This document shows positions 1-64,000 of a stretch of DNA of 64,000 nt, one piece after another. The position numbers and the translations under genes were made by a program. Origin of the DNA: an uncultured Acidobacteriota bacterium (GTDB taxonomy: Bacteria; Acidobacteriota; Thermoanaerobaculia; Multivoradales; UBA5704); contig OY969474.1 of assembly GCA_963700145.1 (NCBI GenBank), forward strand, positions 576,001-640,000. Reading direction: 5' to 3'. The notes under the pieces are model-generated. The model searched no databases. It had not been told where the DNA came from and saw only the letters and a list, made by a program, of their open reading frames with translations. How positions within the stretch are numbered: the first letter of the stretch is position 1; every line of letters starts with the position of its first letter.

Positions 1-783
1 CACCCCGCCGCCCGCCCCCTGGTTCACCGGTCTGCCTCTCTTCGAGCGCGCCTTCGCGCTCTGCGCCCTCTTCGAGACCGGCGCCGGCCCGCCGGGGTGC
101 TACGCGTCGGTCGCCGGCGACGCCGACGGCCAGGGGCTCTCCTGGGGAGCGCTGCAGTGGAGCTTCGGCAACGGCTCGCTGGCGCCGCTGCTGCGCCGCC
201 TGCTCGACGAGCACCCCGACACGATGGGCATCGCCTTCCACGGCCATCTGCCGGAGCTGGCGGAGCTGCTCGACGCCGAGATCGACGAGCAGCTCCGCTT
301 CGCCCGCTCGATCCAGCATCCGGTGCGCCATTACGTCTACGAGCCCTGGCGCGGCCGTTTCGCCGCCCTCGGGCGGACGGCCGCGGCGCAGCACGTGCAG
401 CGGGCGGAGGCCAAGGTGCTCTGGAAGCGCGCCGAGCGGCTGGCCGCGGACCTCGGTCTCGCCAGCGAGCGCGGCGTGGTGCTGATGATGGACGCCGAGG
501 TGCAGAGCGGCGGGGTGCCCGACCTGGTGCGCCGGCGGCTCGCCGCCGACTTCGCGGCCCTGCCCGCCGAGCGGCCGCCGGAGGCGGCGGAGGTCGAGCG
601 GCTGCGCCTCCTCGCCGACCGCTTCGCCGCAGCGGCGCCGCCGCGCTGGGCCGACGACGTGCGGCAGCGCAAGCTGACGATCGCCGAGGGCGCCGGCCGG
701 GTGCACGGCATCCGGCTCGACCTGGAAGAGCAGTTCGGGATCGGGCTGGAGCGGTTCTGCTGCCGGGAATCCGGCGCGAGAGA

Positions 784-787
<4 letters not shown>
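1..787 (+). CDS. 5'-truncated lysozyme/chitosanase-like (peptidoglycan-related) protein, C-terminal part
   Basis: The frame of ORF 224..787 is open back to the window edge and reads ...CALFETG...[28 protein letters not shown]..., a motif seen in peptidoglycan-binding/lysozyme-like proteins. Its stop overlaps the guaB stop (shared CTAG at 784-787). Confidence 0.55.
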
Positions 788-2298
<1,511 letters not shown>

Positions 2299-2415
2299 TT
2301 GAGCGGCCGAGGATAGCAGAGGCACCTCGATGGGCGCCGTCCAGCTCTGGCGCAATCGCGGCGTAAGTGCTAGACTCCTGGGTCTACCCGGATGCGGGAG
2401 AAAGGAGAATGTCGC

Positions 2416-3042
2416 ATGGAGATGCGCAACTTCATGAGGGGAGCGGCGGCCGCGTTGCTGCTGACGGCATGGGCCGCGGTTCCGGCCCTGGCGAACGGCG
2501 ATCAGCAGCAGGCGGCCGAGCCGCCGGCGATGTCGGCCGAGGAGCAGGCGATGATGGCGGCCTGGCAGAAGGCGATGACCCCCGGACCGCAGCACCAGCA
2601 GCTGGCCAGCTCGGCCGGCACCTGGAACTTCACCGGCAAGTTCTGGATGGGCGGCCCGGACAAGCCGCCGACCGAGGCCACCGGCACCGCCGAGCGGTCG
2701 GTGATCCACGGCGGCCGCGCGCTGGTCGAGAACGTCAAGAGCAGCATGTTCGGCCAGCCCTTCGAGGGGCACGGCATGACCGGCTACGACAACGTCGCGC
2801 AGAAGTACTGGACGACCTGGACCGACAACATGTCCACCGGCGTCATGATCGGCTACGGCACCTGCGATGCCTCCGGCACCTGCACCTTCACCAACGAGCA
2901 CTACGATCCGATGACCGGCCAGAAGAAGACCAGCCGGACGGTGCTGCGGCACGAGGGCGGCAAGGAGATCTACGAGGCGTACGACGTCGGGCCCGACGGC
3001 AAGGAGTTCAAGGCGATGGAGCTGGTCTTCACCCGGGCGTGA
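2416..3042 (+). CDS. Exported DUF1579-like protein
   Basis: AAGGAGA RBS before ATG 2416, signal peptide, motifs [13 protein letters not shown] and [20 protein letters not shown]. Confidence 0.8.
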
Positions 3043-3068
3043 CGGCGTAACGCGGCTGGCCGGTGGGG

Positions 3069-5786
<2,718 letters not shown>

Positions 5787-5822
5787 CGGGTTTCAGTCCG
5801 CGGGGTATGGCAGGGGAGGGCC

Positions 5823-5864
5823 GGAGCGCTTGCCGTCGCGCGACCAGCGCGACGGGCTCCTAGG
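5823..5864. repeat. REP-like palindromic element, copy 1 (in the secA 5' leader)
   Basis: GGAGC..CCGTCGCGC-GACCA-GCGCGACGG-GCTCC-TAGG hairpin. 32 bp (5833-5864) are identical to 23828-23859. Confidence 0.75.
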
Positions 5865-5945
5865 TCAACGCGGCAGTGTAGCAGAAAGATTTCAGCGCCC
5901 CGGGGGAGGTGCGGCACCCCGGGGGGACTCCTCACGTCCGAGGAT

Positions 5946-8450
5946 TCACCGCCGCCCGGACGCCTGGACGGCCTCCACCATCCACGCCACGGGGTCTTTG
6001 CCCGGCGGCCGCGGCTGGTCGAGCTTCCAGTACCCGCGAGGCTCGGGGAACTGGAAGTCGCCGGCCGGCGCCAGGAACAGCGGGCGTGGCTCGGGCGTCA
6101 GCTCGAAATCGTCGAGCCGATAGCCCAGCAGGTAGAGCGAGGCCTGGTAGATGCTCTCGACGGCCGGAGCCTGCTCGAAGTACGCGCGCCGGTCAGAGCC
6201 GCCTTGCTCGCCGGGGGTGACGTCCCAGAGGCGGACGCTCCTGTCGTCCGCACCCGAGGCCAGGCGAGTTCCGTCGGGGCTGAACGCCACGGTCCGGATG
6301 CGGTCCCTATGGCCCTGGAGGCGGGCGATCTCCTTGCCGGAGTCGACGTCCCAGAGGCGGATGCTCCGATCTTCCGAGGCCGCGGCCACGCGGCGGCCGC
6401 CGGGGCCGACCGCCACGCTCCAGAACGGAGCCGCGCTCTCGCTCCGCAGACGGGCGATCTCTTTCGCCGCGGCGACGTCCCAGACGCGGACGGTCCCATC
6501 TTCCGAGGCCGAGGCGATGCGGGCGCCGTCGGGACTGAACGCCACGCTCAGGATCCGGCGCTCATGCCCCTGGAGGCGGGCGACCGGCTGGCGCGAGGCG
6601 ACGTCCCACAGCATCACGCTCCGGTCGGGCGCGGCCGCGGCCAGGCGGTGGCTGTCCGGGGAAAACGCCACGCTGAAGAACCCGGTGGCCTCCTGAATGA
6701 ACTGCTCCTCCGTCTGCTCGAAGTCGCGGGCCCCGGCCGGAGCGCCCTGACCCTGGCCTCCGCCGTGATGAGCGTGGCCTCCGCCCTGACCGCGGCCCCC
6801 GCCTCCGCCCCCGCCGGCCCCGCGCCCTCCAGGGCCTTGCAGCGCGGCGATCTGCCCGCCGGAGGCGATGTCCCACAGGCGGACGGTCTTGTCGGACGAG
6901 CCGGAGGCCAGGTGCCTGCCGTCGGGGGAGAACGCCACGCTCCAGATCCGCTCCTTGTGGCCCACGAAGCGGGCGATCTCCACGTTCTCGGTGAGGTCCC
7001 AGAGCCGGACGCTCTTGTCGTCCGAGCCCGACACCAGACGGGTGCCGTCGGAGCTGAACGCCACGCTCCTGACTCTCCCCTCATGGCCGTGGAGGCGGGC
7101 GATCTCCTCGCCCGCGGCGAGGTCCCACAGACGGATGCTCTGATCGTCCGAGCCGGAGGCCAGGCGCTTGCCGTCGGGGCTGAACGCCACGCTCCACACC
7201 CGCTCCGGATGGCCTGGGAGGCGGGCGAGCTCCTTGCGCGCGGCAAGGTCCCACAGGCGGATGGTCCGGTCGTCCGAGCCGGAGACCAGGCGCTTGCTGT
7301 CGGGGGAGAACGCCACGCTTCTGACCAGCGCCTCATGGCGCATCAGGCGGAAGAGCTCCTTGCCCGAGGGAATCTCCCACAGCCGGATGCTGCGATCCGT
7401 CGAGCCCGAGGCGAGGCGGGCGCCGTCGGGTGAGAACGCCACAGTCCACACGCGGCCCATATGCCCCTCGAGGCGGGCGACCTCCACGCCCGTCGAGACG
7501 TCCCAGAGCCGGATGGTCTGATCCTCCGCGCCCCCGGCCAGGCGGCGGCCGTCGGGGCTGAACGCCACGCTCCAGACCCGCGGCCCGTTGCTCTCCTTGC
7601 GCAGGAAGCGGGCGATCTCCTTGCTCGAAGCGACATCCCAGAGGCGGAGGGTCTTGTCGGGCGAGCTCGAGGCCAGGCGGGCGCCGTCGGGGCTGAGCGC
7701 CACGCTGACGACGCTCCCCTCGTGGCCTCTGAGCAGGGCGATCTCCGAGCCCGAGGCGAACTCGAAGACGCGGATGACCTTGTCGACCGACCCCGCGGCC
7801 ATGTACCGGCCGTCGGAGCTGAACGCGAGGGAGACGACGCTCCCGCCGAAGCCGTGGAAGCGGCGGATCTCCGCGCCGGCGCCGACGTCCCACAGGCGGA
7901 CGCTCTGGTCGTCCGAGCCCGAGGCCAGGCGGGTGCCGTCGGGGCTGAACACCACGGTCGAGACCCGCGCCTCGTGGCCCACGAGACGGGCGACCTCTTC
8001 GCCCGAGGCGAGGTCCCACAGGCGGACGAGCCCGTCGTCCGAGGCCGAGGCCAAGCGGCGGCCGTCGGAGCTGTAGGCCACGCTGCGAACAGACCTCAAG
8101 GCCTCCGGCGAGCGCCAGATCTCGCGGAAGACGTCGGCGGCGATCTCCGGAGACGGCAGGCTCTCCGCGGAGACCGGGCGCCGCTCGGCGGCCCCGAGGT
8201 CCCGCCGCAGGGCCGCCAGCGCGTAGAGCCAGGCTTGCCGGGAGCTCTCCGGCGAGCCGCCGTTCGCGGCGGCGCGCAACGCCTCTTGCGCTTTCGCCGC
8301 GAACACCTGGGACCGGTCGTTGCCGGCGGCCTGGGTGCCGAGGGTCTCGGAGCCCGCCGCCGCCGGGGCCGCCGCCTTCGCGGCGACGCCGAAGCCGAGG
8401 AGGATGACGAGGATGGCGAGGCTCGAAATGCCGGGTCGCCCCTTGATCAT
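5946..8450 (-). CDS. Secreted WD40-repeat protein (14 repeats) with a Gly/His-rich insertion
   Basis: GAAGGAG RBS before ATG 8450, hydrophobic signal peptide, and 14 GH...VAFSPDG..LASGS.D..VRLWD repeats counted. Confidence 0.9.
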   Translation of the reverse strand: MIKGRPGISSLAILVILLGFGVAAKAAAPAAAGSETLGTQAAGNDRSQVFAAKAQEALRAAANGGSPESSRQAWLYALAALRRDLGAAERRPVSAESLPSPEIAADVFREIWRSPEALRSVRSVAYSSDGRRLASASDDGLVRLWDLASGEEVARLVGHEARVSTVVFSPDGTRLASGSDDQSVRLWDVGAGAEIRRFHGFGGSVVSLAFSSDGRYMAAGSVDKVIRVFEFASGSEIALLRGHEGSVVSVALSPDGARLASSSPDKTLRLWDVASSKEIARFLRKESNGPRVWSVAFSPDGRRLAGGAEDQTIRLWDVSTGVEVARLEGHMGRVWTVAFSPDGARLASGSTDRSIRLWEIPSGKELFRLMRHEALVRSVAFSPDSKRLVSGSDDRTIRLWDLAARKELARLPGHPERVWSVAFSPDGKRLASGSDDQSIRLWDLAAGEEIARLHGHEGRVRSVAFSSDGTRLVSGSDDKSVRLWDLTENVEIARFVGHKERIWSVAFSPDGRHLASGSSDKTVRLWDIASGGQIAALQGPGGRGAGGGGGGGRGQGGGHAHHGGGQGQGAPAGARDFEQTEEQFIQEATGFFSVAFSPDSHRLAAAAPDRSVMLWDVASRQPVARLQGHERRILSVAFSPDGARIASASEDGTVRVWDVAAAKEIARLRSESAAPFWSVAVGPGGRRVAAASEDRSIRLWDVDSGKEIARLQGHRDRIRTVAFSPDGTRLASGADDRSVRLWDVTPGEQGGSDRRAYFEQAPAVESIYQASLYLLGYRLDDFELTPEPRPLFLAPAGDFQFPEPRGYWKLDQPRPPGKDPVAWMVEAVQASGRR

Positions 8451-8476
8451 GGCGCTACTCCTTCGCAAGAAAGCAC

Positions 8477-8502
8477 GAGGGCGGCCCTTTCGGGTCGCCC
8501 TC
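8477..8502 (-). terminator. GC-rich hairpin between the oxidase and WD40 genes (terminator or processing site)
   Basis: On the minus strand GAGGGCGACCC-GAAA-GGGCCGCCCTC, followed by GTGCTTTCTT. Confidence 0.5.
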
Positions 8503-8548
8503 CGAGGCCTCCGCCCGCCGCCCAGGCGGCGGGTGCTACCCCTCCCGC

Positions 8549-10933
8549 TCAGGGGATGGGCTGGTAAATGTTCTCATCGACGTCGATCTTACAGGCCGAC
8601 GCGTCGGAGTCGCCCTCCGGCGCGATGCAGAAATCGGTCATCATGCCCAGGCCCGCGTGGTGCAGGATGTGGCAGTGCATCAGCCAACGGCCCAGTCCGC
8701 CGCCGAACTCGGCGTCGGTGCCCGGCAGGTCCCCTGCGCCGCCGAACGGCGCGTCCTGGTCGTAGGGGAACTTGGCCTGCAACTGGTTGACGGTGAATAG
8801 CGTTGCGTCGGGGATCTTGAACCGGTCGGTGATCTTCACCCGGTACTTCAGGGCCAGCGCCGGCTGGATGCCCTCGACGTCCAGGAACTCGTTGTAGTCG
8901 TACGTGTAGACCGGGGGCTCGATGAGCGTGGCCGAGTCGACGACCTGCGGGTCCGGTCCAGGGACCAAGTTGACATTGTTGAACCTGTAGAGGGCGATCG
9001 GCTGGAACGAGAAGCCGTGCGCGTGGAACGGGTGATGCGCGGCGCCGGTGTTGTTGGCGACGACGAACTCCAGCACGTCGCCGATGTGCGCGTACCGCGT
9101 GGCGAGCTGGGTCGGCACCTCGTCGCCGCTGACCTCGTCCCCTTCGTACTCTCCCTTGACGGCGTTGATCGAGGGGAACCGCCGGTTGTCTTCGATACGG
9201 TTGCTGAGCACGAGGGACTGATCCACGTCGCGCCCCTGGAACGGGGTACCGAGGAACGGATCCAGCGCCTGCGGCACCGGCGAGAACGGCACGACGGTGG
9301 CGTTCCGCAAGTCCTCCGACGGCCGGTTGATCTCCGGATGCGCCATCAGGGGGTCGCCCTCGGCGAGGTCGAAGTCTGGCAGCCCGAGGGTGTCCGCGAT
9401 GATCTTGATGCGGACCAGCTTGCGGGCGGCGATGTCGCGGTTGCTGATGTCGCCGGTGCCGATGAGGTTGTCGAACTTCGGCGCGAAGGCGCCGTGTGGA
9501 TAGTCGATGGTCCAGATGTACATGCTCTCGCCGGGATCGAGGTAGTTGCCGTCGCGATCCTTGGTCACGACGACGAACTCGGTCCGCTCGGAGACGCCGA
9601 TGAAGTCCTCGCCTCTGCGGATGAGCGTGTCGAAGGCGCGCGGCACGAACGGATTGGCCGGCGGGAGCTCGGGCTGACCCTCGAGGCGCACGTGGTCGAG
9701 CAGGCCGTTCTGGCCGCCGATGCGGTACAGGGGGAGGCCCTGGTCGCAGGAGAGCGGGTCGGCGCCGGAGAACTTGACGCTGCTGCCGGGCGCGTAGCAC
9801 TGGCCGGTGGTCGCCCCACCCCTCTGCACCGCCGGGCCGAAAGGCGGCGTTTCACCCTCGAGCAGGAGACGGAAGCGGTAGAAGCGCTCGTTCGAGGAGT
9901 TGACGAACGAGATGCGCACGCCCTGGCCCTGCCGGACGGAGATCGTAAGAATGTCGGTGTCGCTCGTGGGGACCTTGCCGTTGACGAAGACCAGCTCGCC
10001 TTCGCGGACGATGCAATCGCCGGTGATCACGCCACGGTCGCACTGGCCGTCACCGTTGGTGTCGGGCGAGATGTCCGGCATCAGCTTGTTGTTCACTTCC
10101 TCGTCGGAGTAAACATTGAATTGGACGTTGTTTCTCCACTGAAACCGGTTGGTCTGGTTGGCGACCAGGGAGTCGTGGAGCTGGATGGCCTGCCTCTGCG
10201 CCGGCAGGACGCCGAGCTCTTCCAGGTCGTCTTCCTCGTAGGCTTTGACGGTGAGCTTGCCGATCATGCCGCGGTGCTCGCTGAGCAGCGGCAGGATGTG
10301 CGGGTGGAACCAGTAGTTGCCCGGACGATAGAGCCGGAACTGGTACAGGCGCTGCTCCCCCGTCTCGATGCCGAACTCGCTCACGGGAGTGCCGTCGCTC
10401 TCGTTGTCCAGCTCCATGCCGTGCCAGTGGACGATCTGCCGGTTGTCGGCCGGCGCGTAGAACCCGGTCCCGACCGCCTCGCCGTTGACCGCCTCCGGCA
10501 GCTCGTTCTTGACCGTGAGCTGCACGATGTCGCCCACTTTGCCGATGACCTCGATGTGGTCGGGCGTGCCGTTGTAGGCGGTGGCGTTCGGCGTGGTGAC
10601 GGTGGTGGCCTTCTTGAGATAGCCGTTCTGGAACACGAGCTGGGCCTGCAGGCGGCAGAGGTCGGCATCCTGCGCCGGGCCCTCCTTCTTGGTGCCGCCG
10701 CAGGCCACGCTGTTCGAAGCGTTCTTGAAGTTGCCGAGGACGTCGACGAACACGTAGGTGGGCACCGGCAGCTTGAGAGAGATCTCCGACATCACGATCT
10801 CTTTCTGGATGACGTGGAACTGATTGGGCGGCGGCGAAAAGTCTGACGCGGACAGAGGGGGAGCGGCGAGCAGGAGGCTGACTGCGATTGCCAGGGCGAT
10901 CGATGGCGGAAGCGAATGGCTCGGCGAGGACAT
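8549..10933 (-). CDS. Secreted multicopper oxidase (laccase-like)
   Basis: All four Cu motifs are present: HWHG, WFHPH, HHPFHAHG and HCHILHHAGLGM. N-terminal signal peptide and AGGAG RBS. Confidence 0.92.
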   Translation of the reverse strand: MSSPSHSLPPSIALAIAVSLLLAAPPLSASDFSPPPNQFHVIQKEIVMSEISLKLPVPTYVFVDVLGNFKNASNSVACGGTKKEGPAQDADLCRLQAQLVFQNGYLKKATTVTTPNATAYNGTPDHIEVIGKVGDIVQLTVKNELPEAVNGEAVGTGFYAPADNRQIVHWHGMELDNESDGTPVSEFGIETGEQRLYQFRLYRPGNYWFHPHILPLLSEHRGMIGKLTVKAYEEDDLEELGVLPAQRQAIQLHDSLVANQTNRFQWRNNVQFNVYSDEEVNNKLMPDISPDTNGDGQCDRGVITGDCIVREGELVFVNGKVPTSDTDILTISVRQGQGVRISFVNSSNERFYRFRLLLEGETPPFGPAVQRGGATTGQCYAPGSSVKFSGADPLSCDQGLPLYRIGGQNGLLDHVRLEGQPELPPANPFVPRAFDTLIRRGEDFIGVSERTEFVVVTKDRDGNYLDPGESMYIWTIDYPHGAFAPKFDNLIGTGDISNRDIAARKLVRIKIIADTLGLPDFDLAEGDPLMAHPEINRPSEDLRNATVVPFSPVPQALDPFLGTPFQGRDVDQSLVLSNRIEDNRRFPSINAVKGEYEGDEVSGDEVPTQLATRYAHIGDVLEFVVANNTGAAHHPFHAHGFSFQPIALYRFNNVNLVPGPDPQVVDSATLIEPPVYTYDYNEFLDVEGIQPALALKYRVKITDRFKIPDATLFTVNQLQAKFPYDQDAPFGGAGDLPGTDAEFGGGLGRWLMHCHILHHAGLGMMTDFCIAPEGDSDASACKIDVDENIYQPIP

Positions 10934-11037
10934 TGTCGAAGGCTCCTTTCCTAACGGGTCCCCTCAGGCGCCCAGACCCCCACCAAAGCGGCAGGCTGCG
11001 GGCGAGTTTGAACGTCTACTGCTTGGTCGCTGGAATG

Positions 11038-11053
11038 AGCAACGCATGTGCCA
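11038..11053 (-). promoter_or_regulatory. sigma54 (-24/-12) promoter for the multicopper oxidase
   Basis: Minus strand TGGCAC-ATGCG-TTGCT matches the TGGCAC-N5-TTGCW consensus, about 105 bp upstream of the oxidase ATG. Confidence 0.8.
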
Positions 11054-11210
11054 CGGGAAGGCGGCGCGCAGCGCTGCGCCGCGCCGGCGATTCACGAACG
11101 CGATCCAACTCTTTCGGTGTCGGCGGTTTACGCGGGCCAGCCCCGGTCTCTCCCGCGGCTCCGCGGAGGTCGTCGCAGCCGTCTTCGCCGGCTGAAAGGA
11201 GCGCTCCGCC

Positions 11211-11255
11211 GTCCAGATCCTGAATCGGTTCCGGCGCCGCTTCCAGAATTTGGAA
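11211..11255. promoter_or_regulatory. Candidate enhancer (UAS) sites for a sigma54 activator
   Basis: Inverted repeat TTCCA-GAATT-TGGAA (11241-11255) and a similar GTCCAGATCCTGAAT 30 bp away, about 160-200 bp upstream of the sigma54 promoter. Confidence 0.4.
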
Positions 11256-11449
11256 GGACTCGACCCCCGAGTGGCGGACGAGCCCGTCGGCTCGTCCCCC
11301 TCCCGCCTGCGGCGCGCACTGTGCTTGTGACTCGGTCAAGGCTATGCCGTCCCGCGAGCCTTCGAGGCTCCGCCCGCCGTTCCCCCCGCAAGGCGTATCC
11401 CTTTCGCCCCGAGGACGAGCCGCGTAATCCCAGCGATCCGAGGAGACCG

Positions 11450-12820
11450 ATGAACGCACGCATTACCGACCTCACGCTCGTCGCCCTCGCCCTCGCCGCC
11501 GCGCTCGCGGCCGGCTGCCGCGCGGCCCCGGGGGAGGTTCTCCAGGACTCGGTGCGCGAGGGCGCGGCGAGTACCGGCGCCGCCGCCGGGGACGAGATCG
11601 CCCACTACACTTGCTCGATGCACGCCTCGGTCCGCAACGCCGGGCCCGGGAGCTGCCCGATCTGCTCGATGGAGCTGGTGCCGGTGTTCCGGCGGGAGAT
11701 CGCGAGCGGGGAGATCGTGCTCGACGCCGGGCGGCGCCAGCAGATCGGCGTCACCACCGCCCGGGCGGAGCTGCGGACGCTCGCCGTGCCGGTGCGCGCG
11801 GTCGGCAAGGTGACCTACGACGAGACCGGTCTGACCGACGTGACGCTCAAGGTGGGCGGCTGGATCGACGAGCTCCACGTCGACCGCCTCGGCCAGCCGG
11901 TGCGCCAGGGTGAGCCGCTGTTCACGCTCTACAGCCCGGAGCTCTTCGAGGCCCAGCAGGAGTTCCTCACCGCGGCCAACAACCAGCGCATGGCGCGCAA
12001 GGTCGGCTCCTCCGAGAGCACCGTGTTCCTGGCCGAGGCGCGGCGCCAACGCCTGCGCCTGTTGGACCTGGTGCCGGACCAGATCAAGGACCTGGAAGCG
12101 CGCCGCGCGCCGCTCGAGCGCGTCCCGATCCTGTCACCGGCCTCCGGTCACGTGATCGAAAAAAACGTGGTCGCCGGCGCCGCGGTCGAACCCGGGATGC
12201 GCCTGCTGCGCATCGCCGCCCTTGACCGGGTGTGGGTGGAGGCCGAGGTCTACGAGTCGGAGCTGGCGCTGCTCGCGGTCGGCACCCCGGCGAAGGTCAC
12301 TCTCCCTTACCTCCCGGGACGGAGCTTCAGGGGCCGCATCGCGTTCGTCTACCCCTGGCTCGACGGCGCTACCCGCACCGGCCGGGTGCGCATCGAGCTG
12401 GCCAATCCCGGCCTCGTGCTCAAGCCGGAGATGTACGCCGAGGTCGCCTTCGAGCGCGCCCTCGGCAAGCGGCTGGCGGTGCCCGAGGAGGCGGTCCTCT
12501 ACGCCGGCGACCGCCGCTACGTCTTCCTCGACCTGGGCAGCGGGCGACTGCGGCCGCAGGCGGTGACCCTCGGCCAGTGGGCCGGCGAGTGGGTGGAGAT
12601 CCTCGACGGGCTGGAGCCCGGCGACGTGGTAGTCACCTCGGGCAACTTCCTGATCGCCGCCGAGGCCCGCCTCAAGCTGGCGCTCGATCACTGGACTCCG
12701 GAGACGACCGCGGCCGAAGGCGCCGCGCCCGCGGCGCCCGGCCGGCCGGCCGGGCACGACGCCCACGCCGGCCATAGCGGACACGGCGGACACGGCGGGC
12801 ACGAGCCAGAGGACCACTGA
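11450..12820 (+). CDS. cusB: CusB-like heavy-metal RND periplasmic adaptor
   Basis: AGGAG RBS, lipoprotein-like signal (LAAGC), YTCSMH...PGSCPICSMELVP metal-binding domain, LYSPEL..AQ.E, LKPEMYA, and a His-rich C-terminal tail. Confidence 0.88.
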   Translation: MNARITDLTLVALALAAALAAGCRAAPGEVLQDSVREGAASTGAAAGDEIAHYTCSMHASVRNAGPGSCPICSMELVPVFRREIASGEIVLDAGRRQQIGVTTARAELRTLAVPVRAVGKVTYDETGLTDVTLKVGGWIDELHVDRLGQPVRQGEPLFTLYSPELFEAQQEFLTAANNQRMARKVGSSESTVFLAEARRQRLRLLDLVPDQIKDLEARRAPLERVPILSPASGHVIEKNVVAGAAVEPGMRLLRIAALDRVWVEAEVYESELALLAVGTPAKVTLPYLPGRSFRGRIAFVYPWLDGATRTGRVRIELANPGLVLKPEMYAEVAFERALGKRLAVPEEAVLYAGDRRYVFLDLGSGRLRPQAVTLGQWAGEWVEILDGLEPGDVVVTSGNFLIAAEARLKLALDHWTPETTAAEGAAPAAPGRPAGHDAHAGHSGHGGHGGHEPEDH

Positions 12821-15800
12821 TGCACCCGCCCTCGGACGCGCCGCGCGCCGGCTGGATCGCGCGCGCGATCGCGGTCTCGGCGGCCAACCCGTGGCTGACC
12901 GTGCTGTTCGTCGCCGCGCTCGCGGTCTGGGGCTGGTATGCGCTCGCCCGCTCGCCGCTCGACGCCATCCCCGACCTCTCCGACGTCCAGGTCATCGTCT
13001 TCACCGAGTGGCCGGGGCAGAGCCCGGACATCGTCGAGGACCAGGTCACCTACCCGCTCGCCGCCGCGCTGCTCGCGGCGCCGCGGGTGGCCTTCGTGCG
13101 CGGCCAGTCGATGTTCGGGATGTCGTTCCTCTACGTCATCTTCGACGACGGCACCGACCTCTACTGGGCGCGTTCGCGCGTGCTCGAGTACCTCGACGAG
13201 GCGCGGGCGCGGCTGCCCGAAGGGGTGACGCCGACCCTCGGCCCCGACGCCACCGGCGTCGGCTGGGTCTACCAGTACGCGCTCGTCGACAAGAGCGGCC
13301 GCCTCGACCTCCAGGAGCTGCGCAGCCTCCAGGACTGGAACGTCCGCTTCGCCCTCGAGAGCGTCCCCGGCGTCGCCGAGGTCGCCTCGGTCGGCGGCTT
13401 CGTCAAGGAGTACCAGATCGTCGTCGACCCATTGAAGCTCGAGGCGTTCGGGATCCCGATCCAGGAGGTGGTGCGCGCGGTCCGCGAGTCCAATCAGGAG
13501 GTCGGCGGCCAGGTGCTCGAGCTGGCCGAGCACGAGGTGATGGTGCGCGGTCGCGGCTACGTCCGCGACCGGCGCGACCTCGAGCTGGTGGTGCTGCGGG
13601 CGACCGAGGCCGGCGCCCCGGTGCGCATCGCCGACATCGCCGAGGTGCGGCTCGGACCGGCGCCGCGCCGCGGGTTCGGCGAGCTGGACGGCTTGGGCGA
13701 GGCGGTCGGCGGCATCGTCGTCATGCGCTACGGCGAGAACGCGCTGGCGGTGATCGACGCCGTCGAGGAGCGCCTCGAAGAGGTGCGCGCGAGCCTCCCC
13801 GAGGGGGTCGAGCTGGTCGTCACCTACGACCGCTCGGGGCTGATCCGCGAGTCGATCGACACCCTTACCCGCACCCTGGTCGAGCAGATGCTGGTGGTCT
13901 CGCTGGTGATCGTCGCCTTCCTCCTCCACGCCAGGAGCTCCTTGGTGGCGATCGTCACCCTGCCGGTGGCGGTGCTGGTCTCGTTCATCCCGATGTCGTA
14001 TCAGGGGCTGACTATCAACATCATGTCTCTCGGCGGCATCGCCGTCGCCATCGGCGAGCTGGTCGACGCCTCGATCATCGTCATCGAGAACGTCCACAAG
14101 CGGCTCGAACGCTGGGAGGCGGGCGGCCGCGGCGAGCCGCGGCAGGCGGTGGTCGTCGCCGCGATGCAGGAGGTCGGGCCGTCGCTCTTCTTCTCGCTGC
14201 TGGTGATGACGGTCTCGTTCCTGCCGGTCTTCACGCTCCAGGGGGTCGAAGGGCGGCTGTTCCAGCCGCTCGCGTTCACCAAGTCCTACTCGATGGGCTT
14301 CGGCGCCCTGCTCGCGGTGACCCTGACCCCGGCGCTCGCCGTGCTCTTCATCCGCGGCCGCATCCGCCGCGAGGACGCGAGCCCGGTCAACCGCTGGCTG
14401 ATCCGTCTCTACACACCGGTGGTGCGCTTCGTCGTCCGCTGGCGCTGGCCAGTGGTGGCCGCGGCGGCGCTGGCGACGATCGCGACCGTCCCGGCCTTCC
14501 TCGCGCTGGAGAGCGAGTTCATGCCGCCGCTCCACGAGGGGGCGATCCTCTACATGCCGACCGCGCCGCCGGGGATGGGATCGAGCGAGGCGGTGCGCGT
14601 GCTCCAGGACATGGACCGCAAGCTCCGCGCGTTCCCCGAAGTGGTCTCGGTGTTCGGCAAGATGGGCCGCGCCGAGACCGCCACCGACCCGGCGCCGATC
14701 GGCATGGTCGAGACCGTGGTCGTGCTGAAGCCGCGGGAGGAGTGGCGCCCTGGGCTGACCTGGGACGGCCTGATCGCCGAGATGGACGCCAAGCTCTCCT
14801 ACCCCGGGATGCCCAACATCTGGTGGATGCCGATCCAGACCCGCACCGAGATGCTCTCCACCGGCATCCGCGCGCCGCTCGGGATCAAGGTGTTCGGCGA
14901 CGACCTCGCCACCATCGAGCGCGCCGCGATCGAGATCGAGGGGGTAGTCGCCGGCGTCCCGGGCACCCGCAGCGCCTTCGCCGACCGCTCGACCGGCGGC
15001 TTTTACCTCGACCTCGAGGTCGACCGCGAGGCGGCGGCGCGCTACGGCGTCCGGGTGGCCGACGTCCAGGACGCGGTCGTGACCGCGATCGGCGGCCTGG
15101 CGATCGCCGAGACCATCGAGGGGCGCCAGCGCTACCCGATCGCGGTCCGCTACGCCCGCGGCTTCCGCGACGACCCGCGCTGGCTCGAGCGCGTGCTGGT
15201 CGCCGCCCCGTCGGGTGCCCAGGTGGCGCTGCGTCAGGTGGCGCGGATCACCTTCGCCACCGGGCCGCCGATGATCCGCAGCGAGGACGGCCGGCTGGTC
15301 GGCTACGTCTTCGTCGACCCCGGCGAGCGCCCGCTCGGCGCCTATGTCGAGGAGGCGCGCCGGGCCGTGGCCGAGCGGGTGGCGCTGCCCTCCGGCGTGC
15401 GCATCGAGTGGGCCGGGCAGTTCCGCAACTACGAGCGCGCCCGTGAGCGGCTCAAGGCCGTGGTGCCGGTGACCCTGTTCCTGATCGTGCTGCTGCTCTA
15501 CCTCAACACCCGCTCGGTGGTCGAGGTCGGGATCGTGCTGCTGGCGGTGCCCTTCTCGCTGATCGGTGCGGTGTGGCTGCTCTGGCTGCTCGACTACCAC
15601 CTGAGCGTCGCGGTCTGGGTCGGGCTGATCGCACTCGCCGGGCTCGACGCCGAGACCGGAGTGGTGATGCTGCTCTACCTGAAGCTCGCCTGGCGGCGGA
15701 GGCGCGAGGAAGGACGCCTCGCGAGCTCCGAGGACCTGCGCGAGGCGATCGTCGAGGGCGCGGCGCAGCGCATCCGGCCCAAGCTGATGACCATGTTGAC

Positions 15801-16005
15801 GACGATAGTCGGCCTGCTGCCGGTCATGTGGTCCTCCGGCGCCGGTGCCGACGTGATGAAGCGGATCGCGGCGCCGATGTTCGGCGGCATCGTCACCTCG
15901 TTCCTGCTCGAGCTGACGGTCTATCCGGCGATCTTCGCGCTCTGGAAGCGGCCAGAATCCCCGGGGACCCCGGCGGCGCTCGCCGCAGCCGAGGAGGCGG
16001 CGTGA
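12820..16005 (+). CDS. cusA: CusA/CzcA-family heavy-metal RND permease (Cu/Ag type)
   Basis: DAIPDLSDVQVI, GPDATGVGW, WWMPIQTRTEMLSTG, RIRPKLMT and MKRIAAPM. 1061 aa, coupled to cusB by a TGATG overlap. Confidence 0.93.
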   Translation: MHPPSDAPRAGWIARAIAVSAANPWLTVLFVAALAVWGWYALARSPLDAIPDLSDVQVIVFTEWPGQSPDIVEDQVTYPLAAALLAAPRVAFVRGQSMFGMSFLYVIFDDGTDLYWARSRVLEYLDEARARLPEGVTPTLGPDATGVGWVYQYALVDKSGRLDLQELRSLQDWNVRFALESVPGVAEVASVGGFVKEYQIVVDPLKLEAFGIPIQEVVRAVRESNQEVGGQVLELAEHEVMVRGRGYVRDRRDLELVVLRATEAGAPVRIADIAEVRLGPAPRRGFGELDGLGEAVGGIVVMRYGENALAVIDAVEERLEEVRASLPEGVELVVTYDRSGLIRESIDTLTRTLVEQMLVVSLVIVAFLLHARSSLVAIVTLPVAVLVSFIPMSYQGLTINIMSLGGIAVAIGELVDASIIVIENVHKRLERWEAGGRGEPRQAVVVAAMQEVGPSLFFSLLVMTVSFLPVFTLQGVEGRLFQPLAFTKSYSMGFGALLAVTLTPALAVLFIRGRIRREDASPVNRWLIRLYTPVVRFVVRWRWPVVAAAALATIATVPAFLALESEFMPPLHEGAILYMPTAPPGMGSSEAVRVLQDMDRKLRAFPEVVSVFGKMGRAETATDPAPIGMVETVVVLKPREEWRPGLTWDGLIAEMDAKLSYPGMPNIWWMPIQTRTEMLSTGIRAPLGIKVFGDDLATIERAAIEIEGVVAGVPGTRSAFADRSTGGFYLDLEVDREAAARYGVRVADVQDAVVTAIGGLAIAETIEGRQRYPIAVRYARGFRDDPRWLERVLVAAPSGAQVALRQVARITFATGPPMIRSEDGRLVGYVFVDPGERPLGAYVEEARRAVAERVALPSGVRIEWAGQFRNYERARERLKAVVPVTLFLIVLLLYLNTRSVVEVGIVLLAVPFSLIGAVWLLWLLDYHLSVAVWVGLIALAGLDAETGVVMLLYLKLAWRRRREEGRLASSEDLREAIVEGAAQRIRPKLMTMLTTIVGLLPVMWSSGAGADVMKRIAAPMFGGIVTSFLLELTVYPAIFALWKRPESPGTPAALAAAEEAA

Positions 16006-16051
16006 GGAACCCGAACGCCTTCGCTCTTGGATTCACACAAAGGAGAACCGC

Positions 16052-16582
16052 ATGATCCGACGACTTGCCGGCCCCCTCTTCGTGTTCCTGCTGGTCGCGC
16101 TCCCGGCTGCCCGCGGCCACGCTCAGACCGCCCGCTCCAGCGGCCCCTTCCAAGGCCTCGATCAAATACGTCTTTCGACCGCGGTCGGCGGTCCCCTGGA
16201 TAAGCGGGGAGGCACGGAACCGCAACTGTTCGCGGGCGATCTGAACCGTTTCAATCGCTTCGAGCTGGCCCTGACGACCGCCGTGACCGCCAAGCTGGAC
16301 TCCTGCGGGATCTTTGTGTATTCGGAAGCGCCCGACGAGCTCTCGGTCGAGGTGTTCGGGCGCCTCGAAGAGCTCCGGCAATGTACGCCGCGATACGTCT
16401 ACATGATCCAGGCCAAGGTCCTCAAGTCGAACCCGAGAGCCCCCCAGGCAGAGCGCGAGACCGTCACCCTTCGCCCGGTCATCGGTCTCGCCGACGAGGC
16501 CGGGCTCGAGCGAGCCTTGATCGACGCCGCCGTCGCCGCCGTCGCCGGCGAGCTTCGGGGCTGTCGTCGCAAGCCCGGATAG
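16052..16582 (+). CDS. Exported hypothetical protein
   Basis: AAGGAGA RBS and signal peptide ending AHA-like (GHA|Q). No family recognised. Confidence 0.65.
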   Translation: MIRRLAGPLFVFLLVALPAARGHAQTARSSGPFQGLDQIRLSTAVGGPLDKRGGTEPQLFAGDLNRFNRFELALTTAVTAKLDSCGIFVYSEAPDELSVEVFGRLEELRQCTPRYVYMIQAKVLKSNPRAPQAERETVTLRPVIGLADEAGLERALIDAAVAAVAGELRGCRRKPG

Positions 16583-16689
16583 TCGCGCCTCCGTCCCGGT
16601 TAAGCCCCGTGCGAGCACTCGAGAATAGAAGCGGAAGTCTTGGTGTGTGAAGCCTGCCGCAGCAGGCGAATCGCGGGCGCGATGCTGCG

Positions 16690-18153
16690 ATGGCCACAGA
16701 AGCTACTCGTATTCCCAGCAACCGAGCCTTAGGCGAGGGCTCGAGCGCGCCTTCCCGGTCCCAGCCGGAAGCGGTGGGCGCTCGCTCGGCCACGGGGCGT
16801 GTCCTGGTCGTGGACGACGACCCGGGGACCTGTTGCACGCTGCAGGCGCTGCTGGAGAGCGAGGGTTACCGTGTCGCCACGGCGGGTAACGCCTTCCGGG
16901 GACTGGAGCGGCTGGGCGCGTTCCGCCCGCAGGTCGTTCTCACCGAGCTGCGCCTGCCCGGCCTCGACGGCCTGGCTTTCATGGAGAAGGTCAACGCCGC
17001 CTCGCCGGCGACCCAGGTGGTGGTGATGACCGGGCACGGGTCGGTCGCCGTGGCCGTCGAAGCGATGAAGCGCGGCGCCGACGATTTTCTGGAGAAGCCG
17101 TTCGACCTGAAGGTGCTGGGCCGCACGCTGCGCGACGCGATGGAGCGAGCCTCCCTGCTCGAGGAGGCCGGGGCTGGCGCGGGGCTCGACGGCGGCGCCG
17201 CGGCGCGCCTCGGGGTGGTCGGCGATCACGCGTCGATGGGCGCCGTCCTCCACCGGGCGGAGCAGGTCGCCCGGAGCCGGGCCACCGTCCTGCTCACCGG
17301 CGAGAGCGGCACCGGCAAGAGCCTCCTGGCGGAGACCATTCATCGCCTCTCCGGACGCACCAAGGCGCCCTTCGTGGAGGTGAGCTGCGCGGCCCTCTCC
17401 GAGTCGCTCTTGGAGTCGGAGCTGTTCGGCCACGAGCGGGGCGCCTTCACCGGCGCCATCTCCCGTCACGAGGGGCGCTTCAAGCGCGCCGACGGCGGGA
17501 CCCTGTTCCTCGACGAGATCGGGGCGTGCTCCCTGGCCACGCAGGTGAAGCTGTTGGGATTCCTCCAGACCCGGCGGTTCGAGCGCGTCGGCGGCCGCGA
17601 GATGCTGAGCGTCGACGTGCGGCTGATGGCGGCGACCAACCGCGACCTGCGCGAAGAGGTGGCGGCAGGCCGTTTCCGCGAGGACCTCTACTACCGTCTC
17701 AACGTCTTCTGCATCCAGCTCCCGTCTCTGCGGCTCCGGCGCAGCGACATCCCGGCCCTGGCGTCGAGCTTCCTGACGCGGTTCGCCGCCGAGAACGAGC
17801 GGCGGATCGACGGGTTCTCCCGCCGGGCGCTGGAGCGGCTGCTGGCCTACGACTGGCCGGGCAACGTGCGAGAGCTCGAGCACGCCGTCGAGCACGCCAC
17901 CGTCGTGGCGCGAGGTCGCCTGGTGATGCCGCAGGACCTGCCGGATTGGGTGGGCTCGGTGCCTCGCGACCCGCTGGAGGTGACGATCCCCGGCAGCACG
18001 CTGGCCGATATCGAGCGGGCCGCGATCCTCAAGAGCATGTTGGCCGCCGGGGGGAGGGCGGCCGACGCGGCCGCAATGTTGGGCATCTCCAAGAGCAAGA
18101 TCTACTCCCGCCTCCACGACTATGGCCGCGGGGACTCGGCCGGGGACAGCTAG
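16690..18153 (+). CDS. NtrC-family sigma54-dependent activator with atypical receiver domain
   Basis: REC domain, GESGTGKS, ELFGHERGAFTGA, LFLDEIG, FREDLYYRLN, WPGNVREL and a C-terminal HTH. Confidence 0.92.
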   Translation: MATEATRIPSNRALGEGSSAPSRSQPEAVGARSATGRVLVVDDDPGTCCTLQALLESEGYRVATAGNAFRGLERLGAFRPQVVLTELRLPGLDGLAFMEKVNAASPATQVVVMTGHGSVAVAVEAMKRGADDFLEKPFDLKVLGRTLRDAMERASLLEEAGAGAGLDGGAAARLGVVGDHASMGAVLHRAEQVARSRATVLLTGESGTGKSLLAETIHRLSGRTKAPFVEVSCAALSESLLESELFGHERGAFTGAISRHEGRFKRADGGTLFLDEIGACSLATQVKLLGFLQTRRFERVGGREMLSVDVRLMAATNRDLREEVAAGRFREDLYYRLNVFCIQLPSLRLRRSDIPALASSFLTRFAAENERRIDGFSRRALERLLAYDWPGNVRELEHAVEHATVVARGRLVMPQDLPDWVGSVPRDPLEVTIPGSTLADIERAAILKSMLAAGGRAADAAAMLGISKSKIYSRLHDYGRGDSAGDS

Positions 18154-18154
18154 G

Positions 18155-20413
18155 GTGTACCGCGGAGCTCCCGTTCGGGAACTGATCGTGTGCCTGGCCA
18201 TCGCGGTGCTGGCGCCGGGCGGAACGGCCGCGGCGGCGGTCGGCGGCGGGGGAGTGCGACTACGGGGTGCCGTCGTCGACCCGGTCGGGGGCGCGATCGG
18301 CGGCGCGGTGGTCACCGCGGTGGAGCTCGCGACCGGGAAGCAAACCGCCGCGACCGCGGACGAGCGCGGCCGCTACCGGCTCGAGCTGGCTCCGGGCCGC
18401 TACCGGGTGGAGGCGGTGGCGGCGCACTTCGCGCCGGCGGCCCAGGAGGTCGTCCTCGCCGGCGACGAGGTGCTCGACTTCAAGCTCCCGCTCGCCCGGA
18501 TCTACGACTCGGTCCAGGTCGTCGAGCGCTCGCGCGGCGAGCTGCTGGCCGTGCCCGGCGGTGTCGCCGACGTCGGCGCGGCGGACATCGAGGAAGCCGG
18601 CTACGGCAACGTCTCTGAGGCGCTCAGGCTGCAGCCCGGGGTGATGGCGCGGTCGCGCTTCGGCGCCGACGAGGTGCAGCTCAGCGTGCGCGGCTCCGGG
18701 CTGCGCAACAACTTCCACACGCGGGGCGTCAACCTGCTGTTCAACGGGCGCCCGTACATGGACGCCGACGGCTTCGGCGACTTCGAGTCGCTCGACCTGA
18801 TGGCGACCGAGCGGATCGAGCTGTGGAAGGGGGCCAACGCACTGCGCTTCGGCGGCAACCAGGCCGGCGGCGCGATCAACTTCGTCACTCCGACCGGCGA
18901 GACCGCGCCCGAGCTGACGGTGCGGGCGCTCGGCGGATCGTTCGGCCTGCTCAAGGCCCAGGTCGCGTCGGGCGGCGTGCGGGGACCGCTCGGCTACTAT
19001 GCCAGCTTCAGCACCACCAAGAGCGACGGCTACCGCGACCACTCGGCCCAGCAGCGCCGCCGGCTGTTCTCGAACCTCGAGTGGGAGCTGTCGGCGGACA
19101 CCGACCTGCGCTTCGACCTGGTCTACGCCGGCGTCTCCGAGCAGCTGCCGGGCGCGCTGACGCGGGCGGAGTTCGCGGCCGATCCGCGCCAGGCCGACCC
19201 CGGCAACCGGGCCAACCGGTTCGGGCGCGACTACGACTTCGTCCACGCCGCCTTCGCCCTCGACCACCGGCTGGACGACGAGAACGTCATCGCGGTCAGC
19301 GTCCACGGCCACGTCCGCGACGTCGTCCATCCGATCTTCCAGATCCTCGACCAGGACCAGCGGACGGTGGGAGCCGACGTCGCCTGGCGGCGCACCGGCG
19401 GGCGCACGCGCCTCCTGCTCGGCATCGCGCCCCAGGGCGGCGGCAACCAGGAGGAGCGCTTCGCCAACCTCGGCGGCGAGCGCGGCGCGCCGACCGCGCG
19501 GTTCGCGACCGACGTCGTCAACCTCGGCGCCTACGGCGAGCTGCAGCTCGACGTCACCGAGCGGCTGGCGCTGGTCGCCGGCGGGCGCTGGGACTCGTCG
19601 CGGCGGGAGTTCGACGATCGCTTCCTCGCCGACGGCGACCGCTCGGACGTGCGCACCTTCGAGGCGCTCTCGCCCAAGCTCGGCGCGGTCTGGACCTCGG
19701 GGTCGGGGATCCAGGTCTTCGGCAACGTCAGCCGGGCCTACGAGCCGCCGCTGCTGCTCGAGCTGACGAGCTTCGGCAGCAACGCCGGCTTCATCGACCT
19801 CGAGGCCCAGGACGTCCGGCAGGTCGAGCTCGGCACCCGCGGGGCGCATGGGTCGGTGGTGTGGGACGTGGCGCTGTTCGACTGGGAGGTCGGCAACGAG
19901 ATCGTCAACGTCAACCTCCAGCCGTTCCCGGGGGCGCCGTTCACGATCCCGTCGTACCGCAACGCCGAGCGGACCCGCCATCTCGGGCTCGAGGTCGGCG
20001 GCGCGGTCGCCTTGGGCGACGTCACCTGGCGCGGCGCCTACACCTGGTCGCGCTTCACCTACGTCGGCGATCCCGAGTTCGGCGACAACGACCTGCCGGG
20101 GGCGCCGGAGCACGCCCTCTACACCGAGCTGCGCTGGCAGCACTCGTCGGGCTTCTGGATCGCGCCCAACCTCGACGCCAGCCTCTCGCCCTACTACGTC
20201 GACTCGGCCAACACCACCGAGAACGACCGCTTCGTCCTGCTCGGCTTGAAGGCCGGCGTCCCCATCGGCCGCGTGGAGCTGTCGTTGGAGGCGTCGAACC
20301 TGACAGGTGAGGCCTACTCGGGCTCGGTCCAGGTCGACAACGCGCTCGGACGCTACCTCGAGCCGGGCAACGAACGGGCGCTCCACGTCGGGCTCGGCTG
20401 GTGGCATGACTAG
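18155..20413 (+). CDS. TonB-dependent receptor with N-terminal carboxypeptidase-regulatory-like domain
   Basis: Signal peptide, plug motifs (SVRGSG, ERIELWKGANALRFG...GGAINF), beta-barrel pattern and aromatic C-terminus. Start codon uncertain. Confidence 0.88.
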   Translation: MYRGAPVRELIVCLAIAVLAPGGTAAAAVGGGGVRLRGAVVDPVGGAIGGAVVTAVELATGKQTAATADERGRYRLELAPGRYRVEAVAAHFAPAAQEVVLAGDEVLDFKLPLARIYDSVQVVERSRGELLAVPGGVADVGAADIEEAGYGNVSEALRLQPGVMARSRFGADEVQLSVRGSGLRNNFHTRGVNLLFNGRPYMDADGFGDFESLDLMATERIELWKGANALRFGGNQAGGAINFVTPTGETAPELTVRALGGSFGLLKAQVASGGVRGPLGYYASFSTTKSDGYRDHSAQQRRRLFSNLEWELSADTDLRFDLVYAGVSEQLPGALTRAEFAADPRQADPGNRANRFGRDYDFVHAAFALDHRLDDENVIAVSVHGHVRDVVHPIFQILDQDQRTVGADVAWRRTGGRTRLLLGIAPQGGGNQEERFANLGGERGAPTARFATDVVNLGAYGELQLDVTERLALVAGGRWDSSRREFDDRFLADGDRSDVRTFEALSPKLGAVWTSGSGIQVFGNVSRAYEPPLLLELTSFGSNAGFIDLEAQDVRQVELGTRGAHGSVVWDVALFDWEVGNEIVNVNLQPFPGAPFTIPSYRNAERTRHLGLEVGGAVALGDVTWRGAYTWSRFTYVGDPEFGDNDLPGAPEHALYTELRWQHSSGFWIAPNLDASLSPYYVDSANTTENDRFVLLGLKAGVPIGRVELSLEASNLTGEAYSGSVQVDNALGRYLEPGNERALHVGLGWWHD

Positions 20414-21155
20414 CGTTCGCCCGCTGCTCCTGCTGCTCTCCCTCGCCGCACCGGCCGCCGCCGAGGAGGTAGTCGTCGCCGTCGCCGCCAACTTCACCGA
20501 GGTCGTGGAGCGGCTCGAAGCCGACTTCGAGCGCGACAGCGGGCACACTTTGTCCGTCGTGGCCGGGTCCACCGGCAAGCTCTACGCCCAGATCGCCAAC
20601 GGCGCCCCGTTCGACGTCTTCCTCTCCGCCGACCAGGAGAGGCCCGAGCGGCTGGAGAAGGAACGCCTGGCGGTTGCCGGCTCGCGCTTCACCTACGCCA
20701 CCGGGCGCCTAGCGCTGTGGAGCTCCGAGCCCGGCCGCGTCGGCGGCGACGGCGCGGCCACGCTGCGTCAGGGGGAGTTCCGCCGGCTGGCGATCGCCAA
20801 TCCCGCCCTGGCTCCCTACGGCGCGGCGGCGAAGGAGACGCTCGAGAAGCTCGGCCTCTGGGAGCGCTTCAAGGAGAGGATCGTCATGGGCGAGACGATC
20901 GGTCAGGCGCACACCCTCGTCGCCTCCGGCAACGCGGAGCTCGGCTTCGTCGCGCTCTCCTCCCTGCTCAGTCCGCGGAGCGAGGCCAAGGGCAGTCGCT
21001 GGGACGTGCCTCCCGGGCTGCACGCGCCGATTCACCAGGACGCCGTCCTGCTCACCAGAGCCGCCGGCAACGCCGCGGCACGGGGCTTCCTCGACTTGCT
21101 GCGCAGCGAGAAGGCCAAGGCCGTCATCCGCAGCTACGGCTACAGGATCGATTGA
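20406..21155 (+). CDS. modA: Molybdate ABC transporter substrate-binding protein
   Basis: VAVAANF, GSTGKLYAQIANGAPFDVFLSAD, IANP..APYGAAA. Overlaps the receptor stop. Confidence 0.93.
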   Translation: MTSVRPLLLLLSLAAPAAAEEVVVAVAANFTEVVERLEADFERDSGHTLSVVAGSTGKLYAQIANGAPFDVFLSADQERPERLEKERLAVAGSRFTYATGRLALWSSEPGRVGGDGAATLRQGEFRRLAIANPALAPYGAAAKETLEKLGLWERFKERIVMGETIGQAHTLVASGNAELGFVALSSLLSPRSEAKGSRWDVPPGLHAPIHQDAVLLTRAAGNAAARGFLDLLRSEKAKAVIRSYGYRID

Positions 21156-21157
21156 CG

Positions 21158-21844
21158 ATGGAGCTGCGGCACCTGCCGGACCTCGGTCCGCTCTGGCTCA
21201 CCCTGCGCCTGGCCGCCTCGGCGACCGGCATCCTCCTGCTCGTCGGCACCCCGATCGCGTGGTGGCTGGTGAGGACGAGGTCCCGCTTTCGGCCGGCCTT
21301 CGAGGCGGTCATCGCGCTGCCGCTCGTGCTGCCGCCGACGGTGCTCGGCTTCTATCTGCTGCTGCTTCTCGGGCCGAGGTCCACGCTGGGCGGCCTCTGG
21401 GTGCGGCTGACCGACAGCACCCTGACGTTTTCGTTCGGCGGGCTGCTCATCGCCTCGGTGCTCTACTCGATGCCGTTCATGGTGCAGCCGCTGCAGAGCG
21501 CGTTCGAGACCGTCAGCCGCGAGCCGATGGAAGCGGCGGCCACTCTCCGCGCCGCGCCGCTCGACGCCTTCTTCACCGTCGTGGTGCCGCTGTCGATCCG
21601 CGGCTTCCTCACCGCGGCGGTGCTCACCTTCGCCCACACGCTCGGCGAGTTCGGTGTCGTGCTCATGGTGGGCGGCAACATCCCGGGCAAGACGCGGGTG
21701 ATCTCGATCGCCATCTACGAGCACGTGGAGACCCTCCGCTATGCAGACGCGCACGCTCTCTCGGCCATTCTCCTGGTCTTCTCGTTCGTGGTCCTGGCCG
21801 TGGTCTATACCGTCAATCGCACCCTCCCCCTCCACCTCCGATGA
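21158..21844 (+). CDS. modB: Molybdate ABC transporter permease
   Basis: LPLVLPPTVLGFYLL, EAA motif, FAHTLGEFGVVLMVGGNIPGKT. Confidence 0.95.
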   Translation: MELRHLPDLGPLWLTLRLAASATGILLLVGTPIAWWLVRTRSRFRPAFEAVIALPLVLPPTVLGFYLLLLLGPRSTLGGLWVRLTDSTLTFSFGGLLIASVLYSMPFMVQPLQSAFETVSREPMEAAATLRAAPLDAFFTVVVPLSIRGFLTAAVLTFAHTLGEFGVVLMVGGNIPGKTRVISIAIYEHVETLRYADAHALSAILLVFSFVVLAVVYTVNRTLPLHLR

Positions 21845-21848
21845 CGCG

Positions 21849-22934
21849 CTGGTCTTCGACCTGCGGGTGCGCCTCGGCGACTTCGAGCTCGACGTCGCCG
21901 GCGAGATCGACACCGGCCGGGTGACCGCGATCTTCGGGCCGAGCGGCAGCGGCAAGAGCACTCTCCTGCGCATCCTGGCCGGCCTCGAGCGGAGCGCCAG
22001 CGGACGTCTGTCGCTCGGCCGCGAGGTCTGGCTCGACAGCGCTCGCGGGCTCGACGTCCCGGCGCACCGCCGGCCGGTCGGCTACATGTTCCAGGAGGCG
22101 CGGCTGTTCCCTCACCTGACCGCGGAAGGCAACCTCCGCTATGCTGCGCGCAGGGCGAGATGCGAACGGCAGGTCGTCACCTTCGACGAGGTGGTGGACG
22201 CTCTGGACCTCGAGCCGCTTCTGCCGCGGCGGACGTCGAGCCTGTCGGGAGGGGAGCGCCAGCGGGTCGCCCTCGGCCGCACGCTGCTCGCTCAGCCGCG
22301 GCTGCTCCTGCTCGACGAGCCCATATCCGCGCTCGACACCTCACGCAAGATGGAGATCCTGCCGTACCTCGAAGCGCTCCACCCCCGTTTCGGCATCCCC
22401 ACTCTCTACGTGAGCCACTCCGTCGACGAAGTCGCCCTGTTGGCGGACCGCATTCTCGTCCTGGCCGGAGGGCGGGTGGCGGCGAAAGGCCGCACCGCCG
22501 AGATCTTCGAGCGTCTCGACCTCGGGTCGATCGCCGACCGCCGCGGCGCCGCCACCGTCGTCGAGGCGAGGGTCATGCGCCACGACCCCGAGTATCGCCT
22601 GACGTGGCTCGATCTGGCGGGGCAGACGTTGGTGGTTCCGCAGCGCGAGCACTTCGCCGAGGGCGAGGAGGCGTGCGTGGTCATCCGCGCGCGCGACGTC
22701 TCGCTGGCGACCGTTCGCCCGCAGCGCGTGAGCATCCAGAACATCCTCCAGGGTCGAGTGTGCGAGGTGCGAGAGCGCGAGGGCTCGGCATTCGCCGAGG
22801 TCTCGGTCGAGCTCGGGCCGCACCGCCTCCTCGCCCGCATCACGCGCCTGTCGCTGCGCGAGCTCGAGCTCGGCGTCGGCTCGCCGGTCTTCGCCCTGTT
22901 GAAAAGCGTGAGTCTCTCGAAACAGCGGGCGTAG
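21849..22934 (+). CDS. modC: Molybdate ABC transporter ATPase with TOBE/mop domain
   Basis: GPSGSGKST, FQEARLFPHL, LSGGERQR, LLLDEP and a C-terminal mop-like domain. Start is ambiguous (CTG 21849, GTG 21867, or an out-of-frame ATG at 21841). Confidence 0.9.
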   Translation: MVFDLRVRLGDFELDVAGEIDTGRVTAIFGPSGSGKSTLLRILAGLERSASGRLSLGREVWLDSARGLDVPAHRRPVGYMFQEARLFPHLTAEGNLRYAARRARCERQVVTFDEVVDALDLEPLLPRRTSSLSGGERQRVALGRTLLAQPRLLLLDEPISALDTSRKMEILPYLEALHPRFGIPTLYVSHSVDEVALLADRILVLAGGRVAAKGRTAEIFERLDLGSIADRRGAATVVEARVMRHDPEYRLTWLDLAGQTLVVPQREHFAEGEEACVVIRARDVSLATVRPQRVSIQNILQGRVCEVREREGSAFAEVSVELGPHRLLARITRLSLRELELGVGSPVFALLKSVSLSKQRA

Positions 22935-22952
22935 CCGCCCCGAAAGGAAACG

Positions 22953-23777
22953 ATGAAAGCAGAGTGGCAGGGCGAGCTCCTGAGCGAGCTGGGTCGCAAC
23001 CTGGTCGCAGGGTCTCTGACCGACCCCGAGCTCCTCCGCCAGACGGCCGGCCCGGTGCACCAGATCCTGCCCGAGGCCAACGTCGTCAAGATCGGCGGCC
23101 AGAGCATCATCGACCGGGGCGGGAAGGCGGTGTTCCCGCTGATCGAGGAGATCGTCGCCAACCTGCCGCGCCACCAGATCATCCTCGGCACCGGCGCCGG
23201 CACCCGGGCGCGCCAGGCCTACAGCGTGGCATTGGACCTCGGCCTGCCGATCGGGGTGATGAGCGTCCTCGGCACCTTCGTATCGATGCAGAACGCCCGC
23301 ATGATCCACTACCTGCTCGCCAAGCACGGCATCCCGTTCATCGAGCCGGCCCAGTTCCCCCAGCTTCCGCTCTATCTCGTCGAGCGCCGGGCGGTGATCT
23401 TCTTCGGCATGCCGCCCTACACCTTCTGGCAGGAGAACCCGGCGGTGGGGCGCATCCCTCCCCACCGCACGGACACCGGTGCCTACCTGGTCAGCGAGGT
23501 CTTCGGGACGCGTTCGATGATCTACGTCAAGGACGAGGACGGCCTCTACACCGCCGATCCGAAGAAGGACAAGCAGGCGCGCTTCATCCCGAAGATCACC
23601 GTCGCCGAGCTGGAGGCGATGGACTTGAAGGACGTGGTGGTGGAGCGGGCGGTCCTCGAGCTGATGAAGAACGCCCAGCACCGGCGCTCGATCCGCGTGA
23701 TCAACGGCCTGGTGCCCGGCAACCTCACCCGCGCCCTCGAGGGCGAGGACGTCGGCACGCTGATCACGGCGGACTGA
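22953..23777 (+). CDS. mosB: Molybdenum storage protein beta subunit-like (amino acid/UMP kinase fold)
   Basis: SLTDP.L, KIGGQSIIDRG..AVFPL, GTGAGTRAR, GMPPY, IPP.RTD.G, VKDEDGLYTADPK and NGLVPGNLTRAL match my recollection of A. vinelandii MosB. Confidence 0.8.
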   Translation: MKAEWQGELLSELGRNLVAGSLTDPELLRQTAGPVHQILPEANVVKIGGQSIIDRGGKAVFPLIEEIVANLPRHQIILGTGAGTRARQAYSVALDLGLPIGVMSVLGTFVSMQNARMIHYLLAKHGIPFIEPAQFPQLPLYLVERRAVIFFGMPPYTFWQENPAVGRIPPHRTDTGAYLVSEVFGTRSMIYVKDEDGLYTADPKKDKQARFIPKITVAELEAMDLKDVVVERAVLELMKNAQHRRSIRVINGLVPGNLTRALEGEDVGTLITAD

Positions 23778-23817
23778 TAGGCGCGAAAGCCTTCGCGCCC
23801 GTGTCTGATTGCTACCA

Positions 23818-23859
23818 GGAGCGCCGTCCGTCGCGCGACCAGCGCGACGGGCTCCTAGG
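23818..23859. repeat. REP-like palindromic element, copy 2 (mosB-mosA spacer)
   Basis: Same 32-bp core as 5833-5864. Its TAGG end runs directly into the AGGAGG RBS of the next gene. Confidence 0.75.
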
Positions 23860-23868
23860 AGGAACGCG

Positions 23869-24702
23869 ATGAAAGAGATCCGTCCCGGGGACGGGCGCCA
23901 CCACGTCGACTCGCTGCTGATGCGCGAGAGCCTGCTCGACAGAGACCTCGAGGCCGCCACCGACGACCACCGGCCGCTGGTGCGGATGCTCCCCGACGCC
24001 TGCGTGCTCAAGATCGGCGGGCGCTCGATCATCGACCGCGGGCGGCACGCCCTCTTCCCCCTCGTCGAGGCCGTCGGCAAGGCCCTCGCCGGCCGCACCC
24101 TGATCATCGGCACCGGCGGCGGCGTGCGCAGCCGTCACGTCTTCTCGATCGGCCTCGACCTCGGGATGCCGACCGGGGTCCTCGCCCAGCTCGCCATCGC
24201 CGACGCCCTCGGCAACGCCCACATCCTCGGCACCCTGCTCTCCCCGTACGGGGTGGTGGCGATCCCGCCCGAGATCTTCGGCCACCTGCTGCCGTTCTTC
24301 GTCAAGGCCGCGCCGGGAGTCATCTTCAACGGCGATCCGCCGTACTCGATCTGGGAGCACCCGCCCCCGATGGGGCGGATCCCGCGCCACCGCACCGACG
24401 CCGGCAGCTACTTGACCGCCGAGTGCTTCGGCTGCAAGTCGTTCACGCTGGTCAAGGACGTCGACGGTCTCTACGACGCCGACCCGAAGGACCACCCGTC
24501 GGCGAGCCTGATCCGGGAGATCAGCGTCTCCGAGCTGCGCGCCCGCCGCCTGCCCTCGCTCCCCTTCGACGAGATCCTGCTCGACCTGCTGGAACGGGCG
24601 CGGCTGGTCGACCGCTTCCAGATCGTCAACGGTCTCAAGCCGGAGCTGCTCGCGCCGGCGCTCGACGGCGAGCACGTCGGCACGATCGTCTGGGCGGGGT
24701 GA
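23869..24702 (+). CDS. mosA: Molybdenum storage protein alpha subunit-like paralog
   Basis: N-terminus HVDSLLMRESLLDRDL resembles MosA HVISPLARQTLQDRDL. Also KIGGR, GVRSRHVFSIGLDLG, GNAHIL and GEHVGT. Confidence 0.7.
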   Translation: MKEIRPGDGRHHVDSLLMRESLLDRDLEAATDDHRPLVRMLPDACVLKIGGRSIIDRGRHALFPLVEAVGKALAGRTLIIGTGGGVRSRHVFSIGLDLGMPTGVLAQLAIADALGNAHILGTLLSPYGVVAIPPEIFGHLLPFFVKAAPGVIFNGDPPYSIWEHPPPMGRIPRHRTDAGSYLTAECFGCKSFTLVKDVDGLYDADPKDHPSASLIREISVSELRARRLPSLPFDEILLDLLERARLVDRFQIVNGLKPELLAPALDGEHVGTIVWAG

Positions 24703-24704
24703 GA

Positions 24705-24833
24705 CGGTTCCGGAGACTTGAGAGACGAGAAGCCGACCGCGAGGGTGACCGCATAGGCCACGCCAAGGACCACGACGCCCACCGCCGAGAAGATTCCGAG
24801 GCGACGAGCCGTCGCGCTGAACTCAACGGCCAC
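24705..24833 (-). pseudogene. Truncated N-terminal fragment of a membrane protein
   Basis: GGAGAG RBS plus GTG gives (M)AVEFSATARRLGIFSAVGVVVLGVAYAVTLAVGFSSLKSPE, one clean TM helix, after which the frame runs into antisense mosA. Confidence 0.45.
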
Positions 24834-25863
24834 TGCTCTCCCCGGACGCCGCCAACTTATCCAAGCAATTCTCAAAGGCTCCGGGAGTCCAAAGACACTG
24901 TTTAGTCGCCACGGCCGTCGGGCTAAGAACCCTCTCCACGATCGGCCTAATCCACCTGTCCCAACTCACAAAGATGTCGGAATGGGCGAGGGGAGCGGTC
25001 ATGAGCTCAATGTCAAAAAAGTAGCTCGCCTTATCCTTTCGTCCCGGATCCTGGCCTATGACAAGGAACACATTGACATACTGGGTAATGGAGGGCATCG
25101 ATTTCAAAAGGTGACCCGCAGCTCCACGATAACGATCTCTGGGCAACTCTTCCACGCGCCGCAGCATCTCCAGGTGAGCCGGGAGCGGAAGCGACCGACT
25201 CAGCTCGATAAAGCGAGGGGTCACAAAGTTCCTGAGCGCCGCCTCTTCCTCGATTCGCCGTGCCTTCTCTTTGCTTCCCCCGGCAATCTCCTTGCGCCGG
25301 AGCGAAGTCGCGGCAAGAGCTGGCACCGGACCCTCCTCCATGGAGAACGCCTGACGAGTCATTTTGCAAAGCTCAACCAAGCCGATACCCTTTAGTGCCT
25401 GACCGGCAATTGCTTGATCGGTTCGCATCAGCAACCGCGTCGAGAAGGGAAGCTCGGCTATATGGGCGATGACGGGCACGAAGAGTACAGAGGGATCCAC
25501 TGCTGGGCGGCTACCACGCCGAATCTCTTCAAAGACGGCATCAACTTCCGCGGTGAATATCTCCTCGGTGGAGGCAAACGATATGTTGAGACTGAATTCC
25601 TCCATCAGCGCTGCAACGCGGAGGGCAGAAGAAAATGACTGCCTGTAGAGCTCCCAGATGAGGGACGCTGTGAGGGGACAGAAGACCATTGCCCCGCTTA
25701 CAAGGTCCTGGAGCTTCTCGCGGAGCCGCGCTCCTTGCTCGGTGCTGGCTTCCGCGAGATCAATCCAGACGTTCATGTCCATCAGGACGACGAGACGCCC
25801 TTCAACCTTCTTGGAGATTTCCGGGTCTCGTAACTTCATTGGAATGACCTGCTCTTCATTCAT
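24823..25863 (-). CDS. Hypothetical protein, possibly PIN-like nuclease fold
   Basis: AT-richer 346-aa ORF with N-terminal VLMDMNVWI and C-terminal FFDIEL...SDIFVSWD, resembling PIN acidic motifs. Confidence 0.55.
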   Translation of the reverse strand: MNEEQVIPMKLRDPEISKKVEGRLVVLMDMNVWIDLAEASTEQGARLREKLQDLVSGAMVFCPLTASLIWELYRQSFSSALRVAALMEEFSLNISFASTEEIFTAEVDAVFEEIRRGSRPAVDPSVLFVPVIAHIAELPFSTRLLMRTDQAIAGQALKGIGLVELCKMTRQAFSMEEGPVPALAATSLRRKEIAGGSKEKARRIEEEAALRNFVTPRFIELSRSLPLPAHLEMLRRVEELPRDRYRGAAGHLLKSMPSITQYVNVFLVIGQDPGRKDKASYFFDIELMTAPLAHSDIFVSWDRWIRPIVERVLSPTAVATKQCLWTPGAFENCLDKLAASGESSGR

Positions 25864-25903
25864 TCTCGAATCTACTTGGCGAATCCCCGTTGGATGAGTG
25901 GCT

Positions 25904-26485
25904 CTAGTCCCTTTGGAATGTTACAGAGGTAACCTTGACTTCAACCCCTCTTGTCCAGCTCAACGGTGCGTCATCCATCTTGGCACCAAAGATGCGACTC
26001 TGACCTGGTTTCAGCGGCTCCTGGTCTGCACTGAGGGATAGCTCGGTTACCAGCACAGGGTGATATCTCTTCTCAAATACCGGCCTGCCAAATTCACCCA
26101 AGCAGTAGATCGTAATCTCCACCTTCCTAAGCGTGCGGTCGCCTGTATTCGTGATCTCACCAAAGACAGCAATCTGGTCAAGTACATCGGGGGCGACGCG
26201 GACATTACTTACTACCACTCGGCTTATATACGCCTCTGCGGTTTTATCGTCGCCTTGATCTGAATCTGATGCTGCAGCAGGAATGTTCTGCTTGAAGTTC
26301 GTTAGAGCGGAGCCGAACGTTGCTAGCGCGCCCAGCAGAAGTCCCCAGAACAGGGCAGCAGCAAAGGTGATGATGAAGACTGCGGGTATCGCAGCAATGG
26401 CCCATTTGACCATGAAGCGGACCATGGATAGAAAAGGCATATCGAAGTCCGTGACAGCAACACGATTGGCGCTCGGCTCCGCCAT
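25904..26485 (-). CDS. Membrane-anchored protein with FxLYD-like Ig domain
   Basis: GAAGGAG RBS, TM segment DMPFLSMVRFMVKWAIAAIPA, and VFGEITNTGDRTLRKVEITIYCL. TATAAT on the minus strand at 26528-26533. Confidence 0.7.
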   Translation of the reverse strand: MAEPSANRVAVTDFDMPFLSMVRFMVKWAIAAIPAVFIITFAAALFWGLLLGALATFGSALTNFKQNIPAAASDSDQGDDKTAEAYISRVVVSNVRVAPDVLDQIAVFGEITNTGDRTLRKVEITIYCLGEFGRPVFEKRYHPVLVTELSLSADQEPLKPGQSRIFGAKMDDAPLSWTRGVEVKVTSVTFQRD

Positions 26486-26755
26486 AAGGTCTCCTTCGCC
26501 ATCAAGGCCTGATTTTAATCTTGAGCGATTATAGCCGGCGAAGCGCTGCTTCGCACTGCGGGGGACTGCCCCTCCCATGGCGTCATTCGAGGTCTCTAGC
26601 TGAGGAGTACACTTCTGCCGGTCGGCGGCGGGAGAGCCCTCAGGGCGTGGGCACGAGTGCGATGGGTCCACCTAAGTTCGCGGAAGGTGGCCTCCCGCAG
26701 CCTTCGGACAGTTTGCCCTTGCCCGCGTACATCCACCACCCCATCCCAGCAGGAA

Positions 26756-27031
26756 TTGAATCTCTCGGAGTTTCTCGAAGGCGCGGCGGGCCGCGCTCTC
26801 GCTGCGGCGCTGGAGCGGAAGGCGCGGGGGAAGCGGAAGAGAGACAGGGCCCGGAAGGCTCGCGCCGCGGGGCGGCGCTCAGGGACGGTCTGCGGCCGCT
26901 GGAGTGGGGACGGAGAGGTTCCCGGATCTGCGGCTCTCGGGGCGGTGGCTGCGGGCGGCAGGCTTCGACTTAGGACATGCGTACGAAGTGGAGGTGCACG
27001 CCGGAAGGCTGGTCGTCCGGGCGGTTTCTGA
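26756..27031 (+). pseudogene. SymE-family type I toxin-like gene, apparently frameshifted
   Basis: Core PDLRLSGRWLRAAGFDLGHAYEVEVHAGRLVVRAV is in a different frame from the upstream basic segment ...RRSGTVCGRWSGDGEVP. The shift is near 26921-26925. Confidence 0.6.
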
Positions 27032-27046
27032 CAAGGCGGGACGACC

Positions 27047-27382
27047 GGGAAGCCCCGCCAGGCGTTCGGGAAGCTCCGCTCTTCAAGACGGAAGCTTCCC
27101 CACCCGAAAGCGAAGCCTAGCTTTTCAAAAGCGAAGCTTCGCCAACGGAAAGGCAAGCTTCGCTTTTCGAGGGGGAAGCTTCGCTACCCGGAAGGGAAGC
27201 TTAGCTTTTCAAAAGGGAAGCTTCCCCGTCCGAAGGGGAAGCTTCACCTTTCAAGAGGGAAGCTTCGGTACCGGAAAGGGAAGCCTCGCTTTTCAAAAGC
27301 GAAGCTTCCCCAAGCGAAAGGAAGGCTTAGCTTTTCAAGTGGGAAGCTTCCTTTTTCGCTGGGGAAGCTTCCTGGCGACCTG
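27047..27382. repeat. Tandem array of 16 x 21-bp units centred on GGAAGCTTC, with 42-bp higher-order period
   Basis: Units stay in exact phase from 27047 to 27362. Alternate units end in CTTTTCAARA-like or variable-NGAAA-like tails. Confidence 0.9.
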
Positions 27383-27449
27383 CGGAGGTGACACCCGCGA
27401 CATTCTGCCGCACTTCTAGGCGATCATCCGCGTCAGCTACCGGGAAATT

Positions 27450-27484
27450 GGGGAACGCTCCCCGCGAGCGGGGGAATGCTCCCG
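27450..27484 (-). terminator. Hairpin downstream of the M23 peptidase gene
   Basis: Imperfect inverted repeat GGGAACGCTCCCC...GGGGAATGCTCCC just after the stop codon. Confidence 0.4.
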
Positions 27485-27486
27485 AC

Positions 27487-28347
27487 CTAGTCGAGGATAT
27501 AGGCGATCGGGTTGACGGCGTTGCCGTCGATCCGCACCTCGTAGTGGAGGTGCGAGCCGGTCGAGCGGCCGGTGCTGCCCACCAGGCCGAGGACGTCGCC
27601 GCGCTGCACCCGCTGGCCGGGCCGGACGTCGACGCGGGCGAGGTGCCCGTAGCGGCTGCTGAGGCCGAAGCCGTGCGCCAGGTAGACGGCGTTGCCGAGG
27701 CCGCCGAGGGTGCCGGCGCGGAGCACGATGCCGTCGGCGCTCGCCCGCACCGGCTGGCCGGCGGCGGCGGCGATGTCTACTCCCTGGTGGTCGCCGCGGC
27801 CGTGAGTCAGCGGATCGCTGCGGTAGCCGAAGCCGCTGGTCAGGATGCCTTGGACGGGGGCGATGGCGGGGGTGGCGGAGATCCAGCGTAGGCGCTGCTC
27901 GAGCTTGGCGTCGACCCGGTCGAGCTGGCCGGCGATCGCCTCGGCCCGCCGCGTCAGCTCGCCGAAGCCGCCCGCGCCCGGCTCGTCGAGCGGCGCGCTG
28001 CCGCCGATCCCGGCTTCGCTGCCGTTGTCCACCCCGTCGAGGCCGGCCACGATGGCGAGCTGCCGGGTGCGGTCCTCGTAGTCGGCGAGCTGCCGCTGGA
28101 TCTCTTGCAAGTCCTGCTCGAAGGCGCCGTTGACCTGCCGCAGCGCACGGTTCTCGGCCTCGAGGCGGGCGAGCTCGGTGGGGCTGACGTGGCTGTGGAA
28201 GTAGGCCCAGGTGACGGCGGCGGAGGCGGCGGTGAGGACGAGCAGGAGCGCGACGGCGAGGCCGATCTGGAGGTTGGTGACCCGCCACTTGCGGAGCCGG
28301 GCCCGCGCGTGCGGGACGAAGATGACGGTGTGGTGTGATCTGGCCAT
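27487..28347 (-). CDS. M23-family metallopeptidase with TM anchor and coiled coil
   Basis: HQGVD (HxxxD) and GSHLHYEV (HxH) motifs, TM helix and coiled coil. Confidence 0.92.
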   Translation of the reverse strand: MARSHHTVIFVPHARARLRKWRVTNLQIGLAVALLLVLTAASAAVTWAYFHSHVSPTELARLEAENRALRQVNGAFEQDLQEIQRQLADYEDRTRQLAIVAGLDGVDNGSEAGIGGSAPLDEPGAGGFGELTRRAEAIAGQLDRVDAKLEQRLRWISATPAIAPVQGILTSGFGYRSDPLTHGRGDHQGVDIAAAAGQPVRASADGIVLRAGTLGGLGNAVYLAHGFGLSSRYGHLARVDVRPGQRVQRGDVLGLVGSTGRSTGSHLHYEVRIDGNAVNPIAYILD

Positions 28348-28427
28348 GCGGACGATACGGGCAGAGCCCGGAGACGGCCCGCTCCGGGGCACGCGCGTGT
28401 TCAGCGACGGCAAAAATGGACCCGCGT

Positions 28428-28456
28428 ATTGTGGTGACCGGCCCCTGCCGTGTCAA
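28428..28456 (-). promoter_or_regulatory. sigma70 promoter of the M23 gene
   Basis: Minus strand TTGACA-17 bp-CACAAT. Confidence 0.6.
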
Positions 28457-28475
28457 CCCCTGCCGATCGTCAGAG

Positions 28476-28504
28476 TTGACAAATACCCCCTAGGGGTAAA
28501 TGGT
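28476..28504 (+). promoter_or_regulatory. csoR promoter with CsoR-type operator
   Basis: TTGACA at 28476-28481, followed by the palindrome TACCCC-CTA-GGGGTA (28484-28498), a C/G-tract operator typical of CsoR. Confidence 0.8.
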
Positions 28505-28511
28505 TCGCGCC

Positions 28512-28808
28512 ATGACGAACCAGACCCCAGCCCAGGGCGAGGCCGGCAAAGCGGAGCTGCGGCGGCGGCTCGCCCGCATCGAGGGACAGGTGCGTGGAAT
28601 CGCCCGCATGCTCGAGGAGGACCGCTACTGCGTCGAGGTGCTGACCCAGCTCGCGGCGGTCCACCAGGGGCTGCGCGAGGTGGCGCGCGAGCTCCTCTCC
28701 CAGCACATGCAGACCTGCGTCCGCCGCGCCTTCAGCGCCGGCGACGCCGCCCAGCAGGCGCGGGTGGTCGAGGAGCTGGCCGAGCTGGCGTTCAAGTACA
28801 GCCGCTAG
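28512..28808 (+). CDS. csoR: CsoR/RcnR-family metal-sensing repressor
   Basis: RLARIEGQVRGI..M....YC.EVL.Q..AV...HMQTC, carrying the Cys-His-Cys ligand set. Confidence 0.9.
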   Translation: MTNQTPAQGEAGKAELRRRLARIEGQVRGIARMLEEDRYCVEVLTQLAAVHQGLREVARELLSQHMQTCVRRAFSAGDAAQQARVVEELAELAFKYSR

Positions 28809-29045
28809 ATCATCTCCGGGCGCTCCGGGAAGATCTCGGAGAGCGGGCGATAGATCTCCATGCATGGGAGATTCATCCCGGGGCGTCGGAGATAGATCTC
28901 CATGCATGGAAGACTCTTTGTCGGACCGCGAAGATAGATCACCGTCTATAGAAGAGATGTCTCCGGGGCGCCGAGATGAACCTCGGGAGACGCGAGATCT
29001 TCATGCGGGCGCTCCCGGAAGCCCGCCGGCGCTCCCGAGACATGG
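28806..29045. repeat. Second degenerate 21-bp tandem array centred on AGATCT
   Basis: AGATCT-like cores at 28831, 28852, 28894, 28936 and 28978 (21/42-bp phase). GATAGATCTCCATGCATGG occurs twice, 42 bp apart. Confidence 0.75.
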
Positions 29046-29086
29046 GTCGCCTGCCGCGACGCCTGCGCCCGCTGGTGGCCGCCTGC

Positions 29087-29782
29087 CTAGCGGCAGCGCG
29101 CGGCCAGGGCCTCGGCGTCGAGGACGGTGATCCGCGGCCCCGGCTGGACGGCGATCGCCCCCCGCCCCTTGAGGTCCGCCACCGCGTGGTTCACCCGCTC
29201 GCGCGAGGCGCCGACGAGCCCCGCCAGGTCGCTCTGGGAGAGCTTGAACGGGATGCGCGCGCCGCCGTCGGGCGCCGGGCGGCCGTGCTGCTGGGCGAAG
29301 GCGAGGAGCTGGCGCGCCACCCGTCCCTCGACGTCGAGGGTAGCGATCGCCTGGAGCTGCTCGTTGGCCTGGCGGAGCCGGCGGCAGAGCAGCTTGAAGA
29401 GGTTGAAGCCGAGCGCCGGCATCTCGCGCAGGCTGCGGTGGAAGGCGGCACGGTCGAGCCAGAGGCAGGTGGCCCGCTCGACGACCACGACGTCGGCCGA
29501 GCGGCCGGCGCTGTCGAAGAGGCTCATCTCGCCCACCGTGTCGCCGGCGGCGAGGAAGGCGAGCACGACCTCGGTGCCGTCCGCCTGCTCGACGGAGATC
29601 TTGGCCGTGCCGTCGAGGAGCACGAAGACCACTTCGCCCGGCTGCTCGGCGGTCATCAGGCTGGCGCCGGCGGGGAAGGTGCGCCGCCGCAGCAGCTCGT
29701 TGAGCCGCTCGAGCTCGGGGGCGGCGAGCTCGGCGAAGAGCGGGATCGCGGCGAGCTCCGCGGGGTCGGCGACGGCGGGCAC
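29087..29782 (-). CDS. Crp/Fnr-family transcriptional regulator
   Basis: cNMP domain (GEMSLFDSAGRSADV) and HTH (SQSDLAGLVGASRERVN). Confidence 0.9.
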   Translation of the reverse strand: MPAVADPAELAAIPLFAELAAPELERLNELLRRRTFPAGASLMTAEQPGEVVFVLLDGTAKISVEQADGTEVVLAFLAAGDTVGEMSLFDSAGRSADVVVVERATCLWLDRAAFHRSLREMPALGFNLFKLLCRRLRQANEQLQAIATLDVEGRVARQLLAFAQQHGRPAPDGGARIPFKLSQSDLAGLVGASRERVNHAVADLKGRGAIAVQPGPRITVLDAEALAARCR

Positions 29783-29821
29783 GGCGACTGACTCTACAAT
29801 CGCAATTGACTGGAGCCCGCC

Positions 29822-30778
29822 ATGAGCCAGGTCCACGGCATCCACCACGTCACCGCCATCTGCGGCGACGCCCAGGAGAACCTCGACTTCTACACCGGCG
29901 TCCTCGGCCTCCGCCTGGTCAAGCGCTCGGTCAACCAGGACGCGCCCGACACCTACCACCTCTTCTACGCCGACGCCGAGGGACACCCCGGCACCGACAT
30001 GACGTTCTTCCCCTGGCCGGGAATGCCGCCCGGCCGCAAGGGAGTGGGCTTGGCGGTGGAGGTCGGCTTCGCGGTGCCCGCGGGGAGCCTCGCCTTCTGG
30101 GCCGAGCGGCTGGCCGGGGCCGGCGCCGAGGTCGGCGGCCGCGTCAGCCGCTTCGGCGAGACGGCGCTGCGCCTGCGCGACCCGCACGGGCTGGAGCTGG
30201 CGCTGACCGAGACCGCCGAGCCGCGCGAGCTCGCGCCCTGGGCGCAGGGCCCGGTCCCCGAGCGGCACCAGATCCGCGGCTTCCACGCGGTGCGTCTCTG
30301 GGAGTGGAACCTGGGGGTGACCGGTCCCTTCCTCGAACAGGCGCTGGGCTGCGAGCGGGTGGGGGAGGAGGGAGGGTGGCACCGCTTCGGCACCGACGGC
30401 GGCGGCTCCGGCCGCTGGGTCGAGGTGCGCGAGCTGCCGGCGGAGCGCCGCGGCGCCTGGGGGGTCGGCACGGTGCACCACGTCGCCTTCCAGGTCGCCG
30501 ACGACGAGGAGCAGCTCGCGGTCCGGCAGCGGGTGGCGGCGGCGGGCGCGCACCCGACGCCGGTCATCGACCGCTTCTGGTTCCGCTCGGTCTACTTCAA
30601 GGAGCCCGGCGGCGTTCTCTTCGAGCTGGCGACGCTCGGCCCGGGGTTCGCGGTGGACGAGGACCCTGCCCACCTCGGCGAGCGGCTGATCCTGCCCCCC
30701 TGGCTGGAGCCGCGGCGGCGCGAGATCGAGGCCGCCCTGCCGCCGCTGCGCGTTCACGTACCGGCGGGCGGCGAGTGA
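29822..30778 (+). CDS. Ring-cleaving dioxygenase (MhqO-like VOC family)
   Basis: GIHHVTAI, GLRLVKRSVNQD, VHHVAF, DRFWFRSVYFKEPGGVLFELAT. Confidence 0.92.
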   Translation: MSQVHGIHHVTAICGDAQENLDFYTGVLGLRLVKRSVNQDAPDTYHLFYADAEGHPGTDMTFFPWPGMPPGRKGVGLAVEVGFAVPAGSLAFWAERLAGAGAEVGGRVSRFGETALRLRDPHGLELALTETAEPRELAPWAQGPVPERHQIRGFHAVRLWEWNLGVTGPFLEQALGCERVGEEGGWHRFGTDGGGSGRWVEVRELPAERRGAWGVGTVHHVAFQVADDEEQLAVRQRVAAAGAHPTPVIDRFWFRSVYFKEPGGVLFELATLGPGFAVDEDPAHLGERLILPPWLEPRRREIEAALPPLRVHVPAGGE

Positions 30779-30785
30779 GACGCCT

Positions 30786-31463
30786 CTGAAGGTCACCCGC
30801 CTCTACCTCGTCCGCCACGGCGCCACGCAGCTGACCGCCGAGGACCGCTTCGCCGGCACGGTGGGCGTCGAGCTGTCGGACGAGGGGCGGTGGCAGGCCG
30901 CCCGCCTCGGCGAGCGTCTGCGCGGCGAGGGCATCACCTCGGTCTACTCGAGCCCGCTGTCGCGCGCCCTGGAGACGGCGCGTATCGTCGCCGGCGCCTG
31001 CGGCCTCGAGCCGATCCCGCGCGACGGGCTGCGCGAGATCGGCCACGGCCGCTGGGAGGGGCTGACCCGTGCCGAAGTCGAGGCACGCTTCGCCGACGAG
31101 TACGCCGCCTGGGAGGAGGATCCCTTCACCTTCGCGCCGGAGGGGGGCGAGTCGGGCGTCGCCGTCCTCGCCCGCGCCCTGCCGGTCCTGCGCGAGATCG
31201 TCACCGGCCACCCGCGCGAGTGCGTGCTCGTCGTCTCGCACAAGGCGACGCTGCGCCTCCTCCTGAGCAGCCTCCTCGGCTTCGACGCCCGCGGCTACCG
31301 CGACCGTCTCGACCAGGCGCCGGCGAGCCTGAACGTGGTGGACTTCAAGGACCCGGTCCGCGCCCGTCTCATGCTCTTCAACGACACGTCGCATTACGCG
31401 GCGCGCCCGCGCACTGCCGACCAGAGCCTGTCGCGGTGGTGGGACGGCGCGGACCCGCGGTGA
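30786..31463 (+). CDS. Histidine phosphatase (phosphoglycerate mutase family)
   Basis: LYLVRHG at 30801-30821, SSPLSRALET and LVVSH. The likely start is CTG at 30786. Confidence 0.85.
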   Translation: MKVTRLYLVRHGATQLTAEDRFAGTVGVELSDEGRWQAARLGERLRGEGITSVYSSPLSRALETARIVAGACGLEPIPRDGLREIGHGRWEGLTRAEVEARFADEYAAWEEDPFTFAPEGGESGVAVLARALPVLREIVTGHPRECVLVVSHKATLRLLLSSLLGFDARGYRDRLDQAPASLNVVDFKDPVRARLMLFNDTSHYAARPRTADQSLSRWWDGADPR

Positions 31464-31472
31464 GAGGGCGCG

Positions 31473-32996
31473 TCAGCCGCAAGCCCGCCGGTCGAGGGTA
31501 CGGTACTGGATCGCCTCGGCGAGGTGGGCCGGGCGGAGGGGGCCGCCTCCGGCCAGGTCGGCGATCGTGCGGGCGACCTTGAGGACGCGGTCGTGGGCGC
31601 GGGCGGAGAGGCCGAGGGCTTCGAAAGCGCGATCCAGGAGGGCGCGGCCGGCGCCGTCGAGGGCGCAGAAGCGGCGCACCTCGTCGGGGACCATCGCGGC
31701 GTTGACCGGTGTCGAGGCGGCGTCGCCGAAGCGCGCGCGCTGCAGGTCGCGGGCGGCGGACACCCGCGCCGCCACCGCGGCGCTCGACTCGCCGCGCGCG
31801 CCGCGCAGCTCTCGCACCGTCAGCGACGGCACCTCGATCTGGAGGTCGATGCGGTCGAGGAGCGGCCCGGAGATGCGCGCCCGGTAGCGGTCGACGAGCG
31901 GCGGCGGACAGCGGCATTCGAAGCGAGGGTCGCCTAAATGCCCGCAAGGACAGGGGTTGGCCGAGGCAAGGAGGGCGAAACGGGCGGGGAAGGTGAAGCG
32001 CGCGCGCGCGCGGACGACGGTGATGCGGCCCTCCTCGACCGGCTGGCGCAGCGCCTCCAGGGCGTCGCGGTGGAACTCCGGCATCTCGTCGAGGAAGAGG
32101 ACGCCGTTGTGGGCGAGACTCGCCTCGCCGGGTCGCGGGGGGCTGCCGCCGCCGACCAGGCCGGCCGTCGAGGTGTTGGTGTGCGGGTTGCGGAAGGGGC
32201 GGCGGCGGACGAGGCCGGCGGGCGGCTCCTCGGCGGCCAGGGAGTGGACCTTGGTGACGGCGATGGCCTCGGCGAGGGAGAGCGGCGGCAGGAGCGCCGG
32301 CAGGCGCTGCGCCAGCATCGTCTTGCCAGATCCCGGCGGCCCCAGGAAGAGCAGGTTGTGCCCGCCGGCCGCCGCTACCTCCAGCGCCCGCTTCGCCCCT
32401 TGCTGGCCGCAGACGTCGGCGAGGTCGTGGGCGGCCGCGACGGCCTGCTCGCTGCCGTCCGGCGCGACGAACGGCGCAATCGGCCGCCTGCCGAGCAGGT
32501 GCTCGATCGCCTCGGCGAGGCCGCGCAGGGGGACCACCGCCACCGTCCCCAGCGCCGCGGCCTCGGCGGCGTTGGCGGCCGGCAGGAGGAGCTCGGCGAG
32601 CCCCAGCCGGTGCGCGAGGTCGGCGATTGCCAGCGCCCCGCGCACCGTGCGCACGGCGCCGTCGAGCCCCAGCTCGCCGCAGAGGAGCCGTCCCGCCAGG
32701 GCCTCCTGCGGCAGCTCGCCGTGGGCGGCGAGGAAGGCGAGCGCGATCGCCAGGTCCAGGTGGTTGCCCTCCTTGCGCAGGTCGGCGGGAGCGAGGTTCA
32801 CCACCACCGAGCGCGGCGGCAGCTCGAAGCCGCAGTTGCGCAGCGCGAAGCGCACCCGCTCGCGGCTCTCCTTGACCGCGGGGTCGGCGAGCCCCACGAT
32901 CTGCGTCTGCGGCAGGCCGACATGGACATCCACCTCGACCTGCACCGGACGGGCGTCGATCCCCCAGGGGGTGGCGGCGGTGGCGCGGGCGAGCAT
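31473..32996 (-). CDS. comM: YifB/ComM Mg-chelatase-like AAA+ ATPase
   Basis: VKESRERVR, NLAPADLRKEG, GPPGSGKT, LFLDEMPEF, NPCPCG and SGPLLDRID. Confidence 0.93.
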   Translation of the reverse strand: MLARATAATPWGIDARPVQVEVDVHVGLPQTQIVGLADPAVKESRERVRFALRNCGFELPPRSVVVNLAPADLRKEGNHLDLAIALAFLAAHGELPQEALAGRLLCGELGLDGAVRTVRGALAIADLAHRLGLAELLLPAANAAEAAALGTVAVVPLRGLAEAIEHLLGRRPIAPFVAPDGSEQAVAAAHDLADVCGQQGAKRALEVAAAGGHNLLFLGPPGSGKTMLAQRLPALLPPLSLAEAIAVTKVHSLAAEEPPAGLVRRRPFRNPHTNTSTAGLVGGGSPPRPGEASLAHNGVLFLDEMPEFHRDALEALRQPVEEGRITVVRARARFTFPARFALLASANPCPCGHLGDPRFECRCPPPLVDRYRARISGPLLDRIDLQIEVPSLTVRELRGARGESSAAVAARVSAARDLQRARFGDAASTPVNAAMVPDEVRRFCALDGAGRALLDRAFEALGLSARAHDRVLKVARTIADLAGGGPLRPAHLAEAIQYRTLDRRACG

Positions 32997-33049
32997 CGTC
33001 GGCGTCGGTCCTCCGGGATAGACGGAAAACGGCCGCCCCACGCTTGCAC

Positions 33050-34249
33050 ATGGAACCGCTGCTGATCGCCACGAAGGCCCCCTGGCCGCCGATCGACGGC
33101 GGCCGGCGGCTGCTCTGGAACACGCTCGAGGGTCTGGCGGCGGAGGGGGTGCGGGCGGCGCTGGTGGCGCCGGTCGATCCACAACGCTTCGATCTGCGCG
33201 AGGTGGCGGCGGCGCTGGCGGCGGTCTGCGAGCCGCACCTCGTGCCGGTGCGGCCGGCGGGCGCGCCGCGCGCGCTCCTCGGCGCCGTCGGCGGCCGTCC
33301 GTGGACGATCGCCCGCCATGCCCTCGCCGCCGTGCGGCGCGAGGTCGAGCGCCTCCTCGCCGAGCGGACCTTCGCCGTCGTCCACGCCGAGCAGCTCCAG
33401 GCGCTGCCCCAGGCGGAGCCGGCGCGGCTGCGCGGCGTGCCAGTCGTGCTGCGGGCCCAGAACGTGGAGAGCGAGCTCTGGCGCGGGGCGGCCCGGACAG
33501 CGGGCGGGGTGAAGGAGTGGCTGCTCGACGTCGAAACGCGGCGGTTGGCGCGGTATGAGGGGCGGGCGGTAGCGCGCGCGGAACGCACGCTGGCGCTCAC
33601 CGAGCGGGACGCACGCCGCCTCCGAGAGCTTGCGGGAGGGAGAGGGCTAGTGCAGGTGATCGCCGCGCCCTTCCCGGCACAGCTCCCGCCCGGTGGTCCC
33701 CCTCTGCCCGGGGAGCCCGCGCTCGTTCTCCTCGAGGGGAGTGGCTGGCTGCCGAATCGCGAAGGGGCCGCATGGTTCGTGCGAGCGGTTTGGCCGCGGG
33801 TGCGCGCCGAGCTGCCGCGCGCCGAGCTGCACCTCTTCGGCGGCGCGGCCGGCGGCGAGGCAGACGAGGCAGACGAGGGAGTCCACCTCCACCCGGCTCC
33901 TGTTGACAGCGCGGCAGCTTTCCCGCCCGGCTCGGTGCTCGCCGTCCCCCTCGGGATCGCTTCCGGCATGCGGATCAAGGTGCTGGAGGCCTGGGCGCGT
34001 CGCGTGCCGGTCGTCGGTACCCGAGAGGCGCTCGCCGGCCTCGAGGTGCGCGACGGCGTCGAGGCGCTGGTAGCGCGCGATGCGGAGGGATTCGCCGCCG
34101 CCCTCGCTCGCCTCACCCGCGAGCCGGGGCTCACGGCTTCGTTGGTCGAAGGAGGGCGCGCGGCCCTCGCGGCCCGCCACGACCCGCCGCGGCTGGCGCG
34201 GGAATTGGTGTCGGTCTACGACTCGGTCGCCGCCGGCAAGTCGACCTGA
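33050..34249 (+). CDS. GT4-family glycosyltransferase
   Basis: PWPPIDGG, HNVES-like QNVESE, and SGMRIKVLEAW...PVVGT. Confidence 0.85.
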   Translation: MEPLLIATKAPWPPIDGGRRLLWNTLEGLAAEGVRAALVAPVDPQRFDLREVAAALAAVCEPHLVPVRPAGAPRALLGAVGGRPWTIARHALAAVRREVERLLAERTFAVVHAEQLQALPQAEPARLRGVPVVLRAQNVESELWRGAARTAGGVKEWLLDVETRRLARYEGRAVARAERTLALTERDARRLRELAGGRGLVQVIAAPFPAQLPPGGPPLPGEPALVLLEGSGWLPNREGAAWFVRAVWPRVRAELPRAELHLFGGAAGGEADEADEGVHLHPAPVDSAAAFPPGSVLAVPLGIASGMRIKVLEAWARRVPVVGTREALAGLEVRDGVEALVARDAEGFAAALARLTREPGLTASLVEGGRAALAARHDPPRLARELVSVYDSVAAGKST

Positions 34250-35013
34250 AGCTGGCCGGCCGGCCGCTCGTCGGGGTCGGTGCCGTGGCCGGCGTAGGCG
34301 GCGAGCACCGACTCGGGATCGCCGTCGGCACGCAGGCGCCCGGCGTCGAGCCAGATGCAGCGCTCGCACGTCTTCCGCACGGCGACGGCGTTGTGCGAGA
34401 CGAGGAGGACCGTGGTGCCGGCGGCGTGGAAGCGGGCGATCCGCGCCTCGCACTTCTCGGTGAAGGCCGCGTCGCCGACCGCCAGGATCTCGTCGAGGAT
34501 GAGCACGTCGGGAAGCCAGGCCGTGGCGATGGAGAAGCCGAGCCGGGCCAGCATGCCGCTCGAGTAGTTGCGGATGGGAGAGCGGACGAAGTCGCCCAAG
34601 CCGCTGAAGTCGACGATCTCCTCGACCGCCGCGTCGACGTCGCGCCGCGAGCGGCCGAGGAGGAGGGCGTTGAGGTAGATGTTCTCGAGGCCTGTCAGCT
34701 CGTGGTCGAAGCCGGTGCCCAGCTCGAGGATCGGGGCGAGGGTGCCGCGCACGATCGCCTGTCCCTGAGTCGGCTTCAGCACCCGGGAGACGACCTTCAG
34801 CAGCGTGCTCTTGCCGGCGCCGTTGCGGCCGACGATCCCCAGCGTCTGTCCGGCCGGCACGCTCAGGTCGACGTCGCGCAGCGCCCAGAGCTTCTCGTAG
34901 GCCAGCGCCCCCTTCATCCAGTGGATGGCGTACTCCTTGAGCGAAGGGATGCGCTGTTTGGCCAGGCGATAGACCAGGGAGACCCCCTCGAGCTGGATGC
35001 GCGGCTCGGCCAT
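34216..35013 (-). CDS. wzt: Polysaccharide ABC exporter ATPase (no C-terminal carbohydrate-binding domain)
   Basis: GRNGAGKST, YSSGMLARLGF and ILDEILAVGD. 265 aa. Confidence 0.92.
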   Translation of the reverse strand: MAEPRIQLEGVSLVYRLAKQRIPSLKEYAIHWMKGALAYEKLWALRDVDLSVPAGQTLGIVGRNGAGKSTLLKVVSRVLKPTQGQAIVRGTLAPILELGTGFDHELTGLENIYLNALLLGRSRRDVDAAVEEIVDFSGLGDFVRSPIRNYSSGMLARLGFSIATAWLPDVLILDEILAVGDAAFTEKCEARIARFHAAGTTVLLVSHNAVAVRKTCERCIWLDAGRLRADGDPESVLAAYAGHGTDPDERPAGQLQVDLPAATES

Positions 35014-35780
35014 CAGACGTAGAACGGGATGCGGTCGCTGCTGCGGCGGAAGGCCCAGGCCCCGACCGCCAGCGCCAGGATCGCGATGCCCAGTGCCACC
35101 GAGAGGTGGGTGATCGGCGGCACTTCCCCCTGGTAGATCGGATCGCGGAAGACCTCGAGGATCGAGCGCGCCGGGTTGAAACGGACCACCCAGAGGAGGT
35201 TCGGCGGCACGATCTCCTTGGGATAGAAGACCGGCGTCAAGTACATCAAGAGCGTCAGGAGCACCCCCACCAGCTCCACCACGTCGTGGAAGAAGACGGC
35301 GAGCGGCGAGAGCAGCAGGCCCGCTCCGAGGGTGAAGAGCGCCGCCAGCAGCACCGCGATCGGCAGGAAGGCGAGAGCGGGACGGATCGGATGGCCGGTG
35401 ACGATCAGCATCAGCAGCAGCGGCACCAGGGCGAAGCCGAGGTTGATGACGCCCGAGATCACCGTGGCGATGGGGAAGACAGCCTTGGGCACGGGGAGCT
35501 TCTGCAGCAGGTGCGCGTTCCCCTTGAGGCTGTTCATCGAGCTGACGATGCTCTGGCTGAAGAAGTTCCAGAAGAGGATGCCGGCAAGCGCGTAGACCGG
35601 GTAGTTCGGAAGATTGAAGCGGAAGAGGGAGCTGAAGACGAGCTGCAGGACCAGCATCATCAGCAGCGGCTGGAGCATCGTCCAGAGGAAGCCGATCGCC
35701 GAGCGCCGGTAGCGCACCTTGAGCTCGCGGGACACGAGGGCGCCCACCAGGTCGCGGTAGCGATAGAGATCGTGGATCAC
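35013..35780 (-). CDS. wzm: Polysaccharide ABC exporter permease
   Basis: RELKVRYRRSAIGFLW, YLTPVFYP and multiple TM helices. Confidence 0.92.
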   Translation of the reverse strand: MIHDLYRYRDLVGALVSRELKVRYRRSAIGFLWTMLQPLLMMLVLQLVFSSLFRFNLPNYPVYALAGILFWNFFSQSIVSSMNSLKGNAHLLQKLPVPKAVFPIATVISGVINLGFALVPLLLMLIVTGHPIRPALAFLPIAVLLAALFTLGAGLLLSPLAVFFHDVVELVGVLLTLLMYLTPVFYPKEIVPPNLLWVVRFNPARSILEVFRDPIYQGEVPPITHLSVALGIAILALAVGAWAFRRSSDRIPFYV

Positions 35781-35850
35781 GAACGGTGAGAAGGGCAGAG
35801 GTGGTGGTGGTACGGCCGTAGACGAGCGCCAAGTCGCTGACTCGGCGAGC

Positions 35851-36840
35851 TTACCGCATCGACTTCGAGTCCCCTTTGCCCGCCTTGCTCTTCAGCCCGG
35901 CCAGGGCCTGCCGCAAGGCGTCGTCCTCCGCGCGCCGAGCGGGGCGCCGGGACGCGGCGACGAACGGCGCGGTGGCGGCGCGAGCGACGAGGCGCGCCCG
36001 TCCTCCCGCCGCGAGCGCCTTGGCGGCGTGGCGCGCCCAGCGCGCGCCGTGCCGCTTCTCGGCCCAGCGCAGTAGGTCGGTCCACAGCAGCTCGACGTGC
36101 TGACGGCCGCCGGACCCACCCCCGGTCGCTCCCGCCGCGCTGCCGATCGTCGCGCCGTGGTGGTGGAGCACCCGGAAATCCGGGAGCAGCGCCACCTCCC
36201 AGCCGGCGGCGCGTAACCGGGCGCAGAGGTCGAGGTCCTGGGCGTAGAAGCGGAACCGCTCATCGAACGGCCCGACCTCCTCCCAGGCGGCGCGGCGCAA
36301 GGCCAGCGCCGCCCCGGTCACCCAGTCGACGGCGCCGCCCGCGGCGGCCCCCGGCGGCTTGAGCCGCCGGTAAAGCGGCAGGTTCCCGATGAGCCGCGCC
36401 GCGCCGCTCGCCAGCGCGAAGAGCCAGAGCAGGGTCGGCTCCCCCCCGCCGCTCCACTGCGGGGCCCCGCCGGGGTAATGGAGCGCCGCCCCGGCGGCTC
36501 CCAGCCGCGGGGCGGCATCGAAGGCGGAGCGCAGGGCCGCCAGCCCCTCGGCCGTCACCTCGGTATCGCTGTTGAGGAGGAGGAGCAGGTCGCCCTCGGC
36601 CGCGGCAAGGCCGCGGTTGGCGGCGCGGGTGAAGCCGGTCGGCTCGGCGAGGCGGAGGAGGCGCAGGCGCGGATGAGCGGAGGCGGCCGCTTCGGCGGTG
36701 CCGTCCGAGCCCGCGTCGTCCACCAGCACGACCTCGGCCTCGGGCGCGGCCCGGGCGAGCGAGGCCAGGCAGCGGAGAGTGAGCTCGCGCGTGTCGCGCG
36801 TGGGCACGACCACGGAAAGGGTGGGGGATGCGGGGCGCAT
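35851..36840 (-). CDS. GT2 glycosyltransferase
   Basis: VVVP, VDDAGSDGT, GFTRAANRG, LLNSD and FDERFRFYAQDLDLC. Confidence 0.88.
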   Translation of the reverse strand: MRPASPTLSVVVPTRDTRELTLRCLASLARAAPEAEVVLVDDAGSDGTAEAAASAHPRLRLLRLAEPTGFTRAANRGLAAAEGDLLLLLNSDTEVTAEGLAALRSAFDAAPRLGAAGAALHYPGGAPQWSGGGEPTLLWLFALASGAARLIGNLPLYRRLKPPGAAAGGAVDWVTGAALALRRAAWEEVGPFDERFRFYAQDLDLCARLRAAGWEVALLPDFRVLHHHGATIGSAAGATGGGSGGRQHVELLWTDLLRWAEKRHGARWARHAAKALAAGGRARLVARAATAPFVAASRRPARRAEDDALRQALAGLKSKAGKGDSKSMR

Positions 36841-36949
36841 GGCGTGCCGGCTGGCGGCGGCGAGGTGAGTCTACGGTCGCGCGGCCTCCAGCTGTAACGA
36901 ACGGCGACGCCGCGCGCCCCTAGGCGTGTGTCCGCACTGGGGCGAGAGG

Positions 36950-37105
36950 TGCTAGTATTCCCAATTCCAAAGATCCAAAGAACTCGATACGTTCCGGTCA
37001 TTTGACGCAGGAATACGTGCTTTCGCAGCCTCTCATCGGAGGCGCCGCCGGCGTGGCGGCGCGTGCCCCTCGCGTACACCAGCGCTTTTCTGGAGGAGCG
37101 TGATC
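36950..37105 (+). promoter_or_regulatory. Conserved promoter and structured 5' leader, copy 1
   Basis: TGC-TAGTAT extended -10, then TTTGACGCAGGAATACGTGC 105 nt before the ATG, stem CGCCGCC/GGCGGCG and GGAGGAG RBS. Paralleled at 38944-39095. Confidence 0.6.
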
Positions 37106-38836
37106 ATGCGAAGAGTGCAGCGCAGGTCGTGGACCCTGGCCTTCGTTCTGGGGATCGTTTCTCTCGGCATTGCCGCAGGCGCGGCCGCGGCCGCGCCGAA
37201 TCAGGAAGTGGCGACGCTGAGCGGCGGCGGCGCCGGCGTCGAGTTCCGGCCGGTCGTCGACTACGAGAAGCTGGTGCTGACCGTCTCAGGTCCGGGCGAG
37301 ATGATGTTCCGGCGCGAGTTCGCGGCCGGCGTCCCGGTCGCCTTCAGCGCCTTCACGGAGGCGGGCCAGGTCCTGCCGGACGGCGACTACACCTACGAGC
37401 TGCGGGCGGCGCCGCGCCTCTCGGCCGACGTGCGCCGGAAGCTCGCCGAGGCGCGCCAGCGCGGCAACGAGCGCGCCGTCCTCGCCGAGTTGCGGCGCGC
37501 CGGCCAGCTGCCGAAGGGGGGCGTGCAGTCCGGCAGCTTCACGATGGCGAACGGGAGCTTCGTCGTCTCCGGGCTCGCGGAGGAGACCGGCCCGCGGGCC
37601 GCCAAGGAAGCCGTCCGCGCGGTCACCGCCGCCGACCAGGTGATCCCCGACGACCTGATCGTCCAGGGGAGCGAGTGCGTCGGCTTCGACTGCGTCAACG
37701 GCGAGGCCTTCAGCTTCGACACCATCCGCCTCAAGGAGAACAGCACCCGCATCACCTTCATCGACACCAGCACCATCGCGGGTCTCCCCAACCAGGACTG
37801 GCAGCTCCGCGCCAACGACGCCAGCGGCGCCGGCGTCTTCACCATCGACTACCTGGGCACCGGCGCCGTCGACGGCGACACGCCCAGCACCACGCCCTTC
37901 AAGGTGGAGGCCGCGGCGGTGAACAACTCGATCTACGTCGATTCCACCGGCCGGGTCGGGCTCCGCACCGCGACCCCGGTGCTCGATCTCCACATCAACA
38001 CCGCGAACACCCCGGCCATTCGCCTCGAGCAGAACAACTCCGGCGGCTTCACCGCCCAGACCTGGGACGTGGCCGGCAACGAAAGCAGCTTCTTCGTCCG
38101 CGACGTGACCGGCGGCTCGACCCTGCCCTTCCGCGTCCGGCCGGGCGCGCCGACCAGCTCGATCGACATCTCGGCCGACGGCGACGTCGGGATCGGCACG
38201 GCCAGCCCCGACTTCCAGCTGCACGTGTTCGACACCGAGACCTCCGATGCGAACATCGGCGTCGGGCCCGATCCCGGCGGCCTCACGGGCGTGAACTTCG
38301 GCCACGGCGGCGCGTCCTTCGGGCGCGGCGCGGGGTTCTTCAACGCCAAGGACACCGGCGCCACGGCCCCGAACCCGTCGGTCCGCTTTCTGACCTCCAC
38401 CATCCAGCGCATGATCATCGACAACGAAGGCAACATCGGCTTCGGCAGCAACGTGGCGGGCTTCAACCCCGCCGATCCGCTGGTGCATCAGAACACCAAC
38501 GCCCGCCTCACCGGGGGCATCTGGACCGACGGCTCGAGCCGCGCCATCAAGCACGACATCCGTCCGCTCGAGGCCGGCGAGGCCCTGGCGGCGTTCGCCC
38601 GGCTCGAGCCGGTGAGCTATCGGCCCAACGACAAGCCCGAGGAGGTGGTCCTCGGCTTCATCGCCGAGGACGTGCCGGAGCTGGTCGCCTTCAACGACCG
38701 CAAGTCGCTGAGCCCGATGGACATGGTCGCGGTGCTCACCAAGGTCGTGCAGGAGCAGCAGCGGGCGGTCGCCGAGCTGGAGCGGCAGATCGAGGAGCTG
38801 CGCGGGCGCCTGACCGCTGGCGAAGCCAAGCCCTAG
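37106..38836 (+). CDS. Secreted tail-fibre-like protein with C-terminal peptidase S74 intramolecular chaperone, paralog 1
   Basis: Signal peptide, DDLIVQGSECVGFDC, GIGT..P...LHV repeats, SSRAIKHDI autocleavage-type motif, GFIAEDVPELV and a terminal coiled coil. Confidence 0.8.
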   Translation: MRRVQRRSWTLAFVLGIVSLGIAAGAAAAAPNQEVATLSGGGAGVEFRPVVDYEKLVLTVSGPGEMMFRREFAAGVPVAFSAFTEAGQVLPDGDYTYELRAAPRLSADVRRKLAEARQRGNERAVLAELRRAGQLPKGGVQSGSFTMANGSFVVSGLAEETGPRAAKEAVRAVTAADQVIPDDLIVQGSECVGFDCVNGEAFSFDTIRLKENSTRITFIDTSTIAGLPNQDWQLRANDASGAGVFTIDYLGTGAVDGDTPSTTPFKVEAAAVNNSIYVDSTGRVGLRTATPVLDLHINTANTPAIRLEQNNSGGFTAQTWDVAGNESSFFVRDVTGGSTLPFRVRPGAPTSSIDISADGDVGIGTASPDFQLHVFDTETSDANIGVGPDPGGLTGVNFGHGGASFGRGAGFFNAKDTGATAPNPSVRFLTSTIQRMIIDNEGNIGFGSNVAGFNPADPLVHQNTNARLTGGIWTDGSSRAIKHDIRPLEAGEALAAFARLEPVSYRPNDKPEEVVLGFIAEDVPELVAFNDRKSLSPMDMVAVLTKVVQEQQRAVAELERQIEELRGRLTAGEAKP

Positions 38837-38858
38837 AGCAGTCGCCTTCGCCGCCCGC

Positions 38859-38902
38859 AACGTCCGGGTCCGGTCCCTTCGTGGGCCGGGCCCGAACGTT
38901 TC
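38859..38902 (+). terminator. Long hairpin between the two paralogs
   Basis: AACGTCCGGGTCCGGTCCC-TTCGT-GGGCCGGGCCCGAACGTT followed by TC. Confidence 0.5.
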
Positions 38903-38943
38903 AGTAATCGATGGACTCTCGCCTTCACGCGCGGCGGCCGCGG

Positions 38944-39095
38944 TGCTAGGGTTCGTGGCTCCACGAGTCCGAAAAAGTCGCGCAGCGCTCTTTGACGCAC
39001 GAATACGTGCATTCGCAGCTCCCATTCAGGGGTCCCGCCGGCGTGCGGCGAAAACCCCTCGCGAACAGGAAGAGCTTTTTTGGAGGAGCGTAACC
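38944..39095 (+). promoter_or_regulatory. Conserved promoter and structured 5' leader, copy 2
   Basis: TTCACG-17-TAGGGT with TG extension, TTTGACGCACGAATACGTGC 105 nt before the ATG, and AGGGGT...ACCCCT stem enclosing CGCCG/CGGCG. Confidence 0.6.
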
Positions 39096-40796
39096 ATGAG
39101 AAGAGCCCAGTACAGTCAGTGGACCCTGGTCGCGGCGTTCGTTTGCCTCGCCCTGGTCGCCGGCGCGGCCACCGCCGCGCCGCGACAGGTGGCGACGCTC
39201 AGCGGCGGCGCCGCCGGGGTGGAGTTCCGGCCCGTGATCGAGCACGAGAAGCTCGTGCTCACCGTCTCGGGACCGGGCGGGATGAGCTTCCGGCATGAAT
39301 TCGCCCAGGGTCAAGCCGCCACCTTCAGCGCTTTCGGCAAGGGCGGTCAGACCCTGCCGAACGGCGACTACACCTACGAGCTGCTGGCGGTGCCGCGGTT
39401 CTCGCCGGAGGTCCGGCAGCGCCTGGCCGCCGCGCGCAGCGAGGGCAACGAGCGCGCCGTCCTTGCCGAGCTGCGGCAGGCCGGCAAGCTGCCGAAGGGG
39501 ACGGTGCAGAGCGGCGGCTTCGTGATGGAGAACGGCACGTTCATCGTCGCCGGGGGTGTCGAGGCGACCGGCCCGAAGGCCGCCAAGGAGGCGGTGCGCG
39601 CGGTCACCGCCGCCGATCAGGTGATCCCGGACGACCTGATCGTCCAGGGGAGCGAGTGCGTCGGTCTCGACTGCGTCAACAACGAGAACTTCGGCTTCGA
39701 CACCATTCGCCTCAAGGAGAACAACCTCCGCATCCACTTCGACGACACCTCGACGCAGGTCGGGTTCCCGGCCAACGACTGGCGCCTCATCGCCAACGAC
39801 TCGGCTTCCGGCGGCTCGTCGAAGTTCTCGATCGAGGACTCGACCAGCTCCAAGACGCCGTTCACCATCACCGCGGGGGCGGCCACCAACTCGATCTTCG
39901 CCGACAGCACCGGCCGGATCGGCCTCCGCACCTCGACCCCGGTGCTCGACCTCCATATCAACACCGCTAACACTCCGGCCATCCGTCTCGAGCAGAACAA
40001 CTCCGGCGGCTTCACCGCCCAGACCTGGGACATCGGCGCCAACGAGGCCAACTTCTTCGTCCGCGACGTGACCGGCGGCTCGCGCCTGTCGTTCCGCATC
40101 CGGCCCGGCGCGCCGACCAGCTCGGTCGACATCTCGTCGGACGGTGAGGTCGGCATCGGCACGGGGAGCCCGGAGGTCAAGCTCCACGTCTTCGGCTCGA
40201 ACACGGAAGACACGAACATCTCCCTCGGTCCCAACCCGATCGGGACCCCCGCCACCGAATCGGCGCTCAACATCGGCTACGGCGGCGCCAGCTTCGGACG
40301 CGCTTCGGGTTTCTTCAACGTCCGGACTGATAGCGGCGCGACCGCGCCCAACCCGTCGTTGCGCTTCATGACCGCCGACTTGCAGCGGATCATGATCGAC
40401 AACCAGGGCAACATCGCCTTCGGCGCCGATGTCTCGGGAGCCAACCCCGCGGTGCCGCTGATCCACATCGGGGACAACGCGCGCCTCGAGGCCGGCATCT
40501 GGACGAACGGCTCGAGCCGCGCCATCAAGCACGACATTCAGCCGCTCGAGGCGAGCGAGGCGCTGGCGGCCTTTACCCAGCTCCAGCCGGTGCGCTATCG
40601 GGGCAACGAGAGCCCCGACGAGGTGGTTCTCGGCTTCATCGCCGAGGACGTCCCCGAGCTGGTCGCCTACAACGACCGCAAGTCGCTGAGCCCGATGGAC
40701 ATGGTCGCCGTCCTGACCAAGGTCGTCCAGGAGCAGCAGAAGACGATCGACCAGCTCAACGAGCGTCTCGGCGCGCTGGAGGAGAAGGAGAAGTAA
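39096..40796 (+). CDS. Secreted tail-fibre-like protein with S74 chaperone, paralog 2
   Basis: Same architecture as 37106..38836, with long identical blocks such as KEAVRAVTAADQVIPDDLIVQGSECVG. Confidence 0.8.
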   Translation: MRRAQYSQWTLVAAFVCLALVAGAATAAPRQVATLSGGAAGVEFRPVIEHEKLVLTVSGPGGMSFRHEFAQGQAATFSAFGKGGQTLPNGDYTYELLAVPRFSPEVRQRLAAARSEGNERAVLAELRQAGKLPKGTVQSGGFVMENGTFIVAGGVEATGPKAAKEAVRAVTAADQVIPDDLIVQGSECVGLDCVNNENFGFDTIRLKENNLRIHFDDTSTQVGFPANDWRLIANDSASGGSSKFSIEDSTSSKTPFTITAGAATNSIFADSTGRIGLRTSTPVLDLHINTANTPAIRLEQNNSGGFTAQTWDIGANEANFFVRDVTGGSRLSFRIRPGAPTSSVDISSDGEVGIGTGSPEVKLHVFGSNTEDTNISLGPNPIGTPATESALNIGYGGASFGRASGFFNVRTDSGATAPNPSLRFMTADLQRIMIDNQGNIAFGADVSGANPAVPLIHIGDNARLEAGIWTNGSSRAIKHDIQPLEASEALAAFTQLQPVRYRGNESPDEVVLGFIAEDVPELVAYNDRKSLSPMDMVAVLTKVVQEQQKTIDQLNERLGALEEKEK

Positions 40797-40819
40797 GAGC
40801 CCGCTGCAGCGAGTCTTCA

Positions 40820-40850
40820 GGGGCGGCCTTCGGGCCGCCCTTTCTGTTTC
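40820..40850 (+). terminator. Rho-independent terminator
   Basis: GGGCGGCC-TTCG-GGCCGCCC followed by TTTCTGTTT. Confidence 0.8.
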
Positions 40851-41496
40851 AACCGTCCATCCTGGCCAGGATCGTGAGCTCGTAGAGCGGATAGTCGTGC
40901 AGCAGGGCGACCGCCGGCGAGAAGCGGGTCTTGCAGTAATCGAAGAGAAAGAGCGGGTCGGCGTAGAAGAGGTCGGCCCGGCGTCGCTCCGGGTCGGAGT
41001 AGAGCGAGAGAGCGTTGAAGGCGAAGCCGCGGCGCGCCAGCTGTGCGAGGCGGTCGAGCGTCCCGAGCACGTACTCCCGCCAGGCGTCCTCCGGGGTGTC
41101 GAGCTTGACGTTGAAGACGCCGCTGGCGACGATGTAATCGGCCGCGCCGATCTCCGCCTCGTCGTCGGTGAACGCGACGCTGGGCCCGCCGTGGAGCTCT
41201 CTCGCCGTAGCGATCATCTCGGGCGAGATGTCGAATCCCATGTAGGAGGCCGGCAGCCCGCGCTCCCGCAGGTAGGGGACCAGCGCGCCGTAGCCGCAGC
41301 CGTAGTCGAGCAGCGAGAAGGCCCCCTCGCTCCCTTGCCAGAGCTTTGCGAGCTGGTCGAAGCGGAGCCGCTGCGAGGCCTCGGAGTTCCAGTCCGCGCC
41401 TCGCGGCGTCGCGCCATGGCGTCCGAGCGCGGACGAGTAATAGGCGCCGACGCGGGCGAGGAGGGCGGCGCGCTGCGGGGTGGGCGGCTCAGCCAT
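40849..41496 (-). CDS. Class I SAM-dependent methyltransferase (glycan-locus type)
   Basis: LLDYGCGYG, GFDIS and ASGVFN. Confidence 0.88.
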   Translation of the reverse strand: MAEPPTPQRAALLARVGAYYSSALGRHGATPRGADWNSEASQRLRFDQLAKLWQGSEGAFSLLDYGCGYGALVPYLRERGLPASYMGFDISPEMIATARELHGGPSVAFTDDEAEIGAADYIVASGVFNVKLDTPEDAWREYVLGTLDRLAQLARRGFAFNALSLYSDPERRRADLFYADPLFLFDYCKTRFSPAVALLHDYPLYELTILARMDG

Positions 41497-42232
41497 GGCG
41501 CGCGTGCAGGAGATAGCGGCGCGCCTGACCGCCGGCGTTGAAGAGCAGGTCGACGATGCTCACCTGGTGATCGAAAGGCGGATGGAGCTGTTCGTACTCG
41601 AGATATCCCGAGTAGTCGAAGTACTCGACCGCGATCCCGCGCCGTGCGAAGGGCTCCGTCCGCAGGTACGCCTTCGCCGCCGGACCCGACAGGTAGACCG
41701 CGGCGCCGGCCTGGGCGCAGATCTCCGCCAGGCGGCGGCTCCGCGTCGCGTCGCGCGCCGCTTCGTCGCCGGGCGGCTCGGACGCGGTCTGCTCCGCGGG
41801 GTACTCCCACGACCAGCGCAGCGGCGTGGCAATGCCCAGGAAGTCGCGGATGGCGGCCAGGAAGCGCGCGTTGATGGCGCTGAGCCGCGTCTCCGCGCAG
41901 TCGAGGTAGAGCCTCTCGAGCAGCGCCGCGGCCTCGCGGAAGCCGCGGGCGCGCCCGTAGCTGCCGACGAGCGTGCGCCAGTGCCGGGCGGGCCACGCGT
42001 GATCGCTGACCTCGATCTCGCGGATCGGCGACAGGTAGCGCCCCTTGGCCGCCACCGGGATCGTCAGCCAGACGGGGCCGGAGGAGGTCTTGATCCGATT
42101 CCGGTTGCGCCAGTCGCGGCGGGTGTACTGCACCTCGTCGTAGAGCACGAGCTCGTCGGCGGCGGCGATGAGGTCGAAGTAGCCTTTCCAGGGGATGTAG
42201 TTCGACTGCACGATCGCCACGCGCTTGCCCAT
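41489..42232 (-). CDS. WbqC-family protein
   Basis: IVQSNYIPWKGYFDLI, WRNRNRI, YLSGPAAKAY and SIVDLLFN. Confidence 0.92.
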   Translation of the reverse strand: MGKRVAIVQSNYIPWKGYFDLIAAADELVLYDEVQYTRRDWRNRNRIKTSSGPVWLTIPVAAKGRYLSPIREIEVSDHAWPARHWRTLVGSYGRARGFREAAALLERLYLDCAETRLSAINARFLAAIRDFLGIATPLRWSWEYPAEQTASEPPGDEAARDATRSRRLAEICAQAGAAVYLSGPAAKAYLRTEPFARRGIAVEYFDYSGYLEYEQLHPPFDHQVSIVDLLFNAGGQARRYLLHARHG

Positions 42233-42244
42233 GCGGCGGCGAGT

Positions 42245-43393
42245 CTAGCGCGCGGGTGACGGGCCCTCGAGGATCACTTCGATGACGCGTGCCTGCTCCG
42301 CGTCGCTCAGGCTGTTGAAGAGCGGCAGGCGCAGCAGCCGGTCGCTGACGCTCTCGGTCACCGGACAGTCGCCGGGCCGCCCGCCGAAGCGCCGTCCCAT
42401 CTCCGACAGGTGGAGCGGCAGGTAGTGGAAGGTCGAGTAGACGTCGGCCCGCCGCAAGCGGGCGCTGAACTCTTCGCGCTCGGCGAGCGACGGGAAGAGC
42501 AGGTAGAAGAGGTGGTACGCCTGGCTGCAGTGCGGCGGCACCACCGGCAGCCGGACGCCGTGCGCCGCGGCCCAACCGGCGAGCGCGGCGGCATAGGTCT
42601 CCCAGAGCTGGCGCCGCCGGCGCTGCGTCTCCGCGCTGCGTTCGAGCTGGGCGAGGAGGAAGCCGGCCAGGATGTCGGAGGGCAGGTAGCTGGAGCCGAC
42701 GTCGACCCAGGTGTACTTGTCCACCTCGCCGCGGAAGAAGCGGCTCCGGTTGGTCCCCTTCTCGCGCAGGATCTCGGCGCGCTCGAAGAGCGCCGGGTCG
42801 TTGACCACCAGCGCGCCGCCTTCGCCGCAAGTGACGTTCTTGGTCTCGTGGAAGCTCAGCGTGGAGAGGACGCCGAAGGTGCCGAGCGGCCGGTCGCGAT
42901 AGGCCCCGAAGAGGCCGTGAGCGTTGTCCTCGACGATCGCGGCGCCGCACCGCCGGCCGATCTCCTGCAGGGCGTCCATCTCGCAGCCGATGCCGGCATA
43001 GTGGACGGGAAGGATGACGCGGGTGCGCGACGTCACCTTGCGCTCGACGTCGGCCTCGTCGACGTTCAGGGTGTCCTGCCGGATGTCGGCGAAGACGGGC
43101 TGGGCGCCGCGCAGCACGAAGGCGTTGGCGGTCGAGACGAAGGTGAACGCCGGCATGACGACCTCGTCGCCGGGACCCGCCTCGAGCAGCAGCGCGGCCA
43201 GCTCCAGTGCGTGCGTGCAGGAGGTGGTGAGGAAGACGCGCGGCGCGCCGAGGATCTCCTGCAGCCTTTCGTGGCAGCGGCGGGTGTACCAGCCGTCGCC
43301 CGAGAGATGACTGCGCTCGACCGCGTCGGCGATGTACTCCAGCTCCCGGCCGGCGAGCGAGGGCCGGTTGAAGGGCACGCGCGGCTCGCTCAT
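42245..43393 (-). CDS. wecE: dTDP-4-amino-4,6-dideoxygalactose transaminase (DegT family)
   Basis: PFNRP, TTSCTHALE, SFHETKNVTCGEGG and EKGTNRSRFFRGEVDKYTW. Confidence 0.9.
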   Translation of the reverse strand: MSEPRVPFNRPSLAGRELEYIADAVERSHLSGDGWYTRRCHERLQEILGAPRVFLTTSCTHALELAALLLEAGPGDEVVMPAFTFVSTANAFVLRGAQPVFADIRQDTLNVDEADVERKVTSRTRVILPVHYAGIGCEMDALQEIGRRCGAAIVEDNAHGLFGAYRDRPLGTFGVLSTLSFHETKNVTCGEGGALVVNDPALFERAEILREKGTNRSRFFRGEVDKYTWVDVGSSYLPSDILAGFLLAQLERSAETQRRRRQLWETYAAALAGWAAAHGVRLPVVPPHCSQAYHLFYLLFPSLAEREEFSARLRRADVYSTFHYLPLHLSEMGRRFGGRPGDCPVTESVSDRLLRLPLFNSLSDAEQARVIEVILEGPSPAR

Positions 43394-45075
43394 GCCGGCC
43401 CTTTCGCGATGCGCAGGAAGGTGACGGCGAAACCGGCGATCGGCCCCTCGATCTCCTCGCGGTCGAGCTGCTGGGCGCCGAGGCCGACCCGCGCCAGCGC
43501 CTGCGTGGCCTCGGCGAAGGCGTTCGCGTGGTCCGACAGGACGGCAATCCGCTGCCCCGGCGCGAGGCTCGCGTTGCCGCAGACCGTGGGGCCGGGCAAG
43601 TTCGGGAACCCCAGGTTCACGACGCAGGGGCTGAACAGGTACGCGCTCGCCACCGCGTCGAAGACCTGGCCGTTCTCCTCGTCGTAGTTGTACCAGAGCC
43701 AGGTCGTGAACGTCGGGTCGGAGCGCTCGATCGCCACGACCGCCTGGTCCATCTGCAGAAAGAGATCGCGCGCCAGGTCCTCGGGGCGCTGGTGGACCCG
43801 TGTCTTGATCAGCGCCTGCGACGAGGCGGCGGCGAGGAGCAGGACCGCGGCGGCGGCGGCGCCGCGGGCGCCGGAGACGAGCACCGCGACGCCGGCGAGG
43901 CCGAGCAGCAGGGGCGCGGTGACCGGCGCGTCGCTGCCGATCCAGGGAATGAGGTCCTGTCGACGGAAACCCGGCAGCCAGAGGAGCAGGTGCGCCGAGA
44001 CGGCCAGCGCGCAGAGCCCCAGGTAAGCGCGGCTGGGGACGCCCTCGACGAGCACGGCCGCTTGGCCGGCGAAGGCCAGGAACGCGGGCGGCAGGAGCAG
44101 GCTCGCGGCGTAGGGGTGCTGGAGCAGGCTGAACCCCGCGAGCTGCAGGACGAGGACGGCGACAGCGAAGGCGAGGAGCTGGAGCTGGCTCGCGAGCAGC
44201 AACGGATCGGCGTCCCGCCCGCGCCGCCGGCGCAGCAGGAGAGCGAGGGCGCCGCAGGTCGCCAGCGCGGGGAACACCAGCCAGGTGGCCTGCTGGAGCC
44301 AGGTGTAGTCCTGGGCCCGCCAGATGTTCGGCGTGCGGCCGGAGCTGACCTCGAGCGCGAACCGCAAGGAGCTGCGCAGGAAGAAGAGCGGCCCGCCGGC
44401 CGCCCGGTTGATCAGCGCCAGCGCCGCGATCGTCAACCCTCCGCCCGCCGCCGCCCAGCCGGCGCTGGGCACGAGCGGTCGCTGCGCCGACCGCCGGTTG
44501 AGAAACAGGAAGGCGGCGGCAAGCAGCGGCAGATACAGGACGTAGAGGATGTTGGCGGAGATCATCGCCGCGCCGGCGGCGCCGGCGAGGAAGAGCGCCG
44601 TCCGCGGCGCCCGCCCGCCCGCCGCCGCCGTCGTGCCGAGGAGCGCCGCGAAGAAGTAGGTAAGGCCGAAGCCGTCGACGTAGTTGGAGCCGATGGCGAG
44701 GAGAAACCAGGGGTGGGCGCCGAGGCAGATCGCCGCCAACAGGGCCGGCCGGCGGCCGAAGAGCATTGCGGCGGTGCCGAAGAAGCCGAGCACCGCCGTC
44801 CAGTAGAGGGCCAGGTGGAGCGCGAAGTTCGCCGCCAGCGGCGGCAGCAGGTGGTGGAAGCCGAAGCCGAGCAGGTTGACCGACAGCCGCGACGAGTAGT
44901 AGAGGTTCGGGAACTGGCTCGCGTAGGCGAGGGCGTTCTGGAAGTAGCCGTAGTAGATCCAGTGGTCGCGGTAAGGGCCGCTGTAGATCCACTGCGAGTC
45001 CACGATCAGGAGCGCCACCGGCAGGGCGGCGAGGGTGGCGATCGACGCGACGGCGGGGAGGCTGGCGCGGCTCAA
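43390..45075 (-). CDS. Polytopic membrane protein, probable GT-C-type glycosyltransferase
   Basis: TTG start overlapping the upstream stop. Many TM helices, an early loop with DHWIYYGYF, and a soluble C-terminal domain. Confidence 0.6.
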   Translation of the reverse strand: MSRASLPAVASIATLAALPVALLIVDSQWIYSGPYRDHWIYYGYFQNALAYASQFPNLYYSSRLSVNLLGFGFHHLLPPLAANFALHLALYWTAVLGFFGTAAMLFGRRPALLAAICLGAHPWFLLAIGSNYVDGFGLTYFFAALLGTTAAAGGRAPRTALFLAGAAGAAMISANILYVLYLPLLAAAFLFLNRRSAQRPLVPSAGWAAAGGGLTIAALALINRAAGGPLFFLRSSLRFALEVSSGRTPNIWRAQDYTWLQQATWLVFPALATCGALALLLRRRRGRDADPLLLASQLQLLAFAVAVLVLQLAGFSLLQHPYAASLLLPPAFLAFAGQAAVLVEGVPSRAYLGLCALAVSAHLLLWLPGFRRQDLIPWIGSDAPVTAPLLLGLAGVAVLVSGARGAAAAAVLLLAAASSQALIKTRVHQRPEDLARDLFLQMDQAVVAIERSDPTFTTWLWYNYDEENGQVFDAVASAYLFSPCVVNLGFPNLPGPTVCGNASLAPGQRIAVLSDHANAFAEATQALARVGLGAQQLDREEIEGPIAGFAVTFLRIAKGPA

Positions 45076-45983
45076 AGCTGCTCCAGCACGGCCAGTCCGA
45101 TGCCGGTGGCGCCATAGCCGTTGCCGTTGTAGAGCATGTAGCGCTCCCCGTCGGCGTCGAAGACGCTGGCGTAGGCCACCATCTCCGAGTCCCACCCGGC
45201 GGGGGAGACGTCGATGCCCGCCTCCTCGTCGCGACGGTGCCAGGAGAGCCCGTCGGGCGACTCGGCGTAGCCGATGCGGTAGCTCGCGCCGCGGCGCGAG
45301 TACCACATCCGGTAGCGCCCCGCCTCGCGCAACACCCAGGGCCGCGACAGCGCGTACTCGTCCGGCGCGTCGAAGTCGATGCACACCAGGCCGCGGCGGC
45401 ACCACTGCAGGCCGTCGCCCGACTCGGCGTACTTGATGAGGTAGCGGTGGCGCGGCCCTGCCGGCGTCGGCTCCCAGCCGACGCAGGAGAGGTACCAGAG
45501 CCGCCACTTGCCGTCCTCCACGAGCACGCAGGGGCTGGCGGTGAAGAACGGATCGTGGACGTCGCGGTCGAGCACCGGCCCCTCGCTCACGCGGGCGAAC
45601 GACTCGCCGCCGTCGCGGCTCTCGGCGGCCCCGATGGCGTTGCGGAACGGCACCGTGATGCCCCGGTTCCAGCCAATGTAGTAGAGGAGCAGCCGCCCCT
45701 CCTCCTCGACGATCCAGGTCGCCATCGCGCCGTCCTCGTCGAAGGTGCCGAGCGCGCCCGGGGAGAGGGCCGGTCGCGCCGCGAGCCGCAGCAGCCGATC
45801 GGGGTGCCGCGGATCGAAGTCGAAGAAGCCGGTGTGGGACCGGTTGGCGCGGTCGCGCGGCGAGAAGAAGACGCGCCAGCGGTGCGCCCCCAGCCGCAGC
45901 GGCACGGGCACCGCGGCGTGGGAGACCCCCCAGTCGCCGAGCGGGGCCGGCGAGTAGATCCGCCCGAGCTTGCGCCACCTCAT
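45072..45983 (-). CDS. Five-bladed beta-propeller glycoside-hydrolase-like protein
   Basis: Repeated YAES.DG..W blades and MLYNGNGYGATGIGLA, typical of WbqC/WecE-associated loci. Confidence 0.7.
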   Translation of the reverse strand: MRWRKLGRIYSPAPLGDWGVSHAAVPVPLRLGAHRWRVFFSPRDRANRSHTGFFDFDPRHPDRLLRLAARPALSPGALGTFDEDGAMATWIVEEEGRLLLYYIGWNRGITVPFRNAIGAAESRDGGESFARVSEGPVLDRDVHDPFFTASPCVLVEDGKWRLWYLSCVGWEPTPAGPRHRYLIKYAESGDGLQWCRRGLVCIDFDAPDEYALSRPWVLREAGRYRMWYSRRGASYRIGYAESPDGLSWHRRDEEAGIDVSPAGWDSEMVAYASVFDADGERYMLYNGNGYGATGIGLAVLEQL

Positions 45984-45989
45984 GGCGGT

Positions 45990-46955
45990 CTACGGCGCGC
46001 CGGCGGCCGGTCCGCTCGCGCCGTCGTCGCCGGCGGTCCCGCCGCGGTAGACGTCGCGAACCACCGTGAAGGGCCGGTCCTTGGCCTCGCTGAAGACCTT
46101 GGCGAGGTAGATCCCGACGATGCCGACGCAGAACAGGTTGAGGCCGCCCATGAAGCAGAGCGCGACCATCGTCGACACCCACCCCGGCAGGAGCTGGCCG
46201 AAGAACAGGCTGCGGACGATCAGGGCGCCCGCCCCGGCGAGCGACAGGAACAGGATCGCGATGCCGAGGTAGAAGATCATCACCAGCGGACGGGTGCTGA
46301 AGGAGGTGACCGAGTTGACCGCCAGCGCGATCTTCCGCCGCAGCGTGTAGCTGCTCACTCCCTTGTGCAGCTTGTGCGCCGGGACGCCGACCTGCCGGTA
46401 GCCGGTCGCCGACCAGAGCCCCGCCAGGAAGATCTCCCGGTCCCGGTGCGCGAGCAGGCTGTCGACGTAGCGCCGTGTCATCAGGCGGGCGCAGAGCTGG
46501 TTGGCCGGCACTTCCTCGGCCGACAGCCAGTTGAAGAAGCGGTAGAAGAGGGCGCCGGTGGCGCGCTCGATCGGCCCTCCCTTGCGGCTCTCCTGCACGC
46601 CGTAGACGACGTCCGCGCCGCTGCGGTCCATCGCCTCGGAAAACACCTGCAGCAGCTCCGGCTCCTCCTCGAGGTCGGCGTCGAGCAGGAAGACACGGCG
46701 CCCGCGGGCGTGCGCGAGCCCCGTCATCATCGCCTTGTGATGGCCGAAGTTGCGGGAGAGGTCGACGACGCAGAGGCGCGGGTCGCGCCGCTGCAGCTCG
46801 AGAGCGATCTGCAGCGACTCGTCCGGCGAGCCGTCGTTGACCAGGACGATCTCGTAGTCCAGGCCGAGCTGCCGCGCCGTCGCGGAGGCGCGGCGATGGA
46901 ACTCCTCCACATAGGCCGCCGAGCGGTAAAGAGAGGAAACGATGGAGAGGTCCAT
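45990..46955 (-). CDS. GT2 polyprenyl-phosphate glycosyltransferase (GtrB/ArnC-like)
   Basis: VNDGSPD, LSRNFGHHKAM, DADLEE and two C-terminal TM helices. Confidence 0.88.
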   Translation of the reverse strand: MDLSIVSSLYRSAAYVEEFHRRASATARQLGLDYEIVLVNDGSPDESLQIALELQRRDPRLCVVDLSRNFGHHKAMMTGLAHARGRRVFLLDADLEEEPELLQVFSEAMDRSGADVVYGVQESRKGGPIERATGALFYRFFNWLSAEEVPANQLCARLMTRRYVDSLLAHRDREIFLAGLWSATGYRQVGVPAHKLHKGVSSYTLRRKIALAVNSVTSFSTRPLVMIFYLGIAILFLSLAGAGALIVRSLFFGQLLPGWVSTMVALCFMGGLNLFCVGIVGIYLAKVFSEAKDRPFTVVRDVYRGGTAGDDGASGPAAGAP

Positions 46956-47002
46956 GGTGGGTCGCGCTGGGCGCCGGCGCTCGCCGGGCGGAGCGGGCCG
47001 GG

Positions 47003-47662
47003 TCAGAGCTCGACCTGGTCGCTCCGCTTCTCGAGGAGCACGGCGCGCTGCGGGGCGTAGACCCCCCCCTCGATCGTGTCGTTCATGATCACCGCGCCGC
47101 CGCCGATCAGCGTGCGCGGCGCGATGGTGATCGAGTTGCGCAGCGTGGCGTTGACGCCGATGAAGCAGTAGCTGCCCACCCTGACGTAGCCCGAGATGAC
47201 GACGTGCGAGGCGATGAAGCAGTGGCTCTCGATGACCGCGTCGTGGCCGATGTGGTTGCCGCTCCAGAGCGTCACGTCGTCGCCGATGCGGACCATCGGC
47301 TGGATCGTGTTGTCCTCGAGGATGAAGCAGTTGTCGCCGATCGGCTGGTCGGTCAGGAAGGAGCAGCGGCTGCTGACGTAGCTCACCAGGCGGTAGCCGA
47401 GCGCCCGCGCCTGCTCGAACTTGGCCGCCCGCACCTGGTTCATCCGCGTGTAGCTGAGGGCCACGAACATGGCGAACTCGTCGGGGGGGTAGAGCTCCGA
47501 CACCGCGGCGAAGTCGACCAGCGGCAGCCCCTGGAACTCGTCCTCCCGGCGGTACTCGCCGTCGACGGTGAAGGCAACGACCTCATGGTCGCTGTCGTGG
47601 GTGAAGTAGTAGTGCGCCAGCCGCGCGATGTCGCCGGCGCCGAACAGGACGAGCCTGGCCAT
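47003..47662 (-). CDS. NeuD/PglD-like sugar acyltransferase
   Basis: LVLFGAG, hexapeptide repeats and HIGHD. Confidence 0.88.
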   Translation of the reverse strand: MARLVLFGAGDIARLAHYYFTHDSDHEVVAFTVDGEYRREDEFQGLPLVDFAAVSELYPPDEFAMFVALSYTRMNQVRAAKFEQARALGYRLVSYVSSRCSFLTDQPIGDNCFILEDNTIQPMVRIGDDVTLWSGNHIGHDAVIESHCFIASHVVISGYVRVGSYCFIGVNATLRNSITIAPRTLIGGGAVIMNDTIEGGVYAPQRAVLLEKRSDQVEL

Positions 47663-47754
47663 CCGACGCTTCGCCTCCCTTGGGTCGCCGCGGCGGATTC
47701 TAGCCCACCCCCGGAACGCTAGACTGGCGCCTCCGTGCTCCCGCCACGCCCCCG

Positions 47755-48372
47755 ATGAGTCACCGCTCCAGCGGCATCTACCGGCTCTTCGACTCCGCGG
47801 CGCTCTACGAGCGCGTCCAGCGCCTGCTCGGCAGCGACTCGGCGCGCCGCCGCTACGTCCGGGACTTCCTCCGCCCGCGCCCCGGGATAAGGGTGCTCGA
47901 CATCGGCTGCGGCACCGGCGCCATCCTCGAGCACCTGCCCGCCGACGTGGACTACGTCGGGTACGACCTCAACCCCCGGTACGTGGAGGCCGCCCGCCGC
48001 CGCTACGCCGGGCGCGGGCGCTTCTTCTGCGCGCGGGTGGAGGAGGAGCCCGACGCCCCCGGCGGTTTCGATCTCGTGCTGGCCACCGCGGTCCTGCACC
48101 ACCTCGACGATGCCACGGCCGACCGCCTGGTCGCGAGCGCCCACCGCGGCTTGCGCGCCGGGGGTTGCCTGGTGACCCTCGATCCCGTCGTTCACCCCGG
48201 CCAGTCGCCGGTCGCGCGGCTGCTCATCGCCCTCGACCGGGGGCGGAAAGTGCGGACGCCGGAGGGATACCGCGCTCTCGTGGCCGGCCGTTTCGCCGCC
48301 GTCGAGGAGCATCTGCTCACCGACCTCGCGGCGGTGCCCTACAGCCACTTCGTGCTGCGGGCGCGCAAGTAG
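47755..48372 (+). CDS. Class I SAM-dependent methyltransferase
   Basis: VLDIGCGTG, VLHHLDD and LDRG. Confidence 0.88.
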   Translation: MSHRSSGIYRLFDSAALYERVQRLLGSDSARRRYVRDFLRPRPGIRVLDIGCGTGAILEHLPADVDYVGYDLNPRYVEAARRRYAGRGRFFCARVEEEPDAPGGFDLVLATAVLHHLDDATADRLVASAHRGLRAGGCLVTLDPVVHPGQSPVARLLIALDRGRKVRTPEGYRALVAGRFAAVEEHLLTDLAAVPYSHFVLRARK

Positions 48373-48382
48373 GCGCCGCAGC

Positions 48383-50230
48383 TCAACCGGCGATGGCTTC
48401 GAGCCGCTCGACGATCTTCCGCGCCGCGCTCCGCCAGCTCCAGCGGTGCGCCATCTCGCAGGCGGCGGCGCGGCCGCGGCGGCGGGCCTCCGCCTGGTCC
48501 TCGAAGACCTGGCGCAGCAGGTGCCGCAGGTGCTCCGGATCGGGGTCCGCCCAGGTGAAGCCGGCGTAGTACGGGCACTTCGCCACCGCCGGCACCGTCC
48601 GCCGCACGCGCAGCGGGTAGCCGATCCCCTCGTGGAAGAACTCGGTGTGCGCCCCCCAGTCGGTGGCGATCGCCGGCAGCCCGCACGCCATCGCCTCCAT
48701 CAGCGGCATGTTCCACCCCTCCCCGCGGGAGGCGGCGACGAAGCAGTCGGCCGAGCGGTAGAGCGAGCCGAGCTGGTACTGCGGGAACTCCAGGTTGAAG
48801 AGGTACGAGATCCGCCCCCCCGAGCTCTTGAGCCGCAGGCGGCGGAGCTCCTCCTTGACGTGGACCGAGGGGTCGCGGTTGATGATCTTGCACACCAGCC
48901 GCACCGGCTCGGCGGCGGAGAAGACGTCGTTGAAGGCGCGGAGCAGCGTCCAGGGCTCCTTGCGCTCGCCCCACTCGAAGAGCGAGAGGAAGACGAACTC
49001 CCCGTCGGGGTTGGGGTAGCTGCGGATCCGCGGGTGGAAGTAGTCCGCGTCGACCCCGAGCGGCACCACGTGCACCGGCCGCTTGAGACCCGAGCGGAGG
49101 AAGCCCTGGCGGTTGAACTCGCTCGGCACCCAGACCTCGTCCATCCGGTTGGCCTGCCGCACCCATTCGCGCGGGAAACCGTCGACCTCGAGCATGGTGT
49201 AGCCGACCTTGTAGCGGGCGAGGTTGCGGCGGAAGACGTCCCCCTGCCCATAGACCACGCCCACCCGCGGCCGCAGCGGCAGCCGGCGGCCGCGGATGAC
49301 GTTCAGGCGATAGTCGCCGGAGTTCTCCGGCTCCGCTACCGGAAACACCGTCTTCGGACCGTAGACGTAGCGGTAGACCGTCCGCACCCCTTCCCGCTCG
49401 AGGGCGCGCAGCAGCTCGCGGCAGCTCGTCGCGTAGCCGGTGGGGAAGTTCATGATCGACTGCCAGGCCAGCTCCCGGCGGTAGCGCCCCTCGAGCGCCG
49501 CGCCCCACTTCCGCCGGAAGGTCTTGCGGCTCCCCTGGAAGAGGCGGTTGAAGGTCCCGTCGTCGCCGCGGGTCGAGCCGTGCTCGTCGTGGATCAGCGT
49601 CACGTCGCCGCAGAGCACCGTGCGGAAGCCCGCCTGGCGGGCGCGCAGGCAGTAGTCGGTGTCCTCGAAGTAGGACTCGAAGTCGAGCGACAGGCCGCCG
49701 ATCGCCGTCACCACCTCGCGTTTGATGTAGGCGCAGGCGAAGACGATCCCCTCGACGTCGAACACCCCGGCGTACTGGCCGACGTCCTTCTCGAGCGAGC
49801 CCACCTGCTGGCCCCACATGGTGTCGGGCATCATGTAGGTGCCGGCGTGCAGCAGCCGCCCGTCCGGCAGCGCCAGCCGGCAGCCGACGATCCCCCGGTC
49901 GGCCGCGCCGTGGACGCAGGCGCGCAACCGCTGCAACCAGTCGCGCTGGGTGAACTCGAGGTCGTTGTTGAGCAGGACGATGTCGGACGCCGGATCGGCC
50001 GCCTCGATGCCGGCGTTGTTGCCGCGCACGAAGCCGGCGTTGGTCGGCAGCCTGACGGTGCGCACCCAGCCGAGCTCGGCCAGGCGCTGCGGCGTCTCGT
50101 CGGTCGAGCCGTTGTCGACGACCAGCACCTCGGCGCCGGTCAAGTCGGTGGCGCGCAGGGTCTCGAGGCAGCGCCGGGTGAGGTCCCAGCGGTTCCAGGC
50201 GAGGACGATGAGGCTGGCCGGGCGCGTCAT
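48383..50230 (-). CDS. Bifunctional GT2 + GT4 glycosyltransferase
   Basis: N-terminal VVDNGSTD/LLNND/FEDTDYC and C-terminal SRGEGWNMPLMEAMACGLP. Confidence 0.9.
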   Translation of the reverse strand: MTRPASLIVLAWNRWDLTRRCLETLRATDLTGAEVLVVDNGSTDETPQRLAELGWVRTVRLPTNAGFVRGNNAGIEAADPASDIVLLNNDLEFTQRDWLQRLRACVHGAADRGIVGCRLALPDGRLLHAGTYMMPDTMWGQQVGSLEKDVGQYAGVFDVEGIVFACAYIKREVVTAIGGLSLDFESYFEDTDYCLRARQAGFRTVLCGDVTLIHDEHGSTRGDDGTFNRLFQGSRKTFRRKWGAALEGRYRRELAWQSIMNFPTGYATSCRELLRALEREGVRTVYRYVYGPKTVFPVAEPENSGDYRLNVIRGRRLPLRPRVGVVYGQGDVFRRNLARYKVGYTMLEVDGFPREWVRQANRMDEVWVPSEFNRQGFLRSGLKRPVHVVPLGVDADYFHPRIRSYPNPDGEFVFLSLFEWGERKEPWTLLRAFNDVFSAAEPVRLVCKIINRDPSVHVKEELRRLRLKSSGGRISYLFNLEFPQYQLGSLYRSADCFVAASRGEGWNMPLMEAMACGLPAIATDWGAHTEFFHEGIGYPLRVRRTVPAVAKCPYYAGFTWADPDPEHLRHLLRQVFEDQAEARRRGRAAACEMAHRWSWRSAARKIVERLEAIAG

Positions 50231-50517
50231 CGCGGCGCCGGGCCGAGGTGAAGCGAGCTCCAAAGGTCCTCCAGGGTCTCGTCCACCTCGGCGGGGGTGA
50301 GCGCGATGGTCTCGCGCCAGAGGCTCGGCTCGTAGGCGTTGCGCGGCAGCGGCGGCAGGCCGGCCCGCACCCGCGCGATCACCAGCAGGTCCCGCTTGCA
50401 GATGTGCTTCTGGATCCGGACCAGCTCGCGGGACCGCGTCTCCAGCGCGTGCTCGAGGGCCACGACGCGCGCTTCCAGCCGGGCGATCGTCTCCCGGGGC
50501 TCCGTCTCGGCGCTCAC
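50227..50517 (-). CDS. Small coiled-coil hypothetical protein
   Basis: GTG start overlaps the upstream stop and its own stop overlaps the next ATG. Amphipathic IARLEARVVALEHALE. Confidence 0.6.
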   Translation of the reverse strand: MSAETEPRETIARLEARVVALEHALETRSRELVRIQKHICKRDLLVIARVRAGLPPLPRNAYEPSLWRETIALTPAEVDETLEDLWSSLHLGPAPR

Positions 50518-50816
50518 CAGGCCCGCCCGACGACCCGCCGCAGCGCCTGGATCAGCTGCCAGGGCCGCGACTTGAGGACCGCCTCGTGGAAGGACGCCAG
50601 CCGCTCGACGTCGCGCCGCAGGCGCCAGACCTCCGGAGAATCTTCGCGCGGCGAGGACCAGGTCTCCACCCCGTCCTCGGCCCCCCATTGCACCGTGGCG
50701 AGGCGGTCCTCCCAGGCCTGGTGCTCGTGCTCCCGCAGGCGGCGATCGAAGGCCTCGGCCTCCAGGCGGCCGAGGCGGCGGTACTCGTCGAGGTCGCGCT
50801 GCGTCGCTACTGTCAT
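50514..50816 (-). CDS. Small hypothetical protein with coiled coil and SRPWQLIQALRR tail
   Basis: First gene of the coupled three-gene unit. Confidence 0.65.
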   Translation of the reverse strand: MTVATQRDLDEYRRLGRLEAEAFDRRLREHEHQAWEDRLATVQWGAEDGVETWSSPREDSPEVWRLRRDVERLASFHEAVLKSRPWQLIQALRRVVGRAW

Positions 50817-50891
50817 GTCTAAGAGAGCATAGTACGGACGGGTGCGGAGCGTTGCGACCCCAGGGCGCGAAACCTATACTGGCGCGGCGTT

Positions 50892-51659
50892 TTGACCACG
50901 CCAGCCACAGGTCGATCGCCCGCCCAGCGCGCGCAGAAGGTGTGCGTGGTCATGCCGGCGTACAACGCCGAGCGGACGCTTGAGCGCACCTTCCGCGACC
51001 TGCCGCTCGACTGGGTGGACGACATCGTCCTGGTTGACGACTCGAGCCGCGACCGCACCGCCGAGGTGGCCCGGCGGCTCGGGCTCTACGCCGTCGTCCA
51101 CCCGCGCAACCGCGGCTACGGCGGCAACCAGAAGACCTGCTATCGGGAGGCCCTGGCGCGCGGCGCGGACATCGTGGTGATGGTCCACCCCGACCACCAG
51201 TACGACCCCCGGACGCTGCCCGAGCTGGTGCGGCCGCTCCTCGCCGGCGAGTGCGACGCGGTGTTCGGCAGCCGCATGCTCGGCGGCCGGCCGCTGGAGG
51301 GTGGGATGCCGAAGTGGAAGTATCTGGGGAACCTCTTCCTGACCGCGGTCGCCAACGCCACCTTCTACGTCTTCTTGTCGGAGTACCACTCCGGTCTCCG
51401 TGCTTACAGCCGCCGCTACCTCGAGAGCGTCAACCTGGACGCCAACTCCGACAACTTCGTCTTCGACACCGAGATCATCGCCCAAGGAGTATGGCGGGGC
51501 CTGCGCTTCCGGGAGATCCCGATCGCCACCCGCTACTTCGATGAGGCCTCGCAGATTGGCTTCTGGCGTAGCGTGCAGTACGGGTTCTCGATCCTCGCCG
51601 TGCTGGCGAAGTTCAAGTTGCAGAAGAAGAGGCTCGCCGATCTCGCTCTCTTCGCCTGA
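50892..51659 (+). CDS. DPM1-like GT2 glycosyltransferase
   Basis: VVMPAYNA, VDDSSRD, NRGYGGNQK, HPDHQYDP and FVFDTE. Confidence 0.9.
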   Translation: MTTPATGRSPAQRAQKVCVVMPAYNAERTLERTFRDLPLDWVDDIVLVDDSSRDRTAEVARRLGLYAVVHPRNRGYGGNQKTCYREALARGADIVVMVHPDHQYDPRTLPELVRPLLAGECDAVFGSRMLGGRPLEGGMPKWKYLGNLFLTAVANATFYVFLSEYHSGLRAYSRRYLESVNLDANSDNFVFDTEIIAQGVWRGLRFREIPIATRYFDEASQIGFWRSVQYGFSILAVLAKFKLQKKRLADLALFA

Positions 51660-52347
51660 GCCCTACGTCCTCAAGGACCTCGCCGGCTCGAGCCACCGGC
51701 GGCTCGCGGCCTGGGTGGGGGAGCTGCCGCGGGGCGCCCGTCTCCTGGAGCTAGGCCCTGGCGCCAGCCACGTGGCGCGTCTGGCGCGCCGACCGGACCT
51801 GGTCTGGCACGGCATCGAGCGCCGACTCGACTGCCTCGGTCCGCTGTGCGAGACGCTCGGCGGCGGCCTTCTCGCCGACCTGGAGGCCCTCCCGCGGCTG
51901 CCCGCTGGGTACGCAATGGTGGTGGCCGGCGACGTCCTGGAGCACCTCGCCGACCCGGAGCGGGCCTTGGATCTGGCACGGCGGGCGCTGCTGCCGGGTG
52001 GCGCGCTCTTGGTCTCGGTGCCGAACGTGGCGAACCTCTGGGTGCGGTTGAACCTGCTGGTGGGCCGCTTCCCGTATGCGGACCGCGGCATCCTCGACCG
52101 CACCCATCGCACCTTCTACACCCGTGTCTCCCTGCGCCGAGCGCTGGAGGGGGCGGGCTTCGCCGTCGAGCGCGAAACGGTCTCGCCGATCCCGCTGCGG
52201 CTCGCGCTGCCGCGCTGGCCGCTCGCACTCGTCGCGCCCGTCGACGCTCTGCTGCGCGGGGCGACCGCGCTCCTCCCGGCGCTCCTCGGCTACCAGCTCC
52301 TGGCCCGAGCACGTGCACCGCGCCTTCCCGCCCTTGCTGAGCCTTAG
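51640..52347 (+). CDS. SAM-dependent methyltransferase
   Basis: YVLKDLAGSSH, LLELGPG, DVLEHLADP, SVPNVAN and GILDRTH. No canonical start near the 5' end; in-frame ATC at 51640. Confidence 0.75.
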   Translation: MSLSSPEPYVLKDLAGSSHRRLAAWVGELPRGARLLELGPGASHVARLARRPDLVWHGIERRLDCLGPLCETLGGGLLADLEALPRLPAGYAMVVAGDVLEHLADPERALDLARRALLPGGALLVSVPNVANLWVRLNLLVGRFPYADRGILDRTHRTFYTRVSLRRALEGAGFAVERETVSPIPLRLALPRWPLALVAPVDALLRGATALLPALLGYQLLARARAPRLPALAEP

Positions 52348-54365
52348 CGGGCCGGCGGCGCGACCTCGACGGGGTGGTCGGAGAAGCCGCCGCCGGCCTG
52401 GTCGAGCCAGGCGACGGTCTCCTGGACGAAGGTGAGGCGGAGGAGGTAGCGGCCCGGCGCCGCGGGGGCGCGCGCCCGCACCCTCATCTCGACCGTGTCG
52501 CCGGGCGGCACGTCGTGCGGCAGGAGCGAGCGCTCCCCGTCGGCCACCGGGGCGCGGCCGTCCGACGCCAGCCAGCGGTAGGAGGCGGCGACCCGCAGGG
52601 CGCCGGCCTGGAGCGGCGCTCCGGCGGCCGACCAAGCGGCGTCGCTGCAGTTGGCGACCTTCACGCGGGCGGAGAACTCGGCGCCCGGAGCCACCCGCGC
52701 CGGCGCCGTGGCGGCGAGGAACTCGGCGCACGGCCGGCCAAGCGGCAGCGGCTCCAGGAAAAGCGGCGGCGGCAGCGGCCGCCGGCCGCCGGGGCCGACG
52801 TAAAGGCGGTAGCCGGCCACGCGGAGCACGCGGTAGGGACGCCCGGAGCTGGCGAGCTGATTGCGCAGAAGACCCTCCAGCCCCTCGGCCTCGGCGCGCC
52901 CTGCAGGAGCCAGGTCCACGCCCTCGCCGGGGAAAATCCAGGCCACCCGCTCCGCGGCGGCCAGACGCCGGGAGTAGCGGGGATAGCGATCCCAGCCCAG
53001 ATAGGGAACGAAAACCAGCCGCTCCGCGGCGAGGAAGGTGGCCTTGTAGGCATCCCAGTAGCGAGCGTAGCCCCCCGCGAAGCCGCGCGCCTCGAGCGCC
53101 GCGACGACGTCGCGCAGTGGCTCGCGCTTGGCGTTGAGCTCCAGCGAAGGGGTCAGAAGGCCGCGGTCGATGAGCCAGAGGACCGACTGCAGGGTGGGGA
53201 GGGCCACGGCAAGGAGGCCCGCCGCCAGGGCGACGGGGAGGGCGCGGCGGCCCCAGCGGACGAGGGCGGTGGCCGCCAACGGCAGTGCGGTGAGCCAGGG
53301 GAGGAGGTAGCGGTTGGAGCCCGCGTCCTGGGGGTTGGGGCTGAGCACGAAGAGTAGGGCCACGAGCGGGACCAGAGCGACGAGCAGCCCTTCGAGCAGG
53401 CGGCGGCCGCCACCCCCGGCCGGGGAGCGCACGACGCGGACTAACGCCAAACCCCAAGCCAGGGCGTAGCCCAGGAGGAGGAGGGCGCCCAGCCAGGAGG
53501 CAGCGGCTCCCAGGCCGGGCCCGTTCTCGAGCGCGAGCGGCGCCTCCGGGTGGAGATTGACGCCGAAGAGGGCAGGGATGCAGTCGCTCAGCAGCAGGCG
53601 GAGGTTGGAGACGATCTGCTCGCCGGCGGCAAGGACGTAGGCCGGGCGCTTCGCACCCCGCCCGCCAGCCGCGAGGAGCGCGATCTTGGGAGCGGCTCCG
53701 AGGGCGAAGCCGGCCGCCGCTGCCGCCGTCGCGGCGAGCGGCCGTTGCAAGGCCGTGACGATCCAGGGGCGTTGCAGCAGGGCGAAGCCGCCCGCCAGGA
53801 GGAGAAGAGCGAGGTAGGCCACGTAGAGCTCGAAGATGTAGAGCCCGAAGCCGGCGAGGAAGCCGAGTGCCGCCCAGCGCCCCAGGCGCGAAGGCGCCTG
53901 CAGCGTGCGGAGAAGGTAAAGCAGAGTCAGGGTCCCCCAGGCGACGATCAGGCAGAAGCCGCTCACTGCCAGCGTGCTCCAGCGCAGGAGCTGGGGGGAG
54001 AAGACGGCGAGGAGGGCCACCCCGACCAGCCCCTCCGGCGCGCCGTAGAGGGCGCGGCCGAGGGCGAACAGCGCGACCCCGAGCGCCAGGAAGCCGACCA
54101 CCGCGGAGAGCTTGAAGGCCAGGGCGGTAGGCCCCAGGAAGACCACGAAAGGGATCGCCAGGAGGCCCTCGACGATGCCGTAGTAGGTCGTGTCCCAACT
54201 GAATGCGGAGAGCTCCCTCCCCGCCAGGAGGTGCTGGAGGGCGAGCGCGTTGACCGCCTCGTCGGAGGTGAGCGTCGCCTCGGCGTTGGCCAGCAGCGGG
54301 AGGCGGAAGAGCAGGCTCGCGGCGAGGAGCGCGCCGACGAGGACAAACTGGGCTCGACTCGACAA
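52344..54365 (-). CDS. ArnT/PMT-like GT-C glycosyltransferase with C-terminal Ig-like domain
   Basis: TSDEAV acidic motif after TM1, many TM helices, NRYLLP, and C-terminal V.V.N....W...GRYLLRLTFVQETVAW. Confidence 0.75.
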   Translation of the reverse strand: MSSRAQFVLVGALLAASLLFRLPLLANAEATLTSDEAVNALALQHLLAGRELSAFSWDTTYYGIVEGLLAIPFVVFLGPTALAFKLSAVVGFLALGVALFALGRALYGAPEGLVGVALLAVFSPQLLRWSTLAVSGFCLIVAWGTLTLLYLLRTLQAPSRLGRWAALGFLAGFGLYIFELYVAYLALLLLAGGFALLQRPWIVTALQRPLAATAAAAAGFALGAAPKIALLAAGGRGAKRPAYVLAAGEQIVSNLRLLLSDCIPALFGVNLHPEAPLALENGPGLGAAASWLGALLLLGYALAWGLALVRVVRSPAGGGGRRLLEGLLVALVPLVALLFVLSPNPQDAGSNRYLLPWLTALPLAATALVRWGRRALPVALAAGLLAVALPTLQSVLWLIDRGLLTPSLELNAKREPLRDVVAALEARGFAGGYARYWDAYKATFLAAERLVFVPYLGWDRYPRYSRRLAAAERVAWIFPGEGVDLAPAGRAEAEGLEGLLRNQLASSGRPYRVLRVAGYRLYVGPGGRRPLPPPLFLEPLPLGRPCAEFLAATAPARVAPGAEFSARVKVANCSDAAWSAAGAPLQAGALRVAASYRWLASDGRAPVADGERSLLPHDVPPGDTVEMRVRARAPAAPGRYLLRLTFVQETVAWLDQAGGGFSDHPVEVAPPAR

Positions 54366-54383
54366 GGAACCTCTCCGGGCCCT

Positions 54384-54417
54384 AAAAGCAAACAGGCGGC
54401 CGGAGCGGCCGCCTGTT
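54384..54417 (-). terminator. Rho-independent terminator
   Basis: On the minus strand an 11-bp AACAGGCGGCC/GGCCGCCTGTT stem is followed by TGCTTTT. Confidence 0.7.
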
Positions 54418-54439
54418 CAGCTCGCGCCCGTGCGGCGCG

Positions 54440-54916
54440 TCACATGAAGTATCCGGTGACGTCGAAGATGATGTGGCCGGTACCGCCGAGTGTGTTCGGC
54501 ATCGCATAGCGGAAGTTGAGGTCGTTCGCCCCCCCGCTGTCGGGGCCGAGCGGGACGATCGCCCCGTTGGCGAGCGCCGGCTCGTTCTGCAGGAAGTTCA
54601 AGGTGGATACCAGGGGCTCTGAGACTCCCACCGGCCAGAGCATGACGTGGCCGTTACCCGTCGGTTGCACCACCGTCACGTTCAGAGTCACCGCCTTGGC
54701 GCCGACGGGGATGCCGCAGTTGCCCTGGATCCGCAGCGAATGAAGACCCTTCGGCAGGGGTGTCGCGCCATCCCCGTCGAATCGCGAGTCGTAGATCCGG
54801 CAGGGAGAGAGAGCGTGGAACTGGAAGGGACCGTCTGCCCAGGCGACGCTAGGCAGCGCGATCGCGATGACCGCGGAAGCGAACAACGTTGCGGTGATGA
54901 CCGAATTCCGTTTCAC
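54440..54916 (-). CDS. Small secreted protein with 'F..LSPCR.YD.R' Ig-like module
   Basis: GAGGAGG RBS plus GTG, signal peptide, CGIPVGAKAVTLNVTVV and HIIFDVTGYF. Confidence 0.8.
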   Translation of the reverse strand: MKRNSVITATLFASAVIAIALPSVAWADGPFQFHALSPCRIYDSRFDGDGATPLPKGLHSLRIQGNCGIPVGAKAVTLNVTVVQPTGNGHVMLWPVGVSEPLVSTLNFLQNEPALANGAIVPLGPDSGGANDLNFRYAMPNTLGGTGHIIFDVTGYFM

Positions 54917-55188
54917 AGTCCTTCCTCCTCGTCGTAGGTAGCAGGTGAAGGATACCACAACACACCAGAGTCGGGGGTGCCAGGATCGCCAGGGCATTGT
55001 TTCCGCCCGACTTCCGCCTAAGGTCGCCCGCATCCACACGCTGGCTAGCCTGTCATCGAGCTGCCACCCCTTGACCGCGACGCCCTCGTAGCCGTCAACT
55101 AGGTCGACCCGCCATCCGTCTGCGGCGGCGGCGGGTCTCCCCACGCGGGCGCTTTCGGCGTCAGGATCACCCTGCGCCAGAGGAAAGG

Positions 55189-56595
55189 TTGGCGGTGCAG
55201 CCCAACATCCTCTTTGTGATGGCCGACCAGATGCGCTTCGACGCGCTCGGGATCGTCAACGGGTGGGCCCAAACGCCCAACCTGAACCGTCTCGCGCGCA
55301 GCGGGTTCCTGTTTCATGGCGTCGTCACCAACTCCGCTGAGTGCATCCCGGCGCGTTTCAGCCTCGCGGTTGGTCTCTATCCGCATCAGACCGGTGTTTG
55401 GCAGAACGGCGTTCATACCCTGAATCCCGAATGCCCGAACTGGATGCAGGCCGTCGAGCAGGCTGGATACTCTACCAGCGTGTTCGGCAAGACCCACCTC
55501 CATCCGCACGCAGGAGACCTGCGGGAACGCGTTCATCTCATGCACGCCTATGGACTGCAGGTGGTCGATGAGACCACGGGCCCTCACGCGAGTGTGCACG
55601 TCATGAGCAACATGACGCAATCCTGGCAGGAGCAGGGTCTATGGGAGCGATATCGAGCGGATGTGGCAAGCCGAATTGAATCCAAGCGCCATCTCGTCCG
55701 CCCATCGGTGCTCGGCGCCGAGCACCACTACGACGTCTACGTCGGCCGGCAGGCCGCGCGCTATCTGGCGGATCTCGATGATCCACGGCCCTGGTTCTGC
55801 TGGGTGAGCTTCGGCGGTCCGCACGAGCCCTGGGACGCTCCCGAACCCTATGCGAGCCTCTACGCAGACGCGGATATTCCATCGCCTATTCCGCGGCTGC
55901 GGGGGCACGAACGAGTGCGTGGCCTGCTGCGGCGCGCGTTTGACTCCGACTACTACAGCCCGCCGCTGCGCCCGGAAGAGGTGCGGGCAATGCGCGCCAA
56001 CTATGCGGGGAACGTGGCACTGATTGACGATCAGATCGGGCTCATACTCGAAGCTGTTCGAAGCAGAGGCGAGCTCGACCGCACATTGATCGTCTTCACT
56101 TCGGATCACGGCGAGATGAACGGCGACCAAGGATTGATTTACAAGGCGAATTTTCTGGATCAGGTCATCCAGGTCCCCCTGATCATCCGGCCGCCGTATC
56201 ACGACGAACCTACTGCGGGCCGCGCGCTGAGCGTGGTCGCCGAATGGATGGATGTCGGCGCCACCATCGTGGACTACGCCGGCGGCGAGCTCCCTGATCT
56301 CTCGCATGCCAGGTCGCTGCGGCCGCTCATCGAAGATGGAGCGATCGCCCCGCGAGAGTTCGCTGTGAGTGAGTTCCTCGGCCATACGGCGATCATCAAC
56401 TGCCGCTGGAAGATCGAATTCGGTCCCGACGAGAGTCCGGCGCTCCTATTCGATCGCGCTGCCGACCCGTTCGAGCAAGACAACCTCGCGGACGATAGCC
56501 GCTATGCCGGCACGACGGCCGAGCTCAAAGGCCTACTAACCGCCTTTCGCGCCGCTAGTCCGGCTCCTCCGATCGAGGTGACTCGGCGTGGTTGA
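55189..56595 (+). CDS. Cys-type sulfatase (choline-sulfatase-like), cytoplasmic
   Basis: PNILFVMADQ, CIPAR (CxPxR), GKTH, PHEPW and SDHGE. Confidence 0.9.
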   Translation: MAVQPNILFVMADQMRFDALGIVNGWAQTPNLNRLARSGFLFHGVVTNSAECIPARFSLAVGLYPHQTGVWQNGVHTLNPECPNWMQAVEQAGYSTSVFGKTHLHPHAGDLRERVHLMHAYGLQVVDETTGPHASVHVMSNMTQSWQEQGLWERYRADVASRIESKRHLVRPSVLGAEHHYDVYVGRQAARYLADLDDPRPWFCWVSFGGPHEPWDAPEPYASLYADADIPSPIPRLRGHERVRGLLRRAFDSDYYSPPLRPEEVRAMRANYAGNVALIDDQIGLILEAVRSRGELDRTLIVFTSDHGEMNGDQGLIYKANFLDQVIQVPLIIRPPYHDEPTAGRALSVVAEWMDVGATIVDYAGGELPDLSHARSLRPLIEDGAIAPREFAVSEFLGHTAIINCRWKIEFGPDESPALLFDRAADPFEQDNLADDSRYAGTTAELKGLLTAFRAASPAPPIEVTRRG

Positions 56596-58012
56596 CGCCG
56601 GCTCCGTGCTGTTCGTAACGCTCGACTCGTGCCGCTATGACACGTTTGCCGGAGCCAACGTGCCAGCGATGCGAAGGGTCGGGCCCCTGCACCGAGCTCA
56701 AGCGCCGTCCTACTTCACTTTCGCTTCACACGCCGCCATGTTCGCGGGCTTTACGCCGGGAGTGGCGACTGTCGCGGCGCCTTTGGTCAATCCCAAGTTC
56801 GCGAAGATCTTCAAGCTCGCTGGTCCGAGCTTTCCGGGCAAGGGCAGCGAGGGCTTTGCGCTCGAGGGGCGCAACATCATCGACGGCTTCAAGCGCCTGG
56901 GCTATCTCACGCTTGGCTCCGGCGCCGTCGGTTGGTTCGACCCGAGCGCGCCGGCGAGCCAGCTCCTGCTCGGCGAGTTCGACGAGTTCTACTACCCCGG
57001 CTATTCCTGGTCGCTTCCCCGGCAGCTCGAGTGGATCGACGACCGGTTGACGCAGCGCCGTGGTACGCCAATCTTTTTGTTTCTCAACATCGGCGAGACC
57101 CATGTGCCCTACTACCATGAAGGCGCGCCGTGGAGCCGCGGCGACAACCCGTGCGTTCCCTTCCAGATGGTCGATCGTTCGGCCGACTGCAGGTTCCGCC
57201 AACGTGCCTGCCTGGAATTCGTCGACGGGGCACTGGCTCCTCTGCTGCAGCGGTTTTCCGCCGCAACGATCGTCGTGTGCGCCGACCACGGTGATTGTTG
57301 GGGGGAGGACGGGGTCTGGGAGCACGGCGTCAGCCATCCCATGACGCTGACCGTGCCGTTGATCATCCGGCTGCGCGGTGTCGCTGTCGGCGGGGCGGCG
57401 AAAGTCCTGAGCGGAGAGCGCAGCGGCGCCTACGACGCCGTGCCGCTCGGACCGGTAGAGGAGTTCCTGGAGCGCACCGAAGGGATGATCAACCTCGAGG
57501 AAGGGAAGCTCCTATACCAGCTCGCCCGTGACGTACGAGAGGGCTGCATCATCGAGGTGGGCGCTTATCGCGGGCGTTCGACGGTCGCGCTCGGCCGGGG
57601 CTCGCTGGATGGACATCGGGTCCCGGTGTTCACAATCGAGCCTCACCAGTCGTTTACCGGCGTGCTGGGCGCGCGATTCGGCCCCGCTGATGCCGGGGCC
57701 TTTCATCGGGCGCTGCTCGAGACCGGTTGTTACCACGTGGTGCGTCCGATCAGTCTCAGCAGCGAGCAGGTGGTGCAGGGCTGGCAGGTGCCAGTCGGAT
57801 TGTTATGGATCGACGGCGATCATCGATACGAGGGCGTGCGACGCGATTTCGAGAGTTGGCGCCCGCACCTGCTCAGCGGCGCCAGGGTGGTGTTCGACGA
57901 CGCGAGTGATCCTGCGCTCGGACCGTACCGCTTGATCGCAGAGCTCATGGTGACCGGTGGGTACGAGAAGGTTGAAGAATTCGGAAAGATGACGCTCCTG
58001 CGCGTGCGCTGA
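56588..58012 (+). CDS. Alkaline-phosphatase/sulfatase-like metalloenzyme fused to a Methyltransf_24-like domain
   Basis: N-terminal VTLDSCRYD...ETHVPY...ADHGDCWGEDG and C-terminal IEVGAYRGRST...WIDGDHRYEGVRRD...FDD. Confidence 0.75.
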   Translation: MVDAGSVLFVTLDSCRYDTFAGANVPAMRRVGPLHRAQAPSYFTFASHAAMFAGFTPGVATVAAPLVNPKFAKIFKLAGPSFPGKGSEGFALEGRNIIDGFKRLGYLTLGSGAVGWFDPSAPASQLLLGEFDEFYYPGYSWSLPRQLEWIDDRLTQRRGTPIFLFLNIGETHVPYYHEGAPWSRGDNPCVPFQMVDRSADCRFRQRACLEFVDGALAPLLQRFSAATIVVCADHGDCWGEDGVWEHGVSHPMTLTVPLIIRLRGVAVGGAAKVLSGERSGAYDAVPLGPVEEFLERTEGMINLEEGKLLYQLARDVREGCIIEVGAYRGRSTVALGRGSLDGHRVPVFTIEPHQSFTGVLGARFGPADAGAFHRALLETGCYHVVRPISLSSEQVVQGWQVPVGLLWIDGDHRYEGVRRDFESWRPHLLSGARVVFDDASDPALGPYRLIAELMVTGGYEKVEEFGKMTLLRVR

Positions 58013-58026
58013 CGATCCGCGAGCCC

Positions 58027-59943
58027 TCACACCTTTTCGTCGGGCGTCGGCTTGAGACCGCGACGTAGCGCGGCTGCGCCCCGTCTCAGGGCGAGGAGCC
58101 GGCCGCGCATCCGCCAGGCCCTCGTTCCCTCCATCGCCGCCAGCCGTTCGCGCCAGGCTGCCAGTTCGCGATAGAGGCGGTCTCGCTCTGTCTCGAGCTG
58201 CCCCAGCTCCGCGTGCGCCGTCTCGAGGGCGACCACAACCTCAGCTTCTCGGGCGTGGGTCTCCGCGAGCTCTCTTTGGGCGGCGGCGGCGACCTGCTCG
58301 GCCACTTGGCGGCGCGAAGAGGCCTCGGCAAACCCGTGGCGGGCGGCTTCGGTATCACGCATGGCCTCCTGAGTCGCGCGCAGGAGCTCCGGCAGGTGGC
58401 GGAGGTAGATCGCCTCGTGCTTGCGCACGATGTATTCCTGGAGCGGCATCCCCACTTCCTCGCGGGCACAGGCGGCGATCAGCGAGTCCGGCCGGGCGCG
58501 GTAGTCGAAGCCGAGTTTGGGCAGGTGGTGGAATCGCCAACCCTGGTCCGCAGCGCCGATCCAGAGGTCCCAGTCTTCCCAGCCGGAGCCCGGCATCCGC
58601 CCGTCCCAGCCGCCGCAATCCTCCCAGACCCGGCGCCGCAAACATGCGCAGGCATCGATGTAGTTGCCCCGGAGCAGGCGCGGCAGATCGAAGTCGGGGA
58701 CGCGCACCGTGCCGGTACGCAGGCCGAACTGCCAGTGGTCGCCATAGACCACCCCTACCTCAGGCTCAAGGTCCAGAACGCGCCGGGCCGCAGAGGGAAA
58801 GTCTGGCCGCAGCCGGTTGTCGGCGTCCAGTGGGAGGAGGAAGTCGCCCCGCGCCACGGCCGCTCCGGCGTTGCGCGCCGCCGCCAGGCCGCGATGTTCC
58901 TGGCGCACCACCTGGTAGCCGAGGCCGCTCAGGGCCGCCAGCACGTCCAGGGTCCACGGCTCGTCCGAGCCGTCGTCGACGACCACCAACTCCAGAGGCT
59001 CGGTCGCGCAGGCCTGCTCGACGCTGGCGACTGCCTCGAGGAGGAATTCACCGTGGTTGTAGCAGGGCACGAGGACGGACAGCGCGGGTGGGTCGCCTGC
59101 CGAGCCGGGGCCCCAAGCGGCCCGCGGCGGCCCGCCCCAGAGCCCGGCGGATGACAGATCGGCCCGCCGATCCAGCTCCCGGAGGAGGTCGAGGCAGCGC
59201 GGCCGAACCGCCTCCAGCAGTGTCACTAGGGGATGCCGCCCCTGCCGGGCGCGGAAGAGATCGGGGTCGATCCGGGAGGCGGTGTAGCCGTCTGGAGCGA
59301 GAAGCCCGAGACGTTCCCACAGCAGGCCGTCCAGGCGGTCCGGCGTGGCGAGGAGGGCATCGGCGCTCACCAGCAGGCAGCGGTCGCGCGCGGCGTCGAC
59401 GAACTCCAGAATGCGCCGGTTGTAGTACTCCCAGATCTCGTAGGCGTAATGCGGGTTGCGGAGGAAGACCTCGGCCCCCAGCCGCTGCAGCGAGTCGGCC
59501 ACTTCCCAGGGATAGCGGTAGACGATGAGATAACGCGCATCGCTGAGCAGGCCGTCCCAGAATTCCAGGGCGACGGCCGTCCGTGGGTTCTTCCATCCCC
59601 ATCGCCGGCCGGCAGCGGCCCGCGACGCCACCGCCGCGCGAGCGGTGTCCCGCCAGGCCACGAGGGCACCAGGCTCCAGCCGGTGGTGCACGGTCCACCC
59701 CCAGTCTGGGTGGCCGCCGTCGTCTGCCGGCAGGGCGGCGAGCAGCATCCGGCTCTGCAGCTCGACGAAGCCCAGGTCCTCGAAATAGCCGGCCGGGTTG
59801 TGGGCGTCGGCGGGGAGGAGCCGTTCGCCCAGGTCGACTCCGAGGCCGTCGACCAACGAGGCCACTAACGACGTTGCGGAGGCGTGCATGCCCGTGATCA
59901 CGATCGGCATCGGGGCGGCGTCAGGGCGCGTTCGCTCGTCCAT
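58027..59943 (-). CDS. Sulfotransferase-like + GT2 + coiled-coil fusion
   Basis: ITGMHASATS, NPAGYFED and WGWKNPRT, then VLVPCYN/DDGS/DAD/EDWD, then a coiled coil ending TRAWRMRGRL. Confidence 0.82.
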   Translation of the reverse strand: MDERTRPDAAPMPIVITGMHASATSLVASLVDGLGVDLGERLLPADAHNPAGYFEDLGFVELQSRMLLAALPADDGGHPDWGWTVHHRLEPGALVAWRDTARAAVASRAAAGRRWGWKNPRTAVALEFWDGLLSDARYLIVYRYPWEVADSLQRLGAEVFLRNPHYAYEIWEYYNRRILEFVDAARDRCLLVSADALLATPDRLDGLLWERLGLLAPDGYTASRIDPDLFRARQGRHPLVTLLEAVRPRCLDLLRELDRRADLSSAGLWGGPPRAAWGPGSAGDPPALSVLVPCYNHGEFLLEAVASVEQACATEPLELVVVDDGSDEPWTLDVLAALSGLGYQVVRQEHRGLAAARNAGAAVARGDFLLPLDADNRLRPDFPSAARRVLDLEPEVGVVYGDHWQFGLRTGTVRVPDFDLPRLLRGNYIDACACLRRRVWEDCGGWDGRMPGSGWEDWDLWIGAADQGWRFHHLPKLGFDYRARPDSLIAACAREEVGMPLQEYIVRKHEAIYLRHLPELLRATQEAMRDTEAARHGFAEASSRRQVAEQVAAAAQRELAETHAREAEVVVALETAHAELGQLETERDRLYRELAAWRERLAAMEGTRAWRMRGRLLALRRGAAALRRGLKPTPDEKV

Positions 59944-59953
59944 CGGATCGGTA

Positions 59954-60829
59954 CTACGCGACCGACCGCTCACCGGTGCGGCGGTAGACGTGGAGGAGCT
60001 GGTCGGAGGGGAGGAGCCAGATCAGGACGGGCAGCGCCGCCGCCAGCCCGGCAAAGGAGACGAGGGAGGCGGCGCTGGGCCGGCGGTCGAAGTGCAGCCG
60101 CTGCCAGAGCCCGCGCCAGCGCAGGCTGGGCAGGGGCTGGCTGGCTTCGAGCGCGAAGCCGTGCCGCGCCATCAGCCGCGGCAGGCTGCGCCGGCCGAAG
60201 TAGCTGAGGTGCGGACTGGGGTACCCCTTCTGCCACAGCCGCTCGAGCAGCGCCGGCCGCCGGCAGCGCGCCAGCCCGCCGGCGAGGCGGAAGAGCGCGC
60301 CGCCGCTGTCGGGAGCGCTGACCGCGACGCGCCCGCCCGGGGTGAGCAACCGGCGGCAGGCGCCGAGGGCGGCGTCGAGCTCGTACAGGTGCTCGAGCAC
60401 GTCGTTGAAGACGACGACGTCGAAGCGCTCGTCCTCCCCGAGGTCCTCCGGGAAGTAGCCGACCCGCACCTTCAGGCCGCGCGCCGCCGCCTGGGCGGCG
60501 ATCGAGGCGTCGGGCTCGAGGCCGACCCCGTCCAGGCCCGCGGCGCGCGCCTCCTCCAGGAACCAGCCGTAGGCGCAGCCGACATCCAGCAGGCGGAGCC
60601 CGGCGAGCGGGCCGGCGGCGCGGAGCGCCGCCAGCAGCCGCCGGTGGTTGGCCCGGCGCAGCCCTTCGAGGGCCGCGACGCGGCGCGTCTCGTCGAGCGC
60701 CGCGCCCGCCTGGAGACGGTCGTTGTCGGCGAGCCGCGAGCGCCAGAGGCCGCAGGCCCGGCAGTGGCGGAGCCAGGGCGCCAGGCGCTCCGCCATCTCG
60801 GCCCCGCAGGCCGGACAGGGGTCGCTCAC
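59954..60829 (-). CDS. SAM methyltransferase with N-terminal Zn-binding motif
   Basis: CPACG...CRACG, LLDVGCAYGWF and DVLEHL. Confidence 0.85.
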   Translation of the reverse strand: MSDPCPACGAEMAERLAPWLRHCRACGLWRSRLADNDRLQAGAALDETRRVAALEGLRRANHRRLLAALRAAGPLAGLRLLDVGCAYGWFLEEARAAGLDGVGLEPDASIAAQAAARGLKVRVGYFPEDLGEDERFDVVVFNDVLEHLYELDAALGACRRLLTPGGRVAVSAPDSGGALFRLAGGLARCRRPALLERLWQKGYPSPHLSYFGRRSLPRLMARHGFALEASQPLPSLRWRGLWQRLHFDRRPSAASLVSFAGLAAALPVLIWLLPSDQLLHVYRRTGERSVA

Positions 60830-61209
60830 CCGCCGCCTTGCTGGCGGGCCGCCGGGCGGGAGCTCTCCGCGAGCAGCGCCTCGAGGATGGCGAGCCGCTG
60901 CGCCAGCCGCCGGTTCTGCCCTTCGAGCCGGTTGAGCACCACCGACAGGTGCAGGGTCAGGGTGAGGAGGAGGAAGAGGATCGTGCCGAGCACGAGCACC
61001 GGCGGGTAGTAGAGCCCGACCAGCCGCGCCAGCACGAACTGCAGGGGGCGGAAGAAGGCGAAGGCGGCGATGGCGCCGCCGATCGCCAGCCAGACCAGCG
61101 AGTACCACTCGTTGAGCCGCCGCCGCCGCACCAGCTCGACGACGAAGGCCGAGAACAGCACGGCCGCGACGATGGCGATGATCTGCACGCGCAGGTGGTA
61201 GTCGCTCAT
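60826..61209 (-). CDS. DUF2304-family membrane protein
   Basis: LVRRRRLNEWYSLVW, three TM helices and LAQRLAILE tail, located next to a GT2. Confidence 0.8.
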   Translation of the reverse strand: MSDYHLRVQIIAIVAAVLFSAFVVELVRRRRLNEWYSLVWLAIGGAIAAFAFFRPLQFVLARLVGLYYPPVLVLGTILFLLLTLTLHLSVVLNRLEGQNRRLAQRLAILEALLAESSRPAARQQGGG

Positions 61210-61925
61210 GGCCGTTCCTCCTCGAGCGGCGTCCGCCGCCGCAGCAGCTCCACGGCGAGCGCGAACGTGACCTTGGGGATGTAATAGAACGCCCGCAGCG
61301 GGCGCAGCGAGGTCTTGCCGCCCTGCCGCTCGCGCATTCTCACCGGCACCTCGCGCAGGCGGAAGCCGTGGCGCGCCAGGAGCAGGACGCTCTCCGGCTC
61401 GGGGTACTGCTCGGGGTAGATCCGGGCGCAGAACCGGACCGCGCGGCGGTCGAAGGCGCGGAGCCCCGACGTCGGATCGGTGATCCGCTGCCCGGCGATG
61501 CGGGTCAGCAGCCAGGACAGCCAGGCGATCCCGAGGCGGCGCGGGAGCGAGGCGTGGGGCCGCGGTGGCTCCAGGTACCGCGAGCCGATGGCGACGTCGG
61601 CCTCGCCGGCGGCGACCGGCGCCAGCACGCGCGCGGCCTCGGCGGGCGGGTGCTGGCCGTCGCCGTCGAGACGCACGACCGAGCGGTAGCCGCCCGCGAG
61701 GGCGTAGAGGAAGCCGGCCTGCTCGGCGGTGGCGACGCCGGCGGTGTAGGGCAGGTCGAGCACGGCGGCGCCGGCGGCGCGCGCCACGGCGCTGGTGCCG
61801 TCCGTGGAGCCGTCGTTGATCACCAGGACGTCCCAGGTGGGCGACGTGGCGCGGAGCTCTTGCAACAGCCCCGGCAGACAGTGTTCCTCGTTGAGCGCCG
61901 GGACGATCGCCAGGACGTCGCGCAC
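61206..61925 (-). CDS. DPM1-like GT2 glycosyltransferase
   Basis: IVPALNEE, INDGSTDGT, DGDGQH, DPTSGLRA and YPEPE. Confidence 0.9.
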   Translation of the reverse strand: MRDVLAIVPALNEEHCLPGLLQELRATSPTWDVLVINDGSTDGTSAVARAAGAAVLDLPYTAGVATAEQAGFLYALAGGYRSVVRLDGDGQHPPAEAARVLAPVAAGEADVAIGSRYLEPPRPHASLPRRLGIAWLSWLLTRIAGQRITDPTSGLRAFDRRAVRFCARIYPEQYPEPESVLLLARHGFRLREVPVRMRERQGGKTSLRPLRAFYYIPKVTFALAVELLRRRTPLEEERP

Positions 61926-61930
61926 CGCGC

Positions 61931-64000
61931 TCAGGGGTCCGCCAGGGCGGTGAAGCTGGGGCCCGCGGAGGCCCGCGTGACCGCCACCTTCCCGTCCGGA
62001 GTGCGTTGGAACCAGAGCGTCGGCTGGATCTCGATCTGCTCGGTCGGGTTGAGCTGCCACCAGACCGCGTCGGCCTGGAACGAACCGGCTTCGACGTCGA
62101 AACGTGCGGAGTCGACCGTGACCGTCCGGCCGTCGATCTCCCCGCGCACCGAGCGGTCGCGCAGGTCGAGCTCCAGTGTGCCGCGCCGCACCCGCGGGCC
62201 GGGAGGGAAGTCGAGGCTCCAGACGCCGAAGAGCGCCTGCGCGCCGGGATCGACGACGTGGAGCCCGAGGCGGTACGTGCGCACGCCCGCGTTCTCGGGC
62301 CGCACCAGCGTCACCCCCAGCCGGACCCGCCCGTCCACCACTTCCTGCTCGAGATAGGCGCCGCCGGCGGGCAGGCTGGCGGTCTCGAGGCACGCCTTCG
62401 GATCGCCGGTACGGGCCGTCAGGAGCCGCACCTCGGAGAGGATCCCGTCGCCGGCCAGAAGGTCGACCGCCGTCCGCTTTCCCGACAGGCAGGCCAGATC
62501 GAGGTCGAGCAGCCAGCTGCCGCCGCGCAGCGCGATTCCGCGCGCGAAGCCAGGGACGGCGAAGCGGTTGTCGGGATCCATGGCCAGGAGGCGCACCTGG
62601 AGGGTGCGCGCCGGGCCGGCGCCGAGACCGCTCTCGCGCGTCTCGCCGCCGAAGCGGGCGACGAGCGTCCGCCGCCCCGGAACGATGTCGACGGCGAGAG
62701 ACCCCCCGCGCGCCCAGCGTCTTCCCCACGCCTGCTGGCCGAGGGTCGCGTCGCGCCGCGCGCGCAGCTCGTACTCGCCGTTGCCCCAGAGACGGGCGTA
62801 GGTCGCCGGCTGGTACCAGGGCTCGCCGAGGTCCTTGCGGCGCGAGTCGTCGAGCGCCTTCTCGACCACCGCGTACTGAACGAAGGCGCGGCCCTCGCCG
62901 GGGCCGGAGGCGTCCCAGGTGAAGAGCGGCTCGCGGTAGCGGATCCGCTGGTCGCGCAGCAGGTAGCCCAGCCAGTGCTGGCGCAGGCCGGGGCGGAGAT
63001 CGATCAACATCCAGGCGTCGGGCGCGACGCGCCGGGCCGCCCGCGCCGCCGCGATCAGCTCGCGGTCCAAGACCACCCGGTCGGCGAGCACGTAGCGCTG
63101 CGTCCAGAGCGTGTGCTTGAGGTTGATCGCCAGCAGCATCACCGCCGCTCCGACGGCCACCCAGCGCAGCGCGCGGAGTCGCCACACCGCGGCGATCCCG
63201 GCCGCGACCAGCGCCAGGACCTGCGGCGTCAGGGCGGAGATCGCCTTGAACCAGCCGTAGGGATAGCCGTGCGGGAAGTCGACGCCCCAGCGCTGCTGCG
63301 CGGCGAACGCCGCGCCGACGAGGAAGGCGGCGGCCGCGGCGATGCGGGCGCGCCTCCCCAGCCGCCACCAGCCGTAGCCAGCCAGCACGGCGAAGCCCAG
63401 ACCGAGCGCCGCCAGCACGGGCATCGGCACCCGGCGCCAGCCGGTGCCGTAGGCGGCCGCCGCGTGGGCCACCAGCCCGATGACCTCGACGAGCGGCGGA
63501 AAGACGAGGATGTTGCCGCGGCCGAGGGACTTGACCCCTTCCGGGCCGAGCAGGTGGGAGACCATCTGCAGCTCGTGCCAGCCGCGCAGGATGGCGAACG
63601 GGTTCGAGACCACGGTCGCGCCGAAGGCGCCCAGCCACCACAAGGGCGCCGCACGGGCCGGGCGCCGGGCGCCGGCCCGGCGCCGCAGGACCGCCACCGC
63701 GGCCCAGGCGCAGAGGACGCCCGCCAGTCCGTAAACGGCGAAGACGGGGTAGACCGAGACGAGCGCCGCGAGGAGGACCCCGAAGAGAGCGGCCATGCGC
63801 CAGCTTCGCCGCCGCTCCGCCTCGACGCCGACGCAGAGCAGCAAGGGGAGGAAGCTGGTGCCGACGACCTGGGAGAGGAAGTTGTCGTAGACCGGCCAGA
63901 GGAGCAGGTTGCTGACCGCGGTCAGCCCGGCGGCGAGCAGGGCGCCGCCGCGCCGCAGGCGGAGGCTGTAGCGGGTCCAGAGGAAGACTGCTCCCGCCGT
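61931..64000 (-). CDS. 5'-truncated polytopic membrane protein, probable GT-C/glycan-modifying enzyme
   Basis: Frame open to the window edge, with multiple TM helices followed by a large soluble domain. Confidence 0.6.
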   Translation of the reverse strand, partial: TAGAVFLWTRYSLRLRRGGALLAAGLTAVSNLLLWPVYDNFLSQVVGTSFLPLLLCVGVEAERRRSWRMAALFGVLLAALVSVYPVFAVYGLAGVLCAWAAVAVLRRRAGARRPARAAPLWWLGAFGATVVSNPFAILRGWHELQMVSHLLGPEGVKSLGRGNILVFPPLVEVIGLVAHAAAAYGTGWRRVPMPVLAALGLGFAVLAGYGWWRLGRRARIAAAAAFLVGAAFAAQQRWGVDFPHGYPYGWFKAISALTPQVLALVAAGIAAVWRLRALRWVAVGAAVMLLAINLKHTLWTQRYVLADRVVLDRELIAAARAARRVAPDAWMLIDLRPGLRQHWLGYLLRDQRIRYREPLFTWDASGPGEGRAFVQYAVVEKALDDSRRKDLGEPWYQPATYARLWGNGEYELRARRDATLGQQAWGRRWARGGSLAVDIVPGRRTLVARFGGETRESGLGAGPARTLQVRLLAMDPDNRFAVPGFARGIALRGGSWLLDLDLACLSGKRTAVDLLAGDGILSEVRLLTARTGDPKACLETASLPAGGAYLEQEVVDGRVRLGVTLVRPENAGVRTYRLGLHVVDPGAQALFGVWSLDFPPGPRVRRGTLELDLRDRSVRGEIDGRTVTVDSARFDVEAGSFQADAVWWQLNPTEQIEIQPTLWFQRTPDGKVAVTRASAGPSFTALADP

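Follow-up and report, generated by a model that had tools for sequence, protein, structure and literature searches.

The operon and its surroundings

At the studied locus of an uncultured Acidobacteriota bacterium, six genes encode a TonB-dependent receptor, a molybdate ABC transporter (ModABC) and two paralogs of the molybdenum storage protein (MoSto) family (Table 1). All six are located on the plus strand, at the positions that the first-pass annotation had given, and the overlap of the receptor end with modA that it described is present and measures 8 nt. For modC, no in-frame start codon is found at the modB junction, where the ATGA overlap contains an ATG (21841) that is shifted by one base from the modC frame; the in-frame start candidates are ATG 21741 (inside modB), CTG 21849 and GTG 21867. 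The spacer between the two mos genes has a predicted RNA fold (23775-23872) of -50.6 kcal/mol (z -3.74), and 0 of 200 shuffles were as stable. The GC3 of the six operon genes (0.90-0.96) resembles that of secA (0.98) and cusA (0.96), which argues that the operon block is not recently foreign.

Table 1. Genes and features of the operon and its upstream region.
Feature	Position	Strand	Remarks
Multicopper-oxidase-like gene	8549..10933	-	Pfam Cu-oxidase domains
CusB/CusA-type heavy-metal efflux pair	11447..16005	+	Pfam; TIGR00914 above cut-off
Sigma-54-dependent response regulator	16690..18153	+	Pfam; adjoins receptor
TonB-dependent receptor	18155..20413	+	GTG start; in-frame ATG at 18122
modA	20406..21155	+	Start codon within last codons of receptor
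modB permease	21158..21844	+	TIGR02141
modC ATPase, C-terminal TOBE	21840..22934	+	Start uncertain; TIGR02142, Pfam ABC_tran and TOBE
MoSto beta-type chain (MosB ortholog; first paralog, P0004)	22953..23777	+	A. vinelandii MoSto beta match, trees
Spacer, 91 nt	23778..23868	+	Two stable hairpins, then strong AGGAGG ribosome-binding site
MoSto alpha-side chain, separate subfamily (second paralog, P0005)	23869..24702	+	MoSto matches, trees, fold

Two neighbors of the operon had not been mentioned before. The gene of a sigma-54-dependent response regulator stops 1 nt before the receptor GTG and is probably co-transcribed with the receptor operon. Directly upstream, a cusB/cusA-type pair and a multicopper-oxidase-like gene make up a copper cluster. 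A perfect sigma-54 -24/-12 match is located by the multicopper-oxidase-like gene (11039-11053) and is the sole 0-mismatch site among 35 matches; the pattern with 2 mismatches was discarded as being at chance level (35 found versus 46.7). Scans for sigma-70 promoters and terminators were not usefully above chance.

The first-pass annotation had reported neither nif genes nor a ModE gene or box in the window, which is the whole analyzed stretch of 64,000 nucleotides. This holds for the genes, as Pfam showed no domain of nif, ModE or molybdoenzyme type in the 51 window ORFs scanned. For the box it holds only near the operon: one match to a pattern that we take to be the ModE-box consensus lies 31 kb away. 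An Rfam scan of the window gave 0 matches and therefore no Moco riboswitch, so that none of these forms of Mo-responsive control (ModE gene, nearby ModE box, Moco riboswitch) was seen within the window.

The molybdate transporter and the MoSto-family pair

The modABC assignment was confirmed, with all three subunits passing the curated cut-offs for this transporter: ModA scores 217 bits with TIGR01256 (cut-off 62.5) and matches the PDB ModA 7t4z at E 2.8e-71, ModB scores 233.8 with TIGR02141 (cut-off 182.6) and ModC 414.7 with TIGR02142 (cut-off 285). A tungstate-specific Tup/Wtp transporter was rejected, as the WtpB and TupB models are far below cut-off for ModB.

The two paralogs were correctly recognized as members of the MoSto family in beta-then-alpha order, which is also the gene order in Azospirillum B510. 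As in Azotobacter vinelandii MoSto, they are amino-acid-kinase-fold proteins, one beta-type and one alpha-side. The first matches A. vinelandii MoSto beta at E 6e-92 and alpha at E 1e-59, and the second at E 2.5e-67 and E 3e-59, respectively; UMP kinases, at 1e-8, trail all of these values by over 50 orders of magnitude. The fold of the second paralog gives Z 32-33 to MoSto chains (rmsd 2.3-3.1, 236-256 residues) versus Z 24 to UMP kinases. That the pair would be ordinary uridylate or amino-acid kinases, as the Pfam AA_kinase domain and the NCBI labels 'uridine kinase' and 'uridylate kinase' on close matches could suggest, has next to no probability: the PyrH models reach 57 bits against a cut-off of 158, the Azospirillum MosB ortholog bears the same misleading NCBI name, and sequence and fold together rule out a UMP kinase.

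In two midpoint-rooted trees without a UMP kinase outgroup, the first paralog groups with Azospirillum MosB (support 99/97 and 98/97), and the second falls on the alpha side (95/92 with 38 rows; 82/89 with 21 of the same rows). With groups that were defined only after the first tree was seen, topology tests rejected its placement as a 'second beta' (p-AU 0.02) and as a 'recent duplication' (4e-5). The second chain is 44% identical to Azospirillum MosA and 46% to MosB and forms its own subfamily. MosA itself is a long separate branch, and many members of the family, which comprises at least 7996 clusters, are outside the alpha/beta split. The nearest named matches of the paralogs are from Thermoanaerobaculia, Acidobacteriota. 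The first-pass annotation had held MoSto to be undescribed in this lineage, and our literature search found no report of it in Thermoanaerobaculia or Acidobacteriota; JGI, however, already labels such proteins 'molybdenum storage protein'. The mos pair shares an operon with modABC, unlike in the two Azospirillum loci examined, and no nif genes are found in the window, a further difference from MoSto of the diazotroph A. vinelandii.

A comparison of residues separates the second chain from canonical MosA. Alpha Lys45, Arg83, Arg85, His114, His168, Arg169 and Asp171 are kept in 49/49 alpha-side rows, and beta Lys42 in 72/72 beta-type rows; of these, Lys45, Arg83, Arg85, Arg169, Asp171 and beta Lys42 presumably act in the kinase site. 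The alpha Glu190 position is a Lys in the second chain, as in beta. In all 49 alpha-side rows, Glu129 is replaced by Pro133, His156 by Ser160 and His140, which we take to be a cluster ligand in MosA, by Phe144. In MoSto, alpha Glu129 and His156 bind the Mo8 cluster covalently (PMC4504029). The mosB-mosA assignment stands for the beta-type MosB and needs qualification for the second chain, a non-canonical MosA in which the cluster ligands are replaced. A modeled alpha-beta pair, one unit of the putative (alpha-beta)3 hexamer, scored 0.70 versus 0.01 for the best of 3 controls (partner pLDDT 88), a mark reached by 51/78 solved pairs and 2/108 mismatched pairs, and shows likeness only because a similar complex has already been solved. 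The prediction runs have at least 95% of their contacts in common.

Judged by these residues, the second chain keeps the core but is without Glu129 and His156, and the pair is a predicted variant cage with a putative storage role. Alternatively, the pair could represent an older MoSto-like type that buffers, chaperones or senses Mo/W in an ATP-dependent way, with bulk storage in covalent clusters being special to the proteobacterial MosA branch. The absence of all three ligands would fit this, as would the long MosA branch, the His156-His157 motif found only in the three MosA rows of the tree alignment, the many members outside the alpha/beta split and a top look-alike cluster in the Atlas that is archaeal. 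However, van der Waals contacts are all that holds several of the MoSto clusters (PMC4504029), a structure of H156A MoSto exists (6h6w) and the alpha-beta architecture is retained. In addition, the invariant His139 and His164 of the window alpha chain are near the missing ligands and might substitute for them. A buffer, chaperone or sensor is considered rather unlikely.

The receptor and its copper-associated family

The receptor consists of a carboxypeptidase-regulatory-like N domain, a plug and a barrel (Pfam). The PQQ transporter PqqU/YncD of E. coli is its closest solved structure, both by sequence (E 2e-38; profile 1.5e-75) and by Foldseek comparison of the receptor model (pLDDT 83.9) with 9c4o (TM-score 0.77/0.87). 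Two of the three positions of the PqqU signature, Y/F/W99, R304 and R365 (PMC12124388), fit in the profile alignment (Y99 to F187, R304 to R388), but R365 aligns with E433, and E. coli PqqU with R365E or K274E is impaired in PQQ import (PMC12124388). The NCBIfam PqqU score is 167 against a cut-off of 1200, PqqU membership was rejected, and with the copper-type neighborhoods of its family a PQQ importer unrelated to either metal is very improbable. Compared with the pocket of the anion transporter PqqU, the receptor has K274 changed to D359, R365 to E433 and Q84 to D172, giving less positive charge and two added His, next to the extra N-terminal domain. These His residues, His188 (plug) and His392 (barrel), are each present in 108/108 distant receptor matches. 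Compared by spacing alone, they are 204 residues apart here, 203-204 in three proteobacterial relatives and 205 in Caulobacter TccA, with its predicted Cu site His116/His321 (PMC12617631).

CrtA (BfrG) of Bordetella pertussis is a CruR-led receptor that imports chelated Cu(II) using one invariant His (PMC12914433). CruR leaders and invariant His are a likeness to the present family; membership was rejected, since the profile match to 9rvq (E 3.3e-10) covers the plug region only, versus 1e-75 for PqqU, and the receptor falls in another TonB-receptor cluster. The Atlas returned generic receptor clusters only.

The proposal of a receptor clade dedicated to Mo/W import was not borne out by the neighborhoods, taken from the GTDB loci of the best 80 of 194 relatives (67/80 with at least 1.5 kb downstream). 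No mos gene was found in the 80 loci, and modABC in a single one, ~6.8 kb from the receptor. At the level of the family, the condition that the first-pass annotation had named as refuting its proposal, receptor homologs without association to mod genes, therefore holds. Most have a copper-type context: BNR, CopCD or YcnI neighbors are present in 59/80 (BNR 46, CopCD 14, YcnI 8), CusF in 4, PepSY_TM in 3 and CbiX in 4. Pointing the other way, the molybdoenzyme genes msrPQ occur in 12/80, directly upstream in 9. CruR-like copper leaders were scored as Cys-motif leaders with an arrest-like PP motif at their end, directly upstream. They were found in 50/77 receptor loci versus 5/878 control windows, a post hoc figure because the pattern was relaxed after Gemmatimonadota leaders ending in TAPP or NGPP were seen; the first pattern (R/H/K-x-P-P) gave 12/77 versus 23/878. 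Only 3 of 23 tested leaders match DUF2946, all below cut-off. The nearest relative locus examined (L001, 79%) carries an RGPP leader, and mod genes are absent from it. In the four plasmid relatives that were examined out of 17 matches, an annotated DUF2946 gene is directly upstream in 3, a 'copper uptake system-associated protein' is present in 2, DUF1775 in 1 and mod in none.

These neighbors match the genes listed for operons headed by CruR (DUF2946), namely a TonB receptor, PepSY_TM, CopC and YcnI (PMC9426467). In contrast to the CruR-led operons with the receptors TccA (Caulobacter) and PcuB (Bradyrhizobium), the window copy has modABC downstream and no leader nearby, the two window-wide matches being at 33019 and 34938. 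It also has no BNR partner. The place of the leader is occupied by the sigma-54 response regulator, which is not conserved beside the receptor, with receiver-domain matches only, in 4/80 loci.

The link between receptor and modA is suggested by indirect evidence; it holds only in a shallow sub-lineage, within one Thermoanaerobaculia lineage where it looks old. Four of the seven closest full-length receptors (P0008-P0014, 84-95% identical) are on contigs equal in size to those of ModA matches. For the 84 distant receptors, such size matching gave one chance coincidence (5778, from different sources). Sixteen of 49 modA matches on contigs of at least 4 kb share their exact contig size with mos matches, and just 3 of these 16 sizes match a receptor too. 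The M-N-S start produced by the receptor-modA overlap occurs in 10/120 ModA matches versus 0/108 receptor N-termini, and 2/120 carry the receptor tail read in a shifted frame. In total, 4/120 carry the receptor's signal peptide (W-T/K-P-V-R motif), apparently as a deletion scar; only these were counted because the shuffle test was too permissive (16/120 beat all 200 shuffles). This borrowed signal peptide sets these relatives apart from usual ModABC systems, from which the window copy differs in its irregular modC start and in having no ModE gene or box nearby.

Proposed origin and function of the locus

Of the 'complete molybdenum scavenge-and-store unit' that had been suggested, modABC and two MoSto-family chains remain, and a dedicated outer-membrane Mo importer is not supported. 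Since its family otherwise sits with copper-handling genes, the receptor is probably no dedicated molybdenum importer. We consider it fairly likely that an operon for Mo uptake and storage has been joined to a recruited copper-type receptor, the two units being of different origin.

Alternatively, the receptor of this lineage could have changed its specificity, or could be permissive enough, to take in Mo/W bound to a small chelator or a metallophore and pass it on to ModA, completing the unit. This would agree with the 8-nt overlap, the copper leader and BNR partner lost in the window, the retained Arg358 and Arg388, and a linkage kept across receptors that are 84-95% and ModA proteins that are 76-93% identical. 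A. vinelandii takes up Mo as metallophore complexes (PMC3440940), and for CrtA a role in scavenging carboxylate chelates with low selectivity has been described (PMC12914433). Against it, no pocket position splits the Mo-linked clade from its copper-context neighbors (P0015-P0017): of the 18 columns in which the window clade departs from distant relatives, none sets it apart from P0015-P0017. The less positive, His-bearing pocket, the few contig sizes shared with a receptor, the apparent receptor deletions and the absence of mos from the 80 family loci also count against it, and we regard it as unlikely. Similarly doubtful is a copper-chelate receptor turned, in one Thermoanaerobaculia lineage, into a Mo/W-chelate importer, or into the entry point of a combined supply of Cu and Mo, that feeds ModABC and a MoSto variant storing without the canonical His/Glu anchors. 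A combined supply would serve enzymes needing both metals, such as Mo-Cu carbon monoxide dehydrogenase or a denitrification chain, which were not seen in the window.

If the receptor is a recruited copper-type one, it would not be the route by which molybdate itself passes the outer membrane. ModA would capture molybdate (or tungstate) in the periplasm and ModBC would pump it into the cytoplasm, which follows from the established function of ModABC. The two MoSto-family chains would form an alpha-beta cage in which the metal is loaded and kept in oxo-cluster form at the expense of ATP; by analogy with A. vinelandii MoSto, which is characterized by ATP-dependent loading of about 100 Mo/W as polyoxometalates, we infer cage assembly and storage, with a different cavity lining. 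The stored metal could then buffer the supply for molybdoenzymes encoded elsewhere. The receptor, as a presumed descendant of a copper-associated TonB-dependent transporter family, has most likely kept importing a chelated divalent cation, with Cu(II) as the first candidate, via His188 and His392. In one Thermoanaerobaculia lineage it would have been placed directly before modA and translationally coupled, and the sequence scars suggest a later deletion in some relatives, where ModA retained the receptor's signal peptide.

Studies of MoSto have been made in a single nitrogen fixer. According to a 2019 paper, no homologs of it were known (PMC6448029), and in a 2026 survey MosAB ranks with the rarest of the Mo genes (PMC13144720). 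Here, MoSto appears as a large family that is coupled to modABC in Acidobacteriota, and an alpha chain without the known cluster anchors provides a natural test of the residues that a polyoxometalate cage needs. The receptor warns against inferring a substrate from a single operon. It is also a compact test case, since one and the same pocket occurs in a copper-led and in a molybdate-led setting and the gene was apparently gained and lost within one lineage. If the receptor does carry Mo chelates, it would be, as far as the literature search could find, the first TonB-dependent transporter to be genetically coupled with a mod operon, and would answer how Mo actively crosses the outer membrane.

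The gene block and its surroundings

The six co-oriented genes named in the first-pass annotation are present, all on the plus strand, and their GC3 of 0.90-0.96 is similar to that of host genes. Also, the closest named relatives of the receptor, ModA and the Mos proteins are from Thermoanaerobaculia, Acidobacteriota. ModABC is an importer of molybdate and tungstate, and this part of the operon is ordinary: ModA, ModB and ModC each score above their own NCBIfam cut-off, and ModA matches its best solved relative with an E-value of 2.8e-71. A tungstate-specific transporter was rejected, as the tungstate-specific NCBIfam models fail their cut-off. At the modB-modC junction (window 21838-21870), the ATGA overlap provides no in-frame start for modC: its ATG at 21841 is off by one base, and the in-frame candidates are CTG 21849 and GTG 21867; a sequencing slip, a rare start or a real frameshift may be the cause.

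Window positions of the six genes and of neighbouring features
Feature	Position	Strand	Remark
sigma-54 -24/-12 site	11039-11053	-	perfect site
176-aa ORF	16052-16582	+	between cusA and regulator
sigma-54 response regulator	16690-18153		no kinase gene adjoining
receptor	18155-20413	+	ORF
modA	20406-21155	+	ORF; 8-nt overlap with receptor end
modB	21158-21844	+	ORF
modC	end 22934	+	ORF
kinase-fold gene 1 (P0004)	22953-23777	+	ORF
between mos genes	23778-23868		two stable hairpins (z -3.74)
kinase-fold gene 2 (P0005)	23869-24702	+	ORF
lower-GC ORF	24823-25863	-	no clear family
lower-GC ORF	25904-26482	-	no clear family
SymE-like fragment	~26904-27030
two tandem secreted-looking proteins	37100-40796	+	each with C-terminal endosialidase-chaperone (Peptidase_S74) domain

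The reported absence of nif genes and ModE holds for the 51 window ORFs scanned, among which no molybdoenzyme domains were found either, and no Rfam family matched in the window. The regulator gene ends 1 nt upstream of the receptor; further upstream are a pair of cusB/cusA type and a gene that resembles multicopper oxidases. A multicopper-oxidase-like gene of 794 aa lies ~105 nt downstream of the sigma-54 site, at which the regulator may act. The 176-aa ORF has a signal-like start and no family. The two lower-GC ORFs directly follow mosA, with the SymE-like fragment beyond them, and the Peptidase_S74 pair sits within a polysaccharide gene region.

A variant pair of the molybdenum storage protein family

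The two kinase-fold paralogs, P0004 (mosB) and P0005 (the alpha-side chain), had been proposed to be of the MosA/MosB type, and comparison with UMP kinases bears this out, with the E-values of both and the fold score of P0005 placing them in the family of the molybdenum storage protein (MoSto) and not among UMP kinases. P0004 matches the beta and alpha chains of Azotobacter vinelandii MoSto with E-values of 6e-92 and 1e-59, and P0005 with 2.5e-67 and 3e-59, respectively, whereas UMP and isopentenyl phosphate kinases follow behind MoSto at ~1e-8 for both. The structure model of P0005 (pLDDT 83.7) has Z scores of 32-33 to MoSto chains versus 24 to UMP kinases. In the two trees built (38 and 21 rows), P0004 clusters with Azospirillum MosB (support 99/97 and 98/97), and P0005 is found on the alpha side as a separate subfamily (95/92 and 82/89). 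With groups defined after the first tree, P0005 as a second beta chain (p-AU 0.02) and a recent duplication of the pair (p-AU 4e-5) were both rejected. The two hairpins between the genes may determine the stoichiometry of the chains or the stability of the mRNA.

The pair consists of a beta-type and an alpha-side chain, and the alpha-side chain lacks Glu129, His140 and His156. With A. vinelandii alpha numbering transferred via Azospirillum MosA, Lys45, Arg83, Arg85, His114, His168, Arg169 and Asp171 are conserved in all 49 alpha-side rows (P0005 and 48 relatives, at least 87%), and in the same 49 Glu129 is replaced by Pro, His140 by Phe and His156 by Ser. In MoSto, Lys45 is involved in ATP use and His140 is placed at the three-fold axis. 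His139 and His164 are invariant in these rows, near the replaced ligand positions, and a MoSto H156A structure was found among solved structures. Glu129 and His156 are described as binding the Mo8 cluster covalently, with other clusters retained by van der Waals contacts (PMC4504029). Because of the nearby histidines, the clusters held by such contacts and the H156A structure, the variant cage could still store metal. MoSto is described as loaded in an ATP-driven manner and as buffering Mo (PMC6448029), and by analogy the variant cage probably stores Mo/W. The predicted P0004-P0005 pair scores 0.70 versus 0.01 for the best control (the scoring mark was reached by 51 of the 78 solved pairs and by 2 of the 108 mismatched ones), with runs agreeing in at least 95% of contacts and a partner pLDDT of 88; it is read as likeness only, since a similar complex has already been solved.

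MosAB has been described as rare and confined to select taxa in a 2026 survey (PMC13144720). In our searches, the family is large: 7996 of 8000 scored candidates pass 1e-30, as do 172 of the clusters formed at 50% identity, many members carry the JGI name 'molybdenum storage protein', and the top Atlas clusters are archaeal, acidobacterial and proteobacterial. MosB orthologs on Azospirillum plasmids, such as L081 (7986-8798), are named 'uridine kinase' or 'uridine monophosphate kinase' in RefSeq, and the family is therefore hidden from name searches. Plasmid-borne mos genes were found in 10 records, all Azospirillum; the two loci examined differ from the window, with neither mod genes nor a receptor beside mos. 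Two further members are P0388 (732 aa), with the domain fused to an N-terminal membrane region, and P0241 (467 aa), apparently with two MoSto-like units in tandem.

The receptor and its copper-type relatives

The best solved relative of the receptor is PqqU/YncD. The signature positions described for PqqU, Y99, R304 and R365 (PMC12124388), correspond to F187, R388 and E433 in the receptor, which also differs by K274 to D359, Q84 to D172 and two gained histidines. Membership of CrtA (PMC12914433) was rejected, as the receptor is found in another cluster (E 3e-10).

A GTDB scan with a 44-receptor alignment resulted in 194 relatives, of which the best 80 loci (41-79% identity) were retained; these are mostly from Acidobacteriota and Gemmatimonadota, 67 have at least 1.5 kb downstream, and the closest relatives (84-95%) are not among them. 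The proposed association of the receptor clade with mod genes is not observed in these best 80 of 194: mos genes occur in none and modABC in one (L057), ~6.8 kb upstream with unrelated genes between, where a leader and CopCD accompany the receptor itself. Copper-type neighbours recur, namely a BNR propeller (46), CopCD (14) and YcnI (8), with any of the three in 59 of 80; CusF (4), PepSY_TM (3), CbiX (4) and NikR/CbiM (1) are rarer. The relatives at L002, L003, L005, L007 and L030 are near a CbiX-like chelatase or NikR/CbiM, and some members may serve Ni or Co. Also, no mod genes were found in the 4 proteobacterial plasmid receptor loci examined, of 17 matches.

Directly upstream of the receptor, a short Cys-motif ORF ending in [AG]PP is present in 50 of 77 loci versus 5 of 878 control windows, using a pattern relaxed post hoc; the stricter first version gave 12/77 versus 23/878. 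These ORFs share the anatomy (Cys motif, PP end) of CruR. CruR is described as a leader that senses copper, carries CXXC and RAPP motifs and precedes copper operons whose members include TonB receptors, PepSY_TM, CopC and YcnI (PMC9426467). The leaders of the GTDB loci, at most 450 nt upstream, end in RGPP, RAPP, TAPP or NGPP, and most escape the DUF2946 model: 3 of 23 tested match, each below cut-off. An annotated DUF2946 gene is directly upstream in 3 of the 4 plasmid relatives. Possibly, these CruR-like leaders of Acidobacteriota and Gemmatimonadota extend the copper-sensing arrest peptides.

His188 and His392 are each conserved in 108 of 108 distant receptor matches, and the same pair, 203-204 apart, is present in 3 of the 4 plasmid relatives. 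Compared by spacing and not by alignment, this is near the predicted site of Caulobacter TccA (His116 and His321, 205 apart), which is described as required for the aa3 oxidase, with rescue by Cu (PMC12617631). It is likely that the receptor derives from a copper context and that its cargo is still a cation chelate.

The link between receptor and modA

It is unlikely that the receptor now carries Mo/W chelates or serves a joint supply of Cu and Mo, but several observations point in that direction. Neither a CruR-like leader nor a BNR partner was found at the window's receptor. As indirect evidence, among the 7 full-length receptors closest to that of the window, 4 have a longest contig of exactly the same length as that of a ModA match, and 3 of these 4 also agree in this way with a Mos match; among 84 distant receptors, there were 0 ModA matches and 1 Mos match, by chance (best 120 rows per search, contigs of at least 4 kb only). 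Within these rows, modA and mos are on contigs of identical size in 16 of 49, and only 3 of the 16 also match a receptor. As in the window, 2 of 120 ModA matches begin with the receptor tail in a shifted frame. The M-[NTSI]-[SR] start expected from the overlap is found in 28/120 ModA matches versus 8/108 receptor N-termini, and M-N-S in 10/120 versus 0/108. As a molybdoenzyme, msrPQ is a weak point for the Mo link; it occurs in 12 of 80 loci, and in 9 of these, from Gemmatimonadales, it immediately precedes the module of leader, receptor and BNR (L025, L029, L033, L035, L038, L058, L059, L061 and L078).

A quick tree places the Mo-linked receptors in a shallow group that is nested, with weak support (0.73), above three receptors in copper-type context, L001/P0015 (leader without mod), P0016 and P0017 (BNR fusion), and no alignment column is unique to them versus P0015-P0017. 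In 4 of 120 ModA matches, the receptor's signal peptide (W-T/K-P-V-R motif) is fused to mature ModA, apparently the scar of an in-frame receptor deletion, judging from sequence. The homologs P0286, P0292, P0294 and P0333 carry this receptor-family peptide with a KWTPVR motif.

In the open-access literature, no report was found of MoSto in Acidobacteriota, of the alpha variant seen here or of TonB receptors linked to modABC. The outer-membrane molybdate route described is ModA-IcmP of P. aeruginosa (PMC8602904), and molybdophores are mentioned in PMC3440940. A term search of a 2024 TonB-substrate review found neither 'molybd' nor 'tungst', yet 'copper' is absent too (PMC11658791). The operon is a variant assembled from known parts. 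On balance, we favour an explanation in which a variant Mo/W cage is combined with a copper-derived cation-chelate receptor, whose join to modABC would be specific to this lineage and which would be dispensable.
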